Shown: piece by piece, positions 1-45,985 of the stretch
How the letters are laid out: every line of letters begins with the position of its first letter
How positions within the stretch are numbered: the first letter of the stretch is position 1
Virus genome (UHGV): UHGV-0017783
From: a virus
Strand: one strand, 5' to 3'
Length of the DNA: 45,985 nt
Notes under the pieces: generated by a model
Told to the model about the DNA's origin: nothing
Databases searched by the model: none
What the model saw: the letters and a program-made list of their open reading frames with translations, nothing else
Made by a program: the position numbers and the translations under genes

Positions 1-13
1 CGGGGCTTTTTCA

Positions 14-352
14 TCACTTAAACTTTATCCAGCCAAACATCCTGACACCAAACCACATAACGCCAGCCCTCAGCGATGAAACACCACTATCCTTCAATGC
101 CTGCCTGAAGCAATCATCAGCAAAATGCCTGTCTGAGTGGGTGGCGTACAGATAATCATGAACGGCTGCTGCTTTCTGCCCCACGTCACCAATAAAAGCG
201 AACAGGTAGGGAAGTCGCGGAACGCTGGCAAAATCAGTGCGAAATCCCGCTGGAACTTTTATTTCCTGATGTCTGAACTCATAGACCAGCGGCTCAATCA
301 GTGTCCATGTTGAGTTTTTGTTCATCTTGACGATAAGGTCGGATTTGAACAT
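14..352 (-). CDS. DUF1353-like phage protein located distal to the lysis cassette
   Basis: 112-aa ORF, last gene before the junction terminator; resemblance to the DUF1353 family often found next to phage lysis genes. Confidence 0.45.
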   Translation of the reverse strand: MFKSDLIVKMNKNSTWTLIEPLVYEFRHQEIKVPAGFRTDFASVPRLPYLFAFIGDVGQKAAAVHDYLYATHSDRHFADDCFRQALKDSGVSSLRAGVMWFGVRMFGWIKFK

Positions 353-838
353 TTATTTTTGTCTCCTTGTTAATGATTCATATTGCTTCTGGCACACTAG
401 TCCCGTTTCTCTTGCTCTGTCAGCGTAATCTGCCAGTTGCCGATTTCTTTCGACAGATTTGCCGAGCACGTCGGCAAGCAAAATTCCGGTTTCTGCGGCT
501 GGATTGCCAATGGACTCAGTGGTGGAATATCCGACGAGCCGCTTGCGGATGTTTGCGATTTGTTGCTGCAACCTGCCAGACTTAGCAGCAGCATTGACAG
601 CATCATTGCGCGCAGCGTCAATCCTTTGCCGTGCGTCGGCCTGAATCTTTTGCAGTTCTGCATTGCGTCGTTGCTCCTCTTTTTCGTCTGCGGCCTTCTG
701 TTCTGCGACTGCTTTTGCATATCCAGCGGCATATTGCTGTTCGCCATAAATGGATACTTTATTTGCTGCCCACAGCGCACCGGCGGCAACAATTATAATA
801 ATTGCCAGCGGTCGCCAGTATTTAGCGAGAATCGACAT
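353..838 (-). CDS. Rz-like i-spanin (inner-membrane spanin); start probably internal Met (MSILAKYW..)
   Basis: N-terminal TM helix (LAIIIIVAAGALWAA), long Ala/Gln/Arg-rich coiled-coil periplasmic domain, position after endolysin, contains embedded lipoprotein ORF in +1 frame. Confidence 0.6.
   Translation of the reverse strand: MSILAKYWRPLAIIIIVAAGALWAANKVSIYGEQQYAAGYAKAVAEQKAADEKEEQRRNAELQKIQADARQRIDAARNDAVNAAAKSGRLQQQIANIRKRLVGYSTTESIGNPAAETGILLADVLGKSVERNRQLADYADRARETGLVCQKQYESLTRRQK
397..606 (-). CDS. Rz1-like o-spanin lipoprotein embedded within the Rz-like gene
   Basis: Internal start MMLSMLLLSLAGCS = lipoprotein signal peptide with lipobox LAGC, Pro-rich short mature part; embedded in alternate frame of i-spanin gene as in lambda Rz/Rz1. 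Confidence 0.55.
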   Translation of the reverse strand: MMLSMLLLSLAGCSNKSQTSASGSSDIPPLSPLAIQPQKPEFCLPTCSANLSKEIGNWQITLTEQEKRD

Positions 839-1028
839 CGTTGCGCAGCCTCTGAAATAACTGGTAGTTATCAAGAAATACGCGCATCAGTTCATATGAC
901 CATTGAATGCCGTATTTTTTCCTGATGCCAAGATAAAGCGTTCTGTACTCCCACATTCTCCACTGGTGACTTTTGATGCCATCTGGTATGAAGTCGGAGG
1001 CAAGCGCAATCCATGCATTATTTATCAT
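822..1028 (-). CDS. hypothetical protein (68 aa)
   Basis: ORF between putative holin and spanin genes; no recognisable motif. Confidence 0.25.
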   Translation of the reverse strand: MINNAWIALASDFIPDGIKSHQWRMWEYRTLYLGIRKKYGIQWSYELMRVFLDNYQLFQRLRNDVDSR

Positions 1029-1248
1029 TGCGCAGCCTCCGGTTTTCCTTCCTCATGCCGTGCATCTTGCCGAGGATACCAACCAGCATGATTGAATAAC
1101 TCACACCTTTGACCACGATTGGCGGTAGTGCCGCTTTCAGGTCATCAGGCATCATTACCCATACATGCATCATTGCATCAGGCCACAGCTGCAACAGCGA
1201 GCAGAATGAAATCCACGCGCCAAGCAGCCAGTTACTTAGCTTTTTCAT
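1018..1248 (-). CDS. small two-TM membrane protein, putative holin
   Basis: 76 aa, two hydrophobic helices (LLGAWISFCSLLQLW; VSYSIMLVGILG) and highly charged C-terminus (RKENRRLRNDK), immediately downstream of endolysin with overlapping stop/start. Confidence 0.4.
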   Translation of the reverse strand: MKKLSNWLLGAWISFCSLLQLWPDAMMHVWVMMPDDLKAALPPIVVKGVSYSIMLVGILGKMHGMRKENRRLRNDK

Positions 1249-1709
1249 GTCACAACTCCGCCAGCGGCCTTGTATACCTGAATCAGCTTTTCCAGTTTCT
1301 GCTCATGCTGACCATAGCCAGCTCCCGGCAACGAAGCCCAGCGTGAACGGCATTTATGGATGGCATCAGCAATGCTACCAGCTTCAATATCTGCGGTTGC
1401 TTTGCATTCACGGATTAGCTGCATTGCAATAGCGTCCTGTGATGCCGGTGAGAAGTCAGGCAGGCGCAGTTGCTTTTTGTATGCGTCATAAAACTTAGCC
1501 AGCACCTGATAGCGCCCGGCAGCAGTGGATTTGATGCCCAGCTTTGGCAGGCTAATCAGCTTGCGTGGATGGTCTGAATAGTCAGTAAACAGTGAGCCAC
1601 CAACAATCACATCATAACCATGATTATTGGTTTTCTGTCGCCCGTTATCAGTGCCCTCGCTGTACGCCAGCATATCAAGAAATGCCTTCATGTTTTTGCT
1701 AATAGCCAT
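1245..1709 (-). CDS. endolysin, lambda R-like lytic transglycosylase
   Basis: Strong similarity to phage lambda R (..KAFLDMLAYSEGTDNGRQKT.NHGYDVIVGG.LFTDYSDHPRKL...AGRYQ...WASLPGAGYGQ.E); true start at internal MAISKN (ORF-track start is upstream in frame). Confidence 0.85.
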   Translation of the reverse strand: MAISKNMKAFLDMLAYSEGTDNGRQKTNNHGYDVIVGGSLFTDYSDHPRKLISLPKLGIKSTAAGRYQVLAKFYDAYKKQLRLPDFSPASQDAIAMQLIRECKATADIEAGSIADAIHKCRSRWASLPGAGYGQHEQKLEKLIQVYKAAGGVVT

Positions 1710-1977
1710 ACCAGTAGACCTCTTTTTCAGCTTTGCGTTTTGCTTTGTCACCAGTCTTCTCGCCCCACACGATGAAATACGCAACAGCACATGAGAAGCA
1801 ACGAAGATTGTGTTTCTTCAGAAGCGTTGATTTGCGGAACGCGTCAATGCCAATGTAGGTAGCGAGGCTTGTCAGTGCATCAAACTGATTCTGAGTTGTC
1901 TCGGTGGTGATGTAAGGCGATATATCCACGGCATCGTTAATTCCAAGTATCTCCGCGCCGCGTTGCGATAGCTTCAT
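1699..1977 (-). CDS. hypothetical protein upstream of endolysin (possible holin/antiholin; weakly hydrophobic)
   Basis: 92-aa ORF whose stop overlaps the endolysin start; one weak hydrophobic segment (CFSCAVAYFIVW); first gene of the lysis transcription unit. Confidence 0.3.
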   Translation of the reverse strand: MKLSQRGAEILGINDAVDISPYITTETTQNQFDALTSLATYIGIDAFRKSTLLKKHNLRCFSCAVAYFIVWGEKTGDKAKRKAEKEVYWYGY

Positions 1978-2022
1978 TCTGCCTCCTGTTCAAATAATGA
2001 TTAATTCTATCACAACAGGTAT

Positions 2023-2054
2023 TGACGTAGATTGAGTGGTGGTGCATAGTATCT
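2023..2054 (+). promoter_or_regulatory. sigma70-like promoter of recurring phage type (TTGACGTAGATTG ... 17 nt ... -10)
   Basis: TTGACG at 2023-2028 followed by tagattg; -10-like CATAGT/TAGTAT 17-20 nt downstream; same 13-mer recurs at >=8 promoter positions. Confidence 0.5.
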
Positions 2055-2076
2055 ACATCAAATGATGAGTGAGGTG

Positions 2077-2235
2077 ATGAAGATGAATCCACGCAATGTT
2101 AACTTTAGTAACGAATGCGCATTTAATTCTCGTGAGTACCATTTCGCAAAGCGCCGCAACGAGGTCAAGCGCCTGATGGCTTGTGGATACACGAAGAAAC
2201 GTGCGCAACAATTAGCTAAGAAGAATGGATATTAA
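2077..2235 (+). CDS. hypothetical small basic protein (52 aa)
   Basis: ATG preceded by GAGG; first gene of plus-strand cassette between lysis and head genes. Confidence 0.35.
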   Translation: MKMNPRNVNFSNECAFNSREYHFAKRRNEVKRLMACGYTKKRAQQLAKKNGY

Positions 2236-2237
2236 TT

Positions 2238-2381
2238 ATGGTAATAGTTAAATTCAAAGAAAACGGACACTGCGGAGTGTTCAACCTTGAGCAAATCAAA
2301 ATTCGTCCGTGCGGTAAAGTAGTTGCACCATTTGGTTTGGTGCAGATGCGTGAATGCGAGATTATTGAATATATCAAGTGA
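2238..2381 (+). CDS. hypothetical protein (47 aa)
   Basis: tightly spaced after previous gene (3-nt gap), SD-like AATTATGG context. Confidence 0.3.
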   Translation: MVIVKFKENGHCGVFNLEQIKIRPCGKVVAPFGLVQMRECEIIEYIK

Positions 2382-2389
2382 GGTTGGTG

Positions 2390-2686
2390 ATGGAAGAGTT
2401 TAAAGGCACACAAGGAAAATGGGAAGTTGTTGCTGGTGAAGATAACGCGCCAGATGTTATCTCGGATATTGGTGTTGAGGTTGCATTCACGCCAACATAT
2501 AACGGCGATAAAACCGAACAGCGGCATAACGCAAAATTAATCGCAGCATCACCGGAACTACTCGCAGCACTCCAGCAGCTACTGGAAATCTACGACGACA
2601 ATTCCGGCAAAGTCTGGACAACATCAAGCAAGCGTCGCGCTCTGGATAATGCGCGTGCGGCGGTTAATAAGGCATTGGGAGAATAA
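2390..2686 (+). CDS. hypothetical protein, paralog of 35871..36179
   Basis: MEEFKGTQGKWEV..NAKLIAASPELLAALQQL..ARAAVNKALGE aligns with MKDEFKGTKGQWTN..NSNIITSAPELLEALRQL..ANKAIKKALGKK of the second copy. Confidence 0.5.
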   Translation: MEEFKGTQGKWEVVAGEDNAPDVISDIGVEVAFTPTYNGDKTEQRHNAKLIAASPELLAALQQLLEIYDDNSGKVWTTSSKRRALDNARAAVNKALGE

Positions 2687-2688
2687 TT

Positions 2689-2913
2689 ATGTGGCTTGTA
2701 TTTAATGTTGGTTGTATCGAATGTGGCGTTTCATCAAATGTTGTTGCAATTTATCCAACTGAACATGAGGCTAATGCAGTGGCAGAAAAACTAAATGATG
2801 TTCACTCATGGCGCGAAGGCGACCAAAACTCGTATGAGGTATTTAAGTTTGGTGAGCTGTACGAGGTTGAGGATGAATATAAAGAAATACTTTCTGATGG
2901 AGAAACAAAATGA
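2689..2913 (+). CDS. hypothetical acidic protein (74 aa)
   Basis: ORF with translational coupling to neighbours (stop/start overlap ATGA at 2910). Confidence 0.4.
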   Translation: MWLVFNVGCIECGVSSNVVAIYPTEHEANAVAEKLNDVHSWREGDQNSYEVFKFGELYEVEDEYKEILSDGETK

Positions 2914-3512
2914 AACTTATCGACCTGTTAGTTCAAGAATTACCTAAGCGTGGTGGGTGGCCTGAAGGTGCTGAAATTGCCGTACAGGATGCCGACTCTC
3001 AGATTTGCTTCAGCTCTCACGGTGATGTATATGCAGACAAAAGCCAAACCGATTGGTATGGTGGTGATTGGGGTGGCGGAGGCTGGAGTAATCCATTCAT
3101 TGACACTATTGCTGATGACAGGCATGAGTGTATCGTAACTCGCGACCAATACGAATCCGCGCTCGCCGCATCGCAAAAGCCAGCATGGAACGGTGAAGGC
3201 GTCCCGCCAGTTGGGTGCCAGTGTGAATGCCATGTCGATGAAGGAATAATTCATTGCGTTGTGGTTGGTTATGATTTTGATGGGAAAGCCGTTGTGATGC
3301 GAAATATTCCTGCACGCAAATACTTCTCCATTCAGGCTAACTCTGGGCGCATAAAACCACTGCGCACAGAAGCAGAGAGGAAGCGTGATGCAGCAATAGA
3401 GGCGATGCAGAGAGAAGCTGATGATGGTGATAACTGGATTTATAGCGAATACGAAATCATTTACGACGCCATCGCAGCAGGCAAGATTCCCGGTGTAAAA
3501 CTTGATGATTAA
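2910..3512 (+). CDS. hypothetical protein (200 aa) with Gly/Trp-rich and Cys-cluster motifs
   Basis: WYGGDWGGGGWSNPF and GCQCECH motifs; last gene of plus-strand cassette, followed by terminator. Confidence 0.45.
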   Translation: MKLIDLLVQELPKRGGWPEGAEIAVQDADSQICFSSHGDVYADKSQTDWYGGDWGGGGWSNPFIDTIADDRHECIVTRDQYESALAASQKPAWNGEGVPPVGCQCECHVDEGIIHCVVVGYDFDGKAVVMRNIPARKYFSIQANSGRIKPLRTEAERKRDAAIEAMQREADDGDNWIYSEYEIIYDAIAAGKIPGVKLDD

Positions 3513-3582
3513 AACAATATTCAGCATCGTAGAGATATTGTGCTATGCGATAATAATATTCGTTCTGTGTATGCTGATAAGA

Positions 3583-3618
3583 TAAAACAAAGCCCTCACT
3601 TAGAGGGCTTTTTGTTTG
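3583..3618. terminator. bidirectional rho-independent terminator
   Basis: hairpin aagccctcacttagagggctt flanked by A-run upstream and T-run downstream; overlaps stop of MuF-like gene. Confidence 0.6.
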
Positions 3619-4546
3619 CCGATTGCCACGCCTCACGCTGCTTATCAAGCCTTTCCTGTGATGACTCAAGAATGACTGGCTTGCCATCCATTAATAACGC
3701 TGGAGTTTGCGCACAGTGACAATTATATTTATTGCCATTCTCGCTGTAAAACGTATCAATCTCTTCCGGTGTATAGAACTTGCCATGCCGTGATGCATGC
3801 CAAGCCCTAGTTGATTTCATCAGCGCCGATTGCCACAGCATCACCGTCTCAACACCTAGCTCCTCTCGCGCCTCAATGACCTCTCGCCTGTTAGCCTGAC
3901 GCAGCGTTCCGGTTATTTCAGTCTGTGCCAGCTGCTTAGCGTAGCTATGTGACACGTCAACGCGCTTGACAATATCAGACTCAATATCACGAGGGTTAGC
4001 GCCACGGGCAATGCCTTCCATAATGACAGATGCCAGTTGCTGACGGGAATAATCACTCAATCCGCGCCAGTCTGAATATCCTGCTGTGTATGCCAGTTGA
4101 AGTCTGTTCAGATAAGGCTCACTGTAGAGTATCGTAGCAATCGGCCTTTGTTCTGCATAAACCGGAGACAGACTTGACAGTTCTGAGTTAGCCTTCTGCG
4201 TTCCAGCCTGATACGCATCACCAATGAACACGTTAGCCCACATCCTGCCGTGACCGAAATCATCACCTTCAAGCAGAATCTCGTCAATCAGCGCCTGCAA
4301 TTCATCCATGAATGTGGCGGCTCGCGCACTACTGAAATCGTAGAAATACAGGCCGTTTGATTCTGCGTTAGCCTGACTGCTCGGAATAGTGTGGAACAAC
4401 TCAAGCGCACGAGTCCTGAGTTGCTTGTATTTGCGAGTTATCACCTTATCCATCTTCGACAGGCGAGTCGCAGCACCCAGCGGGTCGGTCAGGCTCTGTG
4501 ATATGCGCGGTTGGGGAAGTCTTGCGTTAAACCGGAGTATCTTCAT
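3596..4546 (-). CDS. head morphogenesis protein (phage Mu F / SPP1 gp7-like minor head protein)
   Basis: 316-aa ORF immediately downstream of portal in late operon; composition and position typical of MuF-like family. Confidence 0.55.
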   Translation of the reverse strand: MKILRFNARLPQPRISQSLTDPLGAATRLSKMDKVITRKYKQLRTRALELFHTIPSSQANAESNGLYFYDFSSARAATFMDELQALIDEILLEGDDFGHGRMWANVFIGDAYQAGTQKANSELSSLSPVYAEQRPIATILYSEPYLNRLQLAYTAGYSDWRGLSDYSRQQLASVIMEGIARGANPRDIESDIVKRVDVSHSYAKQLAQTEITGTLRQANRREVIEAREELGVETVMLWQSALMKSTRAWHASRHGKFYTPEEIDTFYSENGNKYNCHCAQTPALLMDGKPVILESSQERLDKQREAWQSANKKPSK

Positions 4547-5448
4547 TTTCGTTTTCCACCATATTTTAAAACCAAATCAGCAGCCTCGTGGATTGATACA
4601 TTGAAGAACTCAGTTGCACCATCAAATCCTGTCAACCCTGCATTTTTATGTTTTATTTCTTTATGTATCATTGATTCAGCCCTTCTCGCGTCAGCCCATG
4701 ATGGGAATGAGTACTCAGCAACCACGACAACGGTTTTCCCTGCTGATTTTGATATGCTCTTCATTCTTCTTTTGGTGTTGTTGCTTATCCCGATCTTGCA
4801 CACCCCATCCATTTCAGCCACATATACACTTGCAGGTTTATACCCATAAGCTGTGCATTTATTACAACCAGATCCACTCAAGTGTGAGTTCGGCGTCTGG
4901 TAGAAATCACCATGCAGATGACATGTAATGCACACTTTTCTTGAGCTTTTCACGTAATTAACTTTCTCGTATGAGTATCTTCTCCCATGAATCGCTTTTG
5001 CTTTTGTTATGAAAGAGGCTTTATTGTCGCTAAATTTGTCTGATAGGTGCTCAAGTTTGCATGATGGGCAACCATTTCCTGATAGATGGTTGGCTGGCTG
5101 CTGTGAAAAGTCACCATGTTTTTGACATGTTATCAACACCTTCCTGTGATTTCCGGTATATACGCATTTGTCATATGAATATTTATCACCATGAATCATT
5201 TTAGCTTTGGAGATAAATTCATCATTTGATGCCATCAATTTTCTTGCTCTAACATCTCTAGCGCAAAGCTCGCAGCCGTAACCAACGAGATGGCATTCCG
5301 CTTTTTGAGTAAAGTCACCATGTTTTCTGCACGTTATTATTACTTGATTTTTCGTCCCGGAAAACACAGATTTATCATAAATGTACTTATCGCCATGCTT
5401 TTGCTTGGCGCGAGAAATGAAGTCTTCCGTGGTGAGTCTTTTTGCCAT
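4543..5448 (-). CDS. putative homing endonuclease: three tandem Zn-ribbon repeat modules + C-terminal T5orf172/GIY-YIG-like domain
   Basis: Three ~55-aa repeats (F I S/T K A K x x H G D K Y x Y D K ... K V x I T C x K H G D F x Q ... H L x G x G C P x C) followed by KIGISNNTKRRMKS...GFDGATEFF domain; inserted between portal and MuF genes; real start probably MAKRLTTEDF. Confidence 0.5.
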   Translation of the reverse strand: MAKRLTTEDFISRAKQKHGDKYIYDKSVFSGTKNQVIITCRKHGDFTQKAECHLVGYGCELCARDVRARKLMASNDEFISKAKMIHGDKYSYDKCVYTGNHRKVLITCQKHGDFSQQPANHLSGNGCPSCKLEHLSDKFSDNKASFITKAKAIHGRRYSYEKVNYVKSSRKVCITCHLHGDFYQTPNSHLSGSGCNKCTAYGYKPASVYVAEMDGVCKIGISNNTKRRMKSISKSAGKTVVVVAEYSFPSWADARRAESMIHKEIKHKNAGLTGFDGATEFFNVSIHEAADLVLKYGGKRK

Positions 5449-5542
5449 GATTAACCCCGTAGTAGGTTCGTAGATTGAGGATGCAGCAGGGTGTCTACGT
5501 TCACCTTTTCGTCTGGCCGGACTAGCTGCATTTGTTATTATA

Positions 5543-6967
<1,425 letters not shown>

Positions 6968-6973
6968 TCACCA

Positions 6974-7003
6974 ATAAAAAATCCCATCACGTTGGATGGG
7001 ATT
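6974..7003 (-). terminator. hairpin + T-run (minus strand) immediately upstream of portal RBS
   Basis: plus-strand aaaaa-atcccatcacgttggatgggat; on minus strand reads hairpin followed by TTTTTT. Confidence 0.45.
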
Positions 7004-7037
7004 ATAACACGAGCTTGCAGTGGCTATGGTTGATGGC

Positions 7038-7271
7038 TTATTCTCTCCGTGATGGCATTACAATCATCGGTTGCGTTTGTCTTTGCATGATAGATAATAG
7101 CTCACCCTTGTAATGTTCTGTAATTTCATTTTGCCCTTTCATGTAAATCAAGATGGCTTCCTGTTCGGTGACAATTCCTTGCTTAAACAAGGTTATTATT
7201 TTCCTTGCCATAGTATCGCAAAGAGACAATTCTTCAAGGTGTTGAATCGGCGTTTCGCAGTTATCCATCAC
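7038..7271 (-). CDS. hypothetical protein (77 aa)
   Basis: one of four short co-oriented ORFs between TerL and portal with own promoter. Confidence 0.35.
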   Translation of the reverse strand: MMDNCETPIQHLEELSLCDTMARKIITLFKQGIVTEQEAILIYMKGQNEITEHYKGELLSIMQRQTQPMIVMPSRRE

Positions 7272-7456
7272 TCCACCTTTTCCAGTTTATCAATAACAAT
7301 ATCGAACCCCTGGGATTGGAATCTGGCGGCATTCTCGTCCGCCATAAATACTTCGAAAGCATGAACTGCGTTTGACGCAGCTATCACCAGAGACATTTTT
7401 GCGGCAACTTCGCCACCACCAAGCACTTCAGCATGAATAAAATAAACGCTCATCAC
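7268..7456 (-). CDS. hypothetical protein (62 aa)
   Basis: overlapping stop/start with neighbours. Confidence 0.35.
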   Translation of the reverse strand: MMSVYFIHAEVLGGGEVAAKMSLVIAASNAVHAFEVFMADENAARFQSQGFDIVIDKLEKVE

Positions 7457-7638
7457 TCAATCTCCTCACCATTAACAAACTTCCGCAAAATATCAATCAA
7501 CTCCATCGCCTGACGTTTGCTTATATTAAGTTCATCAGCGTCACCCTGAATGAATTTAATATCATCATCATACCCAGCCATCTTATATGAGAAAATCTCA
7601 ATTTCCACATTGCCATTTGATTTTTCAATAATCATCAC
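7453..7638 (-). CDS. hypothetical acidic protein (61 aa)
   Basis: overlapping stop/start with neighbours. Confidence 0.35.
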   Translation of the reverse strand: MMIIEKSNGNVEIEIFSYKMAGYDDDIKFIQGDADELNISKRQAMELIDILRKFVNGEEIE

Positions 7639-7639
7639 A

Positions 7640-7846
7640 TCACCCTCTCAAAAAATCATTCTTGCAGCAGATACCCTTGTACCCACGCTTCTCTTGCAGG
7701 TTAACGAAGACATCATCAATGACGCGCAGCAGGAAGTCCTCGTCAATATCATACCGACGGCATATGACATCATCAGGCACACCAGCTCTCGCCAGTAAAT
7801 AAACCTGTTCTTTTTCCTCCTGTGTGAATCCTGCATAGCTGCGCAT
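7640..7846 (-). CDS. hypothetical protein (68 aa)
   Basis: first ORF downstream of minus-strand promoter at 7877-7905. Confidence 0.35.
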   Translation of the reverse strand: MRSYAGFTQEEKEQVYLLARAGVPDDVICRRYDIDEDFLLRVIDDVFVNLQEKRGYKGICCKNDFLRG

Positions 7847-7876
7847 AGTGATATCTCCGACAAACCTGATGTAGAT

Positions 7877-7905
7877 ATACTATGCGCTCGGTGTAGATTG
7901 GTCAA
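7877..7905 (-). promoter_or_regulatory. sigma70-like promoter (minus strand) TTGACC-17-TAGTAT
   Basis: reverse complement of ggtcaa (7900-7905) and atacta (7877-7882) with 17-nt spacer; contains GTAGATTG motif. Confidence 0.45.
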
Positions 7906-7943
7906 GTGTGGTGATGCGGATTTATCAACAACAATAATAAATG

Positions 7944-7972
7944 TTGACGTAGATATATTGGTGATGTAGATT
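7944..7972 (+). promoter_or_regulatory. sigma70-like promoter TTGACG-17-TAGATT
   Basis: TTGACG 7944-7949, TAGATT 7967-7972, 17-nt spacer; gtgatgtagattg element. Confidence 0.55.
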
Positions 7973-7998
7973 GAACTCATGAAACGGAAGGGGTGAAA

Positions 7999-8153
7999 AC
8001 ATGAAAGATGTTAAATTTAGCGCAAAGAAAAACAAATTTGGTCGCATCCTGTTTTATGTCATGGAAGACAACAAGCATCTTTATGAGTTCAACAAAATAG
8101 AGGATGCGGCGGAATGGATTGCTGAGCTTGGTCGCCGAGCATTGATTAAATGA
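7999..8153 (+). CDS. hypothetical protein (51 aa), single-gene plus-strand unit
   Basis: ATG with GGGGTGAAAAC SD, flanked by own promoter and terminator, opposite to surrounding genes. Confidence 0.4.
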
Positions 8154-8190
8154 AAGCAGCCCTCAGATGAGGGCTTTATTTTTATCTCCT
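8153..8190. terminator. bidirectional rho-independent terminator
   Basis: hairpin gccctcagatgagggc followed by tttattttt; A-rich upstream. Confidence 0.6.
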
Positions 8191-9606
8191 GCGACGGATT
8201 AGCATCCCGCTACCGCGTTGGACGATGTGGTCCCCAAGGCCATAGCGTAAACTATCAATCGCGTGATTGTACTTGTCAACTATATCAGGGAGTATGTTCC
8301 CTGTTAATTTATCCACCTTGTAGCTGTACATTGTCATCTCTTCAATGACGTGCTTGCATCTTGAGTGTACGTAAATCCTGTCGCACCCACGTAACCACGT
8401 AATTCCGTCCTCAATGCTACCCGGCCATTTTGCGCACGGATGAATATCGAATCCAGATCGGCGTATATGGCTTATTGTCTCAGGTCGAGCGCAATCACCA
8501 TACCATCTGTACTTTTCTGAATTTGGGAAGGCCGAGCGCATTGCCTCCGGTGTGTCAGTTATCTCAAGGCCAACCTTTGCAAAGTCGCGGTAGATATATA
8601 AGTTCCTGCGTCCATCACCCAAGTCTTCTACATATGATTCTGTTGCTGCGGTTGCATCCTGAGAAAAACCAAAGTCAATGCCGTAGTAAGGCCCTCCCCA
8701 CTCAGGAGATGGTTCAAAGTCCAGTGTTTGCCATTTCCCACCGAGAACAGCTTCTTCAGACCGCTTGTTGAATAATCCCTCATACACCCAAAGGTAGCGA
8801 TCATAATCCACCGCCCTCATCTGGTTCATGTGCTGTTTAAGTTCTTCCGTGAACCACGGGTTGTGGACGTAGTTAACATTAACAACAACGATGTCATCAT
8901 CCTGATATATGCCATCAACCATCTTGTCGATGTAAGGCTCAACAAAGTTAGTCCACGTTGGGTCCGTCTCTTTGTTCGGGTTAAAAACAATAATAATTTC
9001 AGAACCAGCGGCGCGGACTGTTGGGATCAGCGTATCCCATGAAACCTGACTAATATTCTCGGATTCTTCACAGAATACATCTGTAAGCCCAGCCATACCT
9101 TTGATGGCGGTTATGTTTCGCCAGAGGCCACGAAAAACAAACTTTGATCTCGTTGTGTGGTGTGTTATCTCGCCATCCACGCAACGATATTCCTGAGTGT
9201 GCCCCTTCCTGTTTATCTCATCGACCAGCTCGGCATAGCTTGATTCTTTGATTGAGTTCTGTATCTCGCGGAAGCATCCGACGCGGCTGTTGCGGAATCT
9301 TGCTTTTTCTATCAGATAAGATATACACGTTCGGCTCTTAGAGCTGCCACGCCCCCCATAAAACACTTTAAAACGCCGTGGGTAAAGGATAAGCTCCATC
9401 CGCTCAGGAATTAATATTGTTGGTTCTTCATCAGTTTCAGATACCCCCGTGGCTGTCATCTTAAGGCGCTTTACGACATTGGGAGAACCATCCTGAAGTA
9501 ACTTATCTACAAGCCCAAAAACTGCTGATTCTGGCTTTGCAGTTGAGTTGCCAACTACCTGTTCAAGTTTTTCGATTGCCACACTTGAGAGTCTTTTTCT
9601 AGCCAT
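8182..9606 (-). CDS. terL: terminase large subunit
   Basis: Walker A YGGRGSSKS near N-terminal ATPase domain, C-terminal nuclease-like acidic residues; 474 aa. Confidence 0.8.
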   Translation of the reverse strand: MARKRLSSVAIEKLEQVVGNSTAKPESAVFGLVDKLLQDGSPNVVKRLKMTATGVSETDEEPTILIPERMELILYPRRFKVFYGGRGSSKSRTCISYLIEKARFRNSRVGCFREIQNSIKESSYAELVDEINRKGHTQEYRCVDGEITHHTTRSKFVFRGLWRNITAIKGMAGLTDVFCEESENISQVSWDTLIPTVRAAGSEIIIVFNPNKETDPTWTNFVEPYIDKMVDGIYQDDDIVVVNVNYVHNPWFTEELKQHMNQMRAVDYDRYLWVYEGLFNKRSEEAVLGGKWQTLDFEPSPEWGGPYYGIDFGFSQDATAATESYVEDLGDGRRNLYIYRDFAKVGLEITDTPEAMRSAFPNSEKYRWYGDCARPETISHIRRSGFDIHPCAKWPGSIEDGITWLRGCDRIYVHSRCKHVIEEMTMYSYKVDKLTGNILPDIVDKYNHAIDSLRYGLGDHIVQRGSGMLIRRRR

Positions 9607-10129
9607 GATTACAAAACTCCCCGTGATGTTTCTCTCTTTCTTTCATTATCTTTTTGACTGCATCTTCAATGTTGGCAAACCTACCAAGGTTAACCTCCCT
9701 ACCATTTATATTTAATCTCGCCATCCACTTGCATCTTGATTTATCCCAATACACACCCTTAACTCCTGATGTGTTGTTTGCCTGTAGCTTTTTGTTGTAA
9801 CCATTTTGCTGATGGTCAGCCTCTCGCAGATTAACAAAACGATTATCAAGCGTATTGTTGTTTATGTGGTCTATTTCTTTTTCAGGCCAACTACCAGTCA
9901 TGTAAAGCCAAGCCAGCCTGTGCGATCTATACCACTTTCTTCCAAAATGAATATAGTGATACGGTCGCTTGCTACCAACTGGGCCGCATAATTTTATTGT
10001 TCCTGCTGGCTTCCCGGGTTTGGCCCTTCCCTGCTTGTGTGGGTTTTTCCATGTAAAAATTCCGGTGTCAGGATTGTAATCAAGGATGTGTTTTAATTCT
10101 GCTTGCGTAAGCATATATAGATTCCTCAT
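9599..10129 (-). CDS. HNH endonuclease with AP2-like DNA-binding domain (homing endonuclease)
   Basis: EIDHINNNTLDNRFVNLR..H.QN (HNH_3) followed by TSGVKGVYW...W.A.....G....LGRF (AP2); inserted between terS and terL; paralog of 44800..45312. Confidence 0.7.
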   Translation of the reverse strand: MRNLYMLTQAELKHILDYNPDTGIFTWKNPHKQGRAKPGKPAGTIKLCGPVGSKRPYHYIHFGRKWYRSHRLAWLYMTGSWPEKEIDHINNNTLDNRFVNLREADHQQNGYNKKLQANNTSGVKGVYWDKSRCKWMARLNINGREVNLGRFANIEDAVKKIMKEREKHHGEFCNHG

Positions 10130-10213
10130 CAGGGCATCATTGAAGTGAATGCGGCAGGCGGTGATGAGTCGCTTTTCGGGTGCCCCCTATCCGCATTGAT
10201 TATTATAAATCAG

Positions 10214-10657
10214 TTACTGTTGTTGCTCCAGCAACTTCTCCAGTCGCTCAAGACGCGCTGCGAGTTCGGTTAACTCTTTCACGTCAAGACCAACCTTAAT
10301 CATAGACACAACCTGAGACGCAACATCAATTGGAAGTTCCCCGCTGGAAACGGATTGAATGACGTCCTCTATCTGCTCAACTGGCGTGGCATCTTTGCGG
10401 TATTTAAAATTAACCGGAGGTGCCATGCTTTTTTGCACGGGACTGATGCGCAGAAATATTTCCTTCAGCATTTGCACGCCCTGAGTAGGATTTTCCTCAG
10501 TCATCCTGATTGACGTCCTGATGAATGCGTCAAGGAACTCCTCTTCTCCAAGCCCGCAACGCTTTAATGCCTCAATAAGCCTGTTTCTGTAGCTTAATCC
10601 TCTGCCAGCAGGCTGGTACTCAGAGGAAAATTTCATAACAGGGTTTGGATTAGCCAT
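10214..10657 (-). CDS. putative terminase small subunit
   Basis: 147-aa protein with C-terminal coiled coil, directly upstream of terL (separated by HNH insert), first late gene after a terminator. Confidence 0.4.
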   Translation of the reverse strand: MANPNPVMKFSSEYQPAGRGLSYRNRLIEALKRCGLGEEEFLDAFIRTSIRMTEENPTQGVQMLKEIFLRISPVQKSMAPPVNFKYRKDATPVEQIEDVIQSVSSGELPIDVASQVVSMIKVGLDVKELTELAARLERLEKLLEQQQ

Positions 10658-10702
10658 TCTGTTTTCGTCTTTTCGTATTTCGATATCGTTAGTTTAACAC
10701 AG

Positions 10703-10732
10703 ATAAAAAAGAACCCGCACAAGGCGGGTTAA
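10703..10732 (-). terminator. rho-independent terminator (minus strand) separating early-right genes from terminase
   Basis: plus-strand aaaaaag-aacccgcacaaggcgggtt; minus strand reads hairpin then TTTTTT. Confidence 0.55.
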
Positions 10733-11207
10733 AGTTTGGGTGATGATATGAGTGAAAGCAATGGTGGTTATGCGCTTATTGTACACCATGATTATCACGC
10801 TTGCCAGCATAGCACCATGCGTTTTCATTACGTGTCTGCACATGAACGATTTCAATCGCATCAGGGAATGTTTTGGAAACCTTCGCGATGAAGTCGTCCA
10901 GTTCGTACTGCTTTGCGAGTTGCCAGACTTTTTGCTTAGTTGTTTGCATTAGCAAAAGCCCTCGTTGAGCACATGCACTTAATGTCATGCATACCATTGT
11001 CAGGCACAACCTCAATGCGATTGCCGAGCTGCACCATCATGTAATGACAGGTCATCATACCGTCCCAGTAGCGTTGCCACATGTTATGCATTGCTTCGTT
11101 GATATCGTCAAACATAATGCACAACCCCTGCAATAGCCGCCACCAGAGCCAGAGCATAAACAGCAAGGAAGATTTTAGCGCCAGTGGTGTATCGGCGTCG
11201 TTGGTGC

Positions 11208-11594
11208 TTAGTAATCATCGCTATCATCCTCATCATTGTATTCGATGAACTTTCCAAGGCGCTGCAATTCTGCACCAGCCATGAAGTAACCAAGTGCTTC
11301 AGCTCTCTCTGAATCACTATTAAATCCAGAAAGCGGATAACGTTCATAGAATTTGTTAATCAAAAACGCTTGGTTGAATTTTGTTGCGTCATACTCTTCG
11401 TCGTCACTCTCACGCCCTAGGCATGAAAGAGATGCAACTGCATGAACTATGAATCCATCACGATTAATTAAACCCTTAAACGTTTCAAGGTCTTCTTGTG
11501 TTTTGATTCTAAAATTTAGTTGAGCAATACCCGACATTGAAGCTACACCACCTCTTGTTAAAGCGTGGTAATGGTAAATATATCTGTTACTCAT
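11208..11594 (-). CDS. hypothetical early protein with acidic C-terminal tail (..YNDEDDSDDY)
   Basis: ORF in early-right operon; start probably MSNRYIYHYH. Confidence 0.4.
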   Translation of the reverse strand: MSNRYIYHYHALTRGGVASMSGIAQLNFRIKTQEDLETFKGLINRDGFIVHAVASLSCLGRESDDEEYDATKFNQAFLINKFYERYPLSGFNSDSERAEALGYFMAGAELQRLGKFIEYNDEDDSDDY

Positions 11595-11657
11595 GCATAC
11601 ATCTCCCACAAGGCGTGCGCCACATAGAGCGCACTGATAATTAAGATGAACGGGTAG

Positions 11658-11960
11658 CTATTCACTTTTAGCCAGGCTTTCGAATTGCTGAGCGGAGGTG
11701 TCAAACTGGACCAGACTGACAACATCGTCAAACATGACAAATTCTCCTTCATGGTCTTCACTCATGTCAGCACCGCAATCCTGACCGCATGAGTAACAAC
11801 CATCCATATCAAGCTCGTATCGCTTCAGATTTTCGATATTTGATAAATTCAGCGCAAGTACAGCTAGGGCATAAACCTCGTCAGCGGTATACACTGCACC
11901 ATGACCATACATTTCGATGCGCGATATGATTTCTTCTACACGTCGTTTTGTGATTGTCAT
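11658..11960 (-). CDS. hypothetical early protein (100 aa, acidic, Cys-containing)
   Basis: ORF in early-right operon, start overlaps upstream gene stop. Confidence 0.4.
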   Translation of the reverse strand: MTITKRRVEEIISRIEMYGHGAVYTADEVYALAVLALNLSNIENLKRYELDMDGCYSCGQDCGADMSEDHEGEFVMFDDVVSLVQFDTSAQQFESLAKSE

Positions 11961-12316
11961 TTTTGCTCACCTCCTTTGCGAAGCTGTGCGGCGAATTTCT
12001 GCGCCTCTTTCTGGATGAATAGCTTTTCGCTGAAGTTATGGTACTGACCGAACATCTCCACGCCGCTGGCTAGTACTTCGGCCAGGAAAGCATCGGTGGC
12101 TGGAGTTTCTTTATCGCATATGAAATCAAGCGCGTCGTCACCATCAAGATTACAAAACTCCCACGCTGACGAATAGAACTCGATGCCAGGCCATGCCAAG
12201 AGTCTATTCATTTTGTCATTTAGTGTCGCATTCTCCGCTGCCAGCGACGCGCATTTAGCTTGCAGCTCCTCGTAGTCACGGTGCCTTACATAAATACCAT
12301 CAGCCGAAAGTTCCAT
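11957..12316 (-). CDS. hypothetical early protein (119 aa)
   Basis: ORF in early-right operon. Confidence 0.4.
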   Translation of the reverse strand: MELSADGIYVRHRDYEELQAKCASLAAENATLNDKMNRLLAWPGIEFYSSAWEFCNLDGDDALDFICDKETPATDAFLAEVLASGVEMFGQYHNFSEKLFIQKEAQKFAAQLRKGGEQK

Positions 12317-12381
12317 TCCGGCCTCGTTAAGGTTGCAATTTCAATCCATGTCACCAACAAGGTCATAACGCTTAACTTCAC

Positions 12382-12615
12382 TCATACCCTAATCCCCATA
12401 ATTTCTTCGTAATAACCATCTTCTTCAAACTCAATCTTTGCGATTTTGAGCGCATCATCATCTGTGATGTCAATCGCTTTGAATTTGCACTTTGCCAGCA
12501 CAATGCATCCGGACATGATTAACCACTTATTCCACCAGCGCACTCGCTTGATTGTCCTGATTGCATACATTTTGTTCCCCGTAAACCAGAACTCGTATGT
12601 TTTCACTTTTGTCAT
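12382..12615 (-). CDS. hypothetical early protein (77 aa)
   Basis: ORF in early-right operon. Confidence 0.35.
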   Translation of the reverse strand: MTKVKTYEFWFTGNKMYAIRTIKRVRWWNKWLIMSGCIVLAKCKFKAIDITDDDALKIAKIEFEEDGYYEEIMGIRV

Positions 12616-12652
12616 ATCACCACCATTAAAAAATAAGAGCGCTGAATCGAGG

Positions 12653-12835
12653 TCAAAACACGATAATCAGCTCATCCATTACTCTTCGCTTGCCTTCACC
12701 ATTAAACACACGCACAACGCGATTTACGCGGATAGATTCCATTGCATTGCGTGCCTGCTTGCTCATAAAGTTCTGCGCGCCAACGTGACCGAGTTCCGGC
12801 TCCAGTTTTTCGCGACGATAGATAGTCTTTGCCAT
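12653..12835 (-). CDS. hypothetical early protein (60 aa, basic)
   Basis: ORF in early-right operon. Confidence 0.3.
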   Translation of the reverse strand: MAKTIYRREKLEPELGHVGAQNFMSKQARNAMESIRVNRVVRVFNGEGKRRVMDELIIVF

Positions 12836-13192
12836 TTGTTAAACCTCATAAGAACCAATGATTGCCTTAATTCTACGGCGATACCACTGCATGATGTGTT
12901 CGTTATGCCAGTTGCTCATTTTGTTACTCCTTATATCCTGATTTAGAAACTGCCACTGTGATAATGATGAACGCCATGATAACCATACTGGCGATAAGTT
13001 CGAATGCTGCGCCTGTCATTTACTCAACCCATACGCTGAGATTAAAGCCTGCATTGCTGCGTTCCAGAATGCTTCGGAAGGAATGCTGTTGTTTGTGCGT
13101 TCAACTGCAATGCGCGCCATAGCCTGTGCATCTTCAAATTCTTCACGGTTTTTGATTTTCATATCTTCACCCTCGTTTGCTCCGATGAGTTC

Positions 13193-13221
13193 AATCTACA
13201 TCAGTTGTAATTCTACGTCAA
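13193..13221 (-). promoter_or_regulatory. early-right promoter TTGACG-17-TAGATT (minus strand)
   Basis: reverse complement of cgtcaa (13216-13221) and aatcta (13193-13198), 17-nt spacer; same 13-mer family. Confidence 0.55.
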
Positions 13222-13439
13222 CACACAGAGAAAGAAAAAGCACGGCTAAATGTTAGTGTGCGCTAGCTAACATATATAGTTACATACATTACTAATAGTA
13301 ACCTTTGTTTATTAACTCCATAAAGTATATTAAGATCTTCTTTATATTTATTATATATATCAATACCTTGCGCTACAGGAACACGAAAACCAGCAATTAA
13401 GCTGGTTGATTTGTTAATGAATTTCGTTAATTTTGAATC

Positions 13440-13700
13440 CCAAGTTATCGGGAAGCCAAATTCCTTTTGTTTTCAGTATTTTCCGTTCGCTTCCCAGCTT
13501 CCCGAAAAATACCCACCATTTTTTTATGATGAGCTTTTGTTTATCCATTTTTTTTTGCTCGGGAAGCGAACACATAAACTATTGATTTTACTTTCTATTG
13601 GCTTCCCGAGAATTTTTCTCATTTACCTGTATACTATTGAAAGATAAAGGAAAAATTAAGCTCTGAAATATTAATACGCTTTTTCGGGGAGCGTGTCAAC
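13440..13700. promoter_or_regulatory. iteron-like repeat array (TCGGGAAGC x5, alternating orientation) in AT-rich intergenic region; candidate origin/operator
   Basis: tcgggaagc at 13448; gcttcccagcttcccga 13487-13503; ctcgggaagcg 13559; gcttcccgag 13601; degenerate tcggggagc 13684; flanked by long A/T tracts; lies between divergent early operons and upstream of primase. Confidence 0.5.
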
Positions 13701-13815
13701 TCAGGAAGCAAAGTATGTAGGTTGCTATTAAGTGTTGCTTCTCTTACTTGCTGAATTATAGAAAAGTTGATATATTAAATTGAGTTTACTGTTGATTGAT
13801 TGTCTGGAGGTTGTC

Positions 13816-14031
13816 ATGTACAGGTTTGGTAGCGCAATGGCTGAAGTGTATGAGTTTGTTAGCGGGATGTCGATTGGAGAGGTGCGATTTTTTGTGGTAG
13901 ATGATTTCCGTGCCAATAACAGTATTGAAAAATTCAGGGCGATCCTGTGCTGTGTTGCGAAAGATAATTCGTGGCTTTTTGTAACCAGAAAGATGGAAGA
14001 AGGCGAAGTGTCTGTTCGGAGAATTAAATGA
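13816..14031 (+). CDS. hypothetical protein (71 aa) upstream of primase
   Basis: ATG with GGAGG SD 6 nt upstream; stop overlaps primase start. Confidence 0.4.
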   Translation: MYRFGSAMAEVYEFVSGMSIGEVRFFVVDDFRANNSIEKFRAILCCVAKDNSWLFVTRKMEEGEVSVRRIK

Positions 14032-16361
14032 TGATTGGTTATGAAGATTACCGCAAATGTGGCTTCCCTATTATTGGAATCCATGCAATGGATATCGACC
14101 GCAATTGCACATGCGGTGATCCAGAGTGTAATGCTGCCGGTAAGCATCCGGTTATGAGCAACTGGCAGCTTGGAGTTATATGGGCTGATGACCAGATTGA
14201 AAATATGGCTGAATATGGTCAACTGCAGTCATTCGGTGTCCTTGTGAATGGTTATCTGGTCGTTGATATTGATCCACGCAACGGAGGTAATGATGGATAT
14301 GAATCGCTTTGTGATGCCTTAGACGTAGAGCTTGCTGACGAAGCTGGTTTTACGGTCAAGACTGGCGGCGGCGGTCGCCACATCTATTACAAACTTCCTG
14401 AAGGAATAAAGCTGCGCTCTCATGACAGAAGGTTTAAGGGTATTGACTTTAAATCCTCTGGTTTTGTTGTTGGCTGCGGCTCATTCCATAAGTCAGGTAA
14501 CTTTTATGAAGCTGAGCATGGCTCTCCTTCAGAGATAACTGAATGCCCTTCTGAACTTATTGAGCTTTTGTTGCGTCCTGAGAGAACGGAAGACGAGGTT
14601 TTCACGCTTGATAGTAAAAATTACAGTATTGCCGAAATGGAGGATATGCTCAAATACATCAAAGATGGTGATGAGTATGACCCATGGCTTCATGTAGGCA
14701 TGGCTATCCACGAAGCTACAGAAGGCAATGGTTTTGAGCTTTGGGATAGGTGGTCATCGCAGTTCAGCAAGTACAGAGCTGAAGAGATGGACGCAAAATG
14801 GCATTCCTTTGGAAAGGACGGCGTTAGCGAAAAGATAACCGAAGCAACGCTGGTTTATCTCGCGCAAGAGGGAGGGTGGGTAAGGCAAGTAACTTTTGAG
14901 GCTACTCCAGAGGAAATTGAGAAACTTGAGTCTTTCGAGCGAGAGATGGCAATGGGTGTTGGTGAATGCCCTGTAGAGTACAAAAGTGTTGATGTCCGTT
15001 ATCCTCCTGGATTTGTTGGTCGCCTTACGGCGTGGATTAATAAGAACTGTGCAGAGAAGCGAGAGAATATTGCAGCACTTGCTGCATTGCACGCAGCATC
15101 CATGATTTGTGGGGCGTCATCTGATATTTATCTTACAAACAGGAAAGCCTTACCAAACCTGTTTACTGTTGGTATCGCTGGTTCAGGTTCTGGTAAGGGT
15201 GATGTTCTTGCTGCGCTACAAAAGATAATTGATTGCTCAGGATTGAGTAAGACTGTAGCCGGCAAGATACGTTCAGAGCGTGCGATATATGAAGGTCTTT
15301 GCGCTAACCAGATGTTTAATATCATCATGGATGAGATTGGGATAAAACTTGGGAGTGTTGTTGGTCAGAAAGTAAGCGAGTACAACATGGCAACCGCTGG
15401 TGCGATCATGGAGGCTTACACGTCAGAAGTTCTTTATTGTGACCAGCGGGTTACTGAGGATTTCATTAAGTCTTTCGAAAAGAGAAAGGCTATGTTGTTG
15501 ATGGCTATTGAGGAAAATGAAATACAGGCAGACCCCGTAGACATTAAGTGTCAGTTTGATGATGTGATAAACAGAATTGACGGAGCTATAAGGAATCCAT
15601 TTTTTTCAATCTTTGGTGTGTCTACTGATGATCAGTTTAAGCGCCTTATTACTGAAGAAAACATTAAGTCAGGTCTTATGGGTCGCGCAATGATTATGCA
15701 GGAGTTACAGGAGATTGCTGACGAAAACGAAAACGTTAACTACTGTGATCTACCTATGGATATGCAACTGACCATAAAAACAATAATAAATGGCGGAACG
15801 GCTGGGCACAAAAACTGGACAGACTCAATAATCAGTCAAAAAGAAAGACGGATTATAAAAGCTACGCCTGAAGTTTCTCAGCTCGCTAAGGAGTTCTTCT
15901 CATGGATTAAAACCGTTGCAAGAAAGCATGTAGAAAATGGTACTGGTTATCACCCATTGATAAACAGATGCGCCGTGAAGGTGGCAAAGATTGCTGGCAT
16001 TCTCGCGTGCGATACTGGCGTCATAACCATGGAGCACTTGAGGTATGCGGTAGCATTAACAATTAAATCAACAAGCGATCTGATGATGCGTGCTGACAGT
16101 ATCGCCGGAGCGAAGTCTAAAGCTATGGAAGAACGAATTGAAGGTATTTTCTCAATGGTTAAAGAATATGTGAAGCGAGGAATGACCAAAACAGCAATGG
16201 TTAGGGGGGTGGCAAAAGAAGGTGGTTATAAACGTGCTGATGTCGAGAGGTGCGTAGAGAAGTTGTTATCAGATGGTATTATTTGCATTGATGAAAATGC
16301 AAAAAGAACATCTCACAACGTAATAATTTACAAATTAACAAATGATGAGGTTGAGATATGA
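14028..16361 (+). CDS. DNA primase/polymerase (Prim-Pol N-terminal domain) fused to DUF3987/D5-like helicase-type ATPase region
   Basis: N-terminal bifunctional primase-polymerase-like domain with Zn-binding Cys cluster (CTCGDPECNAAGKHP), central P-loop-like GIAGSGSGKG; 777 aa. Confidence 0.65.
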   Translation: MMIGYEDYRKCGFPIIGIHAMDIDRNCTCGDPECNAAGKHPVMSNWQLGVIWADDQIENMAEYGQLQSFGVLVNGYLVVDIDPRNGGNDGYESLCDALDVELADEAGFTVKTGGGGRHIYYKLPEGIKLRSHDRRFKGIDFKSSGFVVGCGSFHKSGNFYEAEHGSPSEITECPSELIELLLRPERTEDEVFTLDSKNYSIAEMEDMLKYIKDGDEYDPWLHVGMAIHEATEGNGFELWDRWSSQFSKYRAEEMDAKWHSFGKDGVSEKITEATLVYLAQEGGWVRQVTFEATPEEIEKLESFEREMAMGVGECPVEYKSVDVRYPPGFVGRLTAWINKNCAEKRENIAALAALHAASMICGASSDIYLTNRKALPNLFTVGIAGSGSGKGDVLAALQKIIDCSGLSKTVAGKIRSERAIYEGLCANQMFNIIMDEIGIKLGSVVGQKVSEYNMATAGAIMEAYTSEVLYCDQRVTEDFIKSFEKRKAMLLMAIEENEIQADPVDIKCQFDDVINRIDGAIRNPFFSIFGVSTDDQFKRLITEENIKSGLMGRAMIMQELQEIADENENVNYCDLPMDMQLTIKTIINGGTAGHKNWTDSIISQKERRIIKATPEVSQLAKEFFSWIKTVARKHVENGTGYHPLINRCAVKVAKIAGILACDTGVITMEHLRYAVALTIKSTSDLMMRADSIAGAKSKAMEERIEGIFSMVKEYVKRGMTKTAMVRGVAKEGGYKRADVERCVEKLLSDGIICIDENAKRTSHNVIIYKLTNDEVEI

Positions 16362-16753
16362 TCAATTACAAGTATCTGGTGATGAGAGGTTTGTATGACT
16401 ATTTTGAGTCAGAAAATCCTGAGCGCGCACATGATAACGCAATATCCATGATGACAGGAAAGCACCTGATGGAAGTTTACTACTGGAAAATGCCTGTATT
16501 TCGCTGCAATATGGGTATCTGCATTGATGATGACGTACTGTTTTGTCGAATACAATATGAAAACAATGTAGGTATAGTGACAGCATCGTACAGGGATGTT
16601 GCAAGAAAATCAGGGAACTGGCATCCAAGCGAAGTATTTGCTGGTGACGCACTGTTTAATTTCTGCAAGGCGTTTGGCGTTCCGTACGAGGAAGTAAGCA
16701 AAGAATATGGCGGAAGGCGCGAGAAAGATAGCTTAAGCTCAAAAGGAATTTAA
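16358..16753 (+). CDS. hypothetical protein (131 aa)
   Basis: ORF overlapping primase stop (ATGA), followed by terminator. Confidence 0.4.
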   Translation: MINYKYLVMRGLYDYFESENPERAHDNAISMMTGKHLMEVYYWKMPVFRCNMGICIDDDVLFCRIQYENNVGIVTASYRDVARKSGNWHPSEVFAGDALFNFCKAFGVPYEEVSKEYGGRREKDSLSSKGI

Positions 16754-16771
16754 CAAAAGCCAGCAAACATA

Positions 16772-16804
16772 ACAAAAAGCCCGCAAACGCGGGCTTTTTT
16801 ATTT
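16772..16804. terminator. bidirectional rho-independent terminator
   Basis: aaaaagcccgcaaacgcgggcttttttatt. Confidence 0.65.
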
Positions 16805-17041
16805 AACAATCCATTTTGTAACAGCTGGCCTTAAATCTTCCTTTCTGAAAACTCCACCAGTAAGCGCCTCGGCATCAATTGCTGCTGTAGCACTAATTCT
16901 TCCTCTTGACACCCACTGATTAACAGCCTGTTTTGACACACCAAGAAACCTTGCCAGTTGTGATTGCCCTCCAACATAATCAATCAGCTCTGACAGCTTA
17001 TTTTGTTCCATTTCTCTTATTTGTTCTGCGATGCTTTTCAT
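16799..17041 (-). CDS. Cro/C1-type helix-turn-helix DNA-binding protein
   Basis: GQSQLARFLGVSKQAVNQWVSRGRI HTH; likely start MKSIAEQ with AGAGG SD (ORF-track start is TTG upstream). Confidence 0.55.
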   Translation of the reverse strand: MKSIAEQIREMEQNKLSELIDYVGGQSQLARFLGVSKQAVNQWVSRGRISATAAIDAEALTGGVFRKEDLRPAVTKWIVK

Positions 17042-17175
17042 GTATTTACCTCTGCTATCTGTATGCAGCAATAATGAACTCAAAAAAAATTTTCGTCAAG
17101 CTATTGCGTTTACCATCATGTTGACGTATCTTTAAGTCACACCAGCGATATGCTGAGTTAAATCGAGAGGACACT

Positions 17176-18003
17176 ATGAGCTTATCAATGATTCAAAAAC
17201 CAAAACCAGCAGCACCAATCATAACATTGGTTGGCACTCCCGGGGTGGGTAAGACAACTCTTGCGGCGCTATTCCCAAATCCAGTGTTTATTCAGGCAGA
17301 AGAGATCACCGGTGTTTTTGATGACTGGGATGATGAAAAGAAACCAGATTCATTTCCTGTACTGAAGCGAGCTGATGCTAAACGCAAAACAAGCACAAAG
17401 GATGATTTGCTGTCACAGCTACGCGCATTAATTACTGAGGAACATAATTACAAAACGCTTGTGATTGATTCAATCACAAGCCTGCATTCAATGTTTGAGC
17501 ATGAGGTTTGTGAAAACTACGGTGTTGACAACGTTGGTTCTGCTGCTGGTGGTTACAACAAAGGATATATTGTTGTTTCTGAAATGCACGCTGAAATAAT
17601 AAATGCATGTAAGTATCTTCGCAAAGAAAAAGGGATGAGCATTATTTATCTTGCACACGCAGGTGTTAAAAAGATGAAGAATCGCCCTGATGCTGATGAA
17701 TACACTGTTTACACACTTGACATGCATGATGCTTCTGTTTCTGGTTATGTGAATCTTAGTGATGCTGTTATTTACATCAGAAATGAGGAGTTTGTGAAAG
17801 GTACTGAGACTGATAAAAAGGGTCAGGTAACTAAGTTTGGTAAGGTCGTCCAGACCGGTCAGCGAGTTCTTATCACATCTGGTGACGGTCGAGTTGGGTA
17901 TGTTAATGCAAAAAACAGATACAACCTTGAGCCTGAAATTCCTTTTGAAAAGGGTGAGAATCCACTTTTGAGTGAGATTAAGTATTATGCGAATCAAAAC
18001 TGA
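17176..18003 (+). CDS. Sak4-like AAA ATPase (RecA-fold recombination mediator)
   Basis: Walker A GTPGVGKTT, Walker B-like VIDSITSL; co-located with Gp157 and SSB. Confidence 0.7.
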   Translation: MSLSMIQKPKPAAPIITLVGTPGVGKTTLAALFPNPVFIQAEEITGVFDDWDDEKKPDSFPVLKRADAKRKTSTKDDLLSQLRALITEEHNYKTLVIDSITSLHSMFEHEVCENYGVDNVGSAAGGYNKGYIVVSEMHAEIINACKYLRKEKGMSIIYLAHAGVKKMKNRPDADEYTVYTLDMHDASVSGYVNLSDAVIYIRNEEFVKGTETDKKGQVTKFGKVVQTGQRVLITSGDGRVGYVNAKNRYNLEPEIPFEKGENPLLSEIKYYANQN

Positions 18004-18169
18004 TAACGGTAAGTATGAAACTGTAGTGAGTAATGGAAGGATTGAAATTTATCGCCATGGAGAGTTATGGCGCGACGAAACGGGAGATAACTATATATTG
18101 TCTCTTCTATTTAAAATTGATGAATTAGGTGGTGATGATGCATCTCTACGAGATAACCAAACAGCTTAA
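17987..18169 (+). CDS. hypothetical small protein overlapping Sak4 end and Gp157 start
   Basis: 60-aa ORF in alternate frame; weak SD; could be spurious. Confidence 0.25.
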   Translation: MRIKTDNGKYETVVSNGRIEIYRHGELWRDETGDNYILSLLFKIDELGGDDASLRDNQTA

Positions 18170-18617
18170 TGAACTGCTGGCGATGGAGGATATTCCACGG
18201 GAGCAGATTGAAGATACCATAAATCTTATTGAAGAGGAGTTTGAAGGAAAGGCTGAAATGGTTGCTGCTTACATTCGTGAGCTTGAAGCTGATGAAGCTG
18301 GACTTAAATCCGAGATTGACCGTCTTTCTGAGCGTAAGCGTGTTTTAGTTGCGAAGATTGATAACCTTAAAGGTTATCTTCTTCAAAACATGGTGGCGTC
18401 AGGAAAGACAAATATCAAAGGCAAGTTGTTCAGTATCACCATTGGAAAACCGTCACCAGTTCTTGATGTGTTTGTTCCTGTTGAGCGGCTTCCTGAGCAG
18501 TACCGAGTTGTGAAAGTGTCGGCAGATAATGCAGCAATTAAAAATGCGATAAAAGCCGGGATTGAAATTAAGGGTTGTGCCATCACCGACGGCAAACCAA
18601 AACTGATCATCAAATAA
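18135..18617 (+). CDS. Gp157-family protein (siphovirus Gp157, Sak4-associated)
   Basis: coiled-coil N-terminus and conserved C-terminal region typical of Gp157 proteins found with Sak4/SSB. Confidence 0.55.
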   Translation: MMHLYEITKQLNELLAMEDIPREQIEDTINLIEEEFEGKAEMVAAYIRELEADEAGLKSEIDRLSERKRVLVAKIDNLKGYLLQNMVASGKTNIKGKLFSITIGKPSPVLDVFVPVERLPEQYRVVKVSADNAAIKNAIKAGIEIKGCAITDGKPKLIIK

Positions 18618-18634
18618 ATCGAGAGGACACAAAA

Positions 18635-19156
18635 ATGGGTTTCTGGAATCTTTCTGACGGTAAAGCTGTTGAATCTAAATCTGAATTTGAACTGGGTGGT
18701 GGTTTTGAAGTAATTCCTGATGGTAGCCGTGTTCTTGCTGCCGTTGAAGAATGTAAAGACGACCAGTGGGAAGGTGAGCGATTCTTCAATCTTAAGTGGC
18801 GAATCCTTGATGGTGAGTATAAAAATCGCATCATCTTCCAGAAGCTGAAAGTATTTAGCTCAAAAGAAAAGCAGCGTGACAATGCTATCACTATGCTTGC
18901 AGCAATTGACGCAAACGCCGGTGGTAAGCTGATGGCATCAGGGAAAGAGCCGACTGATTTTGCTATTGCCAGCGCGCTTGCAAATCGCCCAATGATTCTT
19001 CTTCTGCGCGTTTGGGAATCTGAGGATAAGCAAAAAACTGGTAACTATGTGGCTGGTGTTTTCAGTCGTCAACAGACAAAAGCAGCGCCTGCTCCTAAGC
19101 AATCTGCACCGTCTAACGAGCCTCCGATGGACTTCGATTCAGACGTGCCATTTTGA
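18635..19156 (+). CDS. ssDNA-binding protein (DUF669-like) with SSB-type acidic C-terminal tail (..PPMDFDSDVPF)
   Basis: C-terminal DFDSDVPF resembles E. coli SSB tip DFDDDIPF; Gln/Pro-rich linker; position after Sak4/Gp157. Confidence 0.6.
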   Translation: MGFWNLSDGKAVESKSEFELGGGFEVIPDGSRVLAAVEECKDDQWEGERFFNLKWRILDGEYKNRIIFQKLKVFSSKEKQRDNAITMLAAIDANAGGKLMASGKEPTDFAIASALANRPMILLLRVWESEDKQKTGNYVAGVFSRQQTKAAPAPKQSAPSNEPPMDFDSDVPF

Positions 19157-19170
19157 TTTAGATTGGAATG

Positions 19171-19197
19171 ACAGGGCCATTCGTGGCCCTTTTTATT
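19171..19197 (+). terminator. rho-independent terminator after ssb
   Basis: agggccattcgtggccct + ttttatt. Confidence 0.6.
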
Positions 19198-19209
19198 CGA
19201 GAGGAAATT

Positions 19210-19398
19210 ATGAAAGAAAATAAAGAAAAATATGAAAAGTTCATGAGTTTTTCCGCGTGGAGAGAATTTGGTTTTACAGTAATAAAAGGTGAAAAATCAA
19301 GTTTTAGAAGTCCAGATGGTATTCCATTATTCAATGAGTCTCAGGTTACTGAGATAGATGATGATATTTTAGATCTAAATCATTGCGATTTATATTAG
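19210..19398 (+). CDS. hypothetical protein (62 aa)
   Basis: ATG with GAGAGGAAATT SD-like context. Confidence 0.35.
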   Translation: MKENKEKYEKFMSFSAWREFGFTVIKGEKSSFRSPDGIPLFNESQVTEIDDDILDLNHCDLY

Positions 19399-19408
19399 GA
19401 TTTGATTT

Positions 19409-21274
19409 ATGAAATATACGCTAAGGCCATACCAACAGGAAGCGGTTGACGCGGCTATGGCACACATTCGCAGCACCATCTCATCATGCGTTATCATCCT
19501 CCCGACAGGTGCAGGAAAATCTATGGTTGTGGCAGAACTTGCATCTCGTATTTATAGCATGAGCAAAAAGCGAGTTTTGTGCATTGCTCCCACAGCGGAA
19601 CTCGTCACACAAAATCGCGCTAAATACCTTCTTACCGGAGAACCAGCCAGCATGTTCAGCGCAAAGGCTGGACCAAAAAACCTGCGGCATCCGGTGGTGT
19701 TTGGCTCACCAGTTACAATCAAGAACTCAATAGAGATGTTTGGTGATAAGTATGGCGCTGTCATTATTGATGAATGTGATGGAATAACTCCAACCATTAA
19801 ATTTATTATTAATGAAATGAAGCGCCGCAATCCAAAACTGCGTGTTATTGGAATGACCGCTACGCCTTATCGCCTTGGAACTGGATACATCTACAAAGAG
19901 CATTACCTCGACGGTCCTACAGATGAAGAAACTGCCATTGACCCATATTATGATAAGGTTGTTTATGAGCTTGAGGCTAAATTCCTCATTGAAAACGGAT
20001 ACCTTACGCCGCCAGTCACAGAGCCTGTTGTTGATGAATATGATACGTCTTGTCTTGAAAAGGATAAGTTGGGTCGGTACACAACAGCTTCAGTTGAAAA
20101 GGCGATGGTTGGCAAGGGAAGGAAAACATCACGCATTGTTGAAGATATTATCCGTCGCTCTGTTAATCGGCGCGGAACGATGATTTTTGCCAGTACTAAG
20201 AAACACGCTATGGAGATAATGGAGTCACTTCCTCCCGGTTCTTATAGTTATGTTTTTGGTGATATGCCGACAGCTGAACGCAATAAGGCAATATCAGACT
20301 TCAAGGCGCAAAAAGTTAAATACATCGTCAATCAGAATATCCTTACTGTAGGGGTTGATGTCCCTCATTGTGATCACATAGCAGTAATGAGAGCCACAGA
20401 ATCACCAAGACTCTACCAGCAAATAATTGGCAGGGGGACGCGTCTTTATGAAGGAAAGGAAGACTTTCTTGTCAGCGATTACGCAGGCAACATTCAGCGC
20501 CACTTTTCTGAGACTGGGGACTTGTTCACTCCAGAAATAAAAGCAACAAGGAAAAAACCATCCGTGCCAATGGATGTCAAATGCCCTCTTTGTGGCTTTA
20601 TCAATGAATTTGGCGTGCGCCCAAACCCGGAAAATCTGGAAGTTGACAAGGAAGGTTACTGGCTTGATTTGGCTGGTGACAGGGTGATGATTGATATTTT
20701 TGATAAATCAGGTGAAAAAATTGGAAGCAAGCCTATGCCTGCCCATTTTGGGAGGAGGTGTAAAAACTACGTTATGCACGGCCCATTAAGGGAAATGCAC
20801 AGGTGTACTTATAAGTGGTCGGTGAAAGAGTGTCCTGATTGTGGATTTGAAAATGATATAGCGGCAAGAAACTGCACATCATGCGGCGCTGAAATCATTG
20901 ATCCAAACCAAAAGCTAAGGGAAGAAGCTGACAGGCTTGATTCTTCTCCTTATGCAACAAAGCAATCAAGCGTAACCATGATGAACATCATGAAGCATTA
21001 CGTTTCAAGTGGTGAAGATTTGGTGCACGTAAAATTTGCTATTGACCAGAAGCCATTTTTTGTTAGCAAGTTCTACAATCCAAACTCTGAAAAGGAATGG
21101 ATGAAGAAGGAGTGGGAAGAGTTTTGCGGGAAGTGCTTTGGTGAATCTGACATGTCAATTGAGGATGCAATAGCAAGAAGAGATGAAGCTGTCGCGCCAT
21201 CAGTGATTATGTTCAGAAGAGACAAAGGTAGTAAATATTTCAACGTTAAAGGCATGTATTGGGGGGTATTATGA
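19409..21274 (+). CDS. SF2 (DEAD/DExH-like) helicase with C-terminal Zn-ribbon motifs
   Basis: motif I PTGAGKS, motif II DECD, motif III TATP, motif VI QIIGRGTR; C-terminal CPLCG / CPDCG / CTSCG ribbons. Confidence 0.75.
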   Translation: MKYTLRPYQQEAVDAAMAHIRSTISSCVIILPTGAGKSMVVAELASRIYSMSKKRVLCIAPTAELVTQNRAKYLLTGEPASMFSAKAGPKNLRHPVVFGSPVTIKNSIEMFGDKYGAVIIDECDGITPTIKFIINEMKRRNPKLRVIGMTATPYRLGTGYIYKEHYLDGPTDEETAIDPYYDKVVYELEAKFLIENGYLTPPVTEPVVDEYDTSCLEKDKLGRYTTASVEKAMVGKGRKTSRIVEDIIRRSVNRRGTMIFASTKKHAMEIMESLPPGSYSYVFGDMPTAERNKAISDFKAQKVKYIVNQNILTVGVDVPHCDHIAVMRATESPRLYQQIIGRGTRLYEGKEDFLVSDYAGNIQRHFSETGDLFTPEIKATRKKPSVPMDVKCPLCGFINEFGVRPNPENLEVDKEGYWLDLAGDRVMIDIFDKSGEKIGSKPMPAHFGRRCKNYVMHGPLREMHRCTYKWSVKECPDCGFENDIAARNCTSCGAEIIDPNQKLREEADRLDSSPYATKQSSVTMMNIMKHYVSSGEDLVHVKFAIDQKPFFVSKFYNPNSEKEWMKKEWEEFCGKCFGESDMSIEDAIARRDEAVAPSVIMFRRDKGSKYFNVKGMYWGVL

Positions 21275-21726
21275 TTTTTCCAGAAGGCATTAAGGTGTAT
21301 GGAAATTTAGATTACAGAAACAAAAAGTGCCCGTCAGAAGATGCTGAACTGGAGACTTTTGTGAATCAGGTAAGGAGGCTATATCCTGACTTTGCAAGAG
21401 TTATGATTCATGTGCCAAATGAAGGAAAGCGTAAAGGGTATGAAGTTGAAAATCTGAAGAAAAAAGGTGCGCTAAACTTCGGGGCGTCAGACATCATTAT
21501 CATCGGAAAGCAATCATTCGTTATGGAGATGAAGAGAATGGATCATACTTTATCAAAATGGCAGCCCGGTCAAATGGCATACTTAAAAGTGGCGAAAGAA
21601 TTAGAATCATTCGCGTGTGTATGTCTAGGCTGGGAAGCAGCGATGATGGCATTTAACGACTGGAGAGCAATAAATTACCCAAACTATAAAAAACCATCAG
21701 AGCCATTGATATTTGATGGTTTTTAG
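21271..21726 (+). CDS. VRR-NUC domain nuclease
   Basis: PD-(D/E)xK-type residues (GASD..EMK) in ~150-aa protein; start overlaps helicase stop (ATGA). Confidence 0.55.
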   Translation: MIFPEGIKVYGNLDYRNKKCPSEDAELETFVNQVRRLYPDFARVMIHVPNEGKRKGYEVENLKKKGALNFGASDIIIIGKQSFVMEMKRMDHTLSKWQPGQMAYLKVAKELESFACVCLGWEAAMMAFNDWRAINYPNYKKPSEPLIFDGF

Positions 21727-21843
21727 CAACCACTCCAGCGACCAAAACAACAACCTCAACGACAACAGCAGCCACCAAAACAACAAATCCCACAAGGAGG
21801 TAATGAGCCTCCGATGGACTTCGATGACTCAATACCATTCTGA
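21727..21843 (+). other. in-frame post-amber extension encoding SSB-like linker + acidic tail (..QQPPKQQIPQGGNEPPMDFDDSIPF*)
   Basis: 38 sense codons in the VRR-NUC frame directly after TAG(C); 21-nt identity (gagcctccgatggacttcgat) with 3' end of ssb gene. Confidence 0.4.
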
Positions 21844-21849
21844 TGATAA

Positions 21850-21880
21850 AACTAACCCCGCCGAAGCGGGGTTTTCTCTT
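21850..21880. terminator. bidirectional terminator between replication module and tailspike gene
   Basis: aaccccgccgaagcggggtt + ttctctt. Confidence 0.55.
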
Positions 21881-21883
21881 ACA

Positions 21884-23722
21884 TTAAGCTGAAATATTAC
21901 CAGCAACCTTCCACACACCAGAACCCATATAAATCCATTTATATGGTTGCCCAGCAACGGGGGTTAATAGCTCCCATCGCGCACCATTGCCGAATTGGGT
22001 GACTGAAGAATCAGGGGGAACATCCCCGTATACATGCGCAATGCCGTTGATTTTGTAACCAGTAGATGTCCATGTGTCCGTACCCCAGATTGTATAATTA
22101 CCTCCCCAGTCTGAGTAGTTAAACTGCGAAACAGTTGCTGCCCACAGTACACGGGAAGCTGCCGGTGCAACGGTATTAATCAGGTTAATGGTAGTGTCAT
22201 TAACTTGCCAGTACTTGCTAGTAGGTGAACCAGCAAACTCCGGCAGGTAGCTGCCAGTAATGGTGACTGCGCATTGTGTAAATATGCAAGCGATGAAACC
22301 GTTATCAGTAATATTCACCCCACGGAACCCATTAATAACCATTCTTGACTGATTACACTCAAAGAAACTTCCGTGTATTTCTTCGGCCCCACAACCATCC
22401 ATCACTACACTAGTACACCCTAAGAATACATAAGCGGAACCAGTTACATAATCCGTTGCACAACCTTTAAGAGTGGAATAAGTAATATTAGTAAACTTAT
22501 ATGCCCAACGGGATACGTTCCTGACATAAACATTATTTAAGTTAAAAGTTGTACCGCCAGTATCTACAGAAATACCATCTTGAACATCTTTAATGAGAAG
22601 TGAATCAAACACCTGAAGCCAGCTATCACTTGTTCGATACCCTGTCATCACGTTTTCTATATACAGGTCTTCTAATCGAACCATGTAACTAATCGCGCTA
22701 TAGATGCCATAGGCATTTTTCGCGGTAGCAGCTCCAATTAAGCTCATCCCGGATATAGCGCCAGAACGACTAAAGTTACCGGTTAAATCCCCAGCCTCAC
22801 TGGAATCCATATCTATAGCGGCGATGAAATCAAGAGAAAAACTGTGCGGAGCACCCTGCCATATACGGTCAGGAACTGTTTTAATATCGTTGCCTGTTTT
22901 GCGTAAGCCGCATGAGTCCCTACCAATCCCCTCCCACATGACGCGGGGCGGGCATATAGCTCCATACTTAATATCATAAAAATCTGAAAATCTTAATTTA
23001 CCTCCAGTCTGTGGAAGGCAAGAATGAATACGCTCAAGAGCTTCACTGTTTTGCTCAGCTGTACGAGATGCCATCACGCCGCCGTTCTCTACAGGGATAT
23101 CGATATGGCTTCCTGCTCTCTTCCAGCGCTTACCGCCTGGGGTAACAAAAATATTCACGCCGTCATCTGCCTCAGAACTGGAAAATGCTATAAACGTTCC
23201 TCCACCAAGCCCGGGTGTATCAGAGTAGTATCCGCGAACAGTTATATTTTGCCCGACAAATGATGGCTCAATTGTTCTGAGTGTAGAAATGTCAGGACAT
23301 ACTCCGATATATTTTTCTCCGTCAGTCTTGATTAAGTCAGATCTAAGCGAAGCATCACCAACACTCAACCACGCACCTAACCCAATTCCTCCAGAGGTTT
23401 CTGGTGTAGAGCCAGAAGCTGCTGTTTTAGGAAATTCCCCATCCCAGCGATAATATTCTCCAGTTGCCTCATAACGCAAAACCTGATTAGGTAGCGTCAG
23501 TGTTGCACCATCTTCGAAGCTGTCCATCGTAATGTAGCCATAATTACGGATAGCTTCTTCTGCGGTGTACTGAAATCCAGCAATTGTCCATCGGCGAACA
23601 CCGAAGCGATCGGTGTAGTAATGCGCATCAGATGTCACTACCTCGTCAATCTTCCCGGCATTAAATTTCAGGTCGCGCGGGTCTTCTGACGGGATTGGTT
23701 TATTAGTTGGTGTGGTAGCCAT
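21884..23722 (-). CDS. tailspike/tail fiber with beta-helix (pectate-lyase-like, putative polysaccharide depolymerase) domain
   Basis: 612 aa; N-terminal virion-attachment region, central repetitive beta-helix-like G/N/T-rich segments, last gene of tail operon. Confidence 0.6.
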   Translation of the reverse strand: MATTPTNKPIPSEDPRDLKFNAGKIDEVVTSDAHYYTDRFGVRRWTIAGFQYTAEEAIRNYGYITMDSFEDGATLTLPNQVLRYEATGEYYRWDGEFPKTAASGSTPETSGGIGLGAWLSVGDASLRSDLIKTDGEKYIGVCPDISTLRTIEPSFVGQNITVRGYYSDTPGLGGGTFIAFSSSEADDGVNIFVTPGGKRWKRAGSHIDIPVENGGVMASRTAEQNSEALERIHSCLPQTGGKLRFSDFYDIKYGAICPPRVMWEGIGRDSCGLRKTGNDIKTVPDRIWQGAPHSFSLDFIAAIDMDSSEAGDLTGNFSRSGAISGMSLIGAATAKNAYGIYSAISYMVRLEDLYIENVMTGYRTSDSWLQVFDSLLIKDVQDGISVDTGGTTFNLNNVYVRNVSRWAYKFTNITYSTLKGCATDYVTGSAYVFLGCTSVVMDGCGAEEIHGSFFECNQSRMVINGFRGVNITDNGFIACIFTQCAVTITGSYLPEFAGSPTSKYWQVNDTTINLINTVAPAASRVLWAATVSQFNYSDWGGNYTIWGTDTWTSTGYKINGIAHVYGDVPPDSSVTQFGNGARWELLTPVAGQPYKWIYMGSGVWKVAGNISA

Positions 23723-23761
23723 TATAATAAATGCTCCTTTGTGAATTTGATGTATATTGTA

Positions 23762-27565
<3,804 letters not shown>

Positions 27566-27566
<1 letters not shown>

Positions 27567-29935
27567 TATTCTGTTGCTCTCCGGTTTGTTGAGTAATTTC
27601 TTGAAATGGCCTGTCCTATCGCGCCATTGTTTTCGATATCACTAACAATAGTCTCAATTGTCACACTGCCGTCACCGTTATCTCTGGCGCTGCTGCTTAC
27701 CTGCGCTGAGCTGTTATTGATGATGCTGTTATAAACCACAACACCACTGCCACCGCCTGTCAGGTCTTTATTGCTGATAACTGAGCCATCGTTACCGGGA
27801 ATCATATACTGGCGACCGTTGGACGCCTGGAATATTTCAGGCAAGCCATTTTCGCCCACTTCGTACATACTTCCGGCACTAACAGGGCCACCATTTTTAC
27901 GCTTGCCAGCAATACCCATCGCCAGCGCCCCGAGAACGGCTCCTACCCCAATTGCAGCAGCACCGCCGAATGAACCGATTGATGCGACGATTGCTGCCGG
28001 AGTCCACGCTGCCGTGGTGGTGGCTGCCGCCGCAGTGGATGCTGCTGTTGTGGTTGCCAGTCCTGCCGTTTGCGCCGCCGTTGTGGTTGCCGTTGCCGCA
28101 ACCTGTGCAGTCTGTCCCATAACCGCAGATTTTACCCACTGCACGCCCATTTCGACGAAACTGTTAACCAGAGAGTTCAGCACCGTAGAGCCTAGGCTGC
28201 GCATTGCATCCTGCACGCTCATTGTGCCCGTCAGCAATCCGGTGATGCTGTTTGATGCCGTGCTCATCGCTGAATCAAGAGCAGTGCCGAAAAGCTGCGC
28301 ACCGAGGCTTTGTTGCTGCCATTCAGCCCACATGGCGTCCATTCTCTGCTGGCGATATTGTGCTTCAATTGCTGCGCGAGTTTGTTCAATCTCCGTAATT
28401 TTCTGCGGATATGCTGCGGCGTAGGCGTCAAGGTCAGCCATACGTTGCTGGTATTCACTGTCAATGCCAGTGGTTGACGACGCAATGGCGCGCAACCCCT
28501 GATATGATTTTTCTACTCTTTGCTTTTCTTTCTCCGCTTCCGCCTGTTCCTTCAATGCATTCTTCTGGTCCCAAATCTTCGCAGCGTACTCACCAGCCAG
28601 TTTTATCTGCTCCTGTGTGGCGGCTTTGCCAAGCGATTGTTGCGCATTGAGGATGGCTTGCTCGCGGGAGAGTTCGCTGGTAGATGTTGCATTGAGCATG
28701 GTTTGCTGGCGTAATTTCTCCAGCTTTTCAGCGACTGACTCAGCTTGCCGTTCTTCTGCGCTTTTACCTTTTTTCTTTTTGTCTTTGGTTGGTGCTTGTG
28801 CAATCTTCAGATGTTTTGTTGCTTCAGCCTGTTTTTTTGTCTGTTCGTAACCTTCCGTCGATGCCTTAACGAATCGCTCAACCTGTTCGTTATATAGCTT
28901 TTGCTTTTCAATGTCGTCATCACCGAAAAGTGCGTCTACTCCCATTTGTGCCCATGCGCCCGGATTTAACTTCGAGATAACCGTGGCAAGAGACATAATT
29001 TTATCACTCGTGCTGGTTGATTTATCACCAAGGAAATCAATGTATTTTGCCAGTTGGTCGATAATCTCTACTGCTGTTTTTGATGCGCCAGTCGCATCGT
29101 TAACAGCCACCACAAGTTTTGAGAATGAAACTTCAAGAGAGCCAACGGCCTGATCCATTGTGCGAGGAAGTTTTTCAAACTCAGCATTAACTACGCTTGT
29201 CCTGTCCTGAATGGCATTAAGCGCATCTTCCGCCGTCAGTTTTCCGTCGAGCATTCTGGCGCGAAGTTCACCCATTGAAATGCCAAGTCCAGCGGCTATC
29301 TGGCGTGCAAGTTCAGGCATCTGTTCAAGGATGGAGTTAAATTCTTCGGCGCGGATTGTGCCAGATGCGATTGACTGACCGAACTGACGTAATGCGTTCG
29401 CCATTTCTTCGGTTGATGACCCGCCGATTCTACCTATTTTTTGCAGGGTATCTGTAAGGTTAAGAACCTGCGCATTTGTCGCTCCAGCCTCTTTCAGTGA
29501 TGACGTTAATGTTTCCCAAAGCTTCGTGGTATCACTCAGGCTTGCGCCAGTGGTAGAGGCGATATTTGCCAGTGAACTGAATGTTTCGTTCGCGGTTTTC
29601 GCGTCAGTTGACAGGCGGGCAATCCTTGCCTGAAGCTGAGTCATGTTATCAGCAACCTCAAGGAATCGCTTTCCCCATTCGATAATCAGTGACACGGATA
29701 TTGCGCCAGCCAGCATCGACATGCTGGTTTTAAGCCCTGAAGCTGCGCCGCCAGCATTCTTCATTCCGCTGCCAGCATTGCGCGCGCCTTTATCCAGCTT
29801 GTTGAACTCTCCTGTAGTCTTGTTTAGTGATGATTCAAGGTCATCTAAAGTCTTATTGGCTGTTGTGGCGCCAGCTTTCAGGCCTTTAACATCCATCCCG
29901 ACTTCATAAACAATTCCGCCGACTTCTTCAGCCAT
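27566..29935 (-). CDS. tail tape measure protein
   Basis: 789 aa, extended alpha-helical/coiled-coil composition, Ala/Thr-rich C-terminal region, position upstream of distal tail genes. Confidence 0.8.
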
Positions 29936-30651
29936 TATGTATTCCTCGCTTTTTTCGCTTTGCGTTCAGCCAGTGCCTTCATGCGCTCACGGTCTGCTTT
30001 AGCCTGATCGTACTCTGCTGCACGTTCTTCTTTCGTTAACCCTTTCGGCTCTGGATATTTATTCTTAATCATCATCTGAAACTCTGTCATGGACAGGTTT
30101 TCTGCCTCATCGCGCGTCATATCGAAGTGCGTGCGTGCTGAGATGATGTATTGCGATGCATGAAACTCATTTGTGGTTTTCTTGCCCTGCTCTTCCAGAC
30201 GCTCAGGCACTTTGAGCGGTGACTTGCCAATGATGCCGTGCTGCATCAGGTTGCGCGCAATAATAATAATGTCGTTCACTGGCATGATGCCGGGGACATA
30301 TCGCACGCCGCGTGGTGTTGGTTTCCATCCACCAATCAGCACAGAAATATCATCTTCACAGCATGACTGCATGACAATATAGGCCGCGCTCAGTACATGG
30401 CGACCATACACAGGCTTACTGATGGTTTTCATGACCTGCATCTGCGCACCAAATGGCAGATATTCCACGTGCTGCAATGGCGCAACATAATCAATGCCAT
30501 TGAGCTTAGCGTACACCTCGACGATTTCTTTTGGTGTGCCGATTTCATTCATGGCGCGGAATGATGGCTTAAAGAAAAAACTCCTGTCGGAAAGCGAGAT
30601 GCGCATCTCCCCGATTTCTGTTAGTGGCGTGCGATTGCTCATGTTTTGCAT
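29935..30651 (-). CDS. putative tail assembly chaperone (single ORF, no obvious frameshift partner)
   Basis: 238 aa located between major tail protein and tape measure; basic/acidic C-terminal tail. Confidence 0.35.
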   Translation of the reverse strand: MQNMSNRTPLTEIGEMRISLSDRSFFFKPSFRAMNEIGTPKEIVEVYAKLNGIDYVAPLQHVEYLPFGAQMQVMKTISKPVYGRHVLSAAYIVMQSCCEDDISVLIGGWKPTPRGVRYVPGIMPVNDIIIIARNLMQHGIIGKSPLKVPERLEEQGKKTTNEFHASQYIISARTHFDMTRDEAENLSMTEFQMMIKNKYPEPKGLTKEERAAEYDQAKADRERMKALAERKAKKARNT

Positions 30652-30691
30652 CCTGAATTTGACTGATGTTGATTATATCATCTCAGTGGTG

Positions 30692-30720
30692 TTGACACCT
30701 GCGAGGCGGTGATGTAGATT
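30692..30720 (+). promoter_or_regulatory. promoter TTGACA-17-TAGATT
   Basis: TTGACA 30692-30697, TAGATT 30715-30720. Confidence 0.55.
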
Positions 30721-30759
30721 CAAGTCATCGAAATGAGTGATGAATAAATGAGGTGAGTT

Positions 30760-30951
30760 ATGAAAATTAAAATGTTGATTGCATCAGTGCTATTTGCTTC
30801 CTCCTTTGCGGTAAGCGCAACCTCTGAGGTTTGCAAAAACATCGGAGAAATCGCCATGCACACTGCCGATGCTCGCGATAACGGTATCAGCAAGAATCTT
30901 GCCGAGGTGGTAGTTAAGGGTTCCACAAAAACAACGAATCAGCAGAAATAA
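30760..30951 (+). CDS. small secreted protein (signal peptide)
   Basis: MKIKMLIASVLFASSFAVSA signal peptide; first gene of moron cassette. Confidence 0.5.
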   Translation: MKIKMLIASVLFASSFAVSATSEVCKNIGEIAMHTADARDNGISKNLAEVVVKGSTKTTNQQK

Positions 30952-31084
30952 TCGGCCTTGCTATCGTAGAAATGGTTTATGCACGCGAGGATATGACCAA
31001 AGAGCAATTGCGTGATGTATCTGTTGCTTTGTGCGAAAAAAATGGCATGTAATACAAACAGGTTATTAACAGTTGAGGTTAGCT

Positions 31085-31279
31085 ATGGACGTTGTTATTT
31101 TGTTGTTTTTTGTTGGTTTAGTGATATTTGCGTACCTTCTGCCATCTTTTGTGGCGCTGCAACGCAAGCACACAAATACGACCGCAATCTGCGTGCTGAA
31201 TATTCTTGTCGGGTGGAGCTTTATTGGTTGGGTTGCAGCACTTGTTTGGGCATTAGTTAACAGTGGCGACAAGAAATGA
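31085..31279 (+). CDS. superinfection immunity (T4 Imm-like) membrane protein
   Basis: 64 aa, two TM helices, conserved ..AICVLNILVGWSFIGWVAALVWAL.. motif characteristic of Imm_superinfect family. Confidence 0.5.
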   Translation: MDVVILLFFVGLVIFAYLLPSFVALQRKHTNTTAICVLNILVGWSFIGWVAALVWALVNSGDKK

Positions 31280-31419
31280 ACGAGCAAACAAAAGCAGACC
31301 TGATTTTCTACACTGATTTGTATGTCGATGCAGGTTACGATTACGAAGAAGCAGAACGCATGGCGAAAGACTTGCTTCGTGTGATTGGTGTGATTTTTGA
31401 TGAGGATAAGGTGATATGA
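31276..31419 (+). CDS. hypothetical acidic protein (47 aa)
   Basis: overlapping stop/start with neighbours. Confidence 0.3.
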   Translation: MNEQTKADLIFYTDLYVDAGYDYEEAERMAKDLLRVIGVIFDEDKVI

Positions 31420-31616
31420 GTCAGTGGATTAAGTGTAGTGAAATGCTACCTGGTAACGGTAGTACAGATAAAGAGTTCTTGGTGTATGAGACTTTGAATA
31501 ATGCCGTTCAGCACGACTACTACATTGTTCCTGCCGACGAGAGAAAGCCATTCTGGAATCACTACGGAAAATATGTAACGCACTGGATGCCACTACCACA
31601 ACCACCACAAGAATAA
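31416..31616 (+). CDS. DUF551-family phage protein
   Basis: N-terminal MSQWIKCSEMLP and C-terminal HWMPLPQPPQE match DUF551 signature. Confidence 0.55.
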   Translation: MSQWIKCSEMLPGNGSTDKEFLVYETLNNAVQHDYYIVPADERKPFWNHYGKYVTHWMPLPQPPQE

Positions 31617-31647
31617 AACAAAGCCCCTTTCGGGGCTTTTTCTTTAT
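31616..31647. terminator. bidirectional terminator
   Basis: aaagcccctttcggggcttt + ttctttat. Confidence 0.6.
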
Positions 31648-32363
31648 CCAGTCACAGTGCAAGCTGTACTGATAATAATTTCCGGGTCAGTAGATGAATC
31701 AGTTACCGTGACGGTATACACGCCAGCTGTTGGGCTTGCCAGTGTCGCACCAGATTCGCTGCCGACAACCACGCCATCTTTGCGCCACACGTAGGTGTAA
31801 GGAGCAACGCCGCCCTCAACAGCAACGGTTAACGGGCTGCCAGCCGTGCCAGTTGGTTGCAGGTCGGTGGTGAATTTCAGCGGCTCAAGGCTTTCTACGG
31901 TAACGCTGTCAGAATCGTAAACCTTGAACTCAAGGCTACCAGTAACGATGTCGTTCGTGCCACCTTCATAACTGATGCTGGTGATGTTGCAGTACGCGGT
32001 AACGATAGTTGCACCAGTCACCTGACGCACCCACAAGGAAGGCTGGCGACGAGCTTTCAGTTCAGTGGCGTAAATCTCAACAAGACGATGGAAACCAAAC
32101 TCATCGCTCGGGTCATTCTTGCGGATTTCAACCTCTGCACTGATGGCCATATCAGAGCTGGTAACGAGAGTGGAAACAAAGCCGCCAGCGGTATCAGCTT
32201 CTGACGTGGTAGTCTGCGGCGAGTAGTCAACACCTTTACTGGTGGTTGAGCCTAAATATTTCCAGTCTTCTGCATCCGGAACTGCGTCACCGCACCCTTC
32301 AGCAAGGAACAGTCTGGTCATGCGACCGACCAGAGCGCCTTTATCATTTGCACAAATAGCCAT
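31644..32363 (-). CDS. major tail protein with C-terminal Ig-like (Big_2) domain
   Basis: 239 aa; C-terminal ..TVAVEGGVAPYTYVWRKDGVVV..GVYTVTVTD.. Ig-like repeat; position upstream of chaperone/TMP. Confidence 0.7.
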   Translation of the reverse strand: MAICANDKGALVGRMTRLFLAEGCGDAVPDAEDWKYLGSTTSKGVDYSPQTTTSEADTAGGFVSTLVTSSDMAISAEVEIRKNDPSDEFGFHRLVEIYATELKARRQPSLWVRQVTGATIVTAYCNITSISYEGGTNDIVTGSLEFKVYDSDSVTVESLEPLKFTTDLQPTGTAGSPLTVAVEGGVAPYTYVWRKDGVVVGSESGATLASPTAGVYTVTVTDSSTDPEIIISTACTVTG

Positions 32364-32414
32364 TTCGATCTCCGAATTGTGTTAGCTGCTAACGTGGTGA
32401 TTATATCACAGGTG

Positions 32415-32443
32415 TTGACAGTGATTATTTTGTGGTGTAGATT
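32415..32443 (+). promoter_or_regulatory. promoter TTGACA-17-TAGATT with no downstream ORF
   Basis: TTGACA 32415-32420, TAGATT 32438-32443. Confidence 0.5.
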
Positions 32444-32916
32444 GTATTTCAGATAGTTTTCGTGAGCGACTTTGCGGACTTTTTAGAAACTGGCCACAAA
32501 GATAAATGCAAACGATGATGTTGTTCTGATGGCGGCGTAATAGTCTGTAAGTCAGCAAGGTCTTCCGATTCCTTGTAAACAAATTCGGCGCACTGGCCCG
32601 GTGTGATTAATAATGGGTACACAACAGGTAAGAGCATTGAGTCGATAATCGTGAAGAGTCGGCGCGCCTGGTTAGCCAGTGCTCTTTCCGTTGTGGTGAA
32701 TGCGCAGGCTGATGCGCAGTGGGACGTGGCTGACTCACGAGGATGGCTCAAGCGAATAAGCAAGCTCGACGCCGCCGAATAAGCGCCTTATGCCGGAGAT
32801 CAGCACCGGCAACCACAACACTTAATATCCAGCATTATCGCAATCATATGTAGGGGTATGTATGGGTTACGGGGCTGGATATTAAGAAAGCACGCTGGCA
32901 ATGCTTAAACCAGCAA

Positions 32917-32948
32917 TAAGGCCGCTTCATGCGGCTTTATTTATTTCA
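32917..32948. terminator. rho-independent terminator
   Basis: ggccgcttcatgcggc + tttatttatttc. Confidence 0.5.
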
Positions 32949-33315
32949 CAACCAGCAAAAGCAACTCATGCACAGGCCGCTTCTCTTCCGTTAACATCGG
33001 CCTACCGAGCGGCGCTTGCAACTGTATGTAGTTAACGCATGAATCAATCGGATGTGTCTTGATGTATTCGATAATCTCATTGGCCTTCGCATCAACATCA
33101 GCCACGTTATACTGCCCATGTTTGCCAACAACATACAGAGAGAAATAGAAATCACCGCCGAGGCCATCCATCACCTGCGTTCCCCCATTGGATTGCAGGA
33201 CAATAAATTGCTCATTGCCGTCTCCGGTATCATTCCAGAACTGCAACTGCGAAGTCCAGCCGTCATACAATCCGGCATCCTGAAGATATGCATCAACCAG
33301 TTCAAGCATATTCAC
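32941..33315 (-). CDS. tail completion/terminator-like protein (lambda U position)
   Basis: 124 aa directly upstream of major tail protein region. Confidence 0.4.
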   Translation of the reverse strand: MNMLELVDAYLQDAGLYDGWTSQLQFWNDTGDGNEQFIVLQSNGGTQVMDGLGGDFYFSLYVVGKHGQYNVADVDAKANEIIEYIKTHPIDSCVNYIQLQAPLGRPMLTEEKRPVHELLLLVVK

Positions 33316-33710
33316 AGTTTCATCTCCTTCTTAATCACGCCATCAACAAGGTCTTTTGTGCGTTTCGCCGCTTTGGTCAGAAATTGTGGTTCGCCACCCG
33401 GCGACCAGTATGTGCCATTACCATTGCTGCGCGGCTTCCCTGCAAGTTTGCCGCTGGCATTGTGGACGTACAGCGCATATTTTGCAGAGTAGCCAACCCT
33501 GCCAGTGATTCTCGTTCCGCTGACTTCCACAGTATCAAACTGACTGTTAATCAGCGTCGATGTATCAATCGGCGTTAACGTGGCTGATTCAGTGCGGATG
33601 ATGTATGTCGCTGACTTGATTGCACGCACAGCTTTTGTGGCGATTATCTCATCCACAATTTGCGAAGTTCTCTCTACGGCCTGCCGGATGCCTCTTAATT
33701 TCGCTGGCAT
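33312..33710 (-). CDS. HK97 gp10-like neck/tail-component protein
   Basis: 132 aa; resemblance to HK97 gp10 family; position in head-tail joining block. Confidence 0.45.
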   Translation of the reverse strand: MPAKLRGIRQAVERTSQIVDEIIATKAVRAIKSATYIIRTESATLTPIDTSTLINSQFDTVEVSGTRITGRVGYSAKYALYVHNASGKLAGKPRSNGNGTYWSPGGEPQFLTKAAKRTKDLVDGVIKKEMKL

Positions 33711-34057
33711 TACGTCACCAGTGCAAAGTCTGGAGGCTCTGCCCTATTGAAAGTCGAACCATAATTAATCACATTCAGAATCTGGTTTGCGCCAGCCGTC
33801 AGCGGGTCATCTTCTGTTAACGTGCCGATCATGATGTAATCACCAACGTTAGCGCCAGTGTATTCTGTCCAGAAAGTGTTCTTCTGTACAATCTCATTAC
33901 CTTTCGCATCAGTCGATACATCATCGTTAAAGCCATAATCGCACATGATGCTCACTGGCGCGTCGAAAGTCGGCTTGCCGTACTTATCGGTGCCGCTTTT
34001 GTGCCAGATGGTGCATGGTTGCGTATAGGAAAACCGAGCCAGCGAAGTCATTTGCAC
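33710..34057 (-). CDS. head-tail joining protein (unknown family)
   Basis: 115 aa, translationally coupled in head-tail block. Confidence 0.4.
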   Translation of the reverse strand: MQMTSLARFSYTQPCTIWHKSGTDKYGKPTFDAPVSIMCDYGFNDDVSTDAKGNEIVQKNTFWTEYTGANVGDYIMIGTLTEDDPLTAGANQILNVINYGSTFNRAEPPDFALVT

Positions 34058-34440
34058 TTACTCCCACGCACAACAGCAAACCACGGCTTTCCGCTTCCGT
34101 CAGGGTCTTCCACCAAATCGCCAGTGCATCCGGCTGTATCCAGTAGCTTCATCTGATTGTACAGCGCCACCCACGGCTTACTGCCATATGCGAATGATTG
34201 TGATGCGCCAGATGGTGCGCTTTGACTGGTAACATAGCGACCAGCGGTATTTGCGCTAATCAGGATGGAAGCCCACAGCATGATCGCATTTTGTCGGCAT
34301 TCATCATTGGGATAGTTCAGTTCAAGGCAATCGCTGATCGACGCTACAAGGCACAGAATGCCAGACGCATCAGTTGTGGTGATGGGCATCCCGCGATTCG
34401 CCATCTGACTGACCAGTTCTTCAGGTGTTGGTGCTGTCAT
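34048..34440 (-). CDS. putative head-tail connector protein (gp6-like)
   Basis: ~130 aa starting MTAPTPEEL; translationally coupled. Confidence 0.4.
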   Translation of the reverse strand: MTAPTPEELVSQMANRGMPITTTDASGILCLVASISDCLELNYPNDECRQNAIMLWASILISANTAGRYVTSQSAPSGASQSFAYGSKPWVALYNQMKLLDTAGCTGDLVEDPDGSGKPWFAVVRGSKCK

Positions 34441-34705
34441 TTTTCTTTGACTCCCGGACTTTCCACCACATTTCAAACAGATTTTTTATTACCAGAGACA
34501 GAGCGCCGAGGATTGACGCTACTGCCGCCCACTCTGTCAGGCTGTGTGGAATCATAGCCTCAAAATAAGATTGCGTGACAGGTGTTTGCTCTGCAACTTT
34601 CAGGCCGATGCCGGTTCCAATAGAAGCATATCCAGCCTTATCAATCACCTGTCCTGTCGTTCCGCTTATAATCTGCTCTGCGACTTGCCTTAGTGCTCCG
34701 TTCAT
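34421..34705 (-). CDS. small membrane-associated protein (94 aa)
   Basis: hydrophobic helix AAVASILGALSLVI; inside structural operon. Confidence 0.35.
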   Translation of the reverse strand: MNGALRQVAEQIISGTTGQVIDKAGYASIGTGIGLKVAEQTPVTQSYFEAMIPHSLTEWAAVASILGALSLVIKNLFEMWWKVRESKKNDSTNT

Positions 34706-34737
34706 TGCGTGTCTCGCTGATGATATGTTTCCAGCAC

Positions 34738-35178
34738 TTATAGATTTGAATCAGCGAAAAAACAATGGCGACCACGCCAAGAATAATGTCCAATTTCGCC
34801 GCCCCATTTAAAAGTGATGGAAAGAATGAACAGATGGATACCGATAATAATAAATTCGTACTGCGCATGAAGCGGCGTTTCTACAGGCGTGATAAATTCC
34901 CATACGAATGACTCTATCGCAACCAGCCATTCGTAAAGGCTCATTGTCAGCACGCAGAGCGCCATCTTTGTACTTTTACGCAGCGCAATAGCCGGAAACA
35001 ACCAGACCATAGACTGCGCAAGGTAATACAGATATTCGGCGGGAAATGAATCAACAAGCACCCATCCAAGATACACAGACATCACCATTGCCGGAATGAA
35101 CACCAGAAACGCAATCATGCCTGTGCAGGCAAAACCCAGCACATACATGATCATGATGGCAACGTCTGCACCGAACAT
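34738..35178 (-). CDS. polytopic membrane protein (~4 TM, 146 aa)
   Basis: multiple hydrophobic segments; inside structural operon. Confidence 0.45.
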   Translation of the reverse strand: MFGADVAIMIMYVLGFACTGMIAFLVFIPAMVMSVYLGWVLVDSFPAEYLYYLAQSMVWLFPAIALRKSTKMALCVLTMSLYEWLVAIESFVWEFITPVETPLHAQYEFIIIGIHLFILSITFKWGGEIGHYSWRGRHCFFADSNL

Positions 35179-35180
35179 TA

Positions 35181-35300
35181 TTTTTTACCGCGCGATGGTG
35201 AGCGGGTAGAGCCGTTTGGCTTCACTGCACCAGTTTTGCCGCCGGTTTTGGTATTGCCAGTAGCGCGTGAACGAGAAGGTGAATTGGTGGAACCCATGCT
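35181..35300 (-). CDS. Lys/Arg/Ser/Thr-rich peptide (39 aa)
   Basis: ATG with AGGAGA SD; MGSTNSPSRSRATGNTKTGGKTGAVKPNGSTRSPSRGKK. Confidence 0.3.
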
Positions 35301-35344
35301 TAAATCTCCTGTTGTTTGATTAGCATGATTTTAGCATATTCCTG

Positions 35345-35373
35345 TTGACGTAGATTGATGAGGTGTTTATAGT
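35345..35373 (+). promoter_or_regulatory. promoter TTGACG-17-TATAGT
   Basis: TTGACGTAGATTG 35345-35357; TATAGT 35368-35373; second gtgacgtagaa copy at 35376. Confidence 0.55.
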
Positions 35374-35414
35374 TAGTGACGTAGAAACAACAATAAATGT
35401 TAGAGGTGATGAAA

Positions 35415-35675
35415 ATGTTTGATATTGATAACCCAAGCGATGACAAAGCCAAGTTGATTGATGCGGTCGCTTGCAGCTTTGCTTCTTGCCAGACTGAAGG
35501 TGAATATCAGGCTGTGAAAATGTGCATTGTTGAGTTTTTCTCAGCAATCAACATTCCTGATGATGAGGCGGTTGATATTCTGCTGAGTGCGGCTGGAAAT
35601 TGCGCTGAGGCGGACGAATGTATTGATGAGCTGGTTGAAGAGTTTGGCGGCATTTTTCAGGGTGATGAGGAGTAA
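35415..35675 (+). CDS. highly acidic small protein (86 aa), candidate DNA mimic
   Basis: Asp/Glu-rich throughout (..DELVEEFGGIFQGDEE); GAGGTG SD 6 nt upstream of ATG; first gene of cassette. Confidence 0.45.
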   Translation: MFDIDNPSDDKAKLIDAVACSFASCQTEGEYQAVKMCIVEFFSAINIPDDEAVDILLSAAGNCAEADECIDELVEEFGGIFQGDEE

Positions 35676-35677
35676 TC

Positions 35678-35869
35678 ATGGCAAATATGTCCTACTGTAT
35701 GTTCCGAAATACTATGGCTGATTTCCGAAATTGTGTTGATGCACTTAGCAATGCTGGTTCTATTGATGACTTTAGCGTGCCAGAGCGCTGTGCCGCAGAG
35801 CAAATGTATTATCTGGCTAATGCATATATTGCAAACTATGAACTCTTATTAGAAGAAAGTGGTGAATGA
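35678..35869 (+). CDS. hypothetical protein (63 aa)
   Basis: 3-nt intergenic spacing. Confidence 0.35.
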   Translation: MANMSYCMFRNTMADFRNCVDALSNAGSIDDFSVPERCAAEQMYYLANAYIANYELLLEESGE

Positions 35870-35870
35870 T

Positions 35871-36179
35871 ATGAAAGATGAATTCAAAGGCACGAAAGGT
35901 CAGTGGACCAATCATTCTTTATTTACTGGTGAAGCGCGTACATCAATTTGGTCTGGTGATATTTATGTAGCAGAAGTAATGAGTGTTAGGGAGTCTGAAT
36001 CGGTGAAGAAGGCTAACTCAAATATTATAACATCAGCACCAGAACTTCTTGAAGCACTTCGCCAGCTTCGCGATTATGTTGAGGATGTTTGCGCAGTATC
36101 GTCGGATGATTGCCATGAGGAACATCCATTAAATCTGGCGAACAAAGCAATCAAGAAAGCATTAGGAAAGAAACAATGA
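35871..36179 (+). CDS. hypothetical protein, paralog of 2390..2686
   Basis: shared EFKGTxGxW / SAPELLEALRQL / NKAIKKALGKK motifs. Confidence 0.5.
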   Translation: MKDEFKGTKGQWTNHSLFTGEARTSIWSGDIYVAEVMSVRESESVKKANSNIITSAPELLEALRQLRDYVEDVCAVSSDDCHEEHPLNLANKAIKKALGKKQ

Positions 36180-36985
36180 AAACACTAAGCAAAATCTATT
36201 CAGACAAAGAAACGCGCAACGGCATCGCTGTAAACAAAACCTATCTCGTGCCAGTGGAGCAAATCTATCTGGAGCCTGGATACAACATCCGCGAAGCAGA
36301 TGAGCAGCATGTGGAATATTTCGCGCAGTGCTGGGAGTCAGGTCAGCCATTACCAGCATTAACAGTTATTCCAGATGAGAAGGGAATCCGCATTCTTGAT
36401 GGTCAGCATCGCTATCTCGGCGCATTGCGTGCCATTGAGCGCGGCGCGCCAATAGTTCGCATTGAGTGTAAGGATTTTACTGGCGACGAGGCGGATAAAA
36501 TCGCCTTCATGGTGTCATCCAGTCAGGGTAAGCAGCTTGACCCGTTTGAACGTGCAAAGGCTTACACTCGACTGAAAGGTTTTGGCTGGACGAATGAAGA
36601 AATCGCCAAAAAGGTAGGCCGCTCAGTATCTGACGTGCAAATGCATCTGTCACTGGGTGATGTGCCTGCTGAAGTAAAAGCGCGAATCAGCGCCGGGCAA
36701 ATCAGCTATGCAAACGCCGTAGCAGTAACGCGTGAGCATGGAGATGATGCGGTAAAAGTTATCGACGAGGCAGTGGAAGAAGCGAAGGCGCAAGGCAAGG
36801 ATAAGGTCACAGCGAAGGTGCTGAAATCCAAAAGGATTAAGCCAGTGGACCGCCTGATTGAGTTGTTGCAGCAAGCAGACCACGTGATTCTCCCTGCTGG
36901 TCATGTGGTGGCTGAGGATGAGGAATTTATCCAGATTCCTGTTGCTGATATTCACGAGGTTATGGCAATTCTGGAGAAGATGTGA
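36176..36985 (+). CDS. ParB N-terminal domain (ParB/Srx-fold nuclease/CTPase-like) protein
   Basis: ILDGQHRYLGALRA motif (ParB box-like DGQHR), 269 aa, C-terminal helical region. Confidence 0.6.
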   Translation: MKTLSKIYSDKETRNGIAVNKTYLVPVEQIYLEPGYNIREADEQHVEYFAQCWESGQPLPALTVIPDEKGIRILDGQHRYLGALRAIERGAPIVRIECKDFTGDEADKIAFMVSSSQGKQLDPFERAKAYTRLKGFGWTNEEIAKKVGRSVSDVQMHLSLGDVPAEVKARISAGQISYANAVAVTREHGDDAVKVIDEAVEEAKAQGKDKVTAKVLKSKRIKPVDRLIELLQQADHVILPAGHVVAEDEEFIQIPVADIHEVMAILEKM

Positions 36986-37176
36986 TGAGTAAGTATGAAG
37001 AGCTGGACTTGAAGATATTGCACATGCTTTCAGTTAAACCAACTCCTGTTTTTGATATATGGTTTAAGTTTCGTGACGATGTTAGAGACATTACGGTTAT
37101 TGACAGGAGGATGCAGGCACTGAAAAAGAAAGGTTTTGTTTATAATGTTCGCGGATGTGGTTGGGTTAAGTTATGA
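36982..37176 (+). CDS. hypothetical small protein (64 aa), possibly winged-helix
   Basis: translationally coupled ORF. Confidence 0.35.
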   Translation: MMSKYEELDLKILHMLSVKPTPVFDIWFKFRDDVRDITVIDRRMQALKKKGFVYNVRGCGWVKL

Positions 37177-37346
37177 CACCAGAACAATTCATCGAAAAAC
37201 AACTTCGCACCAAGCTACCAGACATTGACCAGATGGCAATTGATGCGGCAATTCAGCATTACAAGCGCAATCAGAGCGTAAAGAAGGGTGGCATTTTTGA
37301 GGAATGCCTGAAGGTTGCAAAACAACACATGATTAAGGTGAAGTGA
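37173..37346 (+). CDS. hypothetical protein (57 aa)
   Basis: ATGA overlap with upstream stop. Confidence 0.3.
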   Translation: MTPEQFIEKQLRTKLPDIDQMAIDAAIQHYKRNQSVKKGGIFEECLKVAKQHMIKVK

Positions 37347-37882
37347 TGAAACTAAAAATCAGCAAACTATTACTTGAGTCAGCATTAATATTTCAGGCGC
37401 GCAACGATGTGAGATATTACCTGAATGGTATCTGCTTTATGCCTGATGGTCGCATCGCCTCAACTGATGGTCATCGCGCATTTATTGGCGGCAGCCATGA
37501 CAATAAGCTGACAGAAAATGTGATTATCAAGATTGGAAAATCCCCAACAAAACGCTATGAGTACGCCATCATTGATACCAAGTCGAAAATTGCAACGTAT
37601 CATGATGAAGCCGGCGAGATGGTTGGTTCTGGTATCTGCGAAGAGATTGATGGAAGATTCCCTGATATTGAACGTGTTATACCGAAGCAAACCTTGCCAA
37701 CAGAGGAAATTGGCTTCAATGCTGGCTATCTGGTTGATATTGAGAAAGCGGCAAAGCTGTTTAATCCTAAATTCTGTGGTGTCAAATTTGAACTAAATGG
37801 AAACACAAACGCCGCAGTTTGCTGCCTTAGTGCGCCATCTGGCGAGACCGCAAAGGTTGTTGTTATGCCTATGCGTCTGTAG
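37346..37882 (+). CDS. truncated DNA polymerase III beta sliding-clamp (DnaN) homologue: domain II + C-terminal half of domain III
   Basis: [30 protein letters not shown] ~ DnaN [45 protein letters not shown] ~ [26 protein letters not shown] ~ EIGFNVSYVLDV; C-terminus [10 protein letters not shown] ~ AAYVVMPMRL. Confidence 0.75.
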   Translation: [178 protein letters not shown]

Positions 37883-37883
37883 T

Positions 37884-37919
37884 AATAAAAAACCCGCATT
37901 ATGCGGGTTTAGTTTATTC
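37884..37919. terminator. bidirectional rho-independent terminator
   Basis: aaaaaacccgcattatgcgggttt + agtttatt. Confidence 0.65.
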
Positions 37920-38111
37920 TGCTTTCTTTTTCTTTGTCGTCTTTTGTTGTGGTGTTGCTACTTCGAAAGACTTTTCCAGTTCTGGCATGATTCTCAGTTT
38001 TGACATCCAGTGGTCTGGCGGTGTTTCAATCACCTCGCCAAGCTGTAATTCACGAATCACGCCTTTCTCTTTAACAAAGATTCCGCGTGCGATGACTTCG
38101 TATTTAGCCAT
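37914..38111 (-). CDS. small structural-operon protein (65 aa)
   Basis: GAGGA SD; Lys-rich C-terminus; located after capsid gene. Confidence 0.4.
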   Translation of the reverse strand: MAKYEVIARGIFVKEKGVIRELQLGEVIETPPDHWMSKLRIMPELEKSFEVATPQQKTTKKKKAE

Positions 38112-38189
38112 TTAAAAATCCTCATGAGTTAATGCAGGTCAATTGTAGCACACTCATTACACCTGTAGTAATATAGAACCAAATTAGGA

Positions 38190-39005
38190 GTGACTTTTAT
38201 GAAAACAAGAAAAGAAGCCGCGCAAGAAGCAAGGGTTGCTGGATTGAAGCAATTTGTATGTGAATGGGTTCCATGCTCTGTATGTGGTGGAACTGTGTTT
38301 TTCACGGCGTCATGCGGGTGCAAGCATTGTGTATACGAAAGAACAAGGAAACAGAGAGCAACAGAGGAGCGCAAACGCAAGGAAAGTGAGTACAGAAAAA
38401 AGGAGTGGCAGAAAAACAAGGATAACAGCGAGTATAAAAAGAAAAGAAAACAATCACAAAAGGAGTACAACAAAAGGAAGATGCAAAGGCTTAACGAGAA
38501 TCCAGAGAAAAAGGAGGAGTTTTTACAAAAGAAAAGGGAGGCTTATCGCAGATGGTATCACTCTGAGAAAGGCAACAAAAAGGCTCTGGATAATGTCAAG
38601 CAATGGCAAAAGAAACACCCTCACCACGTGCTCCTAAGGAAGATGCTTGAGCGGATTGATGTGAGGGTATCTGACATTGCGCTTGATAGAACAGTAGACG
38701 ATGCTCTCGGGTACTCAAAGGATGATTTCATTAAGCATATAAAATCAACTATGCTTCCATGGATGAGTTTTGATGACCGTAGTAATTGGCATATTGACCA
38801 TATTTTATCTGTCAACTGGTTTGTTAAGAATAACCTCGTATACCCAGAACTGGTTAATGCTCTTCACAATTTAAAAGCGGAGCCGGCGGAGTACAACTAC
38901 AAGAAGAACAGGAAGTGGCTACGGACAGATATGACGGAATGGGAGTTTTGTTACATGTTACAGTACATGGTTTACGGTGAAATTAGATACAAAGAAGGGG
39001 GATAA
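38190..39005 (+). CDS. Zn-ribbon + Lys-rich + HNH-like (..NWHIDHILSV..) protein, putative homing endonuclease
   Basis: N-terminal CxxC..CxC, central poly-Lys/Glu low-complexity, C-terminal H-N-H-like motif; plus-strand insert before capsid gene with own promoter-like TTGTAG..TAATAT. Confidence 0.4.
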   Translation: MTFMKTRKEAAQEARVAGLKQFVCEWVPCSVCGGTVFFTASCGCKHCVYERTRKQRATEERKRKESEYRKKEWQKNKDNSEYKKKRKQSQKEYNKRKMQRLNENPEKKEEFLQKKREAYRRWYHSEKGNKKALDNVKQWQKKHPHHVLLRKMLERIDVRVSDIALDRTVDDALGYSKDDFIKHIKSTMLPWMSFDDRSNWHIDHILSVNWFVKNNLVYPELVNALHNLKAEPAEYNYKKNRKWLRTDMTEWEFCYMLQYMVYGEIRYKEGG

Positions 39006-39022
39006 ACCCCCTTTTTATTATT
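38992..39022. terminator. hairpin terminator overlapping stops of convergent HNH-like and capsid genes
   Basis: aggggg-ataaa-ccccct + ttttatta. Confidence 0.5.
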
Positions 39023-40088
39023 TAGCTTCCTGACTACCATAGCCATTAAAGACGCGACTTTTTCCGGCAGCATCCTTGCGAATCTGGAGGCCCATAGCAG
39101 ACCATACGAGGAAGTTGAAGTTATCGTGTGGGTTGACGCGGGCTGCCGCATAGGTGGAAACAGGCTGAGCAACACGCGGACGGATGTACATGTCGTTGCG
39201 AACGTAGCCAACGAAATGGTTACCAGTCAGCAGGAAGTTGGTGCCAATCTTGCCGATGCGACCATTACCGAACTGCGTGATGTACTGCTCAACGGTGCCG
39301 CCTTTGAAGCCAGCAGCATCAGAATACGGACGCATGAAGCTGCGACGTACTGCCGGAGAAACCCACAAAGTCACCTGTTCAAATACGTTCTGCGCATCCA
39401 AAACAGACTGGAAATCCTGATTGAAGAATTTCACGATTTCGTCTGGCGTTGCGGTTTGCAGGTCGATATTCAGGCCGCCGGAAGCATTCAGGTTAACCTG
39501 AACAGTGTTCGGGTGGTTGGTGATACCGTAACCAGTGTAAACGCCGTTCACGTTCAGAGTCTGGTCGCCGGTCAGCAGATACTGCGCCATGTCGGAACGC
39601 AGGTTAAAGGTGACGTTAGCCTGATCGTCCAGCAGTGGGTCAAAACCTTCAGACTGCATACCCAGCAGTTCACGCCATTCGCGGCTGTAGCCAGTTTTGA
39701 AGATTGGAATCACATCGCCAGTGTAATCGTAGCGGGTTTTATCCAAATCTTCCGGCTCCTGACCAGACAGGGTGCGGACGACCTTACCAGCATCGGAAGC
39801 GATGCGGCTGATTGCCACGGTCTTACCGATGTTGATGTTTGCCGCGATACCCATCAGGTCAGCCATCATGTCCTGACCAGCTTCGTTGCGGAAAACACGG
39901 GTAGTGACGTTGTCCACGTCGCGCCAGTAATCTTTCGTTACCAGTGCGGTGGCGTTCACGCCGTAAGTTTTTGCCAGTTCAGCTTCCGCATTGCAGAATA
40001 CCTTGCGGTCGATGGTGAGATGTTTCCACTGGTCAGCCACCACTGCTGAGTTGGCTACCAAATCTTTGGTAAAAATAATCTTTTCCAT
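39018..40088 (-). CDS. major capsid protein (lambda gpE-like family)
   Basis: 356 aa, follows decoration and scaffold genes; size/composition consistent with Phage_cap_E family. Confidence 0.65.
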   Translation of the reverse strand: MEKIIFTKDLVANSAVVADQWKHLTIDRKVFCNAEAELAKTYGVNATALVTKDYWRDVDNVTTRVFRNEAGQDMMADLMGIAANINIGKTVAISRIASDAGKVVRTLSGQEPEDLDKTRYDYTGDVIPIFKTGYSREWRELLGMQSEGFDPLLDDQANVTFNLRSDMAQYLLTGDQTLNVNGVYTGYGITNHPNTVQVNLNASGGLNIDLQTATPDEIVKFFNQDFQSVLDAQNVFEQVTLWVSPAVRRSFMRPYSDAAGFKGGTVEQYITQFGNGRIGKIGTNFLLTGNHFVGYVRNDMYIRPRVAQPVSTYAAARVNPHDNFNFLVWSAMGLQIRKDAAGKSRVFNGYGSQEAK

Positions 40089-40099
40089 TATTAGATTCC

Positions 40100-41976
<1,877 letters not shown>

Positions 41977-42313
41977 GGTTAACTCTCCACGGGTAGTTTG
42001 TGGTCGAATTATAACACAGGGAGATATAGCACCATGAGGCTGTAGCCAGTGCAAATAATGGCGAATCGGTGAGTGCGTAGAGCGTGAGAAAGTAAGTAAT
42101 AGGGATTATGTTCATGGGCTACCTCCTGATTAAATGATAGCAGCCCATGATGAACAAAAGATATACGGTGTTACTCTGAAATCACATCATCCATGAATGC
42201 AAGCGCGGCACCCGAAAGACAGAACAGAGCGCCATAGCAAATCATCTGGTACAGAGTGTCAGCCTCAAATACCCTTGCGAATGCGTATGCTGATAATATC
42301 CAAAGCAATGGAA

Positions 42314-42502
42314 TCATAATCTACCTCTGTTTTCTTTGTAGAGTGCGTCGCAGATTTTTTGATACTCCCTCTGAAACCAGTCTATGCCCCTGTTGTAATC
42401 ACTGCCTATTGCCTCAATCTTCTTTGTCGCCATTGCACTTGCCGCATTGATCAATGCAACCTGAACCTCAACAGGCAGCTCTGGAAATTTTGGACCACTC
42501 AT
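42314..42502 (-). CDS. hypothetical early-left protein (62 aa)
   Basis: ORF in early-left operon. Confidence 0.35.
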   Translation of the reverse strand: MSGPKFPELPVEVQVALINAASAMATKKIEAIGSDYNRGIDWFQREYQKICDALYKENRGRL

Positions 42503-42825
42503 AACCCCGCCTCCTGTTTTGCGCGATGCACGTATGACATAAACTTGCCAATAGGCATTTCCTTGCGGATTTGCGCCAATATAGCGCCGTGAATCATCCT
42601 CTCCTCGCCAAAATACAGCTTATCCAGACGAGTTTTAATAAGTGCTCGCGTGCGCTTCATGTGGTCGCGTGCCTTAAGTGCTTTCTCATGCCAGACGCGA
42701 TCATTCTTCTTATCGGCATATTGCAGTTGACGCTCAACGGTTTCGATTTCAAACGCCAGTTGCATGTCATAATCTTCAAGCTGAATGATGTCTGCTTTCA
42801 TAATGTCGTTTAATGGGATAATCAT
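42499..42825 (-). CDS. hypothetical early-left protein (108 aa)
   Basis: ORF in early-left operon. Confidence 0.4.
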   Translation of the reverse strand: MIIPLNDIMKADIIQLEDYDMQLAFEIETVERQLQYADKKNDRVWHEKALKARDHMKRTRALIKTRLDKLYFGEERMIHGAILAQIRKEMPIGKFMSYVHRAKQEAGL

Positions 42826-43205
42826 TTTTTCACCTTTAATCCTGCTTGTTCAAGTTCTTCAATAAGTTCGTCTGCGTAAATTACATCTCTGTCGAGGTAA
42901 TACTCTCCGGGAAATTGATTGGGAAGCTCAATCTCAATTGCTGCTCGTGATGCTTGCCACACCTCCCATGCCATATCAACCCATGTTACTGAATAATCGC
43001 CATTACTTAATCGATAAAACAATCCAGCCATGTATTGATAGTTTGATTTAATCGCTCGCTCGTTGCACCAAATTTCAAACCGCTCCCTACTCGTCATCTT
43101 CACTTCCTCCACTATCCAGCCCATCTTTCTACGGTTATTGGCAATAAACTCATCCGATGTTACAAACAGAGTTCTGCCAGATTTGTGCTTAATAGCCCAT
43201 CTCAT
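42822..43205 (-). CDS. hypothetical early-left protein (127 aa)
   Basis: ORF in early-left operon. Confidence 0.4.
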   Translation of the reverse strand: MRWAIKHKSGRTLFVTSDEFIANNRRKMGWIVEEVKMTSRERFEIWCNERAIKSNYQYMAGLFYRLSNGDYSVTWVDMAWEVWQASRAAIEIELPNQFPGEYYLDRDVIYADELIEELEQAGLKVKK

Positions 43206-43380
43206 TTAGTACATCCTCAGCAAGTTTGCGGAACATGATTTGCACCCTTGCAACCTTGCGCCACTCAGCTTCGGTGAGAATCACATCCTCATGCTGCGGC
43301 ATTCCTGACATTTTGCATGGTGGCAGCAGCTCATACTCTTGCTTCTTGCGTTTTGCTTTTCCCATGACGACCTCTTGCAT
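43189..43380 (-). CDS. hypothetical early-left protein (63 aa)
   Basis: ORF in early-left operon. Confidence 0.3.
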   Translation of the reverse strand: MQEVVMGKAKRKKQEYELLPPCKMSGMPQHEDVILTEAEWRKVARVQIMFRKLAEDVLNEMGY

Positions 43381-43825
43381 TGCGAAGAAGTGAATTAAAT
43401 AGATTGCTCACATTTACTTCCTGCTCCTTCCATGAGTAACGCCGCAGCTTCTTGTGGTGGTCATAGCTTCGCGTTACATCGCCGTTATGAAGCATGATGC
43501 GGATGCGGCTTTTCACGATTCGGTAATCAATTCCAGGGGAGATGCTAATTTCTTTCACCTCTGCGCCAGCGTTATCAAGCAAGTGGCACTTAATAGCATC
43601 ATCAATACCTGCAGCATCATCAGAGATAAAATACTTATATTGCCACTTGCCACCACGAATCACTGACTTTTCGCGGCGAATAAAGCCAAGCGCAAGCATC
43701 TCATGAAGTCGATGCGTTGTGGTGCTTGAGTGCTTTCCTCCGCAATGCTTTTCAATATATGCACGCGTTGCGCCGGGATGATTGACAATCACGCGCATGA
43801 TTTGCGATTTATAGTCCATAATCAC
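43331..43825 (-). CDS. putative winged-helix DNA-binding protein (164 aa)
   Basis: N-terminal wHTH-like segment (RAYIEKHCGG...HRLHEMLALGFIRREK), basic C-terminus. Confidence 0.4.
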   Translation of the reverse strand: MIMDYKSQIMRVIVNHPGATRAYIEKHCGGKHSSTTTHRLHEMLALGFIRREKSVIRGGKWQYKYFISDDAAGIDDAIKCHLLDNAGAEVKEISISPGIDYRIVKSRIRIMLHNGDVTRSYDHHKKLRRYSWKEQEVNVSNLFNSLLRNARGRHGKSKTQEARV

Positions 43826-44063
43826 ACTCCTCTGCTGCCTGATTAAAGTTGTCAGCGGTGTAGAGGTGTCCTCCTCTTGTGTTCCATTGCGTAGCTGCTG
43901 CCAATTTGGTTACGTGGACGTCACTTGAGCATCCGCACTCACACATGGCGAAATACACCCCATTGTCGTTATATAATTTAACTTCGTCACTACCACAGAA
44001 TGGGCACTCAAGAAGCCCTTCGTTGTTCATCATCGGCATATGCGGTGCGCTCATTTTATCCAC
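43809..44063 (-). CDS. Lar-family restriction alleviation protein
   Basis: ECPFCGS..VKL....GVYFAMCECGCSS......AAATQWNTR matches Lar (Rac prophage) Zn-ribbon signature. Confidence 0.55.
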   Translation of the reverse strand: MDKMSAPHMPMMNNEGLLECPFCGSDEVKLYNDNGVYFAMCECGCSSDVHVTKLAAATQWNTRGGHLYTADNFNQAAEECDYGL

Positions 44064-44245
44064 TCCCCAAGATTATTAAATTTAGGCGTATCACCAGACC
44101 AGTCGATAACGTCTCTTTGTTGACTGCGCTTGCGTTGCAGGCGGTTGCGCACTTCCCGCAGTTCGCATTCCAGCCATTCGCGAGTACGCTCAACTTCATT
44201 CAGTCGCTGGATTAGCGAGTTTTCGTATAATTCGTCATGCGCCAT
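44051..44245 (-). CDS. hypothetical coiled-coil protein (64 aa)
   Basis: ORF in early-left operon. Confidence 0.35.
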   Translation of the reverse strand: MAHDELYENSLIQRLNEVERTREWLECELREVRNRLQRKRSQQRDVIDWSGDTPKFNNLGEWIK

Positions 44246-44305
44246 TTGTAATTTCTCCCGTAGAATTTGATAACAACGTGCTCAACGCACAGATAACCTT
44301 CATCT

Positions 44306-44503
44306 TCAACCGTTACTGGTTGAACTATAAACCAGCGCAGATATAAGTTCGTCAGCCTTTTCACGACCTGCAACCTCCGCTTCAAGTGCAAGTGAACACA
44401 TGGCAGTTTCCACATACTTAATGGTATCTTCGCGAACGTTAAGGATTTCCATAACCTCGCGAACCTCTTTCTGGTATCTCGCTGCCATTTCTTTGTATCG
44501 CAT
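44306..44503 (-). CDS. hypothetical first early-left protein (65 aa)
   Basis: start MRYKEMAARYQ with AAGGTGA SD; immediately downstream of divergent promoter region. Confidence 0.4.
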   Translation of the reverse strand: MRYKEMAARYQKEVREVMEILNVREDTIKYVETAMCSLALEAEVAGREKADELISALVYSSTSNG

Positions 44504-44526
44504 TTCCACATCACCTTTTCCGTTGT

Positions 44527-44572
44527 GGTACAATCTACGTCAATAAGTATTGACTAAATGATGTAGATTGGT
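44527..44572. promoter_or_regulatory. divergent promoter/operator region with inverted GTAGATTG elements
   Basis: caatctacgtcaa (RC of TTGACGTAGATTG) at 44531-44543 and tgatgtagattg at 44559-44570; genes diverge from here. Confidence 0.5.
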
Positions 44573-44603
44573 CAACAATAATTTTCGAGAAGGAGTAGTA
44601 AAT

Positions 44604-44819
44604 ATGCCAAGACCACGACGCGAGCCGATGGACATTATCACCAGCATTGTGGAGAAGCGGCAGCCGCTGACACTCCGTGATGTTCGCTACTTTGCCCGTT
44701 GCTATGTGGCGCTGGCTGATATGCCGAAGGATGAGATGTATGATTTGATTCGGGCCAACTTCAGTGTTGACGAGAATAACAAAGTCACAATGAAAAGGGG
44801 TGATGATGAACTGGAATGA
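44604..44819 (+). CDS. hypothetical protein (72 aa)
   Basis: ATG with GAGAAGGAG SD. Confidence 0.45.
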   Translation: MPRPRREPMDIITSIVEKRQPLTLRDVRYFARCYVALADMPKDEMYDLIRANFSVDENNKVTMKRGDDELE

Positions 44820-45312
44820 TGTGTTCGAATACCGTGATGGTCAGTTGTATTGGAAGATAAGGCCTGCGAATAGGGTTAAGGTTGGTGATATTGCTGGGTC
44901 AAAAAACGATAAAGGCTATCTTTTATTTGATTTCAAAGGCAAAAAGCACCCTGCGCACAGGGTAATTTGGGAAATGCATCACGGTACCATTCCATCTGGA
45001 ATGGAAATTGACCACATAAACCACATTCGTGATGACAACAGAATTGAAAATCTTCGCCTTGCTAGTCATGCTGAAAATACCCGTAACATGTCAAAGCATA
45101 GATACAATACTAGTGGAGTGACTGGTGTGTGCTGGCATAAGCACCAAAGGAAGTGGGTAGCACAGATAATGTTTGACGGAAAGTATACATGCCTGGGTTA
45201 TTTTGTCGATTTTGATGAGGCTGTAAGATGCAGGAAATCAGCAGAATTAAATTTAGGATTTCACAGCAATCACGGGGATTCAAAAAGAAATGAAATTGAA
45301 CGACATCAATGA
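44800..45312 (+). CDS. HNH endonuclease with AP2 domain (homing endonuclease), paralog of 9599..10129
   Basis: EIDHINHIRDDNRIENLRLASHAEN (HNH_3) + TSGVTGVCWHK..KWVAQI..GKYTCLGYF (AP2). Confidence 0.7.
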   Translation: MMMNWNDVFEYRDGQLYWKIRPANRVKVGDIAGSKNDKGYLLFDFKGKKHPAHRVIWEMHHGTIPSGMEIDHINHIRDDNRIENLRLASHAENTRNMSKHRYNTSGVTGVCWHKHQRKWVAQIMFDGKYTCLGYFVDFDEAVRCRKSAELNLGFHSNHGDSKRNEIERHQ

Positions 45313-45535
45313 AATTGAGAATGTTAAATACAACAAATACCTGCACGAGATTAAGCCCGGTGTATTTGTCGATGTGTACGATGTGCTCATGGCATGGAGC
45401 GTCACCAACCCGGCGCTGCAGCACTTGATCAAGAAGGCATTGCAGGCTGGCGAGCGCGGACACAAATCACGCGAACAGGATTTGCAAGACATCATTGACA
45501 GCGCAATTCGCGCAAAAGAACTGGAGATTAAATAA
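45290..45535 (+). CDS. hypothetical protein (81 aa)
   Basis: ORF following HNH gene. Confidence 0.4.
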   Translation: MKLNDINEIENVKYNKYLHEIKPGVFVDVYDVLMAWSVTNPALQHLIKKALQAGERGHKSREQDLQDIIDSAIRAKELEIK

Positions 45536-45843
45536 TGTCATTCTGCGACATCACAATCGCGCAACGAAACGCGAACTTTACCAACATCGCTGATACTTCC
45601 GCACAACTTGTATCACTGAACAGCGACGGCAGCGCAGTGCTTAAAATCGGCACAGAGACAGCGCAATTCATCGTGCAGAATCTGTCACAGGCAAACGCAA
45701 AGCAGGTGCTGATTAGTACGGGTAGCGTGCTGTTTCTGGCTGGTAATTACAATGCACCGAACCTTGAGTGTTCACTGGTGCGCATCGTTGAAACTGCGAC
45801 TGAGGAATCTGTTAATGAGCCAACAACACTGCCAGCAGAGTGA
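45535..45843 (+). CDS. hypothetical protein (102 aa)
   Basis: ATGA overlap with previous gene. Confidence 0.4.
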   Translation: MSFCDITIAQRNANFTNIADTSAQLVSLNSDGSAVLKIGTETAQFIVQNLSQANAKQVLISTGSVLFLAGNYNAPNLECSLVRIVETATEESVNEPTTLPAE

Positions 45844-45971
45844 GCCACCAAAACCATCAGCATGGTGTGAGAGAATGGAGCGCAATGCGAAAGATGGTGA
45901 TGAGGCGTATGCTTATTTCCAGCTGAAGCAGATGTGGAAACAGAGGGAAAACTCAGAGCAAACCAATTAAA

Positions 45972-45985
45972 CACAAGCCCCATTG
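45972..45985. terminator. 5' half of a rho-independent terminator completed by bases 1-12 (circular junction)
   Basis: aagccccattg (end) + cggggcttttt (start) = hairpin plus T-run. Confidence 0.5.

Follow-up and report, generated by a model that had tools for sequence, protein, structure and literature searches.

The window analysed here, a stretch of 45,985 bases, is a virulent siphophage genome (~46 kb), complete and circularly permuted, of the Skatevirus/Cedarrivervirus group, which the BASEL authors call 'Skatevirus and relatives'. Shigella phage Sf11 (Cedarrivervirus), Escherichia phage Sa179lw (Buchananvirus), Salmonella phage seszw and others match it at ~90% identity over 43-81% of its length, and neither the window nor its close relatives contain an integrase or a CI-type immunity module. 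Phages of the Skatevirus type are often isolated on Salmonella, E. coli, Shigella and Klebsiella, and they are under development for biocontrol and genome reduction. The literature searched contained no transcription map, transcript data, promoters or motifs for this group, and no paper on the 13-mer described below in a phage context. When the Sf11 proteins were mapped onto the window, the structural and lysis genes fell on the - strand, where they are split by accessory cassettes of small genes on the + strand (2062-3512, 8001-8153, 30760-31616, 35397-37882 and ~44604 to 45970). The replication module (13816-21892) lies on the + strand, and two operons of small genes run leftward, one starting at 13162 (down to 10776) and the other at 44503 (down to ~42171). 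Most of the cassettes are closed by bidirectional terminator-like hairpins, and 11% of the genome is non-coding.

A word of 12 bases, TGAYGTAGATTG, is present in ~14 copies in seven intergenic regions, on the promoters of the accessory ("early-type") cassettes. Its consensus, TGAYGTAGATT(G), is asymmetric, extends over ~11-12 bp and has GTAGAT as its core. Exact matches to GTAGATTG numbered nine, compared with 1.18 expected, a count that none of 100 shuffles reached, and the 13-mer TTGACGTAGATTG, with two or fewer mismatches allowed, gave 10 matches compared with 1.26 expected. TGAYGTAGA occurred 12 times (0.62 expected), every time in non-coding DNA (binomial p = 4e-12). An unbiased scan of 7609 words returned GTAGATT as the 7-mer most enriched in non-coding sequence (11 of 12 copies, p = 7e-10), with TAGATTG, ACGTAGA and TGTAGAT ranking next. 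The composite TTGACR-N16-18-TAGATT was found four times in the genome, where 0.04 would be expected. Motif sites occupy seven of the 10 divergent (-|+) intergenic regions, in agreement with a preliminary description of this DNA that had placed sigma70-like promoters at switches of strand polarity. That description had listed about ten positions for the motif, most of them correctly. Genome-wide enumeration of the word with its strand and context recovered the copies at 7944/7961 (+), 13221/13204 (-), 30708-30720 (+), 32432-32444 (+), 35345/35376 (+) and 44543 (-)/44558 (+). The copy given at 2023 exists but begins one base earlier, the copy near 7891 had been assigned to the - strand but lies on the + strand, and two copies, at 2049-2061 (-) and 7866-7878 (+), had been missed.

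The copies occupy different parts of the predicted promoters. TTGACGTAGATTG at 2022-2034 (+) provides the -35 (TTGACG) of the rightward promoter of cassette 2062-3512, for which there are two options as the -10, CATAGT (2045-2050) at 17 nt and TAGTAT (2047-2052) at 19 nt. The reverse complement of this copy is 9 nt upstream of a leftward extended -10 at 2004-2012, and an inverted copy, TTGATGTAGATAC (2049-2061, - strand), overlaps the -10 and start region of the rightward promoter (TAGTATCTACATCAA). The 2022 site is retained in Sf11, Sa179lw and the Klebsiella phage KpV2811. A leftward promoter, TTGACC-17-TAGTAT (7905-7877), serves gp68 and the genes downstream of it and is associated with two copies on the + strand: CTGATGTAGATAT (7866-7878), which when read on the - strand comes directly after the -10 TAGTAT (7882-7877), and TCGGTGTAGATTG (7888-7900), which lies in the spacer and abuts the -35 (GGTCAA, 7900-7905). 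ORF 8001-8153 has a tandem promoter on the + strand in which TTGACGTAGATAT (7944-7956) is the -35 and GTGATGTAGATTG (7961-7973) provides the -10, TAGATT (7967-7972), 17 nt past TTGACG. On the - strand, TTGACGTAGAATT (13209-13221) and CTGATGTAGATTG (13192-13204) form the -35 and the -10 (TAGATT), respectively, of the leftward tandem promoter of the small-gene operon running from 13162 to 10776.

Two TTGACA-17-TAGATT promoters on the + strand carry the motif over the -10. The promoter at 30692-30720, with GGTGATGTAGATT at 30708-30720, drives cassette 30760-31616, which includes a superinfection-immunity homologue. The other, at 32415-32444, with the motif variant GTGGTGTAGATTG at 32432-32444, drives a conserved structured non-coding RNA that starts at ~32449. 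No tRNA genes were found behind this promoter in the window, and a protein proposed on the - strand (32449-32763) was rejected, being without a PHROG match and having its frame broken by an indel in KpV2811. At 35345-35357 (+), TTGACGTAGATTG is the -35 of the TTGACG-17-TATAGT promoter (TATAGT at 35368-35373) of cassette 35397-37882, which encodes anti-restriction, ParB-like and RusA proteins. The leftward extended -10 at 35328-35336 lies 8 nt downstream of the reverse complement of this copy, and a second + strand copy, GTGACGTAGAAAC (35376-35388), directly follows the -10, around the expected start of transcription. Near the right end of the window, TTGACGTAGATTG (44531-44543, - strand) is found just downstream of a leftward promoter, TTGACC-18-AATACT (44575-44546), around the place where the 44503 operon starts, and ATGATGTAGATTG (44558-44570, + strand) lies in the spacers of two overlapping divergent promoters, this leftward one and a rightward TTGACT-18-AACAAT. 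The sequence 44523-44578 forms an imperfect palindrome with 26-nt arms, the 44558 copy being in the right arm. Neither Sf11 nor KpV2811 conserves the rightward -10 at 44574, so the assignment of promoters at this locus is uncertain and should be regarded as tentative.

The motif promoters have the features of sigma70 promoters, namely a -35 near TTGACA, a spacer of 16-18 bp and a -10 with A at its second and T at its sixth position. They point at their genes with short leaders, start codons lying 21-39 nt past the proposed -10s. Because one half of the word doubles as a -35 (TTGACG) and the other as a -10 (TAGATT), a complete promoter results when two copies follow each other in tandem at a distance of 17 bp. 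The spacing of 17 nt between TTGAC and TAGATT, earlier attributed to most of the sites, holds for only four of the nine motif promoters, all TTGACR-17-TAGATT (7944, 13221 on the - strand, 30692 and 32415); others are TTGACG-17-TATAGT (35345), TTGACG-17-CATAGT (2022) and TTGACC with a spacer of 17 or 18 (7905 and 44575, both on the - strand). At 30692 and 32415, TAGATT is preceded by TGATG or TGGTG. Considered by position, the motif coincides with the -35 at 2022, 35345, 7944 and 13221 and with the -10 at 7961, 13204, 30708 and 32432, lies in the spacer at 7888 and 44558, and surrounds +1 at 35376, 44531, 7866 and 2049. Two pairs are inverted, 2022/2049 and 44531/44558, with spacers of 14-19 bp (depending on the arm boundaries) and 14 bp, respectively.

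Almost every structural or lysis unit on the - strand (~10) is preceded by a predicted promoter of a second class, an extended -10 (TGnTAnAAT) with no recognisable -35 and without the motif. These elements, all on the - strand, are located at 2004-2012 (TGATAGAAT), before the lysis cassette and back-to-back with a motif promoter; at 5537-5545, before the endonuclease/head-morphogenesis unit and spanning the portal stop codon; at 7001-7009 (portal), 23756-23764 (tail fibre), 26338-26346 (tail protein), 30672-30680 (gp19/tape measure), 32400-32408 (major tail) and 35328-35336 (lipoprotein unit); and at 38142-38150 (gp38) and 42008-42016 (gp41/capsid). The total number of TGnTAnAAT matches is not above chance (14, with 9.5 expected), but 13 lie on the - strand and nine are fully non-coding (p = 3e-6). 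In KpV2811 the element precedes the same genes, at nine orthologous sites. The preliminary description had the motif marking the starts of the genome's transcription units in general, which proved too broad. Neither signal is present at the replication module, the Cro-like gene (whose promoter is TTGACG-17-CATTAT), TerS/TerL, gp15 or an endonuclease VII-like gene, so the motif marks only one class of units, the accessory cassettes, the two leftward small-gene operons and the one structured non-coding RNA, through ~9 promoters. The terms 'early' and 'late' that we use for the two classes are inferred from gene content only.

All of the motif sites are retained in Sf11 and Sa179lw. KpV2811 is more distant, its structural proteins being mostly 50-80% identical and its replication genes unrelated, and contains 10 copies of GAYGTAGA compared with 1.6 expected; nine are in promoter regions, and two of these nine precede helicase and exonuclease genes of its own. 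Across 79 IMG/VR loci gathered by means of the ParB-like protein, the density of the motif was 0.2-0.5 per kb, compared with 0.04-0.07 per kb in unrelated lambdoid phages. Two phages served as negative controls, the temperate Erwinia phage EhrS_59, which shares structural and ParB-like genes, and the lambdoid Klebsiella phage Mulock, which shares only the ParB-like gene; each had two to three GAYGTAGA matches, none of them clustered. Within IMG/VR the tandem form was confined to family contigs of 44-49 kb or to short fragments.

Alignment of the 35345 promoter from 51 distinct relatives showed that TTGACGTAGATTG and TATAGT are invariant, as is the TAGATTG that follows the -35, and that the 9-nt spacer in between is hypervariable. 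The second copy (35376) and the leader after it are likewise invariant in these 51 relatives. Past the end of this leader (...AACAACAATAAATGTTAGAGGTGATG) the first gene differs between relatives, with at least five distinct N-termini. Among 107 distinct versions of the class A promoters (TTGACN-N16-18-TAGAT[TA]), the last five spacer bases read TGAYG, TGGTG or GTAG and the first 10-12 vary; the TGAYG/TGGTG block, which occupies -17 to -13, differs from the TGn of an extended -10. In a divergent clade (L077-L079) the TAGATT -10 is followed 4-5 nt on by ATCTAC, creating GTAGAT-N4/5-ATCTAC palindromes over the -10 and start that are too far upstream to enter the transcript. These comparisons show that bases not read by RNA polymerase stay unchanged throughout the family.

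The motif is real and apparently undescribed, although it is not a new kind of element and is not surprising in principle. The preliminary description had suggested a dedicated operator or recognition site, and this is still the best reading, since more of the word is conserved than the -35 and -10 hexamers require. We consider it somewhat probable that a regulator encoded by the phage uses the word as its operator, superimposed on sigma70 promoters of the early/accessory class. The word recurs at many promoters, is constrained outside the bases that polymerase reads and is fixed neither in position nor in orientation. A site that floats in this way is the hallmark of a repressor operator rather than of a core promoter element or an activator box at a fixed position.

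The main rival, which we regard as possible but rather less likely, is that the motif is a family-specific consensus for strong promoters that host RNA polymerase alone reads, through contacts, DNA structure or overlapping promoters, with no separate regulator. Each site does overlap or abut a plausible sigma70 promoter, TTGACG and TAGATT are good -35 and -10 elements in themselves, and two types can be told apart among the copies, a '-35 type' (TTGACGTAGAww) and a '-10 type' (nTGATGTAGATTG), as if each were kept mainly for one contact. Since the conserved bases in many copies are real -35 and -10 hexamers, polymerase alone explains part of the conservation. However, neither TAGATTG (-29 to -23) nor TGAYG (-17 to -13) is known as a sigma70 contact or matches TGn, and the copies that lie in spacers, at +1 or inverted supply no hexamer. 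The palindromes of the divergent clade and the retention of TAGATT, a non-consensus -10 that has not drifted to TATAAT, also speak against polymerase as the only reader.

Two further explanations were weighed, and both appear improbable. The conserved blocks might be recombination linkers at module boundaries, kept alike by repeated homologous exchange of cassettes and not by regulation. The differing first genes past the invariant leader fit this idea, as do the Sak4, RusA and several homing endonucleases that these phages encode, but homogenisation driven by exchange would not leave a hypervariable 9-nt spacer between invariant blocks within ~60 bp, and the 12-mer recurs beside unrelated flanks within one genome; we therefore think linkers very unlikely. 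Less likely still is that the word is the binding site of a host (enterobacterial) transcription factor exploited by the phage. The hosts of the motif-bearing phages are all Enterobacteriaceae, but we know of no enterobacterial factor whose consensus matches the word, and the composite TTGACGTAGATTG-N4-14-TATAGT (class B) gave only 10 matches in 596 Gb of bacterial genomes (185,579 species genomes), the sole one accompanied by family genes coming from a phage contig of the family that contaminates a Pantoea assembly. The near absence of the composite from bacterial genomes indicates that the element is not a host motif.

If the word is the operator of a phage-encoded regulator, a simple course of events can be proposed. 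Host polymerase would fire the -35-dependent promoters first, and a regulator made from one of the motif-driven units would then bind the word and turn the early promoters down as infection proceeds. Family-wide, only 0-11 nt separate the early -35 from the extended -10 that diverges from it, so that the two polymerase sites must overlap, and with early and late promoters back-to-back in this way, early shut-off would also relieve competition for polymerase. Shut-off could thereby free the overlapping extended -10 promoters, those of structural and lysis units. Relative to the late promoter, the copies at 2022 and 35345 occupy -24 to -36, from where the regulator might also activate it directly. 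As an alternative or a complement, an inhibitor of sigma region 4 like AsiA or gp39 would give the same switch of promoter class, and would leave the word unexplained. In its strongest form the proposal is that one phage protein, possibly of the ParB/KorB family, reads GTAGAT at ~14 sites and acts as a master early-to-late switch, repressing the -35-dependent promoters and activating or unmasking the abutting extended -10s, with a logic like that of phi29 p4 spread over ~seven divergent loci; we view this version as doubtful.

Taken together, the motif and the extended -10 class yield a wiring diagram for the entire genome that can be tested, with ~9 motif promoters, ~10 extended -10s and bidirectional terminators between them. 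The 12-mer points to a phage regulator, offers compact, portable promoter/operator parts and should be useful for the annotation and engineering of such phages. From it one can also see which cassettes would belong to one regulon, namely those for anti-restriction, superinfection immunity, the ParB-like protein and the non-coding RNA.

Several known systems resemble parts of this arrangement. The C1 repressor of P1, a temperate phage in which C1 maintains lysogeny, binds dispersed, asymmetric 17-bp operators (ATTGCTCTAATAAATTT). As with C1, one asymmetric word is found here at many scattered promoters, singly or in inverted pairs, overlapping promoter elements and linking unrelated operons into a regulon; unlike P1, the present phage is without an integrase or CI-type module, and the two sequences are unrelated. 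The division of the genome between -10/-35 promoters and -35-less extended -10 promoters recalls T4 AsiA and gp39 of the Thermus phage P23-45, which switch promoter class, later genes being served by -35-less extended -10 promoters (PMC3950348). No homologue of either was identified here, however, and their mechanism needs no DNA word. In the cluster A mycobacteriophage L5, gp71 recognises an asymmetric 13-mer at more than 20 places in the genome, some of them at promoters, as a monomer with two DNA-binding domains; stoperators of this kind lie within operons in one orientation, block elongation and are under the control of the immunity repressor of a temperate phage (PMC9283540). The copies described here differ from stoperators in that all are at promoters or unit starts and in both orientations, and the phage is virulent. 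They also differ from the MotA box of T4, which is fixed near -30 and replaces the -35, their position varying from -36 to +13. The p4 protein of phi29 acts with p6 to switch between early and late transcription at the divergent promoters A2b/A2c and A3, its sites being inverted repeats at a single locus. The likeness lies in the back-to-back early and late promoters, the late one lacking a -35, and in a site that covers the early -35 and is upstream of the late -10 (2022 and 35345), whereas in the present phage ~7 loci share the arrangement and activation is conjecture. In plasmid RK2, KorB, a ParB-family HTH protein, controls many dispersed promoters together with KorA; its operators are 13-bp palindromes, and ParB-family sites in general are normally palindromes. 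A repeated operator-like word at many dispersed promoters, along with a ParB-family HTH candidate, suggests a possible analogy with KorB, but the word is asymmetric and not a palindrome of 13-16 bp, and palindromes with short spacers are seen only in L077-L079.

Two proteins encoded in motif-driven units are candidate binders, by inference only. The ParB/KorB-like HTH protein encoded at 36176-36985 (+) matched PF17762 and PF08535, Spo0J (1vz0, E = 6e-13) and, weakly, the KorB structure 8qa8 (E = 0.004), and it is present in all three clades (81% identity in KpV2811, 72% in L077/L078). Homologues with 46-48% identity are also found in phages without the motif, which counts against it. The winged-helix protein encoded at 43331-43825 (-), which the preliminary description had put forward, stays a candidate. 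It belongs to PHROG 1687 ('MarR family') and is confined to this phage family (156 phage records), but counting against it is an identity of only 39% between clades whose motif is unchanged. The alignment for this protein was shallow (14 close homologues only), and its structural model was poor (pLDDT 51), with only an N-terminal helix-helix-helix-hairpin to be seen. The early units also encode several small conserved proteins (12653-12835, 10776-10952, 44051-44245, 44604-44798 and 7640-7846). Being asymmetric and without fixed spacing, the motif does not suit a classical dimeric ParB/KorB or a binder of the MarR type. The Cro-like HTH protein encoded at 16799-17041 (PF15943, PF14549), also named earlier as a regulator, was set aside as a general binder, its gene being absent from KpV2811, which keeps the motif. 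A phrog_1273 protein encoded beside the ParB-like gene was considered as a KorA-like partner and dropped for want of Pfam or PDB support. The search for a parS-like palindrome for the ParB-like protein yielded only a 25-bp palindrome inside the Sak4 gene, which is not conserved in KpV2811, and this too was rejected.

A variant of the motif had also been reported at 5460-5475. The sequence in question (5465-5477) proved to be a different element and was rejected as a copy, as it falls within the RNA leader (5468-5532, - strand) of a homing endonuclease. The gene concerned, between the portal and head-morphogenesis genes, encodes an endonuclease of PHROG 681 with a likely start at ATG 5448, and the leader upstream of it reads GCAGCTAGTCCGGCCAGACGAAAAG...CCTGCTGCA. 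The leader matched the Rfam int-alpA RNA (RF02996) with 32.5 bits (E = 2.7e-5), which is below the gathering score of 35.8; a second copy (10134-10197, - strand), upstream of the HNH gene 9599-10129, scored 37.8 bits, above the threshold. CGTAGA and TCTACG at 5465 belong to this RNA motif, and one relative has CACTCTACG at that place. In the relatives the same leader follows differing promoters and precedes differing endonuclease genes.

Upstream of nearly all structural and lysis units in the window lie extended -10 elements, TGnTAnAAT, that have no accompanying -35 element. They occur on the minus strand at 2004-2012, 5537-5545, 7001-7009, 23756-23764, 26338-26346, 30672-30680, 32400-32408, 35328-35336, 38142-38150 and 42008-42016, and constitute a predicted second class of promoters. 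Counterparts of nine of the late-gene elements are present ahead of the same genes in the more distantly related Klebsiella phage KpV2811, and the gap between an extended -10 element and the divergent early -35 is 0-11 nt ("early" and "late" being labels based on gene content). The split between -35-dependent and -35-independent promoters suggests, by analogy, that transcription may switch from one class to the other in the manner of T4 AsiA or P23-45 gp39. Two minus-strand genes have a further feature: upstream of the portal gene the promoter-like element TGTTATAAT is followed immediately by a hairpin with a T-run at 7003-6980 (the pair spanning 6980-7009), and upstream of TerS a promoter-like CTGGCA-18-TACAAT is followed immediately by a hairpin with a T-run at 10730-10712 (10712-10807). 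These pairs hint that packaging and head genes may be under attenuation or antitermination control.

A conserved candidate for a structured non-coding RNA lies on the plus strand from 32449 to approximately 32650 and would be transcribed from the promoter at 32415-32443 (+), which carries a variant of the TGAYGTAGATT motif. Over approximately 235 nt the window and KpV2811 hardly differ here, and RNAalifold with 22 distinct relatives gave 33 pairs, of which five show compensatory changes; the G-U pairs can form on the plus strand only, and one hairpin has alternative stems. No Rfam family reached its gathering threshold, the match to the permuted tmRNA being weak (26 bits). The same region is followed by tRNA genes in Sf11, a closely related Shigella phage; none was found in the window.

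The leader ACAACAATAAATGTTAGAGGTGATG at 35389-35410 is invariant in the window and in the orthologous place of the related loci (L007-L081). Since it precedes at least five unrelated first genes across the relatives, it is a marker of a mosaic junction. Similar sequences are found upstream of the 7944 promoter, CAACAATAA(T)AAATGTT, and after the motif copy at 44558, GTCAACAATAAT.

Four homing-type endonuclease genes were present in the window: one endonuclease VII-like (38200-39005, +), one of PHROG 681 (4543-5448, -) and two HNH (9599-10129, -; 44800-45312, +). The two compared with Sf11, at 4543-5448 and 38200-39005, are both insertions. RNA leaders of the int-alpA type (Rfam RF02996; gathering score 35.8 bits) lie between a -10 element and the PHROG 681 gene (5468-5532, -; 32.5 bits, below that score) and between a -10 element and the first HNH gene (10134-10197, -; 37.8 bits). 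Because the relatives carry this leader ahead of differing endonuclease genes, at differing loci and behind differing promoters, it appears to move together with the mobile gene.

An AT-rich gap of 650 bp separates the early-left promoter from the primase-polymerase module. Within it, at 13449-13695, the repeats (T)CGGGAAGC / GCTTCCCG are present in five to six copies in both orientations, and the gap is probably the replication origin, with iterons; the corresponding gap of KpV2811 contains another repeat, GGGGAAG-like. A perfect 12+1+12 palindrome, GCTTGTGATTGAaTCAATCACAAGC, within the Sak4 gene (17457-17481) could be bound by a protein or act as an internal terminator.

PHROG 1273, to which no function is assigned, has two paralogues on the plus strand, each within a motif-driven cassette (2378-2686 and 35859-36179); searches of Pfam and PDB gave no match. 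The gene at 35859-36179 runs into the beginning of the ParB-like gene, an arrangement also seen in KpV2811.

Follow-up and report, generated by a model that had tools for sequence, protein, structure and literature searches.

The window analysed here is the complete 45,985-nt stretch of the virus genome UHGV-0017783. Between its converging early and tailspike units lies a short nuclease gene followed by a fragment that resembles the end of a gene for a single-stranded DNA-binding protein (SSB; Table 1). The nuclease ORF ends with ...GAT GGT TTT TAG and the next base is C. Frame 0 past this amber codon reads QPLQRPKQQPQRQQQPPKQQIPQGGNEPPMDFDDSIPF, 38 codons at 21727-21840, and closes with TGA at 21841-21843. 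The earlier note, made from the letters alone, had pointed to this arrangement of a stop codon and 38 in-frame sense codons ending in an SSB tip, and the layout is confirmed in the sequence. The note proposed either amber read-through, yielding a nuclease with an SSB tail, or a 3'-end duplication or pseudo-fusion involving the ssb gene that the phage has 2.6 kb upstream.

Table 1 Features at and around the junction between the nuclease and tailspike genes (positions in the window)
Feature	Position	Strand	Basis and remarks
Sak4-like AAA_24 ATPase, Gp157, DUF669 SSB, small ORF, DEAD/ResIII helicase	17176..21274	+	Pfam matches; synteny of Sf11, Sa179lw and YX3973 vs Akira
Resident DUF669-type SSB gene, with its own SSB-like tip ..SNEPPMDFDSDVPF	18635..19156	+	Pfam DUF669 E=7e-6; phrog_9002 'single strand DNA binding protein' E=8.5e-70
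VRR-NUC-fold nuclease gene, complete, 151 aa (predicted)	21271..21726	+	ATG overlaps the helicase stop (ATGA); native stop TAG 21724-21726
SSB gene remnant, last 38 codons + stop, Gln/Pro linker and NEPPMDFDDSIPF tip	21727..21843	+	3'-end homology to PF00436 SSB gene
Two extra stops TGA TAA, inherited with the SSB gene end	21844..21849	+	Same TGATGATAA string 3' of functional SSB genes
Bidirectional intrinsic-terminator hairpin (predicted), between the converging early and tailspike units	21854..21873	.	8-bp stem, 6 GC pairs, both strands
Tailspike gene	21884..23722	-	Receptor-binding part ~21900-23277; N-terminal anchor ~23349-23722

The nuclease gives little signal in sequence-based searches. 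Pfam returned nothing at E<=0.01, a profile search against PDB sequences gave no credible match, and the sole PHROG match is phrog_824, annotated as unknown function. An AlphaFold model based on an alignment of 28 homologues (pLDDT 85.5) was compared to the PDB with Foldseek. The best matches are 4qbl, 'VRR_NUC domain protein' (prob 1.00), and 4qbo (prob 0.97), with TM 0.63/0.76. Residues D74, E86 and K88 are invariant in the 28 homologues, consistent with the PD-(D/E)xK catalytic residues of a VRR-NUC fold. With Pfam and the PDB-sequence profiles blank, the VRR-NUC label that the note had given to this gene is thus supported by its predicted fold. Both matched structures come from a study in which standalone VRR-Nuc proteins were shown to resemble Holliday-junction resolvases (PMC4103454).

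Homologues of the nuclease begin with MIFPE.., and their ..xF-COOH end falls in one shared alignment column across the whole sub-clade. Because of this common C-terminus, the alignment shows the predicted nuclease to be complete and to terminate at its own native stop. The note regarded TAG with C at the following position as a weak termination context. The C is there, but TAG-C is no special stop in this genome window: TAG closes 7 of the 51 long ORFs, four of them as TAG-C (the nuclease and three others). A tRNA search of the window found none encoded, hence no suppressor tRNA. Frameshifting by -1 or +1 at GGTTTTTAG was rejected, since the tail sits in the zero frame. The junction is also overlapped by an ORF at 21713-21892 (annotated as Sf11 gp12), which is probably spurious because it reads through the terminator in a different frame.

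The sequence beyond the nuclease stop has the composition of a canonical SSB C-terminus, with a disordered Gln/Pro/Gly linker and an acidic ..DFDD[DS]IPF-COOH tip. It has neither an OB fold nor a start codon of its own, and the nuclease gene lies directly upstream. In a megablast search of 50,697 phage records, matches to the nuclease part were confined to a few siphoviruses of 46-47 kb (Sa179lw, Sf11, ECO111 5-P and YX3973). The segment 21725-21875 matches annotated SSB 3' ends in Akira/Jersey-like Salmonella and Escherichia phages, with 267 records in distant mode, 85 of which cover at least 80% of the query. Nucleotide identity to functional PF00436 SSB 3' ends of other phages, terminator included, is 85-91%. 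For phage Akira, blastn of the remnant against the 3' end of the SSB gene gives E=2e-51, and 21727-21875 shares 90.6% identity, over 149 nt, with the final 117 nt of the gene plus the terminator. Judged by these alignments, the tail is a true homologue rather than a chance motif.

The boundary of the homology is sharp. In the Akira alignment, SSB similarity opens at the first base after the nuclease stop and continues without gaps through the SSB stops and the terminator, and blastn query starts lie at 1-6 in every lineage. Likewise, when the contigs L016 and L018 are compared with Sa179lw, the final 150 nt of the nuclease show 2 differences and the 117 nt just beyond show 13-18.

The gene order places the fragment where a complete SSB gene is found in relatives. 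In Akira, the early region ends with an exonuclease, a hypothetical protein, a recombinase and an SSB (161 aa, PF00436 E=6e-38), and the tail fibre gene converges from the opposite side. At the same position, the window and its four closest relatives carry the Sak4-like ATPase, Gp157, DUF669 SSB, helicase and nuclease genes, then the fragment, then the tailspike. The comparison indicates that the recombination/replication module at 17176-21274 replaces the exonuclease-recombinase-SSB module of the Akira type. It also shows that the fragment is a canonical SSB gene's 3' end, still in the ancestral place. The stop type, frame and integrity of the extension vary from lineage to lineage.

Downstream of the fragment, the hairpin consists of a GC-rich stem and a T-run, is scored as a terminator on both strands and has a folding energy of -15.3 kcal/mol (z = -3.6). 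Akira, Sf11 and ECO111 carry this terminator unchanged, as do two contigs that have no remnant (L006 and L011). The converging tailspike gene is composite. For its receptor-binding part, the best match is to tail proteins of Kuttervirus phages with 157-kb genomes (79% identical), while its N-terminal ~400 nt are 85-89% identical to many 45-48 kb Jersey-like siphoviruses, some of them with a functional SSB. The receptor-binding part is, by these similarities, a swapped cassette on an anchor conserved in Jersey-like phages. Among 16 nuclease-bearing loci, the tailspike 3' part is shared by only two near-duplicate pairs and is otherwise unrelated. Because these parts are unrelated across the nuclease-bearing lineages, recombination break-points lie, in essentially every lineage, downstream of the nuclease stop and before the 3' end of the tailspike gene is reached, i.e. 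in the remnant/terminator.

Three other phages, the N4-like PBM-3 and phi G17 and also phiHAO78-1, carry the SSB end and terminator as an intergenic orphan directly 3' of a tailspike-type gene. PBM-3 (Gamaleyavirus) retains an intact tip, while the tip is decayed in phi G17 (PPMGFSDDIPL) and phiHAO78-1 (PPVDFADSIPF). Since the orphans adjoin tailspike-type genes of other phages, the fragment appears to travel with tailspike genes and to decay where no SSB-carrying relatives refresh it. A donor of the window's tailspike was sought among 80 SSB loci; none shared its tailspike sequence, and no phage among the SSB loci carried both this tailspike and the exact SSB end. Co-transfer of the two is therefore deduced and not observed.

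To see how the junction varies, we collected contigs with nuclease homologues from GenBank, IMG/VR, Logan and ENA and read the sequence past the stop in each. Three classes of junction were found. In class A (13 distinct versions), the nuclease ends in ..PLIFDGF, and the stop, TAG in 11 versions and TAA in two (Sf11 and Sa179lw), is followed by ~38 in-frame codons. In class B (6 contigs), the nuclease is ~65% identical and ends in ..SIQIDSF; TGA and AT[G/T] follow, and 22-24 in-frame codons encode the end of another SSB subtype (..KPQQPSNTSKPPANEPPMDFDDDIPF). Class C is represented by L010, from a sister lineage, with a 15-codon remnant that is out of frame (+1). The nuclease stop context is TGA-A in both B and C. 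In L006, L011 and L012 the stop is directly followed by the terminator, with no remnant, and more than 70 more distant nuclease homologues have no tail. A scan of JGI metagenomes for the junction pattern yielded no further variants, and a junction scan of IMG/VR returned six contigs, all of them already known. The CAACCA/CAACAA motif near the opening of all three classes is weak evidence for one ancient joint, because the linker is of low complexity.

Several of these copies are disabled. The remnant of L186 reads ..QPQG*WGANPQQQ.., with an in-frame TGA where functional genes read ..QGGWGTNP.. and other versions have a Gly codon. In L187 (..KQQSPQ*GNEPP..), an in-frame TGA replaces GGA (Gly). 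One version, common to L185, L191, L192 and L194, has the tip changed from IPF to ISF. The internal TGAs and the IPF-to-ISF change are signatures of a pseudogene.

Three properties of the census were counted against reading the fragment as a remnant. SSB sequence begins within 0-3 nt of the nuclease stop in all three junction classes, the frame is open from the nuclease stop to an intact tip in 11 of the 13 class-A versions and in all six class-B contigs, and the differences in remnant length are all multiples of three. With two of three junction classes in frame, the probability of at least two of three being so is ~0.26. The frame match with the nuclease is incidental, not beyond chance.

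Viewed in isolation, the extension varies like a protein-coding sequence. Pairwise dN/dS among class-A remnants, in the SSB/nuclease frame, is 0.02-0.33, and 20 of their 37 variable sites are at the third codon position. The note had suggested a Ka/Ks analysis of the extension as a check, and the ratio is indeed low. At first sight this speaks for selection, but that reading was rejected after comparison with the dS of flanking genes and with the different, partly disrupted remnants beside identical nuclease genes. For the same genome pairs, dS is 0.32-1.9 in the remnant, compared to 0.08-0.48 in the nuclease and 0.18-0.41 in the helicase. The roughly threefold excess points to import.

Sharing of variants with functional genes points in the same direction. 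At 20 of the 37 polymorphic remnant sites both alleles are also present in functional SSB genes, and for every remnant there is a functional SSB 3' end that is at least as similar to it as the other remnants are. The rare CAG and CTA (Leu) codons of the Sa179lw remnant recur in the functional SSB of L102, and the L019 remnant (class B) has the same 6-nt deletion (PPMDDDIPF) and the same terminator type as the functional SSB of L137. Nuclease genes that differ by only 0-1 of 453 nt are accompanied by six remnant versions that are 11-65 of 114 nt apart, remnants being identical only in duplicate contigs, and each of the six has a different terminator and a different, unrelated tailspike. At the level of sequence, we regard these near-identical nuclease genes beside different remnants as decisive for import. 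Singleton changes (syn:nonsyn 3:11 in remnants, 4:12 in functional genes) are too few and have no power. Given the dS excess over flanking genes, the shared SSB polymorphisms and the identical nucleases next to different remnants, we attribute the low dN/dS to import from functional SSB genes, though ~115 nt cannot formally separate this from selection in place.

It was proposed in the note that ribosomes partly read through the TAG, so that a nuclease with an SSB tip docks on SSB partners, to which the phage's own Sak4 or helicase may be added. In this window the extension keeps the nuclease frame and runs uninterrupted as far as an intact tip, two of the three junction classes are in frame, and dN/dS within the remnants is low. 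The tip also matters for recombinases of the Sak4 type: in HK620, its last six residues are required for Sak4 stimulation (PMC5928155). The relatives do not bear this proposal out. The comparison of homologous loci, set beforehand as the refuting test, found that the stop is never a sense codon and that the tail is not consistently kept. The stop varies between TAG, TAA and TGA, and thus includes TAA, the tightest stop. Beside identical nuclease genes, internal stops interrupt two versions and the IPF is mutated in one; the L010 remnant has shifted out of frame, and three contigs have no extension. A search of 5.8 billion proteins with the read-through product of about 190 aa found no fused protein: all 57 nuclease homologues are 119-152 aa long, none of them fused or with a sense codon in place of the stop, and PF00436 SSBs were matched separately, by the tail portion only. 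The members read from the window nuclease's own 341-member cluster are all <=151 aa. The threefold dS excess argues for imported variation, the window has no suppressor tRNA, and three other long ORFs also end in TAG-C. We consider functional read-through very unlikely.

The coat/A1 read-through of Q-beta is a useful standard for comparison. There, the stop is UGA, stop type, context and extension are conserved, and the extension is essential. The window resembles Q-beta A1 in that the frame stays open beyond a stop codon. It differs in that the stop type varies here, and in relatives the extension is interrupted, shifted or absent. In supE hosts, some read-through of the window's TAG allele is expected, whereas in sup0 hosts it should be rare. 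We see no sign of selection on the read-through product.

Alternatively, the remnant could be translated on its own, giving a free SSB-tip peptide that competes with host SSB. Class B would re-initiate at the ATG after TGA, and class A at the ATG of ..PPMDF.. behind GGAGG. In five of the six class-B contigs, TGA-ATG indeed opens a 22-24 codon frame ending in ..PPMDFDDDIPF, and the ATG at 21814 of the window is preceded, at a distance of 13 nt, by GGAGG. However, L021 has ATT instead of the class-B ATG, and the GGAGG...ATG string is merely the GGNEPPM coding sequence of functional SSB genes. No gene is called at the remnant in public assemblies, and the ISF version and decay of the phi G17 type show that the tip is unprotected. 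The stops in L186 and L187 say nothing on this peptide, because they are located upstream of the ATG. Affinities of SSB-tip peptides are micromolar, and a free peptide would need high expression. This explanation is very unlikely, slightly more so than read-through.

The idea that the end of the resident ssb was recently duplicated and came to lie behind the nuclease deserves almost no credence and is refuted by the alignments. The 21-nt identity on which the note had based it is exact (GAGCCTCCGATGGACTTCGAT, encoding EPPMDFD, at 19118-19138 and 21805-21825), and two such matches occurred in 0 of 100 shuffles. The ends are otherwise unrelated, with 36 of the last 60 nt matching and different linkers; the resident gene is of the DUF669 type, while the remnant is 85-91% identical over 149 nt, terminator included, to PF00436 SSBs. 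By this comparison, the resident gene accounts for the 21-nt identity, but the remnant did not come from it. The note's pseudo-fusion or remnant was essentially right; its source is not the phage's own ssb but a PF00436 SSB gene, carried by relatives at the syntenic position.

We conclude that 21727-21843 is very probably a non-functional remnant of a canonical SSB 3' end at a mosaic junction, which travels with, and is overwritten by, tailspike exchange. The ancestral order, as in Akira/Jersey-like phages, would have been exonuclease, recombinase, SSB, bidirectional terminator and converging tailspike. In the lineage of this phage, the module was probably replaced by Sak4, Gp157, DUF669-SSB, helicase and the VRR-NUC nuclease, with an illegitimate right-hand joint inside the SSB linker, right after the intact nuclease stop. 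The leftover SSB end and terminator remain homologous to functional SSB genes of co-circulating phages. They lie at the left border of the receptor-binding cassette of the tailspike, and this cassette undergoes very frequent exchange. In a homologous exchange, the left arm could be provided by the remnant/terminator and the right arm by the N-terminal domain of the tailspike. Each exchange would then overwrite the remnant, wholly or partly, with donor sequence, as suggested by the divergence jumps, shared polymorphisms and linked terminator types. The remnant would look conserved as a protein because selection acted in the real SSB genes of the donors. Any extended product, for instance in supE hosts, would be a by-product. 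Single-strand annealing recombinases such as Sak4 are described in PMC5499656 as tolerating short, diverged homology.

Gene remnants at module boundaries are known from the literature on the modular evolution of mosaic tailed phages, lambdoid and others. The junction shares their features: relatives have, at the syntenic position, an intact version of the truncated gene, the change in similarity is abrupt, the joint lies just outside an intact gene, and some copies are disabled. Unlike the usual remnants, this one borders a tailspike cassette that is often exchanged, and for that reason appears to be refreshed repeatedly from functional donors; it has protein-like substitutions and is in frame by chance. 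Exchange of receptor-binding cassettes behind a conserved N-terminal anchor is likewise familiar from P22-like, Jersey-like and Kuttervirus tailspikes. Here too, an N-terminal part of ~400 nt is conserved and the receptor-binding part is unrelated between close relatives, but on the other side the conserved flank consists of an SSB gene end with its terminator. The tip itself, NEPPMDFDDSIPF, is canonical for the docking tips of SSBs (..DFDDDIPF-COOH), including phage SSBs that act with Sak4 (PMC5928155), and the resident DUF669 SSB has a similar one. The remnant tip differs from a true SSB tip in that it has no DNA-binding domain and no start codon and stands behind a stop codon. In kind, the locus is an ordinary combination of a mosaic-boundary gene remnant and the well-known tailspike cassette exchange.

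Two extensions of this reading can be considered. It is possible, though doubtful, that the SSB end plus terminator (~150 nt) is a portable homology arm, kept for gaining new receptor-binding cassettes from SSB-carrying Jersey-like phages and then carried into unrelated families such as the N4-like Gamaleyavirus. A useful nuclease-SSB-tip fusion, made by TAG read-through of intact alleles, is a much less likely addition, with only a very small chance of being correct. When the phage is propagated on supE K-12 strains, the nuclease-SSB-tip fusion is to be expected.

The locus also gives reason for caution, as recombination with functional genes elsewhere can alone yield an in-frame extension with low dN/dS behind a weak stop. 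Stop type, frame, nonsense mutations and dS relative to flanking genes should be compared before recoding is invoked. What appears to be new is that an SSB gene end serves as the conserved left flank of the cassette, and that this flank outlives the SSB gene and reaches unrelated families. The left boundary of tailspike exchange is thereby placed within ~150 nt in siphoviruses of E. coli, Shigella, Salmonella and Klebsiella that are used in biocontrol, which may be useful for host-range engineering.

The sub-clade to which the nuclease of the VRR-NUC fold belongs carries a disordered C-terminal tail of its own (residues about 136–151, pLDDT 51–68), which is absent from more distant nuclease homologues. 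In alignment A2 of nuclease homologues, the last residues of the tail form a conserved hydrophobic/acidic motif whose final residue is Phe, seen as PLIFDGF, PIDIESF, PVIIDNF, SIQIDSF and PKIIEDF. The tail itself may serve for docking, in the manner of an SSB tip or a clamp-binding peptide; such a role could account for the stop after the Phe being kept in every case.

Escherichia phage ECO95 1-6-1 (L006) has an in-frame TAG within the nuclease gene, 11 codons upstream of the native end and at a position occupied by Glu in homologue P0015. The same TAG is found in Salmonella phage S.Kent 1-2-1. The codons 3' of the L006 TAG are still intact (PSSPITISHF*). Either the TAG arose recently by nonsense mutation, or this is a second case of an amber codon followed by an open frame. 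The TAG shows that the nuclease tail is dispensable for propagation.

In five class-B relatives (L007–L009, L019 and L020), where the nuclease ends in TGA, the SSB remnant starts with an ATG directly after this stop. The TGAATG junction leads into an ORF of 22–24 codons, MKPSNTSKPPANEPPMDFDDDIPF; at the same position, L021 has ATT. The ORF could encode a free SSB-tip micropeptide, but more likely it is incidental. A 59-codon ORF in the window runs in another frame across the end of the nuclease gene, the remnant and the terminator. Its Sf11 equivalent carries the annotation of a hypothetical protein; the gene call is probably spurious.

The resident DUF669-type SSB has no OB-fold match in Pfam. 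Its C-terminal end is a canonical bacterial SSB tip, SNEPPMDFDSDVPF. The EPPMDFD codons are identical between this gene and the remnant, which hints that the tips of unrelated SSB families were exchanged or converged in the past.

Coordinates of the features in the window and in related loci
Feature	Location	Strand	Remark
Resident SSB	window 18635-19156		DUF669-type
Nuclease tail	window 21676-21723
59-codon ORF	window 21713-21892	+	equivalent to Sf11 gp12 (L002 5517-5699)
Tailspike receptor-binding part	window 21900-23277	-
In-frame TAG region	L006 3995-4030		ECO95 1-6-1
Orphan SSB end and terminator	L013 2501-2601		PBM-3
Orphan SSB end and terminator	L014 2501-2598		phi G17
Orphan SSB end and terminator	L015 92-194		phiHAO78-1
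Longer helicase	L190 1-704		ENA contig, 968 aa
Longer helicase	L005 750-3575		YX3973, 941 aa

Upstream of the nuclease, the helicase is about 320–350 aa longer in some relatives than in the window (621 aa), where the insert is absent. The L190 product matches Hom_end_hint, LAGLIDADG and Hom_end, suggesting an intein with a homing endonuclease.

Orphaned SSB gene ends of about 100 nt, together with the same terminator, also adjoin tailspike-type genes in N4-like podoviruses and a 44-kb phage, and their state of decay varies among PBM-3, phi G17 and phiHAO78-1. The receptor-binding part of the window's tailspike has its best similarity, 79% at the nucleotide level, to Kuttervirus tail proteins; the Kutterviruses (Ackermannviridae) that carry them are 157-kb Salmonella phages. 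The receptor-binding cassette of the tailspike is a cross-family transfer.

What the first reader, a model, noticed from the sequence alone, without database searches (positions are those of the whole stretch)
35345..37919. Self-contained plus-strand cassette inside the structural operon: acidic protein + ParB-N protein + truncated sliding clamp
About 2.5 kb between the capsid and head-tail genes (both minus strand) is transcribed the opposite way. It is driven by a sigma70-like promoter (TTGACGTAGATTG..TATAGT) and closed by a strong bidirectional terminator. It encodes, in order, a strongly acidic 86-aa protein (DNA-mimic-like composition), a 63-aa protein, a paralog of a gene in a second cassette, a 269-aa ParB-N/Srx-fold protein (DGQHR motif), two tiny proteins and a 178-aa DnaN fragment. 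The gene content (acidic mimic-like protein, ParB-like domain, clamp fragment) suggests a module acting on host DNA replication, partition or defence rather than on virion assembly. This combination is not a textbook phage module.
Basis: partly seen in the sequence, partly recalled or inferred. Interest (0 to 1): 0.8.

Follow-up and report, generated by a model that had tools for sequence, protein, structure and literature searches.

The report
Early phage operon with ring-less mini-clamp
This is a real, conserved operon of a Salmonella/E. coli tailed phage; its fixed core is a ParB-like DNA-binding protein and a shortened copy of the bacterial DNA sliding clamp that cannot form a ring but keeps the clamp's partner-docking pocket, probably to tap into the host replication machinery.

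Summary
Bases 35345-37912 carry seven tightly packed plus-strand genes between minus-strand virion genes, with a sigma70-type promoter and a strong hairpin terminator. The window is a Skatevirus-like siphophage, and more than 200 GenBank phages carry this cassette. In 37 relatives the fixed parts are the promoter (two TGAYGTAGA boxes 30-31 bp apart), the ParB-like gene, the 57-aa ORF6 and the 178-aa clamp-like gene. The acidic protein, ORF2, ORF3, ORF5, methyltransferases and HNH genes come and go.

Distant members lie between cII and the O/P or O/DnaB replication genes of lambdoid prophages, and this phage has no DNA polymerase. My best reading is a ring-less docking module for host clamp-binding proteins. 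That mechanism is inferred, not shown. DNA mimicry by the acidic protein is unsupported, and the DGQHR motif is not conserved among the three ParB homologues compared.

The parts
35345..35373 (+). Sigma70-type promoter: -35 TTGACG, 17-nt spacer, -10 TATAGT
   Evidence: Consensus scan, 10 of 12 matches. Both hexamers are conserved in relatives while the spacer varies.
35346..35385 (+). Direct pair of TGACGTAGA boxes (35346-35354 and 35377-35385). The first overlaps the -35 box and the second lies just downstream of the -10 box. This is a shared promoter/operator signature.
   Evidence: The 9-mer TGA[CT]GTAGA occurs 12 times in the window against 0.9 expected, mostly as pairs at promoters of other cassettes. 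A pair 30-31 bp apart lies upstream of the cassette in 36 of 37 sequences (35 of 36 related loci plus the window itself); one locus shows a single box.
35415..35675 (+). ORF1: 86-aa strongly acidic protein (pI 4.05), function unknown. Variable member of the cassette.
   Evidence: Matches phrog_14587, labelled 'anti-restriction'. No Pfam, NCBIfam or PDB relative. Only 19 clusters of homologues. Present in 4-5 of 34 relatives. dN/dS 0.02.
35678..35869 (+). ORF2: 63-aa acidic protein, function unknown. Variable member.
   Evidence: phrog_8760. Present in 9 of 37 relatives. dN/dS 0.13.
35871..36179 (+). ORF3: 102-aa protein of unknown function, paralogue of window 2378-2686. Variable member.
   Evidence: phrog_1273 for both copies. 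BLASTP 31% identity over 100 aa, E 2e-5. Absent in Bas77 and ZK22. Present in 15 of 37 relatives.
36176..36985 (+). ORF4: 269-aa ParB/KorB-like DNA-binding protein with a degenerate N-terminal arginine patch (GQHRYLG), a ParB-type HTH and a C-terminal region. Core member.
   Evidence: Pfam HTH_ParB E 2.4e-11 and KorB E 9e-6. phrog_1033 E 3e-91. PDB Spo0J, ParB, Noc and KorB matches. Present in 36 of 37 relatives. dN/dS 0.07. Homologues next to the clamp-like gene in phages Eta and TC7.
36985..37176 (+). ORF5: 63-aa basic protein, function unknown. It fills the variable slot that holds a DNA methyltransferase in Bas77.
   Evidence: phrog_7185. Present in 3 of 37 relatives. Bas77 has a methyltransferase here.
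37173..37346 (+). ORF6: 57-aa basic protein, always immediately upstream of the clamp-like gene and overlapping its start. Core member.
   Evidence: phrog_4439. Present in 37 of 37 relatives, directly upstream of the clamp-like gene. dN/dS 0.16.
37346..37882 (+). ORF7: 178-aa ring-less beta-clamp derivative ('mini-clamp'). It equals DnaN domain II plus the C-terminal half of domain III and keeps the clamp-binding-motif pocket. Core member.
37890..37910 (.). Bidirectional intrinsic terminator hairpin (AAACCCGCAT-TAT-GCGGGTTT)
   Evidence: Terminator scan finds it on both strands. Folding energy -15.6 and -14.8 kcal/mol, z -4.3 and -5.4. An equivalent hairpin follows the clamp-like gene in many relatives; in others, extra genes are inserted first.

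Best explanation
The region is one of about six host-RNA-polymerase-driven, presumably early, transcription units of a Skatevirus-like lytic siphophage. All of them share a TTGACGTAGA-type promoter/operator signature.

Its fixed backbone is promoter, ParB/KorB-like DNA-binding protein, 57-aa ORF6, mini-clamp and terminator. There are three variable slots: next to the promoter, between ParB and ORF6, and after the clamp. In this phage the first two hold the acidic ORF1, ORF2, ORF3 and ORF5.

Shown:
- ORF7 is a compact 1.5-domain derivative of the proteobacterial beta sliding clamp: domain II plus the C-terminal half of domain III.
- It has lost domain I, the N-terminal half of domain III and the second inner helix of domain II. 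That removes both faces of the head-to-tail dimer interface.
- It keeps almost every residue of the hydrophobic cleft that binds clamp-binding motifs (Q-phi-x-L-F type).

Inferred:
- ORF7 is a soluble protein that does not encircle DNA.
- It docks host proteins carrying clamp-binding motifs. Candidates are the clamp-loader delta subunit, Pol III alpha and epsilon, Hda, Pol II/IV/V and MutS/L.
- By doing so it diverts or recruits the host replisome hub for a phage that has no DNA polymerase of its own.

The ParB-like protein most likely acts as a DNA-bound organiser or regulator of phage DNA rather than as a partition protein. The acidic ORF1 has no assignable function.
For: Identity and fold:
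- Sequence matches to E. coli-type DnaN residues 136-289 and 313-366, including the C-terminal VVMPMRL.
- AlphaFold with an 86-sequence alignment gives pLDDT 97.1 and pTM 0.91.
- The C-terminal unit scores 34.9 bits against the domain III C-half and 9.2 against the N-half.
- The model shows no helix between strands 59-63 and 73-77, where DnaN has its second domain II helix.

A real family:
- 1993 cluster representatives at E<=1e-3. Almost all of the 150 best are 165-215 aa and match full length.
- BFVD holds many viral proteins of about 180-210 aa with this fold, TM 0.8-0.89.
- dN/dS is 0.10.

Pocket:
- The 18 pocket residues are those listed in PMC11139829.
- 16 are identical in ORF7: R152, L155, T172, G174, H175, R176, P242, R246, V247, N320, Y323, V360, M362, P363, M364, R365.
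- Across 86 diverse family members, mean conservation is 0.75 for pocket positions and 0.38 for the rest (Mann-Whitney p = 1e-6).
- 11 of the 20 most conserved positions are pocket residues.
- The dimer-interface residues I78, F106, I272, L273 and E298-E304 all fall in the deleted parts.

Context:
- Among 42 IMG/VR loci with distant homologues, a cI-type S24 repressor lies nearby in 33, cII just upstream in 20, replication protein O just downstream in 25 and a DnaB helicase further downstream in 18; some loci have lambda-type P instead of DnaB.
- The same order occurs in Yersinia and Serratia prophages.
- In phages Eta and LIET2 the gene lies among SSB, helicase and primase genes.
- No DNA polymerase is found in the window or in Bas77.

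Cassette backbone and promoter conservation.
Against: - No binding, oligomeric-state or expression data exist. The mechanism is inference from conservation and gene neighbourhood.
- The pocket residues are also the most conserved residues of DnaN itself, so part of their conservation could reflect fold constraints.
- Two pocket positions differ in ORF7: L177 is Ala, and the V344 equivalent is not conserved and its alignment is uncertain.
- A free decoy would also compete with the real clamp that the phage's own replication needs. A pure sponge model therefore needs selectivity or tethering, and neither has been shown.
- The gene is dispensable for plaque formation. The viable CRISPR-reduced mutant seszw_250L lacks it.
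- In Kagunavirus, Cornellvirus, Dhillonvirus and Bcep43 the gene is a lone opposite-strand gene inside the head module, not in a replication module.
- Early timing is inferred from promoter type only.
Confidence: 0.5

Rival explanations
1. Anti-defence or counter-takeover decoy. The mini-clamp, alone or with the acidic ORF1 and the methyltransferases found in sister cassettes, neutralises a host or competitor factor that acts through the beta-clamp pocket, or otherwise protects phage DNA. In this reading it does not serve replication.
For: - The cassette looks like a moron: it has its own promoter and terminator and lies on the opposite strand inside virion genes.
- DNA methyltransferases lie next to or near the mini-clamp in Bas77, IME_EC2, R20L, TC7, LIET2 and Bcep43.
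- ORF1 carries a PHROG 'anti-restriction' label.
- The gene is dispensable in the laboratory.
Against: - In lambdoid prophages the gene lies inside the cII-O-P/DnaB replication operon.
- I know of no defence system that works through clamp-binding motifs.
- Skatevirus phages are reported as markedly sensitive to restriction-modification systems and to Old.
- ORF1 is absent from most cassettes.
Confidence: 0.15
2. True processivity clamp. Several copies of the 1.5-domain protein assemble into a closed ring (for example four copies giving 12 beta-alpha-beta-beta-beta units) that the host clamp loader places on phage DNA, to hold Pol III there.
For: - It has a clamp fold and an intact polymerase-docking pocket.
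- It lies in replication modules.
- The phage has no polymerase of its own.
Against: - Both halves of the canonical dimer interface are deleted.
- The middle unit lacks its inner helix.
- An odd number of half-domain units cannot tile a head-to-tail ring with cyclic symmetry. This is my own geometric inference.
- The loop of domain III that delta contacts is in the missing part.
- The monomer model is already compact and very confident.
Confidence: 0.1
3. Transcription coupling factor. By analogy with T4 gp45 and with Mu MuC using the beta clamp, the mini-clamp links phage late-gene transcription to another phage or host protein through its pocket.
For: - Sliding clamps activate late transcription in T4 and Mu (PMC7892883 and PMC12867686, listed).
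- In four lineages the gene is embedded in the late head-gene block.
- Here it is co-transcribed with a KorB-like protein.
Against: - No phage protein in the window carries a credible exposed clamp-binding motif. The single pattern match lies in the ParB recognition helix and is not conserved.
- In lambdoid phages the gene lies in the replication operon.
Confidence: 0.08
4. Decaying remnant of a captured host dnaN gene, or a RusA-like Holliday-junction resolvase as labelled in RefSeq and PHROGs.
For: - The length is about half of DnaN.
- phrog_3007 is named 'RusA-like Holliday junction resolvase', and that name is used in many RefSeq records.
Against: - dN/dS is 0.10.
- There are hundreds of diverged full-length family members of constant architecture.
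- The fold prediction is very confident.
- There is no RusA match in Pfam, NCBIfam or the PDB, and every structural hit is a clamp.
Confidence: 0.02

Closest known systems
Bacterial beta sliding clamp (DnaN, DNA polymerase III beta subunit)
   Different: Only 178 aa against 366. Domain I, the N-terminal half of domain III and the second helix of domain II are absent, so both faces of the ring-closing interface are missing. It is encoded by phages, often in addition to the host dnaN gene.
Monomeric beta-clamp variant I272A/L273A (laboratory construct)
   Same: It is a clamp that cannot close a ring but keeps the pocket. It is reported to bind the clamp-loader delta subunit about 50 times more tightly than the ring does (PMC11139829). 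That is a precedent for a ring-less clamp acting as a high-affinity trap.
   Different: The laboratory variant keeps all three domains. ORF7 is a natural 1.5-domain protein, and its binding has not been measured.
Herpesvirus processivity factors UL42, UL44, BMRF1 and PF-8
   Different: They have two full domains, bind DNA directly through a basic face and tether the virus's own polymerase. There is no sequence relationship. ORF7 has a near-neutral pI (7.6), and the phage has no polymerase.
ParB / Spo0J / Noc / KorB family
   Same: ORF4 has the ParB-type HTH and KorB domains, and its N-terminal domain aligns with Spo0J and ParB structures.
   Different: The arginine patch GERRxRA is GQHRYLG, and ENLQR is SSSQG, so CTP binding or hydrolysis is doubtful. 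No ParA partner and no repeated parS-like palindrome were found.
Phage inhibitors of the host clamp (for example Twort Gp168; PDB 7evp appears among the hits)
   Same: They have the same target node, the interaction hub of the beta clamp.
   Different: Those proteins bind the host clamp. ORF7 is itself a copy of the clamp's docking site and would compete for the clamp's partners.
DNA-mimic anti-restriction proteins (Ocr, ArdA)
   Same: ORF1 is small and strongly acidic and carries a PHROG 'anti-restriction' label.
   Different: ORF1 has no detectable homology to any known family. It is absent from most sister cassettes. Phages of this genus are restriction-sensitive.

Membership tests
Beta sliding clamp (DnaN) | Significant sequence and fold similarity to DnaN | tested here: met
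Beta sliding clamp (DnaN) | Three complete domains (six beta-alpha-beta-beta-beta units) per subunit | tested here: not met
   178 aa with three units. Domain I and the domain III N-half are absent, and the middle unit lacks its helix. NCBIfam dnaN scores 32.6 bits against a cut-off of 137.65. Pfam beta_2 and beta_3 score below their cut-offs.
Beta sliding clamp (DnaN) | Head-to-tail dimer interface (I78 and F106 with I272 and L273, plus E298-E304) closing a ring | tested here: not met
   All interface residues listed in PMC11139829 map to the deleted segments.
Beta sliding clamp (DnaN) | Hydrophobic pocket for clamp-binding motifs (subsites I and II) | tested here: met
   At sequence level, 16 of 18 residues are identical, and pocket positions are the most conserved in the family, p = 1e-6. 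Actual peptide binding was not tested.
Beta sliding clamp (DnaN) | Encircles DNA and confers processivity | not testable with these tools
   Needs oligomer modelling or biochemistry.
ParB/Spo0J/KorB | ParB-type helix-turn-helix DNA-binding domain | tested here: met
   Pfam HTH_ParB 44.1 bits (cut-off 22.6) and KorB 26 bits (cut-off 22.3).
ParB/Spo0J/KorB | N-terminal CTP-binding motifs GERRxRA and ENLQR | tested here: not met
   ORF4 has GQHRYLG and SSSQG at the aligned positions. Pfam ParB N-domain gave no hit at E<=0.1. TIGR00180 scores 38.9 bits against a cut-off of 58.45. Homologues in Eta and TC7 keep GHRRxRA.
ParB/Spo0J/KorB | Cognate palindromic parS/OB sites and a ParA or KorA partner | tested here: inconclusive
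   No repeated palindrome family was found in the window. No ParA is annotated in Bas77 or found among the window ORFs that were scanned. A single or degenerate site cannot be excluded.
DGQHR-domain proteins (DndB-like, TIGR03187) | Match to the DGQHR domain model | tested here: not met
   16.2 bits against a cut-off of 58.85. The motif is not conserved in homologues.
DNA-mimic anti-restriction proteins (Ocr/ArdA) | Homology or a structural mimic of B-DNA | tested here: not met
   Homology was tested and not found: no Pfam, NCBIfam or PDB match. Only the acidic composition fits.
DNA-mimic anti-restriction proteins (Ocr/ArdA) | Protects the phage from restriction | not testable with these tools
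   Indirect evidence only: the BASEL study reports Skatevirus isolates as markedly sensitive to restriction-modification systems.
RusA Holliday-junction resolvase (database label of phrog_3007) | RusA fold or sequence | tested here: not met
   No RusA hit in Pfam, NCBIfam or the PDB. The fold is a clamp.
Autonomous sigma70 transcription unit | Promoter hexamers with correct spacing, and an intrinsic terminator | tested here: met
   Conserved across relatives. No transcript data.

The most novel reading that the evidence does not exclude
Phages have repeatedly kept a cut-down copy of the host's own replication hub. It consists of just the docking cleft of the beta clamp on a ring-less scaffold, and it works as a 'clamp-interactome sponge or adaptor'. 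It would capture the clamp-loader delta subunit, Hda or polymerases and so re-route host replication and repair proteins to phage DNA, or away from host DNA. That would be a previously undescribed class of host-takeover factor, present in lambdoid prophages as well as in many lytic siphophages and myophages.
Probability: 0.35. Interest if true: 0.8.

Novelty: new variant of a known kind. Interest (0 to 1): 0.6.

Why it matters
The beta clamp is the central docking hub of bacterial replication and repair, and it is an antibiotic target. A natural, widespread, ring-less version that keeps only the docking cleft would matter in three ways.

1. It would show a new way for viruses without a polymerase to commandeer the host replisome.
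2. It would give a minimal soluble scaffold for studying or screening clamp-binding-motif interactions.
3. It would correct a mis-annotation ("RusA-like Holliday junction resolvase" or "DNA polymerase III beta subunit") that has spread through hundreds of phage genomes.

Its position between cII and O in lambdoid prophages makes the question directly testable in classical genetic systems.

The cassette as a whole is otherwise ordinary for this genus. It is one of several opposite-strand accessory units with a shared promoter, and its contents other than ParB, ORF6 and the mini-clamp are interchangeable.

Tried and rejected
- **Shallow alignment for structure prediction.** AlphaFold with 32 sequences of 72-94% identity gave a useless model (pLDDT 53). 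It worked only with 86 diverse representatives.
- **parS-like sites for the ParB-like protein.** I found no repeated perfect or near-perfect palindrome in the window. The only palindrome in the cassette is the terminator.
- **Clamp-binding motifs in phage proteins as possible ORF7 partners.** There was a single pattern match, QMHLSL, in the ParB recognition helix. About one match is expected by chance, and it is not conserved in Eta or TC7. Rejected.
- **Obligatory ParB-clamp pairing.** The pairing holds in Skatevirus-like phages, Eta, TC7 and a Pandoraea prophage. It is absent from most distant loci, so the mini-clamp works without ParB.
- **ORF1 as a known anti-restriction or DNA-mimic family.** No homology anywhere; the only PDB hit is CdiI at E 0.39, which is noise.
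- **Dhillonvirus gp40 (neighbour of the clamp gene) as a ParB homologue.** It is not one.
- **Literature.** Searches found no paper on this family. The library is incomplete, so this is not proof of absence.
- **Supplementary gene-essentiality tables of the seszw genome-reduction paper.** They are not held. I used the deposited mutant genomes instead.
- **Alignment A2 for locus searches.** It was too diverse, so a 12-sequence alignment was used.


Full report
**1. What the window is**

Megablast of 35300-37950 finds 209 phage records. The best are Salmonella phages ZK22, 64795_sal3 and LPST10, Shigella phage DS8 and E. coli phage Bas77, at about 90-92% identity. These belong to Skatevirus or its unclassified relatives. 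In them the region is annotated as [quoted passage not shown] (the last also as "RusA-like Holliday junction resolvase"). It is flanked by lipoprotein, membrane-protein and head-tail genes on one side. On the other side lie a small gene, the major capsid, decoration and prohead genes, all on the opposite strand.

**2. The observation**

The sequence shows seven plus-strand ORFs with abutting or overlapping stops and starts:
- ORF1, 35415-35675, 86 aa, pI 4.05
- ORF2, 35678-35869, 63 aa
- ORF3, 35871-36179, 102 aa
- ORF4, 36176-36985, 269 aa
- ORF5, 36985-37176, 63 aa
- ORF6, 37173-37346, 57 aa
- ORF7, 37346-37882, 178 aa

The promoter TTGACG-17-TATAGT (35345-35373) is the only 10-of-12 match in the region. 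The hairpin at 37890-37910 folds at -15.6 kcal/mol on the plus strand and -14.8 on the minus strand, with z -4.3 and -5.4. Pairwise dN/dS against orthologues in related loci is 0.02-0.37 for all seven ORFs, so all are real genes. ORF3 and window 2378-2686 are paralogues: 31% identity, shared N-terminal EFKGTxGxW motif, both in phrog_1273.

**3. The promoter is part of a regulon**

The 9-mer TGA[CT]GTAGA includes the last five bases of the -35 hexamer. It occurs 12 times in the window against 0.9 expected, mostly as pairs in intergenic regions in front of other accessory cassettes:
- 2023/2052, in front of the "second cassette" that holds the ORF3 paralogue
- 7945/7962
- 13212/13195
- 35346/35377, the cassette studied here
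- 44534/44559

Bas77 has 13 copies against 0.7 expected, in matching places. A direct pair 30-31 bp apart lies upstream of the cassette in 36 of 37 sequences (35 of 36 related IMG/VR loci plus the window itself; one locus shows a single box), whatever gene comes first. In four close relatives both boxes and the -10 are conserved while the spacer varies. The promoter is therefore functional with high probability. The cassette is one of about six co-regulated units read by host RNA polymerase. Early timing is inferred. The regulator is unknown. Candidates are ORF4 and a MarR-like protein at 43331-43825.

**4. Anatomy across relatives**

In the 37 loci, ParB is present in 36, ORF6 in 37 and the clamp-like gene in 37. 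The others are patchy: ORF1 in 4-5, ORF2 in 9, ORF3 in 15, ORF5 in 3, a methyltransferase in 5 and the HNH gene in 3. In one locus the promoter sits directly in front of ParB. Many loci carry extra genes between the clamp-like gene and the terminator. The unit is thus a fixed backbone of promoter, ParB, ORF6, mini-clamp and terminator, with three variable slots.

**5. ORF7, the mini-clamp**

*Homology.* phmmer against PDB sequences gives E 2e-14 to enterobacterial DnaN. Residues 7-154 align to DnaN 136-289, and residues 119-178 align to DnaN 313-366, ending in the identical VVMPMRL.

*Family size.* A scan of 1.84 billion cluster representatives finds 1993 proteins at E<=1e-3. Almost all of the 150 best are 165-215 aa and match over the full length. 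The first full-length DnaN appears only at E 5e-13. A profile of 86 such proteins hits E. coli DnaN at E 2e-26.

*Which part of DnaN is kept.* The C-terminal unit scores 34.9 bits against the C-terminal half of domain III and 9.2 bits against the N-terminal half. The architecture is therefore domain II plus the second half of domain III. The model has no helix where the second domain II helix should be.

*Pocket and interface.* I took pocket and interface residues from the review PMC11139829. Of 18 pocket residues, 16 are identical in ORF7. Across the 86 family members, pocket positions have mean conservation 0.75 against 0.38 elsewhere (p = 1e-6), and 11 of the 20 most conserved positions are pocket residues. 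The dimer-interface residues (I78, F106, I272, L273, E298-E304) all lie in the missing parts.

*Conclusion (shown).* ORF7 is a conserved, ring-incompetent derivative of the beta clamp that preserves the docking cleft.

**6. Gene neighbourhoods of the family**

- Skatevirus-like phages: as described above.
- Serratia phage Eta: SSB, ParB-like, mini-clamp, helicase.
- Pseudomonas phage TC7: ParB-like, then the mini-clamp, then a cytosine methyltransferase. The Eta and TC7 ParB-like proteins are full-length homologues of ORF4 at 29-31% identity.
- IME_EC2, R20L, LIET2 and Bas77: next to or near DNA methyltransferases.
- Kagunavirus, Cornellvirus, Dhillonvirus and Burkholderia phage Bcep43: a lone opposite-strand gene (two genes in Dhillonvirus) inside the head-gene block.
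- 42 more distant IMG/VR loci (39-65% identity to ORF7): the commonest neighbours are a cI-type S24 repressor (33 loci), cII just upstream (20), replication protein O just downstream (25) and DnaB (18), with lambda-type P in some. All were confirmed with Pfam. Yersinia similis and Serratia fonticola prophages show the same order.

Neither the window nor Bas77 encodes a DNA polymerase. The window has a Prim-Pol/PriCT-2/DUF3987 primase-helicase, an AAA_24 ATPase, Gp157, DUF669 and an SNF2 helicase. All other large ORFs are structural, lysis or HNH genes.

**7. Mechanism (inferred)**

A monomeric protein that displays the clamp's cleft should bind the short motifs that tether delta, Pol III alpha and epsilon, Hda, Pol II/IV/V and MutS/L to the clamp. 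The monomeric beta variant I272A/L273A is reported to bind delta about 50 times more tightly than the ring does. That is a precedent for high-affinity capture by a ring-less clamp.

Two observations point the same way. Distant members sit in the cII-O-P/DnaB operon of phages that depend wholly on host Pol III. This phage lacks a polymerase. The most economical reading is therefore a replication-takeover accessory factor. It could be an adaptor that concentrates host replisome components on phage DNA, or a selective sponge for regulators or competitors of phage replication.

The factor is not essential. The CRISPR-reduced mutant seszw_250L (38,024 bp) lacks the gene but keeps ParB and the acidic gene. 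Most other reduced mutants keep all three.

**8. ORF4**

ORF4 has ParB-type HTH and KorB domains above the Pfam cut-offs and aligns with the Spo0J, ParB, Noc and KorB structures. The CTP-binding signature is degenerate: GERRxRA is GQHRYLG and ENLQR is SSSQG. No ParA and no repeated parS-like palindrome were found. A classical partition role is unlikely for this lytic phage. A KorB-like or Noc-like DNA-organising or regulatory role is my inference.

**9. ORF1**

ORF1 is strongly acidic, probably helical and highly constrained. It has no relatives outside 19 clusters of close phages, no family or structure match, and is absent from most sister cassettes. The genus is restriction-sensitive. DNA mimicry remains a guess.

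**10. Novelty and verdict**

The cassette is already in the databases and is annotated, partly wrongly. Within the searchable library I found no study of the mini-clamp family. The Bcep43 record already called its copy a "DNA Pol III b subunit fragment". What is new here is the definition of the family: a fixed 1.5-domain architecture that retains the docking cleft, loses the ring interfaces, and is associated with the replication modules of polymerase-less phages. I class it as a new variant of a known kind, with moderate to high interest. The rest of the cassette is ordinary accessory cargo.

Noticed in passing
window 2023-2060, 7945-7970, 13195-13220, 35346-35385, 44534-44567 (also singles at 7867 and 30710): TGA[CT]GTAGA boxes occur 12 times against 0.9 expected. 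They come mostly in pairs (direct, inverted or divergent) at the promoters of about six accessory or early cassettes. The same pattern is seen in Bas77 (13 against 0.7). This looks like a phage-wide promoter/operator code with an unknown regulator.
   Followed up: partly
window 38190-39005 (+), with a terminator-like hairpin at 38992-39016: An HNH/endonuclease-VII-like ORF of 271 aa lies between the 65-aa minus-strand gene and the major capsid gene. It is present in only 3 of 37 relatives, so it is probably a homing endonuclease. Three more HNH genes lie at 4546-5607 (-), 9602-10129 (-) and 44800-45312 (+).
   Followed up: partly
window 37346-37882, and phrog_3007 in general: PHROG 3007 is named 'RusA-like Holliday junction resolvase', and that name has spread into many RefSeq phage records. 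The family is a beta-clamp derivative with no RusA similarity.
   Followed up: yes
L005 (Dhillonvirus 'rolling'), L006 (Bcep43), L011 (Kagunavirus), L013 (Cornellvirus): In four otherwise different phage groups the mini-clamp gene sits on the opposite strand inside the head-gene block, after the head-morphogenesis gene. In Dhillonvirus it has one companion gene. Why a replication-type gene keeps this position is unexplained.
   Followed up: no
L050-L094 (IMG/VR), L096, L097: Distant mini-clamp homologues lie between cII and the replication genes O and P or DnaB of lambdoid prophages, including ones in Yersinia similis and Serratia fonticola.
   Followed up: partly
L001 5378-6175 (Bas77); L008, L007, L014, L012: DNA methyltransferase genes repeatedly lie next to or near the mini-clamp gene in unrelated phages. 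In this window that slot holds the 63-aa ORF5 instead.
   Followed up: no
window 43331-44063 (-): Another cassette behind a TGAYGTAGA promoter encodes a MarR-like regulator (phrog_1687) and a Lar-like restriction-alleviation protein (phrog_599). The MarR-like protein is a candidate regulator of the shared boxes.
   Followed up: no
L004 (MZ375343.1, mutant seszw_250L) and other seszw mutant genomes: Deposited CRISPR-reduced genomes serve as a natural essentiality test. One viable 38.0-kb mutant lacks the mini-clamp and lipoprotein genes. ParB and the acidic gene are kept in every mutant I inspected.
   Followed up: partly
L095 (Pantoea eucrina scaffold NZ_JAOBTT010000003.1, 20 kb): A bacterial genome assembly contains a 92%-identical mini-clamp with ParB upstream. 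It probably comes from a Skatevirus-like phage contig, either contamination or a carrier state, in a Pantoea assembly.
   Followed up: no
window 36638-36655 (ORF4 residues 155-160, QMHLSL): This is the only match to the clamp-binding-motif pattern among 16 phage proteins. It lies in the ParB recognition helix and is not conserved in homologues, so it is probably chance.
   Followed up: yes

What the first reader, a model, noticed from the sequence alone, without database searches (positions are those of the whole stretch)
37346..37882. Phage-encoded half sliding clamp retaining the protein-binding cleft residues
The protein aligns colinearly with E. coli DnaN domain II and the C-terminal half of domain III, including the extreme C-terminus (VVMPMRL) that lines the hydrophobic cleft used by Pol III alpha, delta, Pol IV and Hda. 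The N-terminal half of the ring (domain I and the first half of domain III) is missing. Such a fragment cannot form a closed ring alone. It could cap or poison host beta dimers, or act as a decoy for clamp-binding-motif proteins.
Basis: seen in the sequence. Interest (0 to 1): 0.85.

Follow-up and report, generated by a model that had tools for sequence, protein, structure and literature searches.

The report
Phage half-clamp keeping the partner-binding pocket
This phage gene encodes a shortened copy (one and a half of three domains) of the bacterial DNA sliding clamp that keeps almost exactly the pocket where host polymerases and repair proteins dock, and it belongs to a large, uncharacterised phage protein family that probably captures or redirects those host proteins.

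Summary

It is not a broken gene. It belongs to a stable family of about 170-200 aa proteins (PHROG 3007, mislabelled "RusA-like resolvase"), found in 285 phage records. All members tested trace to one gammaproteobacterial-type DnaN rather than to their own hosts.

Domain I, one half of domain III and one channel helix of domain II are absent, so both sides of the beta dimer interface are missing. The phage has a primase, helicases and an SSB-like protein but no replicative polymerase.

Best reading: a soluble, non-ring pocket module that binds host clamp-binding-motif proteins. Whether it acts as a decoy or an adaptor is unresolved. Capping of beta dimers is unlikely. No functional study was found.

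The parts
37346..37882 (+). CDS of the 178-aa half-clamp (stop included)
   Evidence: PHROG 3007 E 7.8e-64 over the full length; AlphaFold2 pLDDT 96.6
37346..37648 (+). aa 1-101: DnaN domain II-like part. It has strand 2-6, helix 7-16 and seven further strands. The second channel helix of domain II is absent.
   Evidence: phmmer alignment to DnaN 136-238; DSSP of the model
37406..37429 (+). aa 21-28, DVRYYLNG, identical to E. coli 150-157. It holds pocket residues R152 and L155.
   Evidence: family conservation 0.92-0.97
37463..37480 (+). aa 40-45, TDGHRA, matching E. coli T172-L177. This is the edge strand of domain II that lines subsite I. L177 is replaced by Ala.
   Evidence: T40 0.92, G42 0.99, H43 0.92 in the family
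37649..37684 (+). aa 102-113, [12 protein letters not shown]. This is the inter-domain linker, with P242, R246 and V247 equivalents.
   Evidence: P106 0.98 in the family
37685..37879 (+). aa 114-178: a single beta-alpha-beta-beta-beta half-domain (helix 126-139, strands 157-162 and 168-173). It corresponds to half of DnaN domain III.
   Evidence: two alternative alignments, to DnaN 255-289 and to 313-366; DSSP
37709..37729 (+). aa 122-128, IGFNAGY. It holds the N320 and Y323 equivalents of subsite II.
   Evidence: N125 0.76, Y128 0.94 in the family
37859..37879 (+). aa 172-178, VVMPMRL, identical to the E. coli DnaN C-terminus (V360-L366). This strand closes the pocket.
   Evidence: M174 0.97, P175 0.91, R177 0.83 in the family
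37890..37910 (.). Bidirectional intrinsic-terminator-like hairpin (AAACCCGCAT-TAT-GCGGGTTT) that ends the operon
35345..35373 (+). Sigma-70-like promoter candidate (TTGACG-17-TATAGT, 10 of 12) upstream of the seven-gene operon that ends with the half-clamp
   Evidence: This is a consensus match only. The region holds fewer such sites than shuffled sequence.
36176..37346 (+). Three upstream genes whose stops overlap the next start: a ParB/KorB-HTH-like protein (36176-36985), a 64-aa protein (36982-37176) and a 57-aa protein (37173-37346, phrog_4439)
   Evidence: The overlaps are GTGA, ATGA and TGATG.

Best explanation
The gene encodes a free-standing, non-ring pocket module of the bacterial beta sliding clamp. 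It is DnaN domain II without one channel helix, joined by the usual linker to a single half-domain. That half-domain supplies the helix (N320/Y323 equivalents) and the C-terminal strand (VVMPMRL) which, in a real clamp, close the protein-binding pocket against domain II.

Shown: the homology, the 1.5-domain anatomy, a confident fold that superposes on beta, and near-perfect, family-wide conservation of the pocket.

Inferred: the protein binds the same clamp-binding motifs (QLxLF / QLxLxF) that host proteins use to dock on beta. These proteins include Pol III alpha and epsilon, the delta subunit, Pol II/IV/V, Hda and MutS/MutL. It would do so off the DNA, as a soluble competitor for the host clamp.

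My committed reading is that it acts on host proteins, not on a phage partner, and mainly titrates factors that hold on to beta through a single motif. Multivalent Pol III-beta-DNA complexes would be spared. That would bias the scarce host replisome toward phage DNA and disturb host replication control. The direction of the effect, sequestration versus recruitment, is the least certain step.

The confidence of 0.35 is for this specific competitor (decoy) reading. The general statement, a non-ring module that binds clamp-binding motifs through the retained pocket, I put at about 0.6.
For: - Homology: PDB phmmer E 2e-14; BLASTP to E. coli DnaN E 2e-13 and 4e-6.
- Pocket: 16 of 18 residues of the published subsites I and II are identical.
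- Family-wide conservation: in 131 representatives sharing under 50% identity, pocket columns average 0.77 against 0.36 for the rest (permutation p<1e-5). Eleven of the 20 most conserved columns are pocket residues.
- Stable family: 204 cluster representatives at E<1e-10, nearly all 170-200 aa; 285 phage records; the same fold in BFVD at 16-30% identity, TM 0.8-0.9.
- Ring and channel elements are missing.
- The family is mildly basic (median pI 8.2), whereas beta has pI 5.2.
- Host-directed and autonomous: no canonical clamp-binding motif occurs in any real ORF of this nearly complete phage genome. Gene neighbourhoods differ widely between lineages: head module, tail module, replication module, early operon.
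- The phage has Prim-Pol/PriCT_2, an SF2 helicase, a Sak4-like protein and a DUF669 protein ending in an SSB-like DFDSDVPF tip, but no A/B/C-family polymerase, so it depends on host Pol III.
- Precedents that clamp supply and pocket occupancy matter to phages: a lambda sRNA raises dnaN translation, and MuC binds beta through clamp-binding motifs and perturbs Hda/RIDA when overexpressed.
Against: - No binding, oligomeric-state or phenotype data exist, and no complex could be modelled with these tools.
- Pocket residues are also the most conserved part of DnaN in general. Homologue detection therefore favours them somewhat.
- A plain decoy would also compete for Pol III alpha, epsilon and delta, which this polymerase-less phage needs. 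The selectivity argument is inference only.
- L177 is Ala here (in the family: L 0.48, M 0.23, A 0.18), so the specificity of subsite I may differ.
- In Pantoea phage LIET2 the gene sits between the helicase/VRR-NUC genes and an endonuclease VII gene. That fits an adaptor role in the phage replisome at least as well.
Confidence: 0.35

Rival explanations
1. Adaptor or tether. The half-clamp is anchored to a phage replisome component (helicase, Prim-Pol or an SSB-like protein) through a lineage-specific surface. It uses the pocket to hold host Pol III core or the clamp loader at phage forks. That would be a tau-like coupling function for phages that bring their own helicase and primase but no polymerase.
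For: - No replicative polymerase in this phage.
- In LIET2 the gene lies inside the primase - RecA-like - helicase - VRR-NUC - half-clamp - endonuclease VII block.
- An endonuclease VII-like gene is also adjacent here, at 38190-39005.
- The DUF669 protein carries a host-SSB-like tip, which suggests a wider strategy of mimicking host replisome hubs.
- The gene's start overlaps the stop of the upstream gene, the last of a run of such overlaps through the ParB-like gene and two small genes.
Against: - No second conserved surface stands out. Conservation outside the pocket is low.
- In most lineages the gene lies far from the replication genes.
- The neighbouring 57-aa and ParB-like genes are not found next to it outside the Skatevirus-like group, apart from one remote PHROG hit.
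Confidence: 0.25
2. A true phage sliding clamp. Four 1.5-domain protomers, or dimers that share half-domains, assemble into a six-domain ring that encircles DNA and gives processivity to host Pol III.
For: - 4 x 1.5 domains equals the six domains of a clamp ring.
- A lone half-domain has free sheet edges that could pair.
- The pocket needed to hold the polymerase is intact.
- Homo-oligomers could not be modelled here.
Against: - There are only two channel helices per protomer, where three would be expected.
- Neither half of the known dimer interface is intact.
- The monomer model is compact and very confident (pTM 0.91).
- A new ring would still need a compatible loader, and no clamp-loader gene is present.
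Confidence: 0.1
3. Poison of host beta. The fragment pairs its free sheet edge with an opened host beta monomer and prevents ring closure.
For: - The last strand of the domain II part (aa 92-101) is unpaired in the fragment. By the internal repeat of the clamp it is homologous to the domain I strand that forms the dimer interface. This is an inference.
Against: - The helix that packs beside that strand at the interface is absent from the fragment.
- The I272/L273 equivalents are K137/L138 and are poorly conserved (K 0.55, L 0.21).
- Blocking beta would also stop replication of a phage that needs Pol III.
- Selection is concentrated on the pocket, not on an edge.
Confidence: 0.07
4. The pocket binds a phage-encoded partner with a non-canonical motif, or binds single-stranded/primed DNA, rather than host clamp-binding proteins.
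For: - The beta pocket also binds ssDNA in crystals (review PMC11139829).
- The family is mildly basic.
- A phrog_4439 small protein lies next to the gene both here and in a distant Vibrio phage.
Against: - No canonical motif occurs in any phage ORF.
- The QMHLSL in the ParB-like protein lies in its HTH region, and I judge it a chance match.
- Neighbours are not conserved across the family.
- Identity to the host pocket residue by residue argues for host-type ligands.
Confidence: 0.08

Closest known systems
Bacterial beta sliding clamp (DnaN; E. coli PDB 1MMI/2POL)
   Different: It is 178 aa rather than 366 aa. It lacks domain I, one half of domain III and one channel helix of domain II. The dimer interface is not intact. 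It is basic rather than acidic. It scores far below the curated family cut-offs.
Short phage DnaN-like proteins (PHROG 3007). GenBank labels them 'DNA polymerase III beta subunit' or 'DNA Pol III b subunit fragment', for example Bcep43 gp15, EP23 p08 and LIET2 gp111.
   Same: This protein is a full-length member (E 7.8e-64). It is 93-95% identical to proteins of Skatevirus phages and has the same 1.5-domain fold as BFVD models.
   Different: Nothing structural differs. The family has no functional study that I could find, and its PHROG/RefSeq name 'RusA-like Holliday junction resolvase' is unsupported.
Monomeric beta mutant I272A/L273A (used for the delta-beta crystal structure)
   Same: It is a clamp protein that cannot close a ring yet keeps a working pocket, and it binds delta in the crystal structure (review PMC11139829). 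It shows that a non-ring pocket carrier can bind partners.
   Different: It is a laboratory mutant with all three domains. The phage protein is natural and half the size.
Herpesvirus non-ring processivity factors (HSV UL42, HCMV UL44, KSHV PF-8)
   Different: They have two full domains, bind DNA directly and bind the virus's own polymerase. No sequence relationship exists, and this phage has no polymerase.
Other phage strategies aimed at the beta clamp: Twort Gp168 (plugs the channel, PDB 7EVP), Mu MuC (binds beta through clamp-binding motifs), lambda sRNA LPR1/PreS (raises dnaN translation)
   Same: All exploit the beta clamp hub during infection.
   Different: Those act on the host clamp as ligands or regulators. 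This protein is a copy of the clamp's docking site itself, the inverse strategy.

Membership tests
Beta sliding clamp DnaN (TIGR00663; Pfam PF00712+PF02767+PF02768) | Three processivity-fold domains in one chain of about 366 aa | tested here: not met
   The protein is 178 aa. Alignment covers DnaN 136-289 or 313-366 only. There is no domain I match.
Beta sliding clamp DnaN (TIGR00663; Pfam PF00712+PF02767+PF02768) | Score above the curated family cut-offs | tested here: not met
   TIGR00663 scores 32.6 bits against a cut-off of 137.65. PF02767 scores 15.8 and PF02768 15.1, against 27.
Beta sliding clamp DnaN (TIGR00663; Pfam PF00712+PF02767+PF02768) | Processivity fold (beta-alpha-beta-beta-beta repeats) superposable on solved clamps | tested here: met
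Beta sliding clamp DnaN (TIGR00663; Pfam PF00712+PF02767+PF02768) | Clamp-binding-motif pocket (subsites I and II) | tested here: met
   Sixteen of 18 published pocket residues are identical. These columns are the most conserved in the family. Actual binding was not tested.
Beta sliding clamp DnaN (TIGR00663; Pfam PF00712+PF02767+PF02768) | Head-to-tail dimer interface (domain I edge strand with domain III N-half, I272/L273) giving a closed ring | tested here: not met
   Domain I and one half of domain III are absent. The I272/L273 equivalents are K137/L138 and are weakly conserved.
Beta sliding clamp DnaN (TIGR00663; Pfam PF00712+PF02767+PF02768) | Encircles DNA, is loaded by the clamp loader and confers processivity | not testable with these tools
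   This needs biochemistry. Only two channel-type helices are predicted.
PHROG 3007 (short phage DnaN-like proteins) | Full-length match to the family profile | tested here: met
   E 7.8e-64, aa 1-178 against profile positions 1-186 of 190.
RusA Holliday junction resolvase (the name attached to PHROG 3007 and many RefSeq records) | RusA fold or profile match | tested here: not met
   No RusA family appears among Pfam hits even at E up to 10, and none in NCBIfam. The fold is a clamp fold.
Herpesvirus-type non-ring processivity factors (UL42/UL44/PF-8) | Two complete processivity-fold domains that bind the virus's own polymerase | tested here: not met

The most novel reading that the evidence does not exclude
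The half-clamp is a phage-made coupling factor. It is anchored to the phage helicase-primase and uses a copied beta pocket to hold host Pol III (alpha/epsilon motifs) or the clamp loader at phage forks. This would explain how virulent phages that carry no polymerase win the few Pol III holoenzymes in the cell. A variant of this idea is a new tetrameric clamp ring built from 1.5-domain subunits.
Probability: 0.2. Interest if true: 0.85.

Novelty: new variant of a known kind. Interest (0 to 1): 0.6.

Why it matters
The beta-clamp pocket is the central docking site of bacterial replication and repair, and it is an antibiotic target. A natural, widespread phage protein that copies only that pocket would be a new way for viruses to manipulate the host replisome. 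It mimics the hub rather than the ligand.

It could help explain how phages without a polymerase compete for host Pol III. It would also give a small, soluble, monomer-sized pocket scaffold for peptide and inhibitor studies.

The family is large (hundreds of phages, including therapeutic candidates against Salmonella, E. coli and Klebsiella). It is currently misnamed in reference annotation.

Tried and rejected
1. Phage-encoded ligands. A search for canonical clamp-binding motifs (QL[SDE]LF, Q[LMIV]x[LMI]F, QLxLxL, QxxLxF) across all ORFs of the window found hits only in two short, probably spurious ORFs. A looser pattern hit QMHLSL in the ParB-like protein. It falls in that protein's HTH region, so I judge it a chance match.

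2. A conserved neighbour as partner.
   - EP23's downstream gene is unrelated to the ParB-like protein.
   - The 57-aa upstream gene is restricted to Skatevirus-like phages by tblastn and by the 5.8-billion-protein search.
   - Only a remote PHROG hit (E 6e-6) links it to a gene beside the half-clamp in Vibrio phage 1.115.B. I kept this as a weak lead.

3. Repeated capture from each host, or host-tracking. Rejected, because homologues from Burkholderia, Vibrio and Pseudomonas phages all match enterobacterial DnaN best.

4. A plasmid leading-region function. Rejected. Only 12 plasmid records match, and the one inspected is a prophage-like early region.

5. A pseudogene or recent truncation. Rejected on family size, constant length and conservation.

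6. RusA resolvase. Rejected.

7. Searches that could not be run. The search for related loci with the family alignment failed because the alignment was too diverse. The afdb50 fold library was unavailable.

8. Literature. Nine full-text searches found no functional study of the family.

Full report
**What is there**

The window is almost the whole genome of a ~46 kb siphovirus of the genus Skatevirus. Its closest records are Salmonella virus VSt472, Skate, Akira, Seszw, Sf11 and swi2, at 88-94% nucleotide identity around the locus.

The finding's ORF runs from 37346 to 37882 on the + strand and encodes 178 aa.
- Its ATG shares one base with the stop of the upstream 57-aa gene, and an SD-like AAGGTGA precedes it.
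- The start of each gene from 36176 to 37346 overlaps the stop of the one before. These are a ParB/KorB-HTH-like protein, a 64-aa protein and a 57-aa protein.
- The run of seven same-strand genes starts after a promoter-like site at 35345-35373. It ends at a strong bidirectional hairpin terminator at 37890-37910.

**Checking the observation**

The similarity to DnaN is real and specific.
- phmmer against all PDB sequences gives E 2e-14 to 7e-13 for enterobacterial beta clamps, aligning aa 7-154 with DnaN 136-289. A second stretch aligns aa 119-178 with DnaN 313-366.
- BLASTP against E. coli DnaN gives E 2e-13 and E 4e-6 for the same two alignments. The last seven residues, VVMPMRL, are identical.
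- TIGR00663 matches at E 4e-8, but at 32.6 bits against a cut-off of 137.65. The Pfam central and C-terminal DnaN domains match only weakly.

- The C-terminal part is one beta-alpha-beta-beta-beta motif that resembles both halves of domain III. Its helix and following strand look like the N-half ([16 protein letters not shown] vs AAILSNEKFRGVRLYV). IGFN..Y and the last strand look like the C-half.
- The structure prediction shows only two long helices (aa 7-16 and 126-139). The second channel-lining helix of domain II is therefore also gone.

**Structure**

I predicted the structure with AlphaFold2 from an alignment of 94 diverse family members. The model has pLDDT 96.6 and pTM 0.91.
- Foldseek against the PDB returns only beta clamps in the top 50.
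- In BFVD, many phage proteins of 180-210 aa have the same fold (TM 0.8-0.9) at only 16-30% identity.

**The pocket**

A recent review defines the clamp-binding pocket as follows (PMC11139829).
- Subsite I: R152, L155, T172, G174, H175, R176, L177, P242, R246, V247, V360, M362.
- Subsite II: H175, N320, Y323, V344, M362, P363, M364, R365.

Sixteen of these 18 residues are identical in the phage protein. The exceptions are L177 to Ala and V344 to Thr, and the review says V344 is not conserved among clamps. Overall identity is about 30%.

An exhaustive HMMER search of 1.84 billion representatives found 1,993 hits, 204 of them below 1e-10. Nearly all the best hits are 170-200 aa long.

I aligned 131 of these, which share under 50% identity with each other.
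- The pocket columns average 0.77 conservation, against 0.36 for the rest (permutation p<1e-5).
- Eleven of the 20 most conserved columns are pocket residues.
- The motif h-h-h-M-P-x-R-h usually sits at the very C-terminus, as in DnaN.

Selection in this family is therefore concentrated on the docking site.

**What is missing**

This section rests on my knowledge of the clamp topology, combined.

The pocket lies between the edge strand of domain II (H175-L177) and the last strand of domain III (V360-M362). The fragment keeps exactly those elements.

The beta dimer interface is made by two other elements. One is the last strand and second helix of domain I. The other is the N-half of domain III: its edge strand around I305 and the helix end I272/L273. 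Domain I is absent. The N-half edge strand is absent. The I272/L273 equivalents (K137/L138) are poorly conserved. The helix of domain II that would correspond to the domain I interface helix is also missing.

For these reasons I consider capping of host beta unlikely. I also consider a conventional ring unlikely, although I could not model oligomers.

**Family and origin**

The protein is a full-length member of PHROG 3007 (E 7.8e-64). That PHROG carries the label 'RusA-like Holliday junction resolvase', which RefSeq records have inherited. Nothing supports the name. GenBank submitters more often wrote 'DNA polymerase III beta subunit', and the Bcep43 record says 'DNA Pol III b subunit fragment'.

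tblastn finds the gene in 285 phage records. The hosts include Salmonella, Escherichia, Klebsiella, Shigella, Vibrio, Acinetobacter, Proteus, Burkholderia, Pantoea and Pseudomonas. A few prophage-like regions on plasmids also carry it.

Homologues from Burkholderia, Vibrio and Pseudomonas phages all match enterobacterial DnaN better than the clamps of their own host groups. This points to a single origin followed by spread among phages, not repeated capture.

**Context**

This phage encodes:
- a Prim-Pol/PriCT_2/DUF3987 primase-helicase-type protein;
- an SF2 helicase;
- a Sak4-like annealing protein;
- a Gp157-family protein;
- a DUF669 protein ending in DFDSDVPF, which resembles the C-terminal tip of host SSB;
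- nucleases.

It encodes no family A, B or C DNA polymerase. It must therefore use host Pol III.

The half-clamp's neighbourhood varies widely between lineages.
- Here it closes an operon that VSt472 annotates as beginning with an 'anti-restriction protein'.
- In EP23 and Bcep43 it sits alone on the opposite strand inside the head-gene block.
- In Vibrio phage 1.098.O it sits among tail genes.
- In Pantoea phage LIET2 it lies in the replication block, between the helicase/VRR-NUC genes and an endonuclease VII gene.
- In a Klebsiella plasmid prophage it lies in the early region.

An endonuclease VII-like gene is also adjacent in this window (38190-39005). No real ORF of the phage carries a canonical clamp-binding motif.

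**Interpretation**

The best-supported statement is that this is a soluble, non-encircling copy of the clamp's docking pocket, and that it binds clamp-binding motifs of host proteins. I put about 0.6 on that general statement.

What the binding achieves is not settled.

I favour competition, or decoy action (about 0.35).
- Only the pocket is conserved.
- The gene functions in many unrelated genomic settings.
- No phage ligand is evident.
- Because the phage needs Pol III, I infer that the targets are mainly proteins that rely on a single motif (Hda, Pol II/IV/V, MutS/L), not the multivalent Pol III-beta-DNA complex.

The adaptor model (about 0.25) is nearly as good. It would be the more interesting outcome. 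The LIET2 context, the lack of a polymerase and the SSB-tip mimicry all fit it.

A novel ring (about 0.1), beta poisoning (about 0.07), and a phage or DNA ligand (about 0.08) remain possible.

Precedents show that phages care about this hub. Twort Gp168 plugs the clamp channel. Mu MuC binds beta through clamp-binding motifs and causes over-initiation when overexpressed. A lambda sRNA increases dnaN translation.

**Novelty**

The gene itself is already in databases and has been recognised as a beta fragment in annotations for years. Nine full-text searches found no structural or functional study, and no curated family exists.

I class it as a new variant of a known kind: a clamp-fold protein reduced to the pocket. 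Interest is moderate to high (0.6), because the hypothesis is sharp, the family is large and the experiments are simple.

Noticed in passing
window 37346-37882; L001 16958-17494: PHROG 3007 and many RefSeq records (for example VSt472 gp34) call this protein 'RusA-like Holliday junction resolvase'. Pfam, NCBIfam, PDB sequence search and the fold all say beta clamp, and none says RusA. This looks like a propagated misannotation.
   Followed up: yes
window 35678-37348: Five successive gene junctions have overlapping stop and start codons (35859/35869, 36176/36179, 36982/36985, 37173/37176, 37346). This suggests that the 106-aa, ParB-like, 64-aa and 57-aa genes and the half-clamp are translated as a coupled set.
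   Followed up: partly
window 18575-19156 (+): A DUF669-family protein (annotated as SSB in VSt472) ends in ...PPMDFDSDVPF. This closely resembles the acidic C-terminal tip of host SSB, which recruits host replisome and repair proteins. It would be a second possible host-hub mimic in the same phage.
   Followed up: partly
L002 4998-5510 (EP23); L003 4998-5579 (Bcep43); window 37346-37882: In three different phage genera the half-clamp gene lies on the opposite strand inside or beside the head-gene block, between head-morphogenesis and scaffold, protease or capsid genes. The reason for this recurring position is unexplained.
   Followed up: partly
window 37173-37346; L004 5531-5710: The 57-aa gene just upstream of the half-clamp (phrog_4439, E 1e-22) has a remote PHROG relative (E 6e-6) just downstream of the half-clamp in the distant Vibrio phage 1.115.B. 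Direct sequence searches confine the 57-aa family to Skatevirus-like phages. It may be a partner, or the match may be chance.
   Followed up: partly
family members P0204, P0243, P0220, P0247, P0232, P0260: A subset of longer family members carries a 15-35 aa extension after the MPxR motif, ending in -AA (…AEAA, …TATAA, …ENAA, …EQAA, …EEAA, …AAAA). This is reminiscent of ssrA-like ClpXP degrons and may indicate proteolytic control.
   Followed up: no
P0267 (318 aa): A longer relative has about 100 extra N-terminal residues, and it also ends in LMPMRI. Only the central DnaN domain matches in Pfam. It may be an intermediate between full clamps and the 1.5-domain form.
   Followed up: no
window 38190-39005 (+); L006 14835-15293: An endonuclease VII/HNH-like gene (phrog_1035) with a long Lys/Glu/Arg-rich insert lies next to the half-clamp operon. 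An endonuclease VII gene also lies two genes downstream of the half-clamp in Pantoea phage LIET2.
   Followed up: partly
window 36176-36985 (+), aa 155-160: The ParB/KorB-HTH-like protein contains QMHLSL, which fits the hexameric clamp-binding pattern QLxLxL. It falls inside the region that matches the ParB HTH domain, so I judged it a chance match.
   Followed up: partly
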